NCBI RefSeq assembly: GCF_000150275.1
Contig: NW_002060943.1
Location: 8,831,070 to 8,895,069, forward strand
DNA: 64,000 bases
From: Trichoplax adhaerens
Lineage: Eukaryota > Animalia > Placozoa
Reading direction: 5' to 3'
A model generated the notes under the pieces. It ran no database searches. It was not told the DNA's origin and saw only the letters and a list, made by a program, of their open reading frames with translations. The translations under genes were made by a program, and so were the position numbers. Positions 1 through 64,000 of this stretch are shown here, one piece after another (the stretch's first letter is position 1; every line of letters begins with the position of its first letter).

Positions 1-67
1 ATATTTAGTGCGCATATCATTGCAATGCATCGACGATATTTAGTGTGCATATCACTGCAATGCATCG
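1..67. repeat. 35-bp tandem duplication in a GABPB intron
   Basis: ATATTTAGTGCGCATATCATTGCAATGCATCG followed by ATATTTAGTGTGCATATCACTGCAATGCATCG. Confidence 0.75.
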
Positions 68-78
68 TATTTGCTAAC

Positions 79-698
79 CTTTGTTCTGGCATCCTTACAA
101 ACGCCAGCCCGTAATAAGATTTCTGCTGTCTTTGTATGACCATGCCTGGCAGCAAAGTGTAAAGGTGACGTGCCAAGCTAAAGTAAAGTAATGGAAAACG
201 AAAATTAGAACTGCTAAACAGTCCATTTATGATCCGTATCAGATAATGAGCTGTGAAGTGCACTCCGATAAAAGATGATATGCCAAGCTAACGAAAATTA
301 AAACTGCTAAATAGCCCATTTATAATCCATATCAGATATTAGGCTGTGAAGTGCACTCGGGTTTATTGTAAGCACAGTTTTTTACGAATAATGTTTTATT
401 CTGCGCATTTCTATATCAAATTTTTAAGGTAATAACGCTAGACTATTGGCAGTAAATAATTATTCACTACCCAATCGGCTTGGAAAGGGGCTCCGGATGT
501 CATCAGTAAGCTGACTTCTTCCTCACGACCTTGGCGAGAAGCATCCAAAAGTTTTTTACCAAGATCTGCTACTGATGAAACTTTACTTTCGTTACCCGCT
601 AGAGAGTTAGCTTTATCTGTAGATTTACGAAAGTAAGTTTTTACAAATAAAATATTAGAAGTGCAATGATTGAGTAGAGAATAGCGAGCTACACACAT
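79..698 (-). CDS. GABPB: GA-binding protein beta-like ankyrin-repeat protein, 5' exons only (gene continues left of the window)
   Basis: Exon ending at 471 gives ...[38 protein letters not shown] intron (178-470) joins it to exon 177-79, [33 protein letters not shown]. This matches the GABPB N-terminus (DLGKKLLEAARAG...GAPFTTDWLGTSPLHLAA...LLRAGVSRDARTK). The start ATG at 698 is tentative; a possible acceptor lies at 617-618. Confidence 0.88.
171..359. repeat. Imperfect ~80-100 bp tandem duplication overlapping a GABPB splice acceptor
   Basis: TGCCAAGCTAA...ACGAAAATTAGAACTGCTAAACAGTCCATTTATGATCCGTATCAGATA...GCTGTGAAGTGCACTC (171-265) is repeated as TGCCAAGCTAACGAAAATTAAAACTGCTAAATAGCCCATTTATAATCCATATCAGATA...GCTGTGAAGTGCACTC (281-358). 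Confidence 0.8.
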
Positions 699-3600
699 GG
701 CTGCAGAATTGCAATATTGAATAAAATGTGATCAAAAGGTACATCTTTAACTGATATATAGCTTTTCAAGGTTGATGAATTGTGAGTAGGAAAATAAAGT
801 ATTAGTTGAATTGACTCAAGCTAAACTTACTGAATCAGTGATTAATGTCTAAATTAACAGGAAAGTGCTGTACGCGCAGTAGATAATCACAGGCTATTAA
901 TAACTTATACGTATATTTACAGCTAACAAAGGCAAGATCATACTACAAGGAAGTACTCCCGCCGAGCCAAGGATCTATGGTAGTGACTACGGTACTTTGA
1001 TATGACTACGATTTACAACTATTGACTAACTGAGCTGGTATTGTTCCAATAAGTATTGTTGTTTTCTTTCCGTTCGTGATCATTGAGTTAAGTTCGTGAT
1101 CGAGATTCAATTTTACTGTGCAATAATAAAAATGAACTACGTATCAACAAATTAACCATTGCCATTATTGAAATAAAATATCCGACTGGGAGATATTGTG
1201 ATTCATACAGAAGTTATGATTACTTCTCAGAGCCCATGAATATACGCGTATACTACGCGTATACTAGACTAGTGATGAAGTTACATCTTCAATCATAGAG
1301 GATTGAAGAAGTTATCATGAGCATTATACTTTTACGCATATTTTGATACAATTGTGAAAATTTGAAATTGTTGTCTACAGCTATGTCTACTGTAAGTAAG
1401 TATAAATGGACAACAATTGTATGGCGCAGCCTGACGGAAAGTGAATGCATTGGCATACGCATATCTTCTTGTCTACGATTTATTATCTCTTATAATTTAA
1501 ACACCGACATTATTGAACAATACAACTGCGTCTGTTGACGTCTAAAAGTAGAATGAATACATTAGCACACCTTATGGGCTTCATTAGTTAAAACTAAACT
1601 TTAATCTGATAACATTTGAAAACTTTCAAATGAAATATTAAGGGATAATTTGGGAAGAGTTGTGTAGTAATAGCATGCAATAGAGTAAGATTTTCAAAAA
1701 ATTATAACACACCAGTATTTAGGTGTGCATGTGACTACATTTTTCGACGAGAGAATTTGATTTATGAAAGGAATGATTAATCTACAGTATTCTATACCGA
1801 CGACGATCATGACTCTCTTCATAGGTGATACTTTTAAATCCTAGTATTTCAATGTACAGTATTTCATTTTCATTGCTTTGTATTCTAGATCGGTATACAA
1901 CATAGGCGAGTAGCTTAACCTAGTGGGAATAATCGCCTTCCAGGGTTGTTTGTAATAAGTAAACATCCTACTTGCGAATGGACTAGTTAGTAATGATCAC
2001 AGCTGACTTGAAAATGCACACAAGTGGGTATCAAGAAATAGAAATACAGTAATGTATTATTATGAATAGTGTTTTTAAAAAGTTAATGCATTCTACTTTC
2101 TATACCAAATTGCAGATTACAGAATATCATTGTAAAGTAAATAATATCTTAAGATTTATACTTTAAGGTGAAAGATAGAAACAGATCAATTTAATAACAT
2201 CGATACGCATCCACACATATATTGAACTACTCGTTCACTTGCCATTCTTGCTTTCATGCGGCATCTTGCATTGCAAAGTAGTCACGAATGAATCAAATGT
2301 TACGGTTCAAGTGAATATAGAGGAGGAAATATCCTAAAAAAGTACAATTTCAAGATTCATGGTTATCTTGAGAAATACAGAAAAGATTTGATATGTTTAC
2401 GTTGCTATTGAGACAGTACAGTACTGTAGGGACTATTCATCAGAGAAAATACGGTATATCCGAGTTGGATATTGAGCTATGGTAGATATTGGATGCAACA
2501 TGGTTACAACTGCTCATGTTATAGATCAACTAAAAATGGTTTTACTATCTGGGGTCCAAACATACATTCATTACACGTTAAGTCGAGTTGAGCCATTAAG
2601 TGATACTACTGAAAAATGGTTTAATCTTTGCTTGGACTAACTGTAAATCTCCAAGTATTGGTACAAAATACAAAATATAAAAATAATCAATACAGTCATT
2701 TCAGAATTATAGCATTGGAAAAGCTGCAATAATAATGAATAGCCTGTCATTGGAAGATGGCTAGATAAAGTTACCTAATGATTCAATGAAAAAAAAGATA
2801 CTCTTGTATCGACGACGATTTCTTAACTGTAAAATCAAAATGTTATCATGTCGATAAGGGCATCGTATCATTTAAAAAGTAAAGTACAGTAGTTGATGAT
2901 CACCTTGATATTGGTATTTTGGACTGGGAATAGCGAGTTGTGACACAGTCAATCACTCATACGTTTACACGTACCTTCTTTTACAAGGCAATCGTTTTCA
3001 ATTGTCTGATCCACAATCTTAATTCACGGCTACTTGGACAGGTTAACTGCGTGATCATAACCAGATTTGGAAATAAATTGTTACTTGAATATTATGCTAT
3101 AGAAACGTTTCATTTTCTAGAATTTTCACTTCAAATTCCTTTCTTACAAAGTGATGGCACTCACACTGGCGCTGTCTGACATCTGCGGACTGTAGAGTAT
3201 CCGGTACGGCCTTTCATCGATTTACACTCCTCCTACAGTATACAGTACAGTCGGTAACCAGAGTGCAATACTGTAAAGTGTATAGTGTACGTGTCTACTG
3301 TCTACAGTATACTACCGTGTCACGAACGACGGAAAAGAAAGAACTTTCTTTCAAAAAAGTGACAAAAATGGCTGTTTGTCAAGGGTTTTTTACTGGTAAA
3401 GACACCATGACGTCAGCTAACTCAGATACAGAAAATGGGATTTAGCGTCTAGGGTTAGGATTAGGCTTTGGCTAAAGAATTACTACTACTACAGTATTGC
3501 CTTCATTGAAGTTGGCTTGCCATTCTAAGGCTTGTCCACCGTCTGAAGACAGATGGCTAGACGGACACCGATCTTGAAATGATCAATTGAATGCAATATA

Positions 3601-4293
3601 CTGTACTCTACAGTATGTCCAATTCAGGGCAAGTACTGTACTGTACTGTACTTGTGAGCATGTCAACCCGATTAACCAGAATACGGTACGTGCAGTTGGA
3701 CTATGGACCAGAATGTGGAAAAAGAGTAACTTGTAGTATGGATCTTCTGTATCTTTTTTCTTACTCTCTACCATGAATATGGATAACGTTATGCAACTGT
3801 TTTCAAGCAGAAATGATTGAAAATAAAACAGGATTCAATGAAATATTACTTACAGTTAATCTGTGGAAATAAGTCTATGACGGAATGGAGATATTGGCGA
3901 GTGGAAATTGTAGCAAAAATTTAAAGACGATCCAGCATCTGTCCACAAGTCCGACCGTCTGAAGATATTCCAGTCTGTACTACTACCCAGTTTAGTCCAT
4001 GTGCCACCAACGTCTCTGACATAATACTCTCCATCATACTGTATAAGTACTATTTGCTGCTGAGTCAGCAGCAACCTTTACTCGATTTCACAGATTGGAC
4101 CTCAACTTCCATTCATCTTGTTCGTCGGGCTGGTGGTTGGATTAAACTCTTGTCCTATTTCATTTTTGTATCGAATTTGCTACTCATTTCAACGTCTTGA
4201 AATTGCTGAATTCTGCCTCTTACCCTTAACCAGCGCCGTATACTTGTTATTAGTTGTTAATTTAATTGTCAACCTACTTCCTTCAAGTCAGCA

Positions 4294-6459
4294 ATGACAG
4301 GAATACTTGCAAAGTTGCCTGCCTATGTAAAAGGAACGGTGGTCAAAGGCTTCGGTCGAGGCAGCAAAGAGTTAGGGATTCCAACAGGTACTGCATGTTG
4401 ATCATGAAGTAATAGACAATCTACCCTATACAGTCAACTCTTATCAGTCCTACGTTAAGTTAATACGTTAATTTAGTCTGCTAAGTCATTTGCACCTTTC
4501 AAGATTGTTAACTGATACTTGTGATTCTGATCCTTTATGCCACAGTAGTAAATAACAATAAAGTGTGTTATAATTAATTTATTAATCATTATTATTGCCA
4601 ATGTTGTTTCAGCAAAGCGTACAAAAATCCATGTTGAAGGGATAGGCCCTATTGCTCATGTTACTATTTACAAATAGTTTCTCAAGATTGTACTTCACTA
4701 GCACTAGTGATTACTGCTGTAGAATAAAAGAAGGTGCAAATAATCTGATCAAAATGACTTCAATTAACTGACCGAGATCATTTTCAAGATCTGTATACAG
4801 TACACTTATAATTCAATACATAATGTCAAGTCAAAGCTTTGCTGCATTTATAGTTAATGGCCAAGATCTTGTACTTTGGACTATTAAATAGTGCAATACT
4901 GTACAGTGTACGCGTATAAACCATTCACATCGATTTATCGCTCAACTCGATCATATCACTTTTAATCTTAGATATACAAGTCATATATATTTAACTCTTG
5001 ATTCGAATTCATAGTCCAGAAGATTATATATTCAGATGCGATGCACTGGATGCTCATCGAAATCAAAGCATTCGTACTAGTACTGTGTATAAGTCATTGT
5101 TGGGACGTATTACTGCATATCATAGGTAGCCTGTATCTGTGTCTACATATCGCAGTATACGTAAACTCTAAAAACAAGTTACTACAGTAGTTACCAACTA
5201 ACTTAGTGCAGCCTTTAGAGGCGCCTAGGGGCCATATATCGTTGCGCCAGCTCATTCACCTTGGCATGAAGGTGAATACTGTAGTGCAAACCAATTGTAT
5301 GTCTTAAAATTTTAGCCTCTACTAAATTTTGATATTCTCGAAAATTCAACATCAACAGTAAAATAAAATAAATAAATGCAGAATTGATTGTAGTAAATAT
5401 TAAGCTTGACCATGGCAGTGAATTAAACAGAATTTCTTGAAATTAATTTTCTTCTTGTTCTATTGCACTAATCATACGTAGCGAACTTTTCGGAAAATGT
5501 AATGGAATCATTAGCTGGAGATACTGGAAATGGAATATATTTTGGCCTAGCGGCGGTTGATGACAGTCCGGTTCATAAAATGGTAATGAGCATTGGCTGG
5601 AATCCATACTATAAAAATACCAAAAAGACCATGGTAAGCTCGTTCAAAATCATTATCGGTGTTGGTAGCGGATACCTTTATTCGTTTTGCTATTATTTAC
5701 CTAGCTAAAACTACTTACAAGATCGTAACTTGATAATACACCAACACTTGATCATACGAATATACTAAATTCATAGCCAAATTGGCTTTCTATCTTGTAA
5801 TTTAATGAATTGAATTAAATATCAACTATTTTGCTTATAGGAGGTACATGTAATTCATGACTTTGAAAATGATTTCTATGGTTCGGAGCTACGGGTTATT
5901 GTACTAGGACACATTAGACCAGAAAAGGATTTTTCTTCCCTAGGTAAGAATTGAAAGTAGTGTTACTACAGTATCTGGCTTTGTTTTATCCGCCTTGGAA
6001 AGTGAAAGGGTTTAGATTTCTACCTTGAAGGCACAACTTTACGAGTTACTTTAACAAGATGCCATTTCTTATGTGATTCAGTAACTAGTTATTAGATCAT
6101 ATCGTAATAGTCCTCAGTATTCGTTGTAACACTTCCTATTTGATTCTAGCTACCATTACGTAAGCATCGCAATGATACATTACAGTAAATACTGTCTGTA
6201 CAGCCAAATATGGATTTTGCTAACAATTTACTTGAGGCAATTCTTACTGCACTCTGACGTTACTTCAGTAACGTCTATCGGTGTGAAAGTACTTTGTTAT
6301 CCATTCTGAGTAATATTTCTTCTATTCTATGATGATATAGACCAGCTTATTGCCGAAATACACAATGATATCAGAATTGCAAAAAGTAGATTAGAAGAAC
6401 CAACTTTCAAAGCATACTATGAAGATCCATTTCTGACTAAGAACTCTACGAATAAATAG
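4294..6459 (+). CDS. RFK: Riboflavin kinase (4 exons: 4294-4387, 5482-5633, 5841-5943, 6341-6459)
   Basis: Spliced translation MTGILAKLPAYVKGTVVKGFGRGSKELGIPTANFS...GIYFG...KMVMSIGWNPYYKNTKKTMEVHVIHDFENDFYGSELRVIVLGHIRPEKDFSSLDQLIAEIHNDI...; contains the GFGRGS/PTAN and SIGWNP/E-x-H motifs. All introns are GT-AG and phase-compatible; stop TAG at 6457-6459. Confidence 0.95.
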
Positions 6460-6887
6460 ATTGATTATATTATTAATTATTGGTGTGCCATATCCAGCAA
6501 AAACACAGTGAACGTAATTGATTTTCGAGATTGGATTAATTCTATAATGATTGAAATATCGCACAAGGTATCATAATTTTAATCGCTTGTAGACTTAAGC
6601 CAAATAATAATGAGTTTGATTTGACCTAAATTTTTACGTAAAATATCTCCGTTACTGTCTGGTACGGGTGATGCAAATCTAAATAAGAAAATAGCGCACA
6701 ATAATGTTTGAAAAGTTATTATGTTCGGTAATGTTACAGTATCTTAAGTAACATTAAAAAAATTTTTTAATTACTATAATATAATTGTTGATATTATTCC
6801 AATTCATTTTTTTATATAATTTATTTCGCTGTAAATTAACAATAAATGTAGTGGGTTTGAAACTGCTGTAACTTCAATTTCGCGATA

Positions 6888-7007
6888 TTACAGAACTTTT
6901 GGCACATCAAAACCCGTGACAAAGCCTTGCACTACAGGCTCAATCTCATTAGCATACCGTATTGATTGAAAGCGTCGCTTCATCGGGTCAGCTCTCACGC
7001 TATTATA
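6888..7007 (-). CDS. Candidate unannotated terminal coding exon (39 aa)
   Basis: Acceptor TTACAG| is followed by the open phase-0 frame YNSVRADPMKRRFQSIRYANEIEPVVQGFVTGFDVPKVL*. The segment is locally GC-richer than its flanks, and AATAAA lies ~65 nt downstream on the minus strand (6825-6820). No recognised homology. Confidence 0.3.
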   Translation of the reverse strand, partial: YNSVRADPMKRRFQSIRYANEIEPVVQGFVTGFDVPKVL

Positions 7008-7610
7008 CTGTAATATAGTTAGATTTCTAAGGTGAGAGCGATTGCACACCATTCGTTAATTTACACTTTACGCTATTGGAGGCTGAGATAAAAATCTAAA
7101 AATATCTCACACTTTCGAATAAGTTACAAGACGATGACATGCCATTATGCTTATTTACCGATAAATTAGTCAGATGCTATACTGTGCACAACATTAGAAC
7201 GCATATAAATTATAGCAAATTTCTATGAATGATGTCACTCGCAGAAGTGTTCAGGAATGTCCATAGACCTTTATTTTATAATATTTTGGCGAACAAAAGA
7301 AGGAAATTTTCACTCTATTTCAGGTTAACTTGCTAAGTTCAGCATAAAGGTGCAATTCAATAGTATATTTGCAAATAATTATTTAATTCCAAATAGGACG
7401 AAAATACTTTATCTATAACAACTGCAACAACATAATTGTTAAAATACTATAAACAGTCCTCAAAAAACCATTTGATGCATATGTAAAAACTTCAATTAGA
7501 ACTTAGGGTGATCACTAAGGGAGTAAATTTAAATAGTATTCATGACACTCCAAACACATCTGAAAGTCTTACTGGCCGTGAATATGTGTGCTTTGTAACT
7601 GAATAATGGG

Positions 7611-10600
7611 CTAATTACCGTTACTAAGTGATTTGGGAAATAAGCCTTGCCGAACATAGTCCTGTAAAATCTAGTGAAGTAAATCGTGTAATAGCATACC
7701 ATAAAATAAGATATTTTCATATTCGATGCACAAATATAATAAGAAAAAGCTTAGTAATGAATGTGTGTATTACATACCATTCTCAAAGATTCCGTAGTTA
7801 AATTTGGATACTCGTATGTAAATCCTGATTTCTCAATTTTTGAGCCATCAACATATAAATGTTTGTTGTATAATAACTCCTAAATACATTAAGAGTCCAA
7901 CATATAATAAGATAGTATGCTATGTTAGCAGACAAAACGATAACAATAGTAGTGGTACGCGTACTTTACAAATTTCTTATACAAATTAGCTATTTTGAGC
8001 GAAATATGAAGAATTTTACTTACCTGATCTAAGTAAGGGCTTAACGGTGTATTCGTAATGTTATCTCTTTTGCAAGCCTTTGACCACGGTTCCATGTGCT
8101 TTTCATTTGATTCTTCCGAAATAGTGGAAATTCCTAGCTACAGTGAAAAGATCCGAAAATATATAACCTGTTACGACTCTGAATACGCCTACTGTGAACG
8201 ATTTGTTTCACTAAATTTCTATATTTTATTCGTACGTATTTCAATTTACCGAAGCTAAATTTGACATAACGGTATTAAAGTAGTCGTGCTTTATTCCAAA
8301 TATCTCCGATATACATTGACTGATAAAACCTTGAGCTAAGCATATGCAAAAACAACAAACAAAAAATTAATATCTTAACAATAAATAAATTGCATGTAAT
8401 TATACAGTAGCCTCCAAATTGAAAGTCAACTTGATTTCGTAGACTTCCAAACTTAAACTAACTTGTATCTCCCTTATCAGCTAAATTGTAAACTTCGCCT
8501 TTTTTTCCATGTATACATACATGCCAAATTGCACGGCACACATCGTGAACATGTACCGTGTTCAATCGGAGATCACGTCCCCACAATAACTATATAAAAG
8601 TCAGAAAATAAAATTTAAATTTAAAAAAAATTTGTTGCTATGCCTTAAGTATACTATATTATATCATAGCAATCCAATGCCAAGAACCTTCATCTTTTCA
8701 TCTAGTTCTTTGTACACAGCTCCGATAATCAAGCGTGGTGCTAATCGGAACAAAACGTTACATTGTAAGTATGAGTCGTAACTATATTTGTTAAATTATT
8801 TCAATATAGCCATTTCTAGTACGGACAGATTAAGAATTAAGGCAGCAAAAGTAGAGCAAGCATACTTAAGCTTTGGCGGTCTCCAAGACCATAAATAATT
8901 GCTGGTCTCAAAATTGCGTAATTTAGTCTGTCAATTGTAAAATTTAGGTGCCATATATACCAAAAGTTAATACTTTATAAAGATTTTAATTGTTTATATG
9001 TACATATATTCGCATAATAAGTATATTTATCAAGTATCACCTACCCTGAGATACTTTCCAACCCCTTTTCTGCTTTTAACTTATATTTTGCTATTCCTGT
9101 CCACGGATTGAGTTTAGATTCTTCATTACTTCTTTTCTATAATTACCAAGTAGGTAGAAATATTAAAAAGGTTGATTTACTAATTTATATTTAGCATTAT
9201 GAAAGCATTTCAAACTGCTTTGAGATAGGCACAGCCTATTTATTACCTTGTCGCTACTGTAAACTTGAGCCGTTGATAGCTCAATGAATAAATGATGATT
9301 GTGCTTTGCAACTTCCTTAGCAGCAAGTAAGCTCAAGCGATAAATCCCTTCTTCGTATACCTGCACAATATGTGTATGTGTACCAATATAGAAGTAATGG
9401 AATGCGTTACCAAAAAAGTAAGAAATCGTGAGATAGCGAATGAGTATCAATTACTAAAATACAAGTTATCAGCTTACAGAATTGTCTTGACCGTATCTGG
9501 TAGCAGCGGCACAATTTATAATGAATTCAAATTCGCCTTCTTCACAAGTAAATACTTTTTCTAGAGATGCTAATGACAGCAATATGTTTGTTATTCTCAT
9601 GATTTTATAGGAATTAGGGTTTTATTTTTTATGAGATTAAACACAGTTGCGTACCCTCATTTAAAAGATTAACGGACTTGAATTTTACTCTTTCATCTGA
9701 AATGGCCGCCTAAAATTTTATTGCATACGAAAGAATGAATAAAAACGATATAAGCGGCCGCACAAATTTGGCTAAGTTAAGTTATTTAAAAATGTAGCCA
9801 CATCGTCCATTCAATGCGTTGTCTTAAAGTTATTTCAAACCTTGTGAATATCGTTAAGCCACGCCATTTCAGGTGGAACTTTGTCAGCTAAGCAGATCTA
9901 TAAAGTATCAATTTTAGAAATAAATAGTGTTACTAACTGAAGGTGCCTAATGGCTACATCTTTTATTAGCATGATCTGTAATACTATCTCAAAAAACTAG
10001 TCAGCTACACCCTAATTAAGACCTCAAGAAATATATTCGCTATGATGGCGGTTATATAATACGTATGAAAGAGTACGCATATAAATAAGGATCGCATACT
10101 AAAATATTAACCCATTTCAGTATATTTGTAGATTCCAGTATCAATACTAACCTTGGAAACCAAATCATTTTTAATCAAATAGGTAGCTAAATTTCGACCC
10201 ACAAATCCAGTACCTAACCAAAACAGTACCAGAATAAAAGATTTAGAAATTTTAATCTATTCGTCTGTAAAGGTTTGTTTCATAAGGTCAAGTAAATCTT
10301 TTCCACTATACAATGGTATTCAGTACTTTAGTTCTACTGTATAAGAAGGACAGACAACTCCATGATGATTAATTAATTATCACATGCACATCAAGCTTTC
10401 AATGGCGTAATATGATATACTTTATTAGATATTCATGAGATCGCATATTTATCCGGATCATTGTATCACCGTAGCACAGTGGAGATGCGCATGGTAGATC
10501 ATGACAGTACTGCAGTATCTGTTACTGTATGATTGCGTATCATTGCATTGTATATATATAAATTTATTGACTGATTTATGGATTACAATCATGAAATCTT

Positions 10601-13022
10601 GTCAAGTAGCCCAAACGTGGCATCAAAACGAAACGCATAACAGATCGATATACTTGCATGATCACTTCTTGAATGAGAATACAACACGAAAGTGAAAAGC
10701 AAGAAGATAAGCTCTTGGACCTCAACGGTTTTTAGCTCCTATTATGTCATGGGTTACAGATTCAACATTTCAAAACACACTGATGCAATTTTAATTATTG
10801 TTAAGCATTCCCATGATTACCAGACCTAGTCATTTCCATATGACTTATCCAAAAATGTTGTTGAAACGACTCAACGTATATTTTCAATACACTTGTCTAA
10901 ACAGTTCTGTCATGAAGGTATAGAGGCGTTTCAGCAGCATTTTTGGATATGTCGCTAGGAAATGACTGAAGTCTAAGGGTTAGGATATTGGTACGCGAAT
11001 TAGCTTATTGGGGTAAACGCCGAAAATAAATAAAGCTTACTTTCATAAGCTATACAGTATACTACACGAGTATACACGTATATAATGCTCATGGCAGAGA
11101 TCCGGATTAATTTCATAACCATCGCTAGTCAACAATTACAAAATATTGATACACATACAGTAGTTAGACTAGTAAGTAGTAACTACCCTATGAGAAAAAT
11201 ACATTGTTTACAATCAAAGCTACGCTAGTCGCTAAGTTCGTTTTAAACTCCACAGTTGTATCATAATCATTCCATTTTACTTTTCACTTGTAATCATAGC
11301 GCTACTGTATACTGTAACTATGCTAAGACCAATTCTCATCGGGGTAAAGATTAATTAACTATTTAGTGGATAATTTTCTACAATAACAGGCCTTCATCCA
11401 TCAGAAGATCCATGATGATTGATATTTTTTAGGCGTTTTATTCATCCTTTTTAGTTTGTACTATTCCGTATAGCGAATGAAAGGGATGGAATTGTACTGT
11501 ACTGTAAAACCAACGAGGCAAAGGTAAAAAGAAAGAAAAGAGGAAAAAGCCTAGGCGGACTCTGTACAGTATAAGTATAGGAGAGTATGTTTCTTTTTAC
11601 TATTTTCTTTTTTTGTTTTCAGTGACGCAAACAAGAACAGCCAATACAAAAGATTTTAACGAGTTTTTCCTTACTTACTACAGTTCAAATTATTCTCTAT
11701 TCATTCTACAGTTCTAGTCAGTTATGTCTAGAGGGCGATTACTTCAATTCATACAATGCGAGACAGTATTAATTGAATTATGGCACAAAAGAGAAAGTAA
11801 AAATGGAAAAGTTTCAAGTATCTTTCGCTACATCTCGCTCTAATTAAAGATATGTAAAAATTGATATATCGCACTATAGTTCGTTAACGTTTGTTAAGAC
11901 GACGACAATTGGATCAAAAAAACTACTGTAAATGCTCAAATTGAGAAAAAGTGTAAAATTCATCAATGCTTTCAAGCCTTGCATTTCGTAAGCAACAAAA
12001 CGATTATCGAGCCTTGAGCGATACCCTAGCCATTGCACTGTAACATAGCGCTTTGTCCTTGATGTTTGTATAAAGTTACCAAATGATAAGTAAGATCGCT
12101 TTATTCGGTAAACNNNNNNNNNNNNNNNNNNNNNNNNNNNNNNNNNNNNNNNNNNNNNNNNNNGGTGAATAGTATAAAATCCACTGGTTAAATGATAATA
12201 TCAAGATTGAAACACTAATCTAGAACTCCAACGATTTGACAGCGACATGAACAAATGTACGTACAGTACTGTCCCCAAATTTTATTACAGTCGTTGTCGC
12301 CTGCTATCAATTAATGCGAGCAGCAGCAGCAGCATCAGTATCAGTCTCTATTGCGTCAGCAATGAATAGAAAGCTCTTAGTCTAACCTAATTGCAAAAGC
12401 ACGAATTATGGAGAACGCAATATACGTCCATGACAGTAACATACTACTTGAATTTGGGATTAAAAAAGAAAGCACCTTTTGTTTTACATGCATGCATTGT
12501 ATTTCAGTGATATATCATAGCTCTCTTCACTTCATCATTAGGACATTGCAGCAAGAATGTTTTTGCTATCGTACTATAAGCAATCCATGTAAAAAATAAA
12601 AAGCGAATACCCTCCATTCTATTATTAGGCTGTTGAGAAGCAGGAAATCGCTGACTCGCTCTATGCTATTTGGTAATTTCCATCAAGATATAAAAGCATA
12701 GCGAAAAATCAAACCGTAATACCGTTAATGCCAGTACTGGCATTTGTCTTAAACTAACAGTAAATACAATAACCTCCATGATTCAAAATAAGATCCTACG
12801 TGTCTTGATACATGTAAAGAATCGGATGCGGTCGCATCGTAATTGGAGTATAATACCGTCAATAATAACCAAATTGTACATATCGGTAACGGCATTGAAA
12901 ATCTTCTTTAAAAAAAGAGTACTGTAACAAGCCAATTTTACTTTTACAGCTACAATTGTATCGCTATTTCTGTGATACTAACCGCCAAGAATCAAAATCT
13001 TTGGTTTGTTGCAGTCTTGCAT
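7611..13022 (-). CDS. NAD-dependent epimerase/dehydratase (extended SDR family), ~14 exons
   Basis: First exon 13022-12983 (MQDCNKPKILILG-G) splices in phase to 10213 (GTGFVGRNLATYL), forming the Rossmann GGxGFVG motif. Later exons read ICLADKVPPEMAWLN, FIINCAATTRYGQ, FIELSTAQVYSS, PWTGIAKYKLKAEKGL, LRPAIIYGLGD, NTVHVHDVCRAIWH and GEVYNLADKG. Last exon ILQDYVRQGLFPKSLSNGN* has its stop at 7611-7613. Confidence 0.88.
10822..10974. repeat. Fold-back (inverted repeat) element, ~52-bp imperfect arms, in intron 1 of the epimerase
   Basis: Left arm AGACCTAGTCATTTCCATATGACTTATCCAAAAATGTTGTTGAAACGACTCA versus reverse complement of the right arm AGACTTCAGTCATTTCCTAGCGACATATCCAAAAATGCTGCTGAAACGCCTCTA. 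A related sequence occurs at 45346-45390. Confidence 0.8.
12114..12163. other. Assembly gap (50 N); equivalent gaps at 41788-41837 and 43582-43631
   Basis: Three runs of 50 N, suggesting placeholder gaps of unknown size. Confidence 0.95.
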
Positions 13023-13212
13023 GGTAGACCAAGCTACTTTCAGAGTTGAATGTTAATTTCGACACTGTTGTGTTAGGGCATAAACTGAACCGAGTTGGCG
13101 ATATTTCGATTTGATTATTTTGAGCTTGATTTCTATTCAAACATGCTGTACAGTATGTAGAGTACAAGTATCGAATTTTTCATATCAGATTCAGGGCCAA
13201 GCAAGAAGCATT

Positions 13213-13900
13213 GGACAAAACCACACGGGTTTAGTCTTTTCTCTAACATCAAGTCTACTGCACAGTGCAGTACAGTACACAGTACAGTACAGTAAGTATT
13301 CTCGTTTTGGTATTCATCAGACAACCCACATGGGTTGTCTCTTTTCTCTAAAATCAAGTATACAGTGCAGTACAGTAAGTATTCTCGTTTTGGTATTCAT
13401 TTGACAACCCATGTGACTCTAAATCAAGTATACAGTGCAATACAGTAAGTATTCTCGTTTTGGACAACCACATGAGTTTAGTCTCTTCTCTAAAATCAAG
13501 TATACAGTAAGACAGTAAGTACAGTATTCTCGTTTTGGTATTCAGTGGACAAAACACCCGGGTTTACCCTTTTCTCTAAAATGAAGTACAGTATTACTGC
13601 AGTGCACAGTAAGTATTCAGGGTGTAGAAATTCGATCTAGATTTAAAAAAAACAGATAAAATGATCAAAACTTTAAGCAGATATACAGTTTTATGGGTTT
13701 TATTCGAAAATAAATCATAAAAATATTCACTGACTTATCTAGAAAGAAATTCTACACCTTGTAAGTATTCTGGTTTTGGGCAAAATACATATAGTACATG
13801 TACTGTACAGTGTACAGTACGTAGGTTTAGTCTTTTCTCTAAAACAAGTACTGTACACTGTACAGTACAGTACAGTATTCTGATTTGGGTATTCAGTGAA
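13213..13900. repeat. Degenerate minisatellite (~60-100 bp unit, ~6 copies) upstream of the epimerase gene, interrupted by the MITE
   Basis: Recurrent blocks GACAA(A/C)CCAC..GGGTTTAGTCTTTTCTCTAAAATCAAGTATACAGT...CAGTAAGTATTCTCGTTTTGGTATTCA. The AGTATTCTCGTTTTGG core occurs near 13295, 13378, 13448 and 13523, with variants at 13764 and 13874. Confidence 0.85.
13618..13761. mobile_element. 144-bp non-autonomous hAT-like MITE
   Basis: Terminal inverted repeats CAGGGTGTAGAAATTCGATCTAGAT versus reverse-complemented CAAGGTGTAGAATTTCTTTCTAGAT (21/25 identical), flanked by a perfect 8-bp direct repeat TAAGTATT (13610-13617, 13762-13769). An 8-bp TSD and CAG-start TIRs are typical of hAT elements. 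Confidence 0.85.
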
Positions 13901-14222
13901 GTACTGTACTGTACTGTACAGTACAGTACGGAGAACTCTAGACATGTACTGTACAGTCCTGTACTGGACGGTATACAGTACTGTACTACAAAGTGTACAG
14001 TACAGTACAGTACTGTACAGTAGGATCCTTTTCCAAACCGATAAATCAGCACCTACAGTACAGTACTGTATTTTAGTTAAGCCGGCATTTTGTTCCCAAA
14101 TCCGCTCCATTTTTATATTTAACTTCATATTAAAGAATTGGACACCAAAAAGATCACGCTGTACTATATGTACAGCAAGTGCACATCTTGTCATCGGCTT
14201 GCCTACAGTACAGTACAGTACA
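13790..14222. repeat. (CAGTA)n/(TACTG)n low-complexity palindromic repeat tract
   Basis: Dense alternating CAGTACAGTA / TACTGTACTG runs; these produce the spurious YCTVQYSTV ORFs in the ORF track. Confidence 0.85.
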
Positions 14223-14658
14223 TGGCTTGTGATGCACTCAAGTTGGATGTGTTACTTTATATAACACTAGTGCAAACTCCCGTCGCTTTGCTGACGGTTT
14301 ACGATAATGTGCTCATTTAACAGATAGTATTACCATTTGATAGACCTGTCAGATTAAAATAAAATTAATAGTACAGTATAATAAGATTAAATTGATGAGA
14401 TGGGTCACGAGCGAAATATTTCAATCGATTGAAGAACTAGAATATCTTGCACTTCATTAGGTTAAGCACCTCAATATCGCGACGTATATTTAAGGGTAAA
14501 TTCTAGCATTTAATGAAATACAGTATGAAGATTATATACGTACACTACGGGAATGTAATCATACTTCTTGTACTGTAATGATTAGTTCAATCACACTACC
14601 TACGGCAATTAGTGTGGACAAACGAATAGTGTAGGTTCCTAATTAGTGTTAACCACGT

Positions 14659-14739
14659 TAAATATGGTATTACCCAAAATGTGCTAACGACCCACACTAA
14701 ATATGATATTACCAAAAATGTGCTAACTACCCACACTAA
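14659..14739. repeat. 39-bp tandem duplication
   Basis: AATATGGTATTACCCAAAATGTGCTAACGACCCACACTA / AATATGATATTACCAAAAATGTGCTAACTACCCACACTA. Confidence 0.75.
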
Positions 14740-15197
14740 CTGCCGTGCCCAGAGTCAGTGTTGGCTGATTTTAATACAACTATGCTACGAAAGTACCGAT
14801 ATTATCAAGTCGTTTTGCAAAATGGTTTCAACATTTGCAAATAATGAAACAAAATAAAGATTTTTCTAGCCTAATAGTAAATTGTCATTATTTAAGTTGT
14901 AATACATCAGTTTCAAGTAAAGCCTGCAGGACATACACCATTCGAAGAGCTTTATTTCGCATTCTGTGAGGGCTTAGTACGCAATTACTATTATCAGCTG
15001 ATACATGCACTTAGCGCCAACTCACCACCAAGGTACAGAATTAACGTCGCTGCCACTTATAGCATCTGCTACTTATTGTATTACACGAGTGTCCAGAGAT
15101 ATTCGAAGAATTTCAAATAAAGCAATTGAACTTCCAACTATTTACAACGGAATGTATCTTGCATTCTATTGCAACTGCAATTGCAGCGATTAGAATT

Positions 15198-20265
<5,068 letters not shown>

Positions 20266-20726
20266 GCTGGCTTGTGATTTTGTGGGGGGGCTAGCATTTA
20301 GCATCTAGCATTTAGCAATAGCATTTAGCTTGCTAGAGGAGGAGGAGCACACGAGGATTTACAATTTAGAGTACAAGTACTTTACAGTACAATGTACTGT
20401 GAAGGTATACAGTACCAACCCGTACTGTACTGTACCGTACTTTGTATTGTAGACGTTATTACAGGCCCACTATCAATCTATTGTACTGTACAGTCTACTG
20501 TACTGTAATAGTACTGTAGTAATAATAACACTGGTGTGTGTCATTGAAATGACGTAATTTACTGAGAGTAAAGTGAAGTGAATTCATTACACTGACGCTT
20601 GCCGTCTGAGTGGTACTGTACGACTCGTATCAAGCGGTCGGTATCCACGCAACCTATCTGCTGTGTCGGCGATCAAAATAAGATGGACGTTCTTTTTCGC
20701 CTATGAAAATCTCAATATAACCAACT
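20266..20726. promoter_or_regulatory. Putative bidirectional promoter / 5'UTRs of PRMT3 and TEP1
   Basis: Only 461 bp separates the divergent start codons (20265 and 20727). The interval contains a G7 run, a tandem TAGCA(TT) array (20292-20329), a CAGTA/TACTG tract (20370-20520) and a CRE-like TGACGTAA (~20550). Confidence 0.6.
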
Positions 20727-23700
20727 ATGTCTGAAAGTAAAGCGAATACTAGTGGAAGTTCATTGACTGCTAATAGGAATCTGTTGAGTACAACTGGTGT
20801 TGGACTTGATAGCGGCAGTTCCACAGCATTATCGAGTAATCTATTGTCCACAAAGTCTACTCTATTGACCACCGTTGAAGGTACTGATTGAGATACGAGT
20901 TAATGGAACATGCAATACTTTCCATTTATCACATAGTATGTAGTTAGAAAGATACTAGACGATCTTATGAAATAGTTGCTTTCTATCCATGATAAATAAT
21001 AATTAAACAATGTATCCGTAATTCTTTATAACGAATATTTTAGAGATTACAACGTCTAATAGCATCGTCTAGTAACGCCTTTGCGCTAGAGCTTATAAAT
21101 AAAACAAGGATACCTTTGAAGTCTTGGATCCAACATCATAATAGGATAATGCAATAGACTGATTGCTTGATTTTATTATATTTCCATACAGCCAGACAAA
21201 GTCGCCAAAATGCAGCTATGGCGAAATCACATCCAACACCGATGAGCAATCTGTATTCATTGGCTAATCCTAATCTTAAATTTACCAGTTTAGGTGGTAC
21301 TCCACAAAGTATGCATGTATCCACGATCAGTTCAACCATGAAGGTAAATACTGAATTGAATAAATTAACTCATCCTACACCTGCAGTTGCCAACTTATCA
21401 CAGCAAAATAACTGGACCATGGGACAGTCAACTGCAGCGAAGAAAACTAATTTATTAAGCTCAAATATGAACAAGCGTCACTGTAGCGGTCACGCTTTAA
21501 CCAACTATCAATTGCAACAAAGTACCAGTATTAAACCGAAAACGCTTAGGACTCTCTCCAGTATAGATAATACTAAGAGCCAAATTGGTGATGTTACCAT
21601 TGGGAAACAAGTTACCAATGATGATCAAATATTAAATGATCGATTAAGGTTATTATCTTCTCATACAGTTCATACCTACTTATTATTAAGGATAGTGATA
21701 GATAATAAATGGTATAATACCTTAAATTGCGCCGTCAACATTATATTATGATATCAAATTAATTTCTATAATATAAAAACAGTGATATTAAATATATATA
21801 TATATATAAATATATTTATATTCTCTATCTTAAGCTAATTGGTAATGTCAGTACTACAGTAATATGATCGATTAAATGGTGTTGTTGTATTAGTTCAATG
21901 ATGTACGTACACTTTAACCTATATTTAGGAAATCCAAAATTAATCAGTAAAATTACGGTCAATGTGCATTGCTGCATATCGAAAATTTGGCCCAAAGTGA
22001 TTATTTTATTTTTTACATTTTCATGCCTCCTTCGATAGCAACGTTGTCGACGAAGAAGAAATGATTCCAACTCCGGAATACGATCTTAAGGATTGGAAAA
22101 GCACCTCTGAAGATGATTTTGACGCAGAGGATCATATGGAAAAGCTCTATGCACCACCCAAGACTAGTTCAGATATTAGTAACTTGAAGGTTATATTCCC
22201 TTTTTATCGCTTAACCTTTGCTTACCGTTATAGAAATAAATCGCATGTCAGTCTACTACAGCACAGCGTATGTCAATAATAAATAAATATACCAACACTA
22301 TACTATACTGTATATAGCCATTAATATCAATTTTTTTTAATTTTCTAGAAATGCTTAATCAACGCTGCTTCCTCGTCATTGATTGGCTCTCCTGATTTTA
22401 AAAGTAGAAAAGATTTCACCAGGCGGCAGCTGAAATTTTTAGCTAACAAAATCCAGATTTATGACCCAGAATTCATTCTTAAAGTACGTCTTACATATAT
22501 TGTATCCCTACTCAAACTGCTCTCTACCTATCAACTCAACTATTAATACACGCCATCGAATATGTCCTATAATGACTGTTATACAACAGATCTAAAATGC
22601 GTAATATATTATTACATAATTTTGCTTAAATGCTATATTACAAAAATAATCTAAGGTCCTTTTTAAATTTCTTTGAAGGTTTCGTTGTATACACGCCAAG
22701 AGTTAGGAATACGTACTGCTGCTAATTTCTTATTGGCACTGGCAGCTAACATTCAAGCTTGTAGACCTTATCTGAAGAAATACTTTTCTACAATAATTAG
22801 ACTACCATCGGACTGGATTGAAGTTGCCGAATTATACCAGGTACAATAATCTCGTATAATTATGCGAAATATTATTTTCAGACTATTATACTGTACGTGC
22901 AATATTATGTTTTCTGATTTTTATCCGTAATAAATTTCTATTCTATTTTTAATCCTGGCCCTCTTGAAATTAGTCACTACATGATAAAACTATAAGGATA
23001 GGATCTTTACCTAAGGCTCTACGGAAGGTCATGGTAGATAAATTCGGTGGCTTTGACGAATATCAGTTGGGTAATGCTATAGATTAGGATGTAGTAATAT
23101 ACAAAAATTCTCAGATAATATAATTGTAATATAACAGTACGCTTGTGTATATATTTGATAGCTAAATATAATAGACAAAAGAGAAAAAAATCAAGCCAGA
23201 ATAAGAAAACGGATAAAACTTCACAGTTGGATCAAGCGGAATCAAATAATTACGCCTCAGAATTCAACGATATTATTTTCAGTGATGACTCCGAAGACGA
23301 AGAAGAAACAGTTCAAATGATGTTTACCTTAAAACAGTTAATTCGAAAATTGCATATAATCCAGCCAGCTGAACATGTTATGGCATTAATTGGAAAAAAG
23401 TAATATATACAGTAGATTGCGAGCACATGTAACACTGTAGTAAAAGTAAATAATAGAATCAGTTTTACTGTTGTAAATTTTTTCTGTAACTACATAATAA
23501 TCTGTGATACCTGTCCACTAGATATCCTGTAGACTTAGAAAGTTTTCATAAGAGTGGCTTGTCTGGTATTTGGAATTCGGTAAGACACTTTCTTATTCTT
23601 GTTAATTATGTAACATATAATATGCATAAATTACTTATTCATGAATATTACATATACACGTAACAGGAACGAGCTAACAAGCGAATGAAATTACCAGTTC

Positions 23701-26700
23701 CTGAAACTTGGGAAACGCAGTTATCATTGCATGGTAATAAAGCTTCAACATGGGAAACTCTAATTGGTAAGTCATTAAGATTAGCCACAGGACATATACG
23801 TTACCTTAGTTTACAGCATCTTTGCATAATATGACACTAATGGCATTCATGTTTAGTGCAATGCGTAATCACTTAGCAACACCTATGTGATCAATTTTGT
23901 GATTATTTTAGAGCACCAGAAGTTACCATTTATAGCCACTTTAAGGAATTTAAGAAATCTAATTAAGGCTGGGATCAGCGACAAGCATCATAACCGGATT
24001 ATTCGTAGACTTGAAAATGAAGTAAAGAGTATTTTATCCCCTTGTTTATATACAAATTATTCACGAAATAACGGATTTCAATTAAAATAATGTTGATTGA
24101 TACCTGATTGGTTAACTGATTAATTTTTAGAATTCAGTTATCAACAGCAAATTATTCCCTTTTCGTTTCTTTACGGCTTTTGAAGCTATCAATGGATATG
24201 AAAAGACGTCGCAAGGTATAGTTATTTACGTCCTCAAAATTTATCTACGATACTGAAATATCTAACGGCTGTTATCAGAGATATAAGTGTCTTTTGGGAT
24301 AATGGTTCTTATTTATTCATATACATTTTTGTTGGCAAATATTTTGAAGCTGGAGAATCTGGTAATCGCTTTAACAGGAAGTTTAAAAAATCAAATACGA
24401 AAAAAAAGAAACAGGTTGAGATGTAAGTAGATGTTGGTAATCTGTTTAACTAGCATTGCTGAATATGAATAAAAATTACTTTTTAACTTCACCTTTAGGC
24501 AAAAAACGGTTTCTGAAGCGCTTCTCAAACGATACAGGGAAGCATTAGATAATGCTGTAAAGGTAGCTACAAATCACAACGTTGCTCCTATTTGTGGCTC
24601 AACCCTCATTTTATGTAATGTTGCTGACGTGATGAAGATTCCTTGTACTGCAGCAAGAGGTCTTGGTAAACCTAGAACGGTAAATTTACCTTATCACGAA
24701 TTCTTTAAGCTTCATCATAAGCGTTTACCAAATAGGTAATCTGCTTACCACTATGATTGCTGATGAGATATCTGTACTTTATTAGTTGCTAGAAGTTGGC
24801 ATTTTGTTAGGCTTAATGTTCAGATACTCCTGCGAACAGTCTGAATTCATCATTTATGCTGATAACTGGAAAAAGATTGACGTATTCAACACTAATAGCA
24901 TTCTTGAAAATACCGAGTCTATCTGCACGCTAGTTGAAGTTAGTGAATATCACACGTTCTTATTTTAATACCCCTAACAGTATAATTGTATACAGCAATG
25001 ATGTCGATATCTTTCTTTGATTTTACTACAAAGAAATCAATGATCACTACAAGTCCAAACGGATTCCCTGAACAAGAAATGCTGAAATATCTTAAAGACC
25101 GAATTCAGGTGTTTAGCAAGCCATTCATAGTCTTTTTATAGATGAGCTATATTTATTTAATACGCTGTCGTTTATTTTCAAACGATACTATTTGGCTATT
25201 GTAGCTTGACAACCTCATTCTCCTTTCGAATGGATCAAGCGAAGTGCCTAATCACAGCGTTATGAATAGTTTTCTAACCAAATATAGAAGAGTAGTAAAT
25301 CCGAATCTACTTTACGTTAATGTGAATTTAAGCGGAAAAGTAACTGGGTGAGTTATATATATTTAAATGCAGTCAGTATTGCAATCTTAATCATTAACAT
25401 AATAATTCGATATATTCTTACTGTTTATAGATTTGATAGAAATAAGAAACTCAGCCATGAAAATGATGTTTACGTTACTGGGTTTAGCGACCAAATCTTA
25501 AAGTTAGTACTTTATAGCCAATATTATTATACTAAAATTGAATTCCTTTGTTGATGTCAGTACTTCCTGTTAATAAGTATACTGCTTACCATAATTATTA
25601 TTCATACTACTAAATTTTTAAGTAAAGTCGAAACTTTTGATGCGTTTTCAGTCGTTCAGAAATTACTTTGCATCTACAATAAAATATTATTTTTATTCAT
25701 CATTATAAAAAGAAATAGCTTTATTATGTTGTATTTGTCTAAATTTATTATTTAGAAATATTTACATCTGCTTTTTATACGTATACGTATTTTATAATAG
25801 ATTTGTGGCTGATAGAGGAGGGGATGGACAGTTAATCAACGTGGAGAATATTGATAATGCTTATAAACTGAAATCTATCAAGATACCTAATGTAATAGGG
25901 TTTTTAATGAATAAAAGTAGATCTGAAAAGCTCTCTTGCTAATGTAATATCATTATCTTATAATTTGATCAGGCTATCTCAAGTGTTGATAAAAGTGAGG
26001 ACAAATCGTATGGTATCGGAACTTTTGATATGTTTTTACCAAGGTCTTTAAAATCTGTCTTTACGATAATTCTGCATTATCAGCTCCATAGATCATTCCC
26101 GAAACTACAACATTCTGATGTAAATTCCCTACATTTTTAGGTGGAAAACCGTTCGTGTTTTCATATCATCTACGTTCTTAGATATGCATGGTGAAAGAGA
26201 TATTTTAACAAGGTATGTTTTTCCGGAGTTACGCGCAAGATGCCAGCGTCATTTTCTGAATATTTTTGAAGTGGACCTTCGTTGGGGTATCAACGAAGCT
26301 GACATACAACATAATAGGTAAAATTTAAATACAAGCGTTATAATAAATATAGTAGTAGCAAATTAAAAGATAGTATACAAATACTGAATTAATTCATCAA
26401 TTTTTGTTTACAGTATGCTCGAATTATGTTTAACTGAAGTCCAACGAAGTGATTATTTTATTGCTATACTTGGTCAACGATATGGTTGGTGCCCTAAAGA
26501 GTATGAAGTTCCACCAACTAGCGAATTTGATTGGGTAAGAAACTATCCGCCAAATAGGTCGGTGACCGAGCTAGAAATCCAACAAGCTATATTCAATAAC
26601 CCATCCGAAGCAATTCGAAAATGCTTTTGTTATATCAGAGATAACACTTTTGAGAGGTAAGCAGATAATGAAATGTTTTATCAATTTATGATCTCTGCTT

Positions 26701-29700
26701 ATGTTACAAACGATAAACTCTTACACATCGTCGCAATATCGATCTTAGATTTCTGTTCTTAATTAACTGGATCTAATATAGTTTTTCATTTTTCCGTTCT
26801 AAGTGATATACCTAAGAACTGGCTATTACAATTTGTCGATGATTCTGATATTGCAAAGGAGAAGATCGATAATTTAAAAAATCGTCTTCGGAAATGTGGC
26901 GTAGAAACTTATGAAAGGTATTACATGCTGCTCTAAACTTTTCATCTTCTCTACTGCAATGTTATTAACCAGAAATTGGCTTTATTTCTAATCAATTTTG
27001 AAAGATATCCGTGTAAGTGGGGTGGTATTGTTGACAAAAAGCCTTACCTAACAAATTTAGAACAGTTTGGTCTTAGGGTTTTGCATAACCTATGGAATGC
27101 AATTGAACGCGACTACATTCAAAATGACAATGTAGGTATATTGAACAAGCTTAAACAATAAACGAATTTTTCCTGAAATATACTAAATATGTATGTACAA
27201 TAATTATGTTAATGGTGCGCTTTTTCTTGAATACATTCAAGGACAATAACTTCGAAGATGAAGAATACAACACACAAATTTCAGTTGTCGATTTACACTC
27301 TAAAGATTTTATAGGCAGGAAGCGATTATGTAAGGAATCGAATGATTTGTTGCATGAAAGTGAACAAGGAATTATTTTATACTGTGGTAAAAAAGGTTGT
27401 GGAAAAACTGCTTTAATGGTAAGACTGCATTTTTAATAGCAAAAGACGAAAAGTCTTAATAGGTAAATGTAGGTAGGTTATAATTGCTTATTATTTTAAT
27501 GTAGGCCAGACTAGTAAAAGACCAAATGTCGACCACTAACTGGTGTCATCGAATTATCCCTTATTTTATTGGTTCATCAAGCGGTAGCTGTAAAATAACT
27601 AACTTATTACACTATTTTTGCCGGCAACTGAAGCGAGGGGCTGACATTGTTCAAGAAATACCTGATACATATCAGTTCGTATACCATATATATTCTTAAT
27701 ATCGTATGTTTTAATGATATTAAAAGGTTTGTATGTGCAAATTTTCGCAACATTTAGGGAGCTTGTTACATGTTTTCATGAATTCCTTATCCAATCGGCA
27801 TCCTTTCATGGTAGCAATCCAGTGATAATATTTATCGACGGTTTAGATCAATTGAATTCGTACTACAATGCCAAAGACTTGCAATGGCTACCTCAATTAA
27901 TTCCTGAGGTTTGTAGTTCAATTCTTTTTCGAGCGACAGTTTAATCCTTGTTGTTCTAGTACTGTAGATAATGCGGCTATTGGAGTGTGCTATATTGACT
28001 TTTATAAATGTCACACTTTGTGGTAATTGTTCGATTTCAACGTTCGACCTATAGATTTTAATAGTATAATGTGCGTATTTTTATTTTTAGAACGTGTTAT
28101 TCGTAGTAAGTGTAAATGAAAACGAAGACTGCTTTAAGAATCTTGAACATCGATCAGACATTATCCATAATTTTAAGCTATCGGGAATCGATTCGTGGGA
28201 GAAAGCTACCTTTGTCCGACAGATTCTTCAAAAATATCGTAAAAGTCTTGATGAGTCCAATTTTAATAAACAAATGAACGTTCTAATATCCAAACGTGAA
28301 GCATCTAGTCCATTATTTTTAACTTTAGCATGTGAAGAATTGAGAATGTTTGGAATTTTCGAGCAGGTATGATTGTTCAGCGATATAATGTATGTTGTAG
28401 TGTATTTAATAATTAATTCGATATTAATAGTGTGCAAATGTTTATACAATGCATATTTCATGCTTTATTAACGGATAAAATTACATAGATCACCGAACGA
28501 ATTAAGACTATATCTCAAACTATACACGGACTATTGGAGCAAACCCTTGAAAGGATCGAAATAGATCATGGAAAAGAAATTGTAACAGCATTATTTCAAG
28601 TTGTACTCAGCTCTAAAGATGGTAATTATTACTGGATGTTACTTATCGGAAATTACGCAAATAAAGTGTCCCTTTTCTTTTATCAAATAATTTCAATTCT
28701 TTCTAACTGATGCCTAACGTCGTTTCCAGGTATTGACGAAACGTATCTACCTCTTCTTTTGGGTGTATTAACATTACCCGAGATAAAGAAAGACTTAATG
28801 CAGATTTCAATTAAAAAGTTATCACAATATACCACCAGTGCACTACCTATTTGTCCGCTGATGTATGCCAGACTCCTCCGAGCTGTTAAGGAATTTCTAT
28901 TTCCGGCTCAGCAGCAAGATCTCGTGTAATTTTTATTTCGTTTTACGATTAGTCGAGCGTCATAATGATTTTGTATCTGCTCTTATGCCATCATATACTT
29001 TTGTTACGTATTGAACATTACAAATACTGTAATATTAAGAGCTTTATTAACGCGATTGACAGAAGTTCCTGTCAGCTAGCTATTCAGCACGGAAAAATTA
29101 AGGAAGTCCTAGAAGCTCGCTACACGAAAATGGAGCGGTCCAATAAACTTGCTTTTATACATAAAACATTAGCTGGTATGAATAACGTATAATAATGTTT
29201 CATATTAAACTCAACCGCAATCTTGTTCGGTTATGCAATACTAAAGCATAATCTCGTGTCTTTGAAGCCTTTTATCTGGTAAAAGCGGATCCTACCAGCA
29301 ACCGATCTTGGGAAGGTTTTGACCCATGGGCTTTTATTGCGTTACCTTACCACTTGGTAAATCAACAATTATAGCATAATTTTACTGCAACCGACTTTAA
29401 GTATTGTAAAAATGTACAAAATTCCGCTTTTTAGATTCGTGGTGCTTGTTATAATGAATTATCGGAGCTCTTATGTGACCTGAAATTTATTACCGCTAAA
29501 TGTAAACTTGGCTTAGTAAACCACCTTATCGATGATTACCATGGTCAAGGTTAACGGACCCAATTCAAATATCTGTAAAAATCATTGTATAAATTTATAA
29601 CGCTTATCACTATTGAATTTAAATAGTTACTTTTGAAAGAGTGAGTGAAGATAAAGCATACCACAAAGCCATGAAGCAACAAAAAATTCAGGTTTACGCT

Positions 29701-32700
29701 AAATAATAACTACTCTAAAATGTTTACAAACTAAATGATGTCAATTAAGAACATACCCACACTTATATCTGCAATATACTGTTATACGAAGTGTATTGAC
29801 AAAACCTGCTTCAACTGTGTACCGTAATTTGCAATAGTAACTTATCATGAGTAGTCAAGTTTAAGGATTGACTTTTACCCATTTTTTGGCTATAGGATTT
29901 TGGAAATTTTGTTTCCAGAAATTTAAGCATCCTTAAGACGTAAGTATGAGTTTAGTTTCCTTTACGACAGTAACCGAATATATGTCTAAGATTGCGAATT
30001 TTACTGAAAGTATTGACCCGAAATGATTAAGCATTTAATAATCTTTGAAGGAATGCGTTTTTATGCCAGCAACAAGCTCTTAACGAGCCGTTAAATACCT
30101 ACCCAGCTGAATTAGCCGCTGCACAAATAAAGACTGAAGCTAGGTCTTCGAATAATCTTATTATGGAATGGTGTAATAAGCCAACTCATTGCAACCCATG
30201 CTACATGACTCTTGAAGGATTTCAACAGGTAACTTGTTTTGTTCTTACAGCAAGATAGAATCTTCAGAACTTAAGCTTTATTACAGTAATTTTAAGATGT
30301 TTGTTATATTACATTTATTGCAAATAATAATTTATTAGTATACTATACTTGATATAAAGTGCTAAAAAAGGAAAGTAATTGCGGTACTGATCTCGTATAG
30401 GAAACAATTATTATTGCATTTGCAATATACGAGCACTATTAATAATGTCGAACTGAAGTCAAAAATTCTAGAACTTCTGTGCTCTTGTAGTTAATATTTA
30501 TAATTTTTGCTAGCCACTCCTAGCCATTGCCATATCAGAAGATGACCAATACGTTGCTTGTGGTTCTAAAGATTGTACTGTTAAACTATTCGAGCTATCG
30601 ACGGCAAAAGTAACCAAAATTGACTATATTAGTTTCTCTTTTAGTATTTGATCGTAGGGGTAAGATGCGAACAAACACATTTGCTATGTTATCATAGGAA
30701 TTAAAGAGTTTCGTTGGTCATGCGGGGCCGGTAACTGATTGCTGCTTTATTGGCAGTAAGTATTTATGCAGCGCCTCACTAGACGGTAACATTAGCGTAT
30801 GGGATTTAGCTAACGGTCACAGGTGTGCTTCGATACAAAATATACGTAACATGTGAAACTTATCTCGTAACCGCATTTATTGCTGGATTTAAAATTAGTC
30901 TTTGTACAGTACTGTTTAGAATTCACTTCCAAATTGTCAGTAAGAATTTTTGATTTTTGTATTTTTGTATAGACGACATATACTCTCGCTACACCATAGA
31001 TCGATATGTCAGTGTACAGTGGATAGAAATGAGAAATTTATAGCATCGGCTTCACTAGACGGGAACGTAATAATTTGGAAAGTTAACGATGGAAGTTCAT
31101 TTGGCAAATTCAGTGTAAAAAGGTTCGCTATGCCTTTTAATTTTTAAGTACAAAAATTACATTAAATTTCTTTGATTGATTCTAGTATTAAGATGATTTC
31201 ATAGTTCACGAAACCTATTTATCACTTTCAATTACATAATTAATATCATTAACTTTTAGCAACCGCCCCTTCAATTGCGTATCATTTCATCCCGAAGCAC
31301 CGTTAATTGTAGCTGGTAATTGGGATACAAATATTTATACCTGGGATGTAAATACGAAAGAACAAAAGCAGGTAAGATACAAACTTTATCGACTACTTTT
31401 TTTAAATCTAAAGACACTCGGCACATAGAGTAAGTATTGACGCCGCTCATCCTCAGAATCCTTATTCTAATGATCATACCTAGGTACTACGTGGACATAC
31501 AGCCTCTATTAGAGATGTCGCATTTTGTAATGGTGGTAATTTTGTTATATCTGCTGATATATCCGGACAAGTTATGATTTTTTCTTTAGCCCACGGAACA
31601 AATGTATGATGATTTTGGAAATACGCATTTAGGGTTGTTATGGAGCTCTTCGATAATAATTAGAAACTGTGGTATGATACTCTTTCTAGGTTGGCAGCTT
31701 GCATGGTCATTTCTTCCCTATAAACAAAATAGCAGTATCCAGTAATCCCCACGTATTAGCAACTGCCAGTGATGACCATAAAGTAAAGGTAAGTTTAACT
31801 CCATTAATATATCATTAAAATCAAATAGAGTATTTAGGATCAGTAATAAGTGTCCACAATCTCGAAATGCTTATAGCTATGGAGGAATACATTAGGCAGG
31901 GCATTATTTTCCAGTCATTTTGAAATGCAGCGAATGACTGCGGTTAAAATTAGCCTTAGCGGAAAGTTTATCGCAGTTGGATCATCAAATGGTGATTTAT
32001 CTATTATTGACCGAAATGTGGGCAATCAAATTTTATCAGGTAATTACAGAGAGTGACATGTATGAATTCCGCTTTTATTACTATAATCAATTATTGCAAT
32101 TACATCGAGATCTAATCAATTACTATCGCTTTGCGTTAATGCTTCAATTTTTTTGCAAAAGTATTCGTGAATGAAATTTTCGATAATAGCGTAGTTTATC
32201 TTTACAAGTGCCTTACTAACAACTGCTCTATACGCATAAACTTCTCTATATTTAAAATCAACTAGTGTTGATATTGATATTTTTCAAACTTAGTTCAAGC
32301 ACATAAACAATGTATTCGATCTCTAACCTGGTCTCCATGTGGATTAAATATTATCACTGCATCTGATGATAAAACTGTCAAGGTCTGTCGTGTTACTTAC
32401 CTTTATACTATTCCTGCTGCAACATCACATATTTCGATATTATAAGTTTCGAAATATACATACTGATGTAATTGTTGTTATTATTAGGGCATATATAATA
32501 TAATATAATCTATTACCAATAGTAAGGTTGCATCCATTTATGACTATACAGATTATCAACATTGAACATGCAGATATTAAAGAAACATTATCTGACCATT
32601 CTGCAGCTGTAACATGCATTGCCAGTTCAAAAAAGTATTTAGCTACAGGATCGGAAGACTGTTCTATAAATCTTTACCACAAGCACACTGTGTATCGGTT

Positions 32701-35700
32701 AGTTATTTCACTGTCAAATGAATTAAATTGTAATTAATAAGAGCTCATCTGCTGGATGATACAGTATTGTTTGTTCTACGCAAAATTAATAGCATAAATC
32801 CAAATTTGTAATCATACAATGATTGTCAATTACTTTACAGGCTTGATTCAAATCTCAGTGGACACACTGCATGTATAGCGGCTGTTGATATCTCATCAAA
32901 TGAAAAATATTTACTATCCAGTGGTCATGATAAGGTGATTTTACCTGTATCGAAAGTGTTCATACTGAGTAAACAGTCTTTATATAAACATCACCTTATT
33001 AATTAACTACACTACACATTCATTGCTGATAGGTCATTCGTTTATGAACATTAAAACGAAACGATGCGTAATTGAAAGTCACGAAAGCCATTTAGATTTA
33101 ATAACAACATGTGCATTTGGTTCAGTTCATGATACTGTTGTAAGTAAATTATTTTTATAGCGATAACTTTTATATAAATTATGCATCTGTTAGATAAATC
33201 ACAGCAATCGATGTCTTAGCGTAAAGCAAACACACAATAATCATCTAGGTAACCGCATCAAACGACCACACGGTTAAGTGCTGGGATGCTTCGGAACTAT
33301 CCTTAGTCCTTCATCGTAAGAAAGTTTTGATTCCTGTCTCTGAAGTACATAGTCACAATAGCGCGGTTAATACTGTGTCAGTTGCGGTAAGTTGTGCAAT
33401 TTAAAATTTAAAAATGTATAACAGTCCATTATGTTTAATTCACTTTATATGAGTATACAGATAATTAATTTGTATTAAATGCGACTTCTCGCCAGTTACA
33501 TTTCCTTTATCCGAGCCAACATAATTTAATCATTCAATCTGCAGAAAAACTTGATTGCCTCTGCCTCTAGCGATGGAACTGTCGTTATATCCAACCGAAT
33601 GGGTATTGAAATTACTTCCTTTAAGGCACACTCAGATCGAATTAATGCTTGCCATTTAGTGTTTCTGGATGGAGGTGAGTTTGAAACAATTATGTTAGCA
33701 TATTTCTATTGTGTTCCGATTTTCAAATTTGAATACTAGGAAGATGTGTACGCTGTAATCATTGGTGTTGTCTGTACCTTCAATTTTTGATTTAAATCAT
33801 AGATTATTACTTAACAACTAGTGGTGACGATGGCTACGTTAAAACCTGGAGGCCAATACAAGTCTGTTTTTTCTTTCTACTTATGATTCACAGAGTAAAA
33901 TAATGTTTTCAGCATTCATTATAAATTATTTTTACTAGGGTGAAGAAATTTCTTCCTTGGTTGGTCATTCGGATCGTGTAGTCGCTGTCAAAGTTAGCCA
34001 CAGTGGTAAAACAATATGCTCTGCTTCTATAGATAAAACAATCAAATTTTGGCGTACGGACGTGAGTTGGAAACTTGTAATATCTTTGTATAGAAATTAT
34101 TAAGACTTTGGTTATTACTAAATTTAGCAAGAGATATAACGTCAATGCTTTATTGCAGTTTAATCATGTTAAGCAAGCGCATATATCGGCAGTTACAGGG
34201 GTGACTTTTTTATTTCATACGAATATCGCTGCGTCTGCATCTAGGTAAGTTAAAAGTATTGAGATGAGATAACAGCTGGAAAAAAGATGAAATCCAACAA
34301 TTTAATAATGCTTCAATAATAATCGCAATTGTATCATTTAAATTTATTAGAGATGGGATGGTCATTATTTGGAAACTGTTTTACAAAGATGGGAAGCTGG
34401 CTCTAGAAAATAGATTACAATTTCAAGTATACATTGCGGAATTTTGCATATAAATGTGTAGCCAATTATTAAATATCCGATTACGTAAGGGATACTTTTC
34501 AGTACTAATGCATTATCCCCATAGGCTAGCGATGAGGCTGTAAACTGTCTTCGTCTCTATGGTGAAACCGATAATCATGGTATACATTTAATCACCGGAT
34601 CAAATGATTGTAAGGTGATAGTATGGAATATAGAGTTGGATGGCAGCCCGACTGTGATGAATTCCATTGAGTACGTTTTTCAACTCCATGTGTAAAACTA
34701 CAGGAATAATTTAAATGTATAAAGACTTTTAAGCATAATCTAAAACCTTGTGTCATCAGGTTGTCAGCACCTGTTCTATGCCTCAACATTCATAACAAAT
34801 TACTCTATATTGGAACTTGGTCTGGCCATCTGTCTGTTTGGAATATAGGAACAATGATGGAAGTTAATAGCTACACAAGGTAAAATAAGAAGAAATATAA
34901 ATGATGTATTGGTGCTTAATAAACCTTGTTAGATAACTAAATTTACATCGAAGACTACAAATACCTCTATAATGTAAAGGTGATTTCTACTCTTTCACTA
35001 TTCCTAAATACGATAGGTTGAACAATGAATGGATTTTAACTATCGATATATCAAACACATCACCCTATTGTACATGCGGTACCACAGCCTGTTTTGCTAC
35101 GGTGTATTCTACATCCGAAACCAACAACAAAATTTTGCGTCATGTAGCAATTCCTGACGACAAAGCATCCGAACGTAACAAGCATCATGCTTGTGTTTCG
35201 TACTTTTTAACCAGTCAGATATTAGCCATGAACTTAAATATAGAATCAATAGATGAAGTCTTAATTATAGGCGACAGTGATGGTAATATTTTTGTATGTG
35301 ATGCTAACAAAGAATACCTTCATCGCAAGGTACGATATTTTCATTTTTTCTGTATAGTAAATAATTTTACTAAAACCTAATTAAATTGGCAGCTTGATAC
35401 AATAGCACTCATAATAAGACTGGCCAAATTGCAGGCGCTGATTAATTGATTTTCTTTGATAACCTTCACTTAGCTCCATACTGCAGCGATATCAGAAATC
35501 ATTCAAACAAAACAGTATTTAATTACGGCTTCCTGGGATTCTACTATCAAGATATGGGAATACGAAACTTTAAAACTTGTAGGCCATATTACACTATTAC
35601 GATAGCTCGATTATAATTACCGAGCGTATAGTGATTGGATGTTGCATGTCCGGCAAAATAAATGATTGAATTCATTCCCTTTCTACGATAGGTTGGTAAA

Positions 35701-35811
35701 TTCTATTGCCAATCACCTGTGACATCTATGACTGCTATTATGTCTTGGGACAATTCTGGTATCCTTTGTGGTGATTACTTGGGAAATATCTATTTGCTGC
35801 GATATATGTAG
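20727..35811 (+). CDS. TEP1: Telomerase protein component 1 / vault-associated TEP1 (TROVE-vWA-DUF4062-NACHT-WD40), >50 small exons; one apparent 1-nt frameshift at ~33046
   Basis: TROVE motifs DPEFILKVSLYTRQELGIRTAANFLLALAA, IRLPSDWIEVA, FDEYQLAKYN, MKLPVPETWETQLSLHGNKASTWE and LPFIATLRNLRNL. DUF4062 VRVFISSTFLDMHGERD...EVDLRWGI. Walker A GKKGCGKT (~27386), Walker B IIFIDGLDQL (~27825) and SPLFL. Many GH...WD repeats from 30500 to 35800. The ATG at 20727 joins in phase to the exon at 21192; stop TAG at 35809-35811. Confidence 0.93.
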
Positions 35812-36708
35812 CGCTTGATTCTTGATTAAAATACTAGACGAATTTATCCAAGAGTTGCCATCTAGGCAGAAACGAACGTACTGTAAATGCTTAATTTTTC
35901 TACGTTGATTTACGTTCAATGAGTGGTACCTAACCATTTATAATAATTGATTTCGTATTGTATGTGGTATATTACATGTTACATAAAGATCCGTTCGGTC
36001 AGTACCTTGGATGAATATATATATACCGAATAAATATTTATCCTTATATTCAATACTCAGCATGAAAGCTAATAAGACGATAGGCTATATTTGCTACTGT
36101 CCTATCGTACAGTATACGGTGGTATTCAGTGTAAAGAATGCCGTCCGATGCAGCTTGTATTGTGCCAGATTAATATGAAATTAACACAACACTACTCGGA
36201 TAGTTTACATGATAGGCAGTCACAAGCAAACTAATTAAATTATCATGCGATCAATGAATAATATTCGCTCATTTTGAGTCTAAGAAGTTGTTTATTAGAG
36301 AAGTAGTAGTAAGCACCTTCCTGTAATCAAAAAGATAGCAAATGAAGGCGCAAAATTAGCTAAAGTTACAAAGTTTAATATTCCGCAACTACACTGTAAA
36401 ACTGGACAGGTAATAAGAATGCATTGAATAATAAGACTAAGACTTACAAATCATGGCGTACTACCACTAATAAGAATTAAAAATTATCACTCAAACGAAA
36501 AAATCTTAAAATAATTACCTCCATTACGACAATAACTGGTGCTCTTAAACTTAAAAACTACGAAATGCCAACACTTTTTAATGTTAAATTCATTAATTAT
36601 AGATGCTATTTAAGCACCTCATTAGTGCCTATTCCTTACAATATTTAAACATAAGTTTCTTGCGCAAAGTAACAAAGTAAACGATGGTAAGAGATACATC
36701 ACGAAGTA

Positions 36709-39700
36709 TTAAACATTCCTTTTTAGCCAGTCTTCTGCAACTCTTTCATAACTATTGATCCACGAAATTCTGTTCTTAATACTTTCAACAGACTGCTTAA
36801 CAGCGTTAGCACCTGTGCCTACATCAGGATTCTGTCTGAAGAAATCTTCAACCTAGAGAAAGGCATACACAACTTATTAATATACAGTATAGTCATCCAT
36901 GCAATCTTCAGGGTTGTTAAAATACTAGATTCACTCTTGCTTCAATCTTAAACTTGCCTGCTTCAATCTAAATTGTGATGCAAACCGTCCAGCAGTATTT
37001 CTGATTAAGCTACCAAAGGAAAAGAAACTGCCGCCATACCTTTAACAAAATGTACAAATTTTAGTCATAATTATAAACATTCCCTTGATTCGAATACTAG
37101 TAAACATCATATAATGTATAAGATTTTACGTTTTCCTAATATATGCCCAATTAGCACGAACGAAGTCCCATGCGAGAGGCCTGCCAACCAAGTTATTGGC
37201 AATGTAACCAATAACAACAGTAGAATCTTGGGAACGAACTTTAGCAGGATCAATGGACCACCTTAAGTACCTACAAACAGTTCAATAATTTTTTGAATGT
37301 TTAGTGTACGAGAATTAAGTTAATTAATCATTGCAATTGGTAAATCCATCATCAGAAGTCACAATGTACCTATTCAGAATCCACGGTTCCTTTGAATATG
37401 ACAAAGCATCTAATATAGTTCGTTTTTCGGAAGCGACATTCGTTTTATAGAAGTAATTATACAGGAAATCCCACTCTGCGATACCTCCATTAGCTATACC
37501 AAAACGGTATACAACCGCCTTCAAGTTCGGTTTTACGCTAATGTTGAATAGACGATTGATCTCACTATCCCCGCTTTGCAAAAAGTCACCTTGACTATGC
37601 AAGTATTCTGTATTTCCAGGTAAAATTAAATATCAACATTAACTTACGCATTATTTGTGGGGTCCGCCATAAAGCGACGGAAAAGCAAAGTTGCATTATC
37701 TAAACATGGCTTGTATCCAAATCCACAACCAATAGTTAAGGCCGACATACGCAATAATCTGATTAAATTTGATGGCTTATATCAATTATTGAAATTATGG
37801 TAATTTTATAATTTTAAGGTAGTAATTAGTATGTTCAGTTTTTAAAGCTTACTATTAATACATAATTATAGTAAAAAGTTAAAAATACTCACTTCTGAGT
37901 ATGACTCCCTTTGTCTTCAAAGCCAATCGTGTCCAATAAAGGCTTTAATTGCTTCAAGTAATATTGCTAAATAATAGGGTATATAAATAAAAGCTCATAA
38001 TAAGCTTATCACATTCATAATGTGAGATTATTTTATTATAGTTGTATAATTAAATATATGCGTCTAAGTATACATATCTGTCATTTACACTAACCGAAAA
38101 GTAACCGTAGGATGAACGATATGATATGATGGATCCAATAGCGCCAAGTACAGAGTTTGCAGTCCTCCAAGGAACATAGCTTCTTTCTTTCGTAAGATAC
38201 TTTGTTGTGCCAAATGCGATGTCGAGTACTTGGAGACTTCAAGGGTTCATTATAATTATCGATCAGTCCCTTATTACCTTGCAAGATTAAAAGCGTCATC
38301 AAGTAGATTGGAGAAATCTCTTTTTGATAATGCCTGTCACGCATACGGAAAGCAACGATCAGTATTTCATGAATATTTCAATACGTTATAAGCACATATG
38401 TCAAACACTATAAAATCAATCAACATTTTTTAAATGCACGCCATCATTATTGGAAAAACTTACCGGTTGTGTTTTCTGCATTTCCTGGATGAGGAGATTC
38501 CAATTACTTACTGGATAGTTAACTCGGTAATAGCCATAAGCATCTTTGTTGGCCTTCAGCCAAGTACCAGCTGGCCAAGCTATATTGAGAGCTATTTAGG
38601 AATTTAAAATTACATAATTACCAAACTTGTTGTAAAGTACAAAATACTCACACACAACATTAGATTTTAGATCGCTACAGTACTTGCAAAATACTTTTAA
38701 TCTATCTAACTATTTATAATCCACATATGCATGAACGTAGCTTACTGGAACTCATGTTAACCATTGCACTTCGAATTGTGTTCGGCGAATTTCCAAGAAT
38801 GTATTTAAGCGGGATATTCCACTTGTATCTATTAATTTAAAGCAATTAGCCAAGTCTAGCTTTCTGATAAGCTTACGCGGATCAAATTTTATTCATCTTT
38901 AATAAATGTAATTAGAGATACTACTAATAATAAATAAATATTATCATACCCATAGGGTGACCTGAATTTTGAGGTTGCTGGATCAACCTCGGGATTTTTA
39001 TTATTGGGATCCAACAAGAAACGTTTTTGTGAGAGTCGAGCTTGAGAACCTGTATTCGTGATAGTAACGACAGGAAATCCCATTTGCAGTGTCCAAGTAT
39101 CCATAACATCAGTAACATTTATCCTGTAAGAAATGGCCTTAAATGTTGCCATAATAATTCGATCAATGATGTGCTACGGGCAATTAACTACAGAACTTTA
39201 TGATAGTGCTTGTAAATCATTAATATACATATCCGATTAAATTTTACCTCCGATAAAGTTTGCCAAAGATCTCGAGTTACAGCATTCCGATATTCGAATT
39301 TTTTTAAGTATCTCTACATTTAAGAAAAGTAAACGTACGATAAAGAGATAATCTAAAAACTTTTAAGCCATCAATGTGCAATCAGTTTTAGAATATATGT
39401 CATACCGAAATGCCATTCTTGAAATCCAAATTACCCATCATATCTCTCATCATTCTAATGATCGATGCACCCTACATTATAATTAAAAGATTACTTACTA
39501 ACTTCTATTACAGTACCAACGTTTCAAAAAAATTAAAATATCCACAATTCAAAAATAGGTTTCAAAGAGAACAGACCTTCGCGTAAGAAATTGTGTCGAA
39601 AACTTCATTAATTTCGTCGGGATGATAAACAGTAACTTGGACAGGATGTGAAGTTACAAATGCATCCAAAGAGAAGGCGCGCTGTACGTCGATAGGTACA

Positions 39701-42700
39701 AATTGATCGAGCTATTCAAACAAAGAGCACAACAATTGTAAATTTTTAGCAATATAAAACTATAGGGAAATCACGTATTATCTATCCACTGTGGTGATCA
39801 TCATTCTCTAATTATTGGGGAAATTTAAAATTATGTATTACCATTTCCCATGTAGGTTGATAATGATCAGTGCCGAGATATTCCATGAAACTAGCAAAGC
39901 CTTCGTTAAGCCAAAGATCATCCCACCACTTCATAGTGACTAAATTACCAAACCACTACATGTTCAAATAGAAATTGAATAACTTAGTTCACAACAAGAG
40001 AGTAACGTAGGAGCTCATATCAATAATTTTTATTAACCATATGAGCCAATTCATGAGCCACTACATAAGCAACACGTTGCTGATTGTTAGCTGCAGAGAC
40101 ATTTGGATCATATAATAAAGCAGTTTCGCGATAGAGAATTAAACCCCAATTTTCCATGGCCCCAGCAGCAAAGTCAGGAACTGCTACCATGTCTATTAGT
40201 TATTAAGGTGGCGATAGGTATCAAGCGATTAGCAAAGCAAGAATAATGAAATGTATCAAACAGCAAACTAATTACCGCATTATCAAGCATTACCTTGTTT
40301 CGGCAATGGGAAAGGAATACCGAAAAAATCTTCGAAGTAATCAGTTATATTAACACCACCAATTAAAGCGAAATTGCCCTGATTGATAGTATCGGTAGTT
40401 GCCCAAACCCTTATCTAGATCCAATTTTAGTAAAATTTAGCTCCGCTGAGAAATTTTTAATTAATTTTAAATTGTATAAACAGGCAACATGAAACATAAA
40501 GCTGTTTACTATTTATGTTAACATACCGGTACTCTGTTTTTGGTCATCATTTCGATGTAAGTAAAATCGGCTAACACAAATGCAAGTAAGTACGAACTCA
40601 TCCTAACACTGGCTGTAATAAATTGAAATATCGATCGTTAAGTACAGTTTCTATTTTAACAATAATAAAACAACGTATGCAAAGACTGAAATTTAATTAC
40701 CAGGCTACATCAATGGTCAATGTATCAAGGTGACAATACAACCTGCAAAGTCTTTCTTTGTACTGTACTACGCTAGATATGAAGTATCGTTCACTAAACT
40801 TACTGTTGTAGTCATATCTTCTAAAACCAGGGCGATTAGGTATTGTAACATTTCTTTGAATTGGCATATTCCATAGAACGCTCGTATAATTTGATTGAGT
40901 AATGATTGTTGCTGTAAAATTGGCCTTCAATTCAGGCTCATCAAAGAGAGGTATAATCTTACGTGCGTCAGTTGGTTGACATTGGCTAGCTGCGATATTT
41001 CTAAATTGGAAAAAATAACATTGCATAAAATTTTAGAAATGCAACAAATTTACTTCACAATTGTTAGGATTTACAGCAACACATTGACGTAACGATTGCT
41101 TCCCCCTCAATTTTTTTTTGAATTCCGTCATTTCGATACTCGATTAACAAATTTAAAGTAACCTATCGTGCCGTTCGCATTCGCAACCCTACCCATCAAA
41201 TACGACATAAGTAATTTCCCCTGCTTTAAAATAAACTCCATATCTAAAAATGAAGAGCCGCTTGTGCTACAATAATGATCACAACATTTGTTTTGGCACA
41301 TGGCACTACGACTGGTGTTGACAACGCTAAACCGTAGTACAGTACAGTATAGTGAATTATTTACAGTACAGTACTTTGCGCGATTGTAATTTCGAAACTG
41401 GCCAATCAAATTCAGCTTCCAATTTACGTCACAGAGAGGCTGATTTGATAGATTGTTATTCCGTCGAGGACACGTTTCCTGTGGTCATGTAACCAGCATT
41501 CGGTGCGCACTTTTTAGAGCTCCAGTAGTAGGAAAAGGATTACAGCACGGTACTGTACACTGAGTGTACAGTACGGGCCTCATTTTAGAGCTCCAGTAGT
41601 ACAGTACAGTACTGTACAATCATAGACTACTACAGTACAGTACTATATGTACAAAAAACACTGTAGACTGTAGTCCATGGTACTGTACTGTACAGTACAG
41701 TACAGTACTGTAAAAAAGACTTCTCCGATAGGGCAATACGGTACAGTGGAAAACTCTCTTTAAAATGAGAGTCTGGTGAATCAGCCGNNNNNNNNNNNNN
41801 NNNNNNNNNNNNNNNNNNNNNNNNNNNNNNNNNNNNNCTGAGACATGATACGTCTGTGTCCAGTCTGTGACTGATTTAGTTGGACACTTACAGCACAGCA
41901 TGTTGAACGTCATTGTCGAAAGCGAATATGCGTAAGTAAATAATTACCTTGTCGCATAAGCACACAACGTTGTTGTAATTAGGTGAACAGTTTCTGTACA
42001 ATGCTTACGATGTGCAATTTACTTTTACTTACATTACACGGCCATCCAATTTTGTGTAAGTACTTTTATACAAGCCGTTCAACGCAGTAGATAATGCTGC
42101 CCTAAAATTAAATCGGACGTAATAGATTCCAGGATTAAGCGGGCTAGCCAGCACAATGTAGTAATAATCATTTAGCGCAAAAGCATTATGTTCGGATATC
42201 GTTAACGGGTTGCCAAAATTACGTGTAGACGAAACCACTGGGGAACCTACTAATGTCATTTGCTTCATATGAACAATAATGATATTCGTTTGTGAAGTAA
42301 CGGAGATTTCGATATCATTTTGGCCAGTAAACTGCAAGCCAATCATATCTACATCCAAAGAAAACCAGTACTGAATTGGAACAATATTTTTGGGAAGCCG
42401 AATGTTATTGACCGCCGGATATCTCGATGTCGGTTTAGGTGCGGTAGGTTTGACTGTAGCAACAGTTCGAGTTGTGGTAGAACCTGAACTTTGAGTCATG
42501 CCAGGTCTTGTGGTCATCGATGGCCGCGTTGTAGCCATAGTTGCCTGGGTACCGCCAGATCCTTGTGCACTTCCTCTAGGAACAACACCAGCCATAATGC
42601 CAACCAATACGATCAAACTGATAGCAACAGCAACTGCAATGATTAGATGACACTTGCTACAGTAGTAACCATTTGGTTTCTTTTCTCGCACTTCAAAATC

Positions 42701-42715
42701 CGTTCCTTTTTCCAT
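36709..42715 (-). CDS. Aminopeptidase N-like M1 zinc metallopeptidase, type II membrane, catalytic motifs intact (paralogue 1)
   Basis: N-terminal TM ([22 protein letters not shown]), Ser/Thr stalk, [39 protein letters not shown] (~40150), [37 protein letters not shown] and an ERAP1_C-type C-terminus. Stop TAA at 36709-36711. Confidence 0.93.
41535..41712. repeat. (CAGTA)n/(TACTG)n tract with 19-bp direct repeats and a palindrome, intron 1 of aminopeptidase 1
   Basis: TTTTAGAGCTCCAGTAGTA at 41512-41530 and 41583-41601; GTACTGTACACT-G-AGTGTACAGTAC palindrome between them; CAGTA runs continue to ~41710. Confidence 0.75.
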
Positions 42716-43314
42716 CTTGTTTATTTAATGTGTTATAGTAAATAGAACTTTCTACACCTGCAATCGTCGCAAACTGTCGAAACACAGAAGCAGAAATAAC
42801 TGCGAGGAGTACGAACTGTGAGTTGGCAGGAGAAAAAAGAAAAAAGAAAAAAAAAACAATCAAGACAGGCTAACCCAGTTCCGTTAACTGATCAGAAAAA
42901 CGCTCTCCTGCCAATGATGATTAAGGGACAGGAGTAGCCAATAAAATAGCATGACCAGCCAACTATCGTGTTACCCAGCACGATACAGTACCGTGCAGTA
43001 TTGGTCCATCTGATACTAGCCAGTGGTTACTGACATGTGACATAGCACACTGTCTAGTGTACACTGCTGTGCGCGGTTGGCTACTATGGTATAGTCACAC
43101 AGTACAGTATAATTGGTCGCCGTCCTTTGATTAAACGATTAATAATAAAAAAATTAATTAGCACTGCCCGTTTAACAAACATCAAATTATCATAATAATA
43201 GAGCTTTATTTGATCTGACTCACTTAATAAAAGCTGATGGCAGAACCAGCCAGAACTATGGTATACTTTCTGCCAAGTTTCTATTAACGTTGATGTTGGG
43301 CGGAGCCTAATGGC

Positions 43315-43475
43315 GTACAGTACAGTGCACTGTACGGCACTGTTAAAAGTACTGTACAGTACAGTATTTACAGTATTAGCGTTTCAAACATTTCGATGTA
43401 CAGTACAGTACAGTACAGTACAGTACTGTACACTGTACCGTACGTACTGTAGTTACCGTACTGTACATACTGTAG
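43315..43475. repeat. (CAGTA)n/(TACTG)n tract upstream of aminopeptidase 1
   Basis: TACAGTACAGTACAGTACAGTACAGTACTGTAC at ~43399-43431 with flanking variants. Confidence 0.8.
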
Positions 43476-44919
43476 AGATCAAGATAAGGTAAATACACGA
43501 CAGTAAAACGGTATCATGATGACCGTACCACGAAATTGTTACTGACTATCAGTAAGTTTTTGCTCCCNTATTTATGTACTGNNNNNNNNNNNNNNNNNNN
43601 NNNNNNNNNNNNNNNNNNNNNNNNNNNNNNNTATTGCATGATCATTAATTATGTGACAAGTTTGAACCACATCATCTACTTCTTTAGTCTGGCATCTGTA
43701 GATCCATAGGCTCAGCGAAGTGGTAGACAAGAGTTAGGAGATAGTTGTACAGCCTTTGTTGAAAGCGCGTAAGGCTTATGTAACTCCACAACAATCGTAC
43801 AGTCAGGTATGCGATACGCGGTTATAATACAGACGCGCGATACAGGTTTATACCAAATAATCCAATGGTAACAACATTAAGCCATGCATACATTACTGTA
43901 CAGGGATGTGCAATTGTGCATAGTATGATCTACAGCATCCATAAGATCTCTTTATCCGCAACGCTGCGTGATTGATTGTTTTCCAGATTCATGTCTGTGT
44001 CATGTACATTAGTACAGTACAGTGGAATGACCAGAAAAATGATAAGCCTCCATGCTTTTTTGCACTGAAAAGTGGTACTGCTGTACTCGTCTTGTACACT
44101 GCACAGAGATCGCGAAAGTGCCTCACTTCTGAGTAACCGATATCGGACGAGTTAGCGCTCTAGGTTTTTTTCGTTTATCTGTATGGCTTACATCATCAAG
44201 TTACGGCAAAGGTGACGTCCACTGTACTGTACTCTAACTGTACATATATATAGGTTAGATTTGTATGATATACAGAAACAACATACAAGCCTGAGCTGAT
44301 ATGCATTTTTCATGGTATTTTTCAGATACATTCACTCACTTTTCTACTACATGGTATCAGTTCCGCTAATACTGCTGCAGTACTGACAAAAGTTAAATTA
44401 AAAGTAAATTAAAATAATAATAATCGCATATTTGAATAAAGAAGAATAATAAAGATATCAGTTTTGAGGCTAATACTTGATTCGAATCTCTGATAGTGAT
44501 ACTGTACTTTCGATCAATCAATGATTTCTTATTGTTAATTGCGATACTGATAGAGTACAGTACTGTACAATCAGGGACTATTAAACGAACGAGATGGGGC
44601 AGGAAACGGTTGTTCGGTATGTTCGCTATACTAATAAATCAATAATGTGGAGGCTGATTATTCAATTGGTCATTTCAATTGTATCGCATATCTGTAAACG
44701 GTACACTATACTGTATGCGATTGGCGTCAAAAATTAGCTGCTATTATCCTACTACCTTGCTGTAAGTTGGTTTTATGCAGTATGGTATACAGTTTCAATG
44801 TTTCATCGGTAGCATATAGTACAACGACCGAAAAAATGATAAGCCCTCCAAATTAGTTTACTTTACGCTATGGTCGTTTCCTGTTCCGTTTCTTTCTTTT
44901 TCTTTCTTTAGTCATTCGG

Positions 44920-45065
44920 ACTACTACAGTAGATATACTGTACAGTACTGTACTATGCAGTGTACTGTACAGTACTGTACAGCATACAGTGTACCGTACG
45001 ATTGTCATCATTGAGTAACCACGGTATATCGACTTCTATTGTACAGTGTACACTGTACAGTACAT
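44920..45065. repeat. (CAGTA)n/(TACTG)n tract upstream of aminopeptidase 2
   Basis: Repeated TACTGTACAGTACTGTAC palindromic units. Confidence 0.8.
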
Positions 45066-45345
45066 TATTTTGACGCTTAACCAATCAAAATCTATCTTTT
45101 GAGAAAACGCATCACGTGCAAAATCCAAACAAATTATATTATTTAATGTCATATTATTATATATTACCTATATATATTATATTGTCATATGTCACGATAT
45201 ATATGTCACCGTGACATATACTGTATATTATACAGCGAGTATAACAGCACGATAATTAAGGGTTAAGAAGGCGTAATCATATAAATATTGTATACCTTTC
45301 GCTAAATACAGTACTGTACTGGCACATAGGATTGGCTACTAGGCC

Positions 45346-45390
45346 CAGTCATTCCTCTGTGATGTATCCAAAAATGCTGCTAAAATGGCG
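45346..45390. repeat. Partial second copy of the 10.8-kb fold-back element arm
   Basis: CAGTCATTCCTCTGTGATGTATCCAAAAATGCTGCTAAAATGGCG shares an exact 17-mer, TATCCAAAAATGCTGCT (45365-45381), with the reverse complement of 10933-10949, plus the upstream CAGTCATT. Confidence 0.6.
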
Positions 45391-46387
45391 TTATATCTTC
45401 GTTATACTTGTCCAAACAAATTTACCATATTTTAACGATATTAACGAAGATCTAAAACGATGTTCGGCGCAGAATATCTCTAGCTAAATATGTCAGGTGC
45501 ACGCCCGTGCACTCCGAAAATCTTGGTTAATGACTTTGTTAACACTTAAATTAACTAATCAATTATTCACAGAATCGCAGCCTAAAAAAATCTGGTTGAA
45601 CTATCGACGATAAGTTCTTGTAACTCTACTACTGCTTCTATTGTTATATTGTCAAGTGGTGGTTAGTTTCTTATCATAAAATATTGCCCAACATTGTCAG
45701 TAAAAGAAAAAACAAATTAGTTTTAAATTAAATTTATATTGATAATAACAATGTACCCAGATAAATAGGCCTGACCAATGACAGTATTATCAAAACAATG
45801 GTTGCTATTGTTGCTTCCGTCTATTCGAACTTTCCAATTCTAATTGCCTTCGGGCAAATATGGTTAAATGAATTCGACGGCAGAATACATTGATAGACTG
45901 ACAATGATACAATGCTGGACTTTGCAATGAGTATATGGCGTCCGAAAATAAAGGATACAATCAATGCAAACTCAAATAAGCTTAACAGTGAAAAGCTACT
46001 TCTTTGTTCATTTAATATACTGTACTGTATATATAATGGCGTTCATCAACGACGACGGCTTTGCTCTTATTATATATTATTTATCCAGCAATAATTACAA
46101 TACTTTTGATCGTCCCCTACTTCAAGAAGATTAGCCACCTGAATATTACTTCAATATCACAACATTTGCATCCTTCTTCCTTTCTATCTATTTGATAGGG
46201 TTAACGATTCAGGAAATTATGTTGTAACTATTACTATCCAGGCTAATAATAATATACGCTGGTAAAGTGGAAAGCAAATCCTATACAGTATATTAGGACA
46301 ATCTTGGACATTTTTTTCCATCCGTGGATGGGAAACTAATGATATTGATTCTTCCAGAAATAGTCATCGCAGAACGAAAGACTGAAG

Positions 46388-49300
46388 ATGATTGAGAAAG
46401 ATCGACAACAATCAGAGAAAACTGACATTAGCAAGGAGGACAAAATTATTATTATCAAGCGGTTGCCTTGCAGCAATACTCGATGGATTTTAGCGATAAC
46501 AATCGTAGTCCTTTTAATTGCTATAATTGGCTTGGTTGTCGGACTAATACCGAGGTCCAGTTCTCAATCTCAAGTTGGTACACAAATTGTTACAACAGTT
46601 TCAAGTATTAAATCCACCATACAAACACAATCATCACCGTCTAAAATTACGTTTCCTACAACATTACCAATTAACACCAGAAAACCTACCGATGACTACA
46701 ATACAATTCCATCTACTCCCGACCGTGTTAGCACTCATGCTCCCATTACAAATCCAATTCCAACTTCCAAGTATCCTGCTATGAACAATCCCCGTTTACC
46801 GAAACAAATTATACCTGTTCAGTATTGGTTTCAACTCGAGATTAACGTTAAAAATTTAAACTTTTCCGGTTATAACATTATCGAATTAAACGTTACATCA
46901 CCCACGAAATTAATAATTGTTCATGCTAAGCAGCTAACAATGACTGCAGTTCCTCAAGTATCTAATACTCGTGTCGCGACGGCTAATACAATCTATTATC
47001 CCGTCAAAGAACACGGCTACTACTTTCCCAATCAATATTATTATGTGGCATTGAAAGATTCTCTGAATGTTGGCATTTACTATATTAAATATCAATTTCA
47101 AGCACCTTTAAGTCGTGATTTTCGGGGATTATACGCGTATCATTACACAAGACAATCTGATCAACTTAAAATGTAAGTATGCCTACTAAGTTTTTTCCTA
47201 GCTAAGTTTATGAACCGTACTAGCAGTATTTAACATCCCCATTAATCAGAAATTTTAGACTTTTATGAGTTTTGTAATCAAGCGCCACAATTGTTTTAAA
47301 ATATTTGCACTAAAATATTCACTAAACATCTAAAATTTCAACCACCCAACCGCTTATACATTAGTTTCGTGTTGCTATGCGTTAGAATCAGTCGAAAAAA
47401 ATCTGAAATCTAATAGGTCAATTGATACAGTTAAGAAAACCGTATCTGACATTGGGTATCATAAGGGTATGAAAGATTAGCCTTGAATGCATACGCGCAT
47501 TTAATATGTATTTAATATGCATATATTCTGTAAACAATGTCTTAACTACAATTCAGATTGAAATCCTTAATCAAATAAACAATAGATTGCCTCATTAACT
47601 TTTGTTAATCTGATAATTTAACGCCTAAATCGGTCATATCATTAATGATTTTACGTAATTTAATGGCTTAATGGAGGCCTTCTGCAATAGATTCTGATAA
47701 AATAATAAAACTGAATATACGTACGTATACCCGTAAATACATTTAGCTTCTCAACTTTGTTATAACTTACTTTTTTTCATTTCTACTTTCCATAAATCAT
47801 TTTTGTAATACGTTCTATTTCTGTGCGATTTTTAGTCTTCCTATTGATATTTATGTCCTCTGCCAATGTCAAACACCTTCCAATTAAGCTATTATGACCT
47901 TAATAATATGTATGCCTTCACTAATGATGTTTATTCTAGATGGGCAGTAGCAAGTCAATCTCAACCTAATTATGCCCGAAGAATAATTCCTTGCTTTGAT
48001 GAACCATCCTTTCCGGCTGTCTTCGTTGCGAGTGTAATCGTATCGATGGACTATAGTGCAATATCAAATACTGAAATCCTAGATATACAGCCTTACAGCG
48101 TGAACAAGATTCGCATTAGATTTGATCGTAAGTCAATCGGCGTAAAGTTGTTAAAATTAACAATGTAACAATAATAATTATTACACTCAAATAGCGCCAT
48201 CAATCATGATAATATCCCCTTATTATATAGGGATTAAAGCTTCAGTAATTTTTTTTCTCGAAAATATTTAATCATAAGCGATGAAGATTATCCTAACATA
48301 ATTACGTTATAATATAAATCACAGTTGGATACCTTTATCACATATTCATCTTAGAATAAAAGCCAATTATAGTTTATCTATTCAATCTTGGCTACCATTA
48401 ACCTTGACCTTCCAATTTTGTATATGTTGTTTTGGACGAAGCTGTACTGAACAATATTAATGAATTATTTATTACATCAGCTACTCATCGTATGCCAAGT
48501 TACTTTCTAAGTATCATTGTTCATAATTTCCGCCGGATTCAACAAAAAACCAGGGCCGGATCCTCGGTATGTTACAATAAATTTTAGTTTTAATTATTAT
48601 GAAATAACTATGAAACTTATTATCATTATAATTACCATTCAAATCCTGTCCTCAGATTCGTATTTGGGCTAGAAGAGCAATCTACCAAGACGGGCAAAAT
48701 GCTTTGACTGCAGCCGTAAATATAACGAATTATTTCGAAAAAATACTAGCTATTAACTCTCCCTCAAATAAACAAGGTAAGAAAATAATACTGATTTTAA
48801 GAATTATTACTTTAGATAGATTGAAATAATTGGTTCTCAGGATTGTGCTGATAGAACTATGGATATGCAGATGTATTATGAATAGCTTGCGCTTTTACTT
48901 TTGAGTAACGCGTACACTTGTAAAAATAAATCAAACTGACGATACGTTGAACATTTCATTAGATCATGTGGCACTTCCTACATTTACTGCAGATACCACC
49001 GCAAATTGGGGAGTCCTAATTTATCGGGAGGATTTTTTACTTGATAACAATTCCTACTCTTCGTCAAAACAGCAGCAACGAATTGCAGTTACTGTTGCCT
49101 ATCAAATTGCGCAAATGGTAATATATATTACACCGAAAATAATTGTTTCAAACTGTGAAATTGACATTCGGCAATCTATTTTCATATTAGTTTCAGTTTC
49201 TTTGTTTGACATTTACAGATTATTTACAATATTCCTCTTAATTAATAAAAAAAATATTATGAGTGTAGCCACCTTACCAGACTAAAGAGTTTTAACGATG

Positions 49301-52300
49301 TTAAACTATATTTACAGTGGTTTGGAAGCTTACTAACAATTCGTAAATGGAACGATTTATGGCTTCCAGAATCACTCAGTTGCTTCTTCGAAATAGTTGG
49401 AGCAGCATATTACCAGCCTACATTCCAACTAGTAAGTATAGAAATCATAACCTACAATGTATGCTGTATTTCATAATTCTCACATAACATTACTTCAAAG
49501 CCATATCATGGAATCGATTATACTCAAAGAATATGTTTATTGTAACCTATGGTTTATCAAATGACGGTTTACAATAGCAGAAATACCGAATTAAAGTGTT
49601 AAACTTTATTTACAATATTTTGGTGGGATCTATCCCTTCGTATATCACAGCATACAATAAATTTGTTACTATAAATTATCTGATGATGTTGCTTTGGGAT
49701 CTAATTATGCTTAATCTTGCAGATGGGTCAATTCATTGTCGATCATGTTCAGTTAGCTCAGAGAACAGAAGGAGTGCTTAATTCTTACCCCTTAGTATCG
49801 GCAACGGAGCATTCCCTGACGTTTTCGGATCCTATTTATTGCCATAAGGTATCATATTTTTTAAGCAATTAAAATAAAGTTATTTCAGAACATAAACAAA
49901 TTTAATTAATTTAATTTAAATAGTTTGAACAATATCGTAAAAGTTTTGATTTAATATATCATGAAGAATGATACTATAATTTTTAGATTTACGTATAACT
50001 CTGCATTTTTTATTATTAGCTGTCTACTTATGTTAATCGTAATCATGTTTGTTATCAGGGAGCTGCACTATTTCGTATGTTGCAAAATTACATAGGCGAT
50101 ACCGATTACCTACTTGGAATTACGGTTGTTACATTATTCTATAGATCAAGTTTGATATAATCTCTTTAATTTTACAATTTATCATAAGCCAAATTATGCG
50201 ATCTTCTAGATCAACCATTCTAGTAAAGATTTGACAACTCATGTGACGTAAAGTAAATTAAGGTATGAATTTCTCATAGGATTACTTGAAGTATCACGCA
50301 TATCGATTCGCGAATGCTGCTTCCTTATTTAATGCATTGACTAAGGTGAGTAAATATATTGGTACGAGACATGAACGCTTGCGTATAGTCTCGATAACCG
50401 TTGTTGCGAACGCTTTACTATTAAAGTATATTAGATGTAGAAACCAATATAGGCTGTTCGGAGCTATTTATGACTCTCCTGAATTTAAGATTTCAGCTTA
50501 TCGATGCAATATAACTGTCGCTCATATTGAGATTAAGAATTACATAAAAATCTAGATTAATATACATTACAGTACCGTATTTCACACACTTTAGCTAGAA
50601 AACGATCAGTTAAGATAATGATGTGCATGTAAGTAGTACGGTAATATATACGAATTCCAGCATAGGCAAAACAGCTCAGTGATAAATAATCGTGCTGTAT
50701 TAATAGCACTAGTATGATGTTGCTATAATTTCATTATGTGTGGTTAAGTAACTAAACTGTCATTCCTGATTGAATAATGTTAAGGGTAAGGCTTATCTTA
50801 ATACATCTACGTCCAATTCCCTTAGGCAACTAAGCACCAAAAAAATGTAGCTAATTTCATGCACCCCTGGATAACTCAAAGAGGCTATCCCATAGTTATA
50901 GTCCAGCGAGATCCACAAAATATTGACGGCGCCATTTTAACTCAGCTTCCATTTACTTCGTCAGTTTGGTCTAAAAACAGGTATTTTCAAATTTAATCAG
51001 ATTATCCGTTTTCTGTAATCATGTTATATAATTGAATATAATTGAATACAAACATAACCAAATTTTAATACTTTAAATTAAGGCAGAGCTAAAGTCTACA
51101 TTTAAAGATAACTATTTCATTTATACTACATTCTTTCAATTGCTCACATTAAAGTATTTTAATATTGCATTTTAGTGATGGATGGCACATTCCCTTCACT
51201 TGGTATTATGGAAGCTCTCCCAATAATATCTATCAAAAAGTAATTAACAGGACCTCAGGTATCATGATCTAATTATTATATCAATCTACTTTTAATTAAA
51301 TATATACTGGCAATGTCCTATAGTCCAAGTACATCTATTTATAATATAGACTTTTATTATAGCTACTAAATAAAAATAAAATTTTAGTAGTATCACATAC
51401 AAGCATGGCTATTACCTAAAACCTTGATACGATTATAGCTTTTATAACACATTATCTGATTTTATTCCAGCAACTACTAAGATTTCTTGGCCCAGAAATA
51501 CATGGATTAAAGCAAATTTTAATCAGTATGGATACTATCGCGTAAATTATCCGCTATCAAATTGGCACGCTATTTCATCTGCTCTTCAGTCTAATCCTCA
51601 TGTAAGATAAAAAATCGAAGTTACATAACAAGTTACGATCTTGTTAAAATTCTATCGATCTATTTACGAAGTTAACTCTGATTTTTATAACAGCAAATGA
51701 CGAAATTAGATATCTCCAGTTTAATGGATGATGCTTTTGAGCTTGCCAGGTAAGATAATCTATTATTTCGCTAACCAAGAAGTTTAGTGAGTGCTATTAA
51801 TTACTTCTCTAGAAAATATTTACTGGACTGTTTAAATAGTCACATAGTATATTGTAAAGTATGGTCAGTAAATTAAACCAATATCAATCTTCCTAATTTT
51901 GATCAGATATAATTATTTCACTAAGAGAATAGCTAAGTTACAAATTATCACGTTATTTTTATTGGTAGATAAGATACGACTTGACTGATACTGATAAATG
52001 AGGTGTAAGAAAGTACAGCATAACGTTTCAGAATTAAAAATTAAACCATCTTTAAATATTTTTAGTTTGCGAAATTTAAGCTACTCAATTCCGCTTAATA
52101 TGACCAAATATTTAAAACAAGAAACTACTTATTTGCCTTGGAAAACAGCCAATGTACATATGATGAATATCATGCAAGCATTTCTACTTCGACCATCGTA
52201 CAATGCGTTTAAGGTAATTCTTCAATTAAAACGTGTTTCATATGCTAGTATCCTATTTAATATTTACGCCATTGGTATAGTTTAAAGTGTCATAACTAGT

Positions 52301-54528
52301 GCTTTCTCGTTAAGTCTTTAGCTGAGTTTTAAATGATCATCAGGACTTGATAGCTACCGTATACTATTGCACGTCTAAGAATCATTTATCATTGAATGTA
52401 CATTTTCTTTTTATTCTAGAACTATTATACGAAAATTTTAACACCCGTTATCACCGTGGTTGGTTATCAAGATACAGGACATCATAACCATAAGTAACTA
52501 GCTCGCTTAATTATTTAATATCTTGATTTTATTTTTAACTAACAATGACTCAGTTGGTCTTAACTGATAATAGTAATAGAAATATTTTTGCTATAATAAT
52601 GACATTTATGAATTCGGATGATAGATTACTCCGATCTCTCGTCGTTAATTCAGCCTGTTTACTTGGCAATCAATCCTGCATTAATTATGCTTTAACAATG
52701 TTCAGAAATTATATGAATAATCCTGCAAACACAGCGTAAGAGTTAATTTCTACGAGATACGACCTTTGCAGTAATGATTAAATTATTGCGCAATAGATAT
52801 TTATTTAGTGTATAGAGTTATTTCATGCCTCAAATAATCTTCTCTAGAATTCCAGCAAATCTGCGATCGGTGGTATTCCGTTATGGTATTCGATATGGTG
52901 GAGATGCAGAATGGAATTTTCTCTATAACCATTTCAAACATGCTTCAAATCTGAACGATAAAATTAGAATGATGCGTGCGCTATCATTTTCAACCCAGAA
53001 AGCTAATCTTCAAAGGTAAGAAGCGATTCTCCCCTATTGTTACTATATCAACAACTATTGTGATAAAATAAAACACCTGAAGATGTAAAGTACAGTAGAG
53101 AGACTTTATAGTTTTTGCATAGCTACTGTATATATTATTATCAATAAGTAATGTACAAACAAGAACTAGGGTGCTTTTCTGATATGTACATTTGTGACTT
53201 TTTACTAGATTCTGAGGGTAACGTTGAGACTAACATTTTTTTCCTAAATACTGCAATATTAAGATAAGACTGAATCTCAGAAGTATAGTGTATGGTTAAA
53301 TTACTGTAAGCTAATATTGCCGTGTGGATTATATCCAGTCTCTAAATTTACATTAATTAATTTTGGAGGGCTTTATACACTAATCATATAATTAAAAATT
53401 ACAAAAGCTTCAATTTATTTAATTAACACCCAATTAATATAAAATAGACGTTGTAAAATTGTTTATACACAGATTACGTAAATATATCAACTATATTTAC
53501 GGTATTTAAATAAATACTATTGCAATACCTTATTTCATGAATGGCTATCTTTTAGTTAACATGTACGGTAGTATTCAAAAATACAGAAAGTTTGACAGAG
53601 CAAACAAAATTGTACTAAACTGTAAAGTAACACGCTCGGAAAAAATTTACATTAATGTAATTAAAGGCGATTACAGTATGTCGAAGATATGACATAAGCT
53701 GAAGACGAGCGAAAATATTTTTACGCTAGCATTCAGTTCATTATATTACGGACGTAAATAGGCCTGTATGTAAAGAAATTTAAACTCATATATGGAGTAA
53801 ATCAGTTTAGCTGTAAGAAATTTAGGCTATTCGATATTATCGCTTAGCTATTTATCTATTATTAATAATATAATTTGATATGCGACAGTAATGCGTATAT
53901 ATTCGCACATTATTTTTATCTTAGGTACCTGAACGATTCTATCGCAGATACACTGAATCCATCATACACACTAACAATACTTGACTGGGTAGCTCAGCAA
54001 GATATTGGAAGGAGCATAGCTTGGAATTTCGTACGGGCTAATAAAAAATATTTTATGAACAGGTTAAACGGGAAAACAGTTCTCATATGATAATCTTTAC
54101 GTTGGAGGATATGCAGTAATTTTCGGTTATCGTTCTCATTAATAGTAATTGCTAAATGACAATCTTTTTTAGATTTGGTACCGTAAGGGTCCCAACAGCG
54201 TCTATTTCTAAGCACTTTAATACTCAATTTTTATTCAATCAGGTCGGTAATAAATGCTTTAGAAATGGAAAGCGAATCTTTTAATTTCATCACAACATAT
54301 CGATTTCTAATTGTAGTAGTACCATGTAGTCAAGTTGATGTAGTATTGATCTTGCACTCTTTCATATTGAAGGTACAACAATTTATGACAGCTAACCCCG
54401 ACAAAAAGGTTAATGAATTTCCACTTCCTAAGAAACAAACGATTCTTTTTAAGGTGCAAAAGAATATTGACTGGCTTCAGCACCACGAGACAACTTTGCA
54501 AAAGTGGTTCAATGACAACCTCAAATAG
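46388..54528 (+). CDS. Aminopeptidase N-like M1 family protein with degenerate active site (predicted pseudo-peptidase; paralogue 2)
   Basis: Same exon structure as paralogue 1 (TM, S/T/P stalk, RLPKQIIP, RRIIPCFDEP, GYYRVNY, C-terminal NIDWLQHHETTLQKWF*), and all exons I translated are open and phase-compatible. GAMEN is DTTAN (48992-49006), HELAH is YQIAQ (49100-49114), NEG is PES and SYAKG is YCHKG. Confidence 0.9.
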
Positions 54529-57500
54529 TTTAATTTTAAATTAACTTCAATTTTAAACATGGTATTATTTATTTATTCATTTAAGCACATAGAACAGTAA
54601 AGACTGATACTTATGCCAGAATTTGGCTTCAATAATATTTATTCTTACTCCTTATTCGATACTCCATTATTGAATGTAATATTTATCGTACTTCTATGAG
54701 TATTCTATTCCAAATAATATATTATTGTTTCTGTATGATTTATGCAATTCTTTCCAAATTTTAATAGCGCAAGTTACTGTGTAACAGCCACTTAGCATTA
54801 TAAATTCCAATATAAAATTTTGTTTTATTTTGTTTCAAGAGTATGTGTACTTATCGTACAGCACATTATGTGATTCATTGTGCTGCACATTACGTGATTC
54901 ATCCCTTCAATATTGCATTGTATAGTAAAATAACTACGTAAAATAATAATACCTCATACGACCAAGATTAATGCTGTACAGCAAATCTAAAGTTTGTATG
55001 CAATCGTTAAATATTATCTAATCAGCTTTTACAAAAATATATCAATATAGCCATTTACAGTTGCGTTGCTATACGATAAGTTTTGTGCATATTCTTTGCT
55101 CTTGTGCCTATGCTTGTATATATATACACATTAGTGTGTGCTGGTATGATAATATGAAAATGGATAAAATCTTAACTACGATTGATTGCCATTTATGTAT
55201 CTACATATTTATTGATCATTTATAATCCAAAATATTATGACTTAAGTGCTACAACCATTATCAAGTTGTTACAGTATCAAACAAGTTTGCAGTTATACCT
55301 TTATCAAATGTTACCAAATAAAGTATGTATCAGTTATTGCAGTAAATGCAATTGTAATAACGCTAAATTTTCGATGTCTCCCAAGCTTTAAGCTATATGC
55401 AACGTAACCCTATTTAATACTTGGGTAAATGAATACACTGATTCAATCTAGCAGTAAAATACTCAAGAAAAGATAATAATATCATAAACACGGGGAAAAA
55501 TAGAAATGATAAAAAGTTTAATGTGCATGCTATTGAATATTGCAAGAGCCAATAACAAAAAATATAAAATTGTTAATCGAATACACAAGTAAAATAGCCT
55601 GTAAAGTAGATTAAAATACTTGATTAGAGTATCGCTAGTATACATTGTAGTAAGACAGAGACTAGTGAAAGATAAGAGAGAAGGACGGAGCGCTCATCCC
55701 TCTCCATCAAGAAAGGAGTCTTGCAGTACAACTATTAAAATCAATTTCATTGGAATGGTGATCTGCTAATATTATTAGGCTAAAGGTCTTTTCTTATTAA
55801 TTATATCCTCAAAGAATCAATTAAGCCATTTCATTGTGATGAATATTCTCCTAAATACCTAACCAATTTAATACGGTATCTATTACACTGACATGTAAGG
55901 GCTCTATTATAGTGTCAATAAATTCGATCATTTAACTAATTGTCTTATAGTGCGCTGATATATGGTAAACGTCTTAATGATAATTATGGATTTCTAACAC
56001 TGCTAATAAAATTATAGTATCGTAAAGTATTCCTGATATAACGAGTAGGAAGTACGCGTACACGTATATTCAAGATTAATTTAGCTTGAATCATATGGGA
56101 TCACATTACAGACATCAATTAGTCGATATAATAGTACCATAGTGTGATTTAATTAAATTATTGATAACCTAATTACGTACACAAATCCATAAATATAAAC
56201 CCTAGTTATCCTAAATCTTATTCCAAGATCATATTATGAATGAGGTTACAAACTTTTTGTAATATGCACGTATTAAGTAGCAATTTCTACATACGAGCAT
56301 ACTGGCTTATATACTGCATTAATGTTTGTCTTTAAGTAGCTATAAATTATTTCATTATCACTATTATTTGTAGTAATGCAATAGTAAACTTGCTCTAAAA
56401 TGGATTTTGCTCTTCACTAGGCTAATTAAATGCTTCAAGAATACGATAATATAAATTGAATATCCATATAACCATTCACTATCATTCCTATTAATGTATG
56501 AATTCCTTAAGAATACTGACAAACAGAATGCTGTAATGTAACAAAATTCGCTGATGATTAATTTGTATTTGACTGCATATGTAAATAAAGAATTACTAAA
56601 ATTACTAAAATTACTCTACCGAAAGTATCTTTACAAGCTGTACAGTATAGTATAAGGTATTAATTCCAAAGTGATTCCAACATGACAGTTCCTGGCTTAA
56701 TCTTACGTTAAGTGTGATATTTCGGAAGGTTGAGAGTTCGGCATTAGTCGCAATAAAGCACAATTGAATAGTTAACCAAAGAGTAACCTTTATTGAGCTA
56801 GTGTAAGAGAACAATCGTGTAAGATTATCGTGCGAGTAAGGACGTGACTAGTCGAATAACTATAGTAGTGTAGAATGGGTAAAGCGTGCAAGCTTACCGT
56901 GTAACTACCAGAACTAACTAACGAGATAGACGAAAGAAGATAGCTTTTATAATGTTCCTTAGGAGCACAGCAGGAGGAAATTATTTATAGGCGCGAATGA
57001 TTCATGAAAATAGGTTACTTCTGTGTTAACGCTAATGCTACGGTATAAGTTAGCTAGAGTACAAGATATTTCCACTGAGTAAATTGTTAAATATAGATCA
57101 TACATATTTAGAATTGTGTTACGGTCTTAGAATTACGCTACAGTCTAGTGAAAACGAATACTTTTACTAAAAATAGACTATATCGTATTTAGAAGTAAAC
57201 ACTACATTAAGCGCCTTTATTTTATGAATTTATTGTGGTTAACAGCCGTTTATTGATCCTCAGCGGAATAATCGCTAACTGCTTATTAATGGATATTTTA
57301 GCGCTATCAGCCATTCCTACTTCGCTTTTTTCTAAAGCAATAATACTTCCTGGATACGACGACCAATAGTTTTGTACCTGTAATTGTTATTATTAAAGGA
57401 AATAGTTGATCACGAAATGACCGATTGTCAGTGTTCACCTCATTCTACTCGTAAATTGAGTTTGAAATCGTATGCTCTGCTTTGTATGCTAAATTGGGTA

Positions 57501-58977
57501 ATATATGTAATTTGCTTGTCACTACGAAAAAAGTTTATTTAAACATGAGAATAGGTTCAAATTGTGCTACATTGAAGCGATCAACACGCTTCGGGCAATC
57601 TAGTTACCAATGTATAAATCCTGCATTAACAAAACAGGAATCCCGTAGTAATCTTTATTTACACTCTTATAGGTCTAATTTAATCTTCTAGGAAAATATA
57701 GGATTTGTTTTTCTTCAGGTGTTGGCAATTGTTTTCTCTGCCAAAGTCATTTTGCTAAGTGAATTATTTAAAATTCGGCTTTGAAATGAGATCATTTTAC
57801 TCTAATCTCGGTCCAGTGATTAATAACGGCCGACTACTAGTTTTTATTTAACAATAGATCGAAAGGAATAACTGCTTTGAGAATTGCGCTCAATAAACTC
57901 TTAAACTAATGACCCTAAATTTTCACAAATAATAATGATCAAAGCAATGATTCGTAAGCTTTGTCTATAAAAATTGTAACAGTATCAGCATTGTAACATA
58001 GGATTTTCCTAGACTTGATTTATTTATTTACTAATAGGTGAAATTTTTTCGAGATTTGCTTGCCACCATCATCTCTGAGATCTATATTTCCTACTTTTAA
58101 ACTGTTGAGTACAGCGTGAGCTTCTGTGGAATACTTTTCGTTCGAAAGTATATTGTAAGTTAATTCGTAACTATTCTTCTGATTCTTTGTTTTGTTAAAA
58201 GTAAGATAACGGATACTCTAATATGATCGGCAACAATTAATAGATATTGTTTATGCCACTTAATAATTATTGCGAAAGAGAATACTAAGATATGAATCCT
58301 GTTCGAGGAATTGATACTCGAACTGTATTAATAATTGCGCGATAGTAGAGTGTTTTTAGTACAATTAGAACAATTTTGTTGGTGATGATGAGAAAATTCA
58401 TCGCTTTGGCAAATGACGACAAGATCAACTTACCGTTCGAGAACGTTAATTATACATTAATTAATAATCACTTGTATAAAGGACTACATTACGTTGGTAA
58501 GTGATTAGCATTACTATAGTCGGCGAAAACTTTAGATTGCAATGTTGTGGCTGTGAAACATATGACGACTATTTCAACAAAGACATATGCTGCATTTCAT
58601 TAACATTGTTTACATGGGTATCATTGCACATATCATTAATAATTTTAGAGAAAAATCTTGAGCACTATTGTCAACGACCATAATTGCAAGCTACAATGTG
58701 CAGAGTAATCCCATTATTCTAACTTAAGCGTTATTTTAATTGGCTACTTTTAATTTACTTTATACAACAATAACTTGGATCGTTATTGGAGGATAACTCT
58801 ATATTTGTAAATGATCCACTTCGCTTTGTATTTTTAAGCTTGGGTCGCTTAAAAATCTGTTTAGCGAGTCACGCGCTCGAAGTAGAAAAAGACCTGCTCA
58901 GAAGTAAAGCATTTAGCCTTGCGCTGACATCCGTACCAAACAGTCTATCAACGTTGACAAATTCTCGTTAGTCAAAA

Positions 58978-61900
58978 ATGGGGACGGAAAAAGCTGATCC
59001 TGATGTAGAATTTCGTGGTGAGAAGCAGGCAGTTTCTGGCTTCCACCTATCTAAATTGCAAGTCATATTAATAATTCTTCTATCGATTGGCGTAGTTGTA
59101 TTTACTGGAATTTTTGCTGGAGTTATCTTGCCTAGCATCAATGCTGCCCACAGTACAAGCACTCAGGCACCAACTACACAACCACCAGCAGGAACTAATA
59201 ATCCAACATCGACTTCGAATCAAGGTGGCTCGACTTCAACGCCACAGTCTGCCACTTCCAAGCCTTATGCTATTCCTTCACCTCAACCAACACAACCTAC
59301 ACCTACTTCTTCTTATGCCGCCGTTAACAAACCACGTTTGCCCACCGATATTGTACCTGTTCAATATTGGTTTACATTGGAAATTGATATGACCAATTTG
59401 AATTTTTCTGGTGACACTACCATCGAGGTTACTGTTAAAAAAGAGACAAATACAATTATTCTTCATGCATCTGGATTGACTATGACTCAAGATCCTCAGG
59501 TGACTAATAATCGAAACTATGATGGCTCTACCACTTACTACACGATTAGCACCAAGGGAACGTACGCACCCAATCAATATTACTACATGATGATGCAGAA
59601 CAATTTAACACCAGGAACATATTATTTACGATTCCGCCATACTGCTCCATTATCAACCCGCTTGGACGGATTATATAAATATCAGTATACTAGAGCGTCC
59701 ACCGGAGAAAAAATGTAAGTTTTTATACTGGACTGTCTACTGCAATCTCGTCTAAGGTTGCAGCACCTACAGTACTATGTATTTGTATAATATCGAGTTT
59801 GCAAAAACTTGTAAGCACTGCTTAAGTGGGATTCAGCCCAGCCCGATAGAGGTAGATTTTCTAGTCAATTACCAGAATGAGCAGTTGAAATTAAAATTGT
59901 TTGCCCTGTCAATTTCTGACATTGGACTATGGAAATAGCAACAAAAATGCTCCAGGGTTCGCTTTTATTTTTACTTTTTCCTACAGGTATTACAGAGTAC
60001 TGTACATGTACCGTAGGCTTGATAGTACTATACACTGTAAAGTACTGTGCATTGTACTACACCGTACCAGTCACCCACTGGGCGTCAGCGTTGGCAAGTC
60101 CGTAAACTATGACGATTGCCGCCATGGTTGAGTCGGTACGGCAGTTCTAGTTTGCCACTAGTCGGTATACTATTCCTACATCTATATCGAGTCCTAGTCT
60201 GCGAAAGAAAAATATTTCTAGGAGTACAGTATATTAATCTTATTATTATTATTATTATTAAAATGGTATATTGCCAGGGTATCAGCCATCAATGTTGAAA
60301 ATCAAATGGCAGCTTTAATATTACTGTATCGTAGAAGTTGTGAGAAATGGAATTATACTTTATATTTTGAGTCAATACATAACGTATAGTACTGTACCGT
60401 ATACTATTTAACCTGAAGTGGCTATGCAACACGCTTTACATTACTGTCCATGTCTTGCCCCAAAATAAGCAAACCACAGCATTTTTATGAATACAAATTG
60501 CAAACTCTGAACTAGGAAATGGCATAATTAAATGCTGCATTCCCAGTAAAATTTCCGATTGTGCTTGTTACTTTCCGCAAGCAGCATCTATAATAGTACA
60601 AATAGGCGTCAAACACTAAGCTATCATACATCCACACTATTCCATAGTCATCGAGTCTCAAATACGTGCTACTAAAGATCATTTATTGCGCATGAAAAAC
60701 AATTCAGTAAGCTAGAAATTTTCCGCAACGCAAGCTTAGGGAATCGATAGAACGACCGAACTATACTAAAGCTTTGCAGTGCCGTAGTTGTCAGGAAGCG
60801 CAGGGCAAGAAACAGTAAAATTATTTCGAATCCTTGTTTCAAAAAAGGAGTGAAAAATTTCCATTAATCGAGCAACTGAACGTTTCGTAAAATACGGCGA
60901 AAAACGCCCTTACTTCTGTCCAATTTGTCAAGCAGTATTCAAACAGCCAAGATAAGTACGGTTCAGGATGCGCACGCTACAGTACGTTACGTCGAGGTGT
61001 TTACAGAGAACCTGAAAATTATAGTTAGCATATTCAAAGTTTTTACACACGACGGTACAGTATACAGGGCTGTATCTGATTCTTTGTAAAAAAAACAGCT
61101 ACTGTAATCATCTGCCGTATGTACTAAGGTCAAATTGATGGCTTAAAATTAGAATAAATTAATAATTAATTAGTGAATAATTTTCACTGTGCCGCAATGT
61201 TGATTTTCGATGAAAACGGCTTTGACGCCATACTGAATTGTGGGATATAGTACCGCACTTGAGCAGATCAATTGTCATCAAACAAATCAATATAGCCCAT
61301 TACTGACTGACATTTAACTGCAGGCAACGCGACTCCAAATGCACTAATGCGATAATGAATACGCGCGCCATTGACGTATTGTAGCTTTAGTTTGCTCAAA
61401 AATTCATCATTGTACAGTACAGTGTATACAGTAGTGTAACATTTACTATACTAGTGCACACGATTGCAGCATGGACCGCAAATATTTGCTGCATCACGCC
61501 ATGCCGAAAAGGCGAAAGCGTAACCGTATTGCATAGCATACCGTCAATAAGAAATTATGATTTTCGTGCGATGTAGCATGGAGCAGAAGAGGGTCGAAAA
61601 TAAAACGTACACAGTATGCAATCCATGGATGCAATCAGTGTTTGAACAGTGTGCATTCTATGAGTTATACTGCATATTTTATCTGTGAAACAAAGTCCAA
61701 ACCAGCTCAATGCTAGTTTTTCCTTCTGATCATTACAAATAATAAAACAACTAACAAGAAATACTACGTGCTAGCACGTATATGTCTGAAATATTATTAG
61801 TCCTTCAAAGTTGATCGGTTAAATTACGATAGGGTTTATTCTTTTTTTTTTGATCGAGTATGCTTTCCAAGAAACCTTAAATTTGGCCAATTTAGGTGCC

Positions 61901-63670
61901 GTTGCCTAATTGAACGGATGGATAGTATACTGTAAGCTCCACATGTACACGAGGCTTGATGCTATAGTAGTTCGAAGGTGCACAATACTCAAACGGCTAA
62001 TTCTCACTTCAGTCGCTTGTTAGTGAGTTGCCAACCACCTTAAATTCTTGCGGTGATGATGATACCGCAAGGCACCTTTTGTCGCTTGCAAAATGTAAAT
62101 ATCTGGCATACGGTAGCGTATTTTCGCTATTGGACCTGAAGACAGATCAAAACAAAAATCTTATGTTTTGCATTCTAACAGGTCGTGCTCATAATATACC
62201 TTTACAGTGACTTTACGATTCATTTAAGGTTAATTATGAATACATTTATTGGCTATATCATCTGTCGTTTACTCGAGAATTAACAGCCATTTCTAGTTCG
62301 AACGCGCAATTTACTTCTAGATTTATGATCTTATGATGTCGATATCATTTTCTAATCATTAATTCAGATTAGAACACTCGTGTCAGCTAACGTCAAGCTG
62401 ACACCCCAGAGGCAAATCTTCATTTTCACCTACTGTAAATAAAGGATAGTACATTGCAAGCAAAATATTATTTAGCTTGAAAAATGAAATAAAAGCGTCT
62501 TAAACACATAGTATATTTTAATATCATGGTAAATGCCATAAATTACAATTAAAAATATTGCAATATGTTTTATAGATGAGCGTACTAAATTAAATTCCAA
62601 ATAAATTCTATTAAATTAGCAACATTGATTAGCCGGGTATAAATACTAAAATGGCTGAATTTCGGTTTTATTTAGATGGGGTGTTGGAAGCCAGTGTGAA
62701 TCATTCGATGCTCGCAGGATTATACCGTGTTTTGATGAACCAGCATTGAAAGCTAGATTTCAAACTACCCTTATCGTTCCTAGCAATTACACTTCCTCGT
62801 TAACTAATATGCTTTTAGTCGGTGAACAACCATTGCAAGGAAATAGAGTTCAATTAAGCCATGAAAGTAAGGAAATATTCAAACCGCCGGTTTTATTTGC
62901 TGATATATTTCAGCAATAGCGTTCGCAATACAGTACATTCCTTTAACTTATCGAATATGTTTATAATATTGCATTGAATTCTTAACAGTTAGTTATACGT
63001 AATGGTAGTTAGACTAATGGAAATATAGACAACGCCGAAATTCTATTTTATTCTAATCTCTAATTCTTTTATTTAAAACAATTTTAGACACTGTTGTTAT
63101 GTCATCTTATCTATTGGCATTCAGTATCACTGACTTTGATCGAGTTGAAAGAGATGTCGGAGGCATTTTGGTAAAATTGGATGCTAACAACATTACGTGA
63201 ATTATACATTAAATTTTAGATAGCGTATTCTTATTGCACGATGATAAACAATAAAGAGTCTCTAACTTCATTATTATAACTAAAGATTAATTAATCAACT
63301 ACAGTATAGGATCTGGGCCCGTAAAGCAATTAAAAATGACGGTAACTATGCACTTGAAGCTGCCATTAACATCACTACTTATTTTGAAAATTTGCTTGGC
63401 GTGAAATATCCGTTGCGTAAGCAAGGTAATGGTTATCAAATCGGGTTCATAATCCGGTATACTGTAGTGTAACGGGTGTTCAAAATATCTAACATTTAAC
63501 TTATTTTTTGATTAGATCATGTTTCTGTTCCTAAATTTGATTCGGGCGCTATGGAAAATTGGGGATTAATCTTATATAGAGAGGAATACTTGTCATATAG
63601 TCCATCTTATACCGATGCTAGAGAAAAAGAATTTATAGTGGCTATAATTGCTCACGAATTAGCTCACATG
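58978..63670 (+). CDS. Aminopeptidase N-like M1 zinc metallopeptidase, motifs intact (paralogue 3; 3' part beyond window)
   Basis: TM plus S/T/P stalk plus RLPTDIVP in exon 1 (58978-59714), then a ~2.96 kb intron. Following exons: [38 protein letters not shown]...[30 protein letters not shown]...AIIAHELAHM, ending at the donor after 63670. Confidence 0.92.
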
Positions 63671-64000
63671 GTAAGTGTCTAAATCTTACTTCCTTTTGAA
63701 TCCACAGTTCTTAGAAATGGTATCTAATGGAATTGCTATCGATGATTAATTTAACTTTAAATCCACTTCATTTGTTAATTAAAAATGTCTTTATAAGTTA
63801 TAATCAGTTTGGATAGCTACTAAATCGTTATGATATTCCACAATCGATAAGTAAGAGCTCGGGTAGTGAAAGTATCATGAACTATACTTACTCAAGTACC
63901 TAATACTAGAAAAGACCAGCTCTCGCAAATTTGTTTATTCTAGATGCAAACTATCGTATCTACAGTTATAATATCCAATATATTTATCTTTCTTAATAGT

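Follow-up and report, generated by a model that had tools for sequence, protein, structure and literature searches.

A putative non-catalytic aminopeptidase N homologue maintained by purifying selection in a tandem gene cluster of Trichoplax adhaerens

Within a tandem cluster of aminopeptidase N (APN) genes, the placozoan Trichoplax adhaerens carries an intact gene of the M1 family which has lost its catalytic residues, shares this loss with an orthologue in another placozoan lineage, is under purifying selection and is of placozoan-specific origin. The gene is intact, its orthologue is equally dead, both are constrained and the altered sites cluster in exons 5-8; on these grounds we favour, with a probability of roughly 0.7, a functional but non-catalytic type II membrane M1 homologue that arose through tandem duplication specific to placozoans and has since been held under purifying selection.

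The window, meaning the whole 64,000-nucleotide stretch analysed (contig NW_002060943.1, positions 8,831,070 to 8,895,069), contains this M1 (aminopeptidase N-like) gene on the plus strand at 46388-54528. A chain of 20 exons and 998 codons was built, with a coding length of 2997 bases, consistent phases, GT..AG at all introns and no in-frame stops. Together with its two neighbours the features are as follows.

46388..47172, plus strand: exon 1; start codon, short cytoplasmic tail, putative signal-anchor helix, stalk and start of the M1 N-terminal domain
about 46487-46543, plus strand: putative signal-anchor helix (exon 1)
about 46550-46807, plus strand: Ser/Thr/Pro stalk (exon 1)
47940..48127, plus strand: exon 2; remainder of the M1 N-terminal domain, with conserved P-C-F-D-E-P
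48481..48566, plus strand: exon 3; exon chain, L001 comparison
48656..48776, plus strand: exon 4; exon chain, L001 comparison
48963..49117, plus strand: exon 5; former exopeptidase motif, DTTAN (48992-49006), and former HEXXH, YQIAQ (49100-49114)
49318..49431, plus strand: exon 6; W-F-G-S helix, L-P-E-S (third zinc-ligand Glu kept, Asn lost), lineage-specific Cys at Glu+4
49723..49848, plus strand: exon 7; I-Y-C-H-K at its end, Cys at the catalytic Tyr position
50059..50124, plus strand: exon 8; weak donor GTTGTT, same position in L001
50280..50345, plus strand: exon 9; exon chain, L001 comparison
50826..50980, plus strand: exon 10; exon chain, L001 comparison
51176..51258, plus strand: exon 11; exon chain, L001 comparison
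51471..51601, plus strand: exon 12; 88% identity to L001
51694..51749, plus strand: exon 13; exon chain, L001 comparison
52066..52213, plus strand: exon 14; final exon reached by the L001 contig
52420..52493, plus strand: exon 15; exon chain
52625..52735, plus strand: exon 16; ERAP1_C domain, conserved Cys pair
52848..53015, plus strand: exon 17; ERAP1_C domain
53925..54062, plus strand: exon 18; ERAP1_C domain
54173..54242, plus strand: exon 19; weak donor
54373..54528, plus strand: exon 20; stop codon
36712..42499, minus strand: TRIADDRAFT_20166, upstream active paralogue; GAMEN and HELAH kept
58978..64000, plus strand: 5' part of TRIADDRAFT_63531, downstream active paralogue; GAMEN and HELAH kept, continues past the window end

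Pfam places Peptidase_M1_N (PF17900), Peptidase_M1 (PF01433) and ERAP1_C (PF11838) on the exons in that order, i.e. the N-terminal, thermolysin-like catalytic and ERAP1-like C-terminal domains of the M1 family, and aminopeptidase N chains in the PDB were matched with E-values of 5e-8 and 3e-9. The uninterrupted exon-by-exon M1 frame described in the first-pass annotation, which was made from the letters alone, is thus borne out by the stop-free chain and its domains. A scan of the species' own genome returned matches at 8880028-8880180 and 8880384-8880512. The sole Rfam match over 46000-55000, a sub-threshold mir-248, was taken as chance. Residues 34-52 form a 19-residue hydrophobic segment with a mean Kyte-Doolittle value of 3.2; Ser, Thr and Pro make up 48% of the stalk that comes after it, and the protein has 10 N-glycosylation sequons. 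The segment and stalk support a type II topology with a predicted N-terminal signal-anchor helix, in agreement with the membrane layout first proposed.

The suggestion that the gene lies in an APN cluster and shares intron positions with its neighbours also held: at least eight M1 genes occur at 8.87-8.98 Mb of the same scaffold, and the introns coincide with those of TRIADDRAFT_20166 at the projectable junctions (ends of exons 1, 3, 4, 5, 6, 11, 13 and 16). TRIADDRAFT_63531 and TRIADDRAFT_20166, active APN/glutamyl aminopeptidase members of MEROPS M1, share with it the domain order, the type II plus stalk layout and the intron positions, and the active paralogues are 40-47% identical to it exon by exon; the dead gene differs from them in the loss of GXMEN, HEXXH and the catalytic Tyr, with the third-ligand Glu alone kept.

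All the catalytic substitutions first read from the letters were recovered. The PDB alignment puts DTTAN exactly on GAMEN of solved APN chains and, in the same open frame, YQIAQ on HELAH, while exon 6 reads W-L-P-E-S against W-L-N-E-G in solved APNs, so that the NEG to PES change stands. Because a PDB search with exon 7 alone gave no match, the position of the transition-state Tyr was set instead by alignment to placozoan paralogues, with exon 7 plus the first three residues of exon 8 as anchor; I-Y-C-H-K, with G in the next exon, aligns to the neighbours' I-S/T-Y-x-K-G, and the catalytic Tyr position is therefore occupied by Cys, as had been claimed. That GAMEN and HELAH persist in the paralogues on either side was likewise seen, at 40163/40055 (minus strand) and 63545/63653 (plus strand). 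Among about 22 M1 loci of the T. adhaerens genome, this gene is the one in which both motifs are lost, and one further locus has a single zinc-ligand change. The latter, a tandem-cluster paralogue at about 131520-135700 of G000:C1409, resembles the dead gene in its altered zinc ligand (N-E-I-A-H, with T-G-M-E-N) but differs in that its general-base Glu, second His, third-ligand Glu and Tyr are all kept; it is therefore weakened at most, not comprehensively dead.

A genomic contig of another placozoan lineage (L001) carries an orthologue of exons 1-14, and the orthologue evidence consists of this one sequence. Exons 2-14 are identical in length between the two species, and the sole length difference, in exon 1 (L001:900-1723), is due to in-frame indels in the stalk. 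The splice dinucleotides match those of the window and there are no stops; the introns are mostly unalignable, whereas the exons are 70-82% identical. No 3' exons of the orthologue were found in contigs L023 and L024. The active site of L001 is equally dead: DATSN in place of GXMEN, HQIAQ in place of the HEXXH of the HEXXH-X18-E zinc site (general-base Glu included), LSES, and Cys where three active placozoan proteins have the transition-state Tyr. In the zinc site of the T. adhaerens gene the downstream third-ligand Glu alone survives. As judged from these two sequences, the dead state predates the split of the two lineages, a genus-level divergence. The Glu of the GXMEN exopeptidase motif anchors the amino group of the substrate; since this Glu is gone in both species and the other amine-anchor position is variable (Gln/His), the protein is unlikely to capture free peptide N-termini in the canonical way.

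Over 753 codons compared between T. adhaerens and L001, pN was 0.165 and pS 0.643 (Fisher p 2e-91), giving a pN/pS of 0.26 (bootstrap 0.22-0.30); the JC-corrected dN/dS is ~0.13, an approximate ratio because dS is saturated. At the neutral rate ~167 stop-creating changes would be expected, and none was seen in the frame of either species. Constraint is equally strong in exons 5-7 (pN/pS 0.185) and in the remainder. For the exon 1 domain, dN was 0.164 in the dead pair versus 0.169 between the active neighbour and its orthologue, the latter being contig L023, which may belong to a different placozoan than L001; by this estimate purifying selection on the dead gene is as strong as on its active neighbour. 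The first-pass annotation had argued from the intact frame for a selected non-enzymatic role, against which a dN/dS near 1 or disabling mutations in orthologues were to count. Neither was observed, and the orthologue, lacking the same residues with pN far below pS, supports that role.

The reading of the locus as a pseudogene, whether silent or decaying, or of the exon chain as a model-building artefact is highly improbable and largely refuted. It could draw on weak donors at exons 8, 18 and 19, on the lack of a canonical poly(A) signal within 570 bases past the stop, and on database searches. Word searches with exon 1 returned only exon 1 of L001 and the neighbour's orthologue, with no T. adhaerens model or transcript; those with full-length P0150 returned the neighbours' TRIADDRAFT models, but the best 120 matches included no model of the dead gene; no candidates came from the open frame of exon 17, and an exact look-up of the exon 1 ORF in the protein collection found it absent. 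As these searches returned no database protein for the gene, the public annotation of T. adhaerens may lack it or contain a faulty model of it. Against decay stand frames free of stops in two lineages at saturated synonymous divergence, with exon lengths and splice sites that are conserved; there were no stops, frameshifts or losses of splice sites, nor was dN/dS near 1. An alternative intact exon 5 was ruled out, since all frames across 46388-54528 lack a further GxMEN or HExxH. What was found instead is the profile of a non-peptidase homologue, with M1 homology and loss of catalytic and zinc residues, yet maintenance by selection.

Where seven active placozoan sequences are invariant, both dead orthologues depart from them at 14 of 40 positions in exons 5-8 versus 6 of 71 elsewhere (p 0.0008), and at none of the 11 invariant positions in exons 12-13. 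The latter two exons, the comparable ones of the C-terminal domain, are the best conserved (88-89% identity to L001), and vertebrate aminopeptidase N dimerises through its C-terminal domain. Both points, and the location of the gene within a tandem cluster where an active paralogue flanks it on each side, could suit a non-catalytic subunit that pairs with the active cluster paralogues and tunes their activity, stability or localisation. We regard this as unlikely; the exons 12-13 stretch is conserved in all active M1 proteins too, and therefore says nothing specific about pairing.

Two lineage-specific Cys residues, one in exon 6 at Glu+4 and the other in exon 7 at the Tyr position and followed by His, are common to both orthologues and absent from the active paralogues. 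These residues, the constraint persisting on exons 5-7 and the first His kept in L001 might indicate that the remodelled pocket still does chemistry, at another metal site or a thiol-based one built from the Glu, the two Cys and the adjacent His. This is very unlikely: both species have Gln in place of the general-base Glu and of the second His, and T. adhaerens has Tyr for the first His, leaving no shared ligand set at the old site beyond the retained Glu. The two Cys may merely form a disulfide or be buried, and no M1 member is known to work through a rebuilt metal or thiol site.

The non-catalytic homologue that we favour, a type II membrane glycoprotein, would have arisen by tandem duplication within a placozoan-specific expansion of aminopeptidase N, with rapid change around the active site and purifying selection thereafter. 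Its ectodomain would retain the four-domain M1 aminopeptidase fold, having lost both the usual binding of catalytic zinc and peptide hydrolysis. It may act at the cell surface through binding, not catalysis, in the manner of MNP-1 of C. elegans: as a scaffold, a co-receptor or a partner in adhesion, probably via the remodelled yet constrained pocket or other surfaces of the ectodomain.

In MNP-1 (matrix non-peptidase homologue 1), an M1 homologue presumed to be inactive, three of the four zinc-site residues are missing; the protein takes part in cell migration and in defence against toxins (PMC10368266, PMC4418752). The likeness, drawn by description, is that of a membrane-associated M1 protein with most zinc-site residues lost, presumed inactive yet biologically required (PMC10368266, PMC4418752). 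MNP-1 differs in having 781 residues versus 998 in the placozoan protein, and in its partners, the CAM-1/Ror, integrin and Eph pathways, which have no demonstrated placozoan counterpart. In the N-domain tree the dead pair (100/100) has a long stem (0.44) and is nested beside active paralogues within a placozoan-only clade (100/99), and its loss of activity was for this reason most likely independent of that in MNP-1. A literature search found nothing on placozoan aminopeptidase N.

Trichoplax is an animal without neurons and relies on peptide signalling. It is conceivable, if quite improbable, that the cleft has been rebuilt as a new ligand site from the two conserved Cys, the neighbouring His and the retained Glu. 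The protein would then serve at the cell surface to receive or sense a metal or secreted regulatory peptides; if true, what was a digestive ectopeptidase would have become a receptor or sensor.

The principle is not new, since pseudoenzymes are common and M1 homologues without activity, such as MNP-1, are known already. The case is a clean one, in an early-branching animal, with dead and active copies adjacent in a tandem array, introns shared between them and an equally dead, constrained orthologue; it may therefore offer a tractable example of a digestive ectopeptidase recruited to a non-catalytic surface role.

The window is AT-rich (G+C approximately 33%) and spans G000:C1414:8831070–8895069 of an assembly of 105.6 Mb in 1414 contigs, in which a whole-genome scan with Pfam PF01433 revealed about 22 M1 peptidase loci. 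At least eight of these form a tandem array at 8.87–8.98 Mb on the same scaffold as the window. The genes and motifs considered are:

Upstream of 46388, minus strand: TRIADDRAFT_20166, active M1 paralogue (database protein 97–100% identical for most exons)
46388–54528, plus strand: aminopeptidase N-like gene with lost catalytic motifs (the dead M1 gene)
48992–49006, plus strand: DTTAN of the dead M1 gene
49100–49114, plus strand: YQIAQ of the dead M1 gene
Downstream of 54528, plus strand: TRIADDRAFT_63531, active M1 paralogue (database protein 99.6% identical in exon 1)

The database matches of the two flanking genes identify the genome as Trichoplax adhaerens (Placozoa), not human. Assembly gaps (N runs) occur at 12114–12163, 41788–41837, 43568 and 43582–43631; that at 41788–41837 lies inside intron 1 of TRIADDRAFT_20166, and the dead M1 gene is free of them. 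The region upstream of TRIADDRAFT_63531 (58543–58978, ~435 bases 5' of the start codon) aligns to L023:3225–3661, on a contig carrying its orthologue, within a single 1197-base blastn match (73%) in which upstream stretch and coding exon are equally identical, suggestive of conservation in a 5' UTR or promoter.

The motif changes reported in the first-pass annotation (GAMEN to DTTAN, HELAH to YQIAQ, NEG to PES, Tyr to Cys) were confirmed by reading the open frame and by alignment. DTTAN and YQIAQ share a single open frame and match, column for column, GAMEN and HELAH in aminopeptidase N chains of known structure. The following exon reads L-P-E-S against L-N-E-G in the solved enzymes, the third-ligand Glu being the only zinc ligand to survive. 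The exon ending at 49848 encodes I-Y-C-H-K, with G at the start of the next exon, and its Cys aligns to the catalytic Tyr of three active placozoan proteins. Both neighbours retain GAMEN and HELAH, as had been claimed.

Examined exon by exon, the spliced model comprises 20 exons that together hold 998 codons (2997 coding bases); AG..GT holds at all introns, the phases agree and the frame is free of stops. Its exons match Peptidase_M1_N, Peptidase_M1 and ERAP1_C in Pfam. A helix of marked hydrophobicity spans residues 34–52 and leads into a stalk of 48% Ser/Thr/Pro; together with ten N-glycosylation sequons and a conserved Cys pair in the C-terminal domain, these features fit a type II surface glycoprotein. 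By projection, exon ends coincide with those of TRIADDRAFT_20166 at comparable junctions. The earlier description, of an uninterrupted type II M1 gene of ~20 exons sharing intron positions with its neighbours, was thus right in every respect checked.

The motif exons of 19 further M1 loci were fetched and translated. All with a readable motif retain xxMEN; HExxH, readable at all but L021 (where it lies outside the stretch read), is kept with a single exception, near 133.6 kb of contig C1409, which combines T-G-M-E-N with N-E-I-A-H:

G000:C1409, ~131520–135700 (L017, L025), in another tandem cluster: partly degenerate M1 paralogue

Here the first zinc-ligand His is replaced by Asn, while the general-base Glu, second His, third-ligand Glu and Tyr are retained; the product may be an enzyme of reduced activity, or the gene may stand at an early point on the path that the dead M1 gene has taken. 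Among loci with readable motifs, the dead M1 gene is the only comprehensively dead copy in the genome. One further gene (L020, G000:C1412:3602842–3603495) encodes the entire catalytic domain in one uninterrupted frame of 717 residues, with canonical motifs (GAMEN, HELAHQWFGN, Tyr); it has few introns next to the 20-exon genes of the cluster and resembles cytosolic puromycin-sensitive-type aminopeptidases.

When the N-domain portion of exon 1 was run against the full library with phmmer, one close relative emerged (P0001, 73% identity); three Logan assembly contigs encode it, of which L001 (6454 bp) is the longest. This single orthologue covers exons 1–14. Exons 2–14 are identical in length, exon 1 differs solely by in-frame stalk indels, AG acceptors and GT donors stand at every equivalent position, and no stops occur; the disabling mutations that would have spoken against a selected role are absent from these exons. 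Exon DNA is 70–82% identical and most intron sequence is unalignable. One non-coding block of intron 1 (47497–47665, also 47365–47393; L001:2066–2234 and 1974–2002) stands out in an intron that otherwise does not align: it is 76% identical across 173 bases, and more strongly so in a core at ~47540–47665. Its gap lengths are not divisible by three and Rfam gives no match; it may represent a regulatory element or a small RNA encoded in the intron.

L001 reads DATSN, HQIAQ and LSES and likewise has Cys in place of the Tyr, so the losses of the general-base Glu (to Gln), second His (to Gln), GAMEN Glu and Tyr (to Cys) are older than the lineage split; the first His disappeared afterwards, in the T. 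adhaerens lineage. The protein distance of the pair (28.7%) matches the mean of 28.3% for one-to-one orthologues of T. adhaerens and Hoilungia hongkongensis, 97% of which have dN/dS <0.5 (PMC6067683); L001 thus plausibly derives from another placozoan genus.

Selection on the dead M1 gene versus L001 (753 aligned codons; synonymous sites saturated)
Amino-acid identity: 71.3%
pN: 0.165
pS: 0.643 (saturated)
pN/pS: 0.26 (bootstrap 0.22–0.30)
dN/dS, Jukes-Cantor corrected: ~0.13 (synonymous sites saturated)
Fisher p: 2e-91
Stop-creating hits expected at the neutral rate: ~167

The predicted dN/dS below 1, rather than near 1, was therefore found. Exons 5–7 have a pN/pS of 0.185, showing no relaxation in what was the catalytic core. 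For the exon 1 domain, the dead pair gives a dN of 0.164, and TRIADDRAFT_63531 with its orthologue on L023 one of 0.169, although L023 and L001 may represent different species. The rival reading of a silent relic must be set beside a gene that is intact and constrained; no database protein or transcript was among the matches listed for it. Both neighbours have named TRIADDRAFT protein models and none was returned for 46388–54528; the public gene set may lack this gene or model it wrongly.

Of positions invariant in seven active placozoan sequences, both dead orthologues differ at 14/40 in exons 5–8 against 6/71 elsewhere (p 0.0008), mostly with the same new residue. Divergence was concentrated in the catalytic core and held fixed thereafter. 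Two lineage-specific Cys are conserved in both species: the first follows the surviving Glu by four residues, and the second replaces the Tyr, beside His. The two may form a disulfide or a new site, or neither.

In a maximum-likelihood tree (130 columns, exon 1-encoded N-domain), all placozoan sequences form one clade (100/99), outside which lie the proteins included from cnidarians, sponges and bilaterians. The two dead orthologues group together (100/100) at the end of a long stem (0.44), as sister to a group of active paralogues, each with its own one-to-one orthologue. The gene thus arose by a placozoan-specific duplication predating the split of the two lineages, and the loss of activity was most likely independent of inactive M1 proteins in other animals.

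In the T. adhaerens protein two of three zinc ligands are gone, along with the general base, the Glu that anchors the substrate amine and the transition-state Tyr; its L001 counterpart has lost one ligand and the same three other residues. Given established knowledge of M1 enzymes, these losses would exclude normal zinc aminopeptidase activity, and they also speak against the rival of residual or new chemistry, which the two lineage-specific Cys would favour. The selected non-enzymatic role proposed earlier is supported in its main inference by the intact dead orthologue and the low dN/dS. The protein would work at the cell surface through binding; a role as regulatory partner of the active paralogues beside which it is encoded is a less likely alternative. 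Neither species retains the GAMEN Glu, and the second amine-anchor position, in exon 2, differs between them (Gln or His); mere capture of peptide N-termini is therefore less likely than protein-protein interaction or binding by a remodelled pocket. The closest precedent, by M1 homology and loss of zinc-site residues, is MNP-1 of C. elegans, which lacks three of four such residues; migrating cells require it, it interacts with a Ror receptor kinase, and it controls pore-forming toxin defence (PMC10368266, PMC4418752). The dead M1 gene belongs with the M1 non-peptidase homologues, a class already known.
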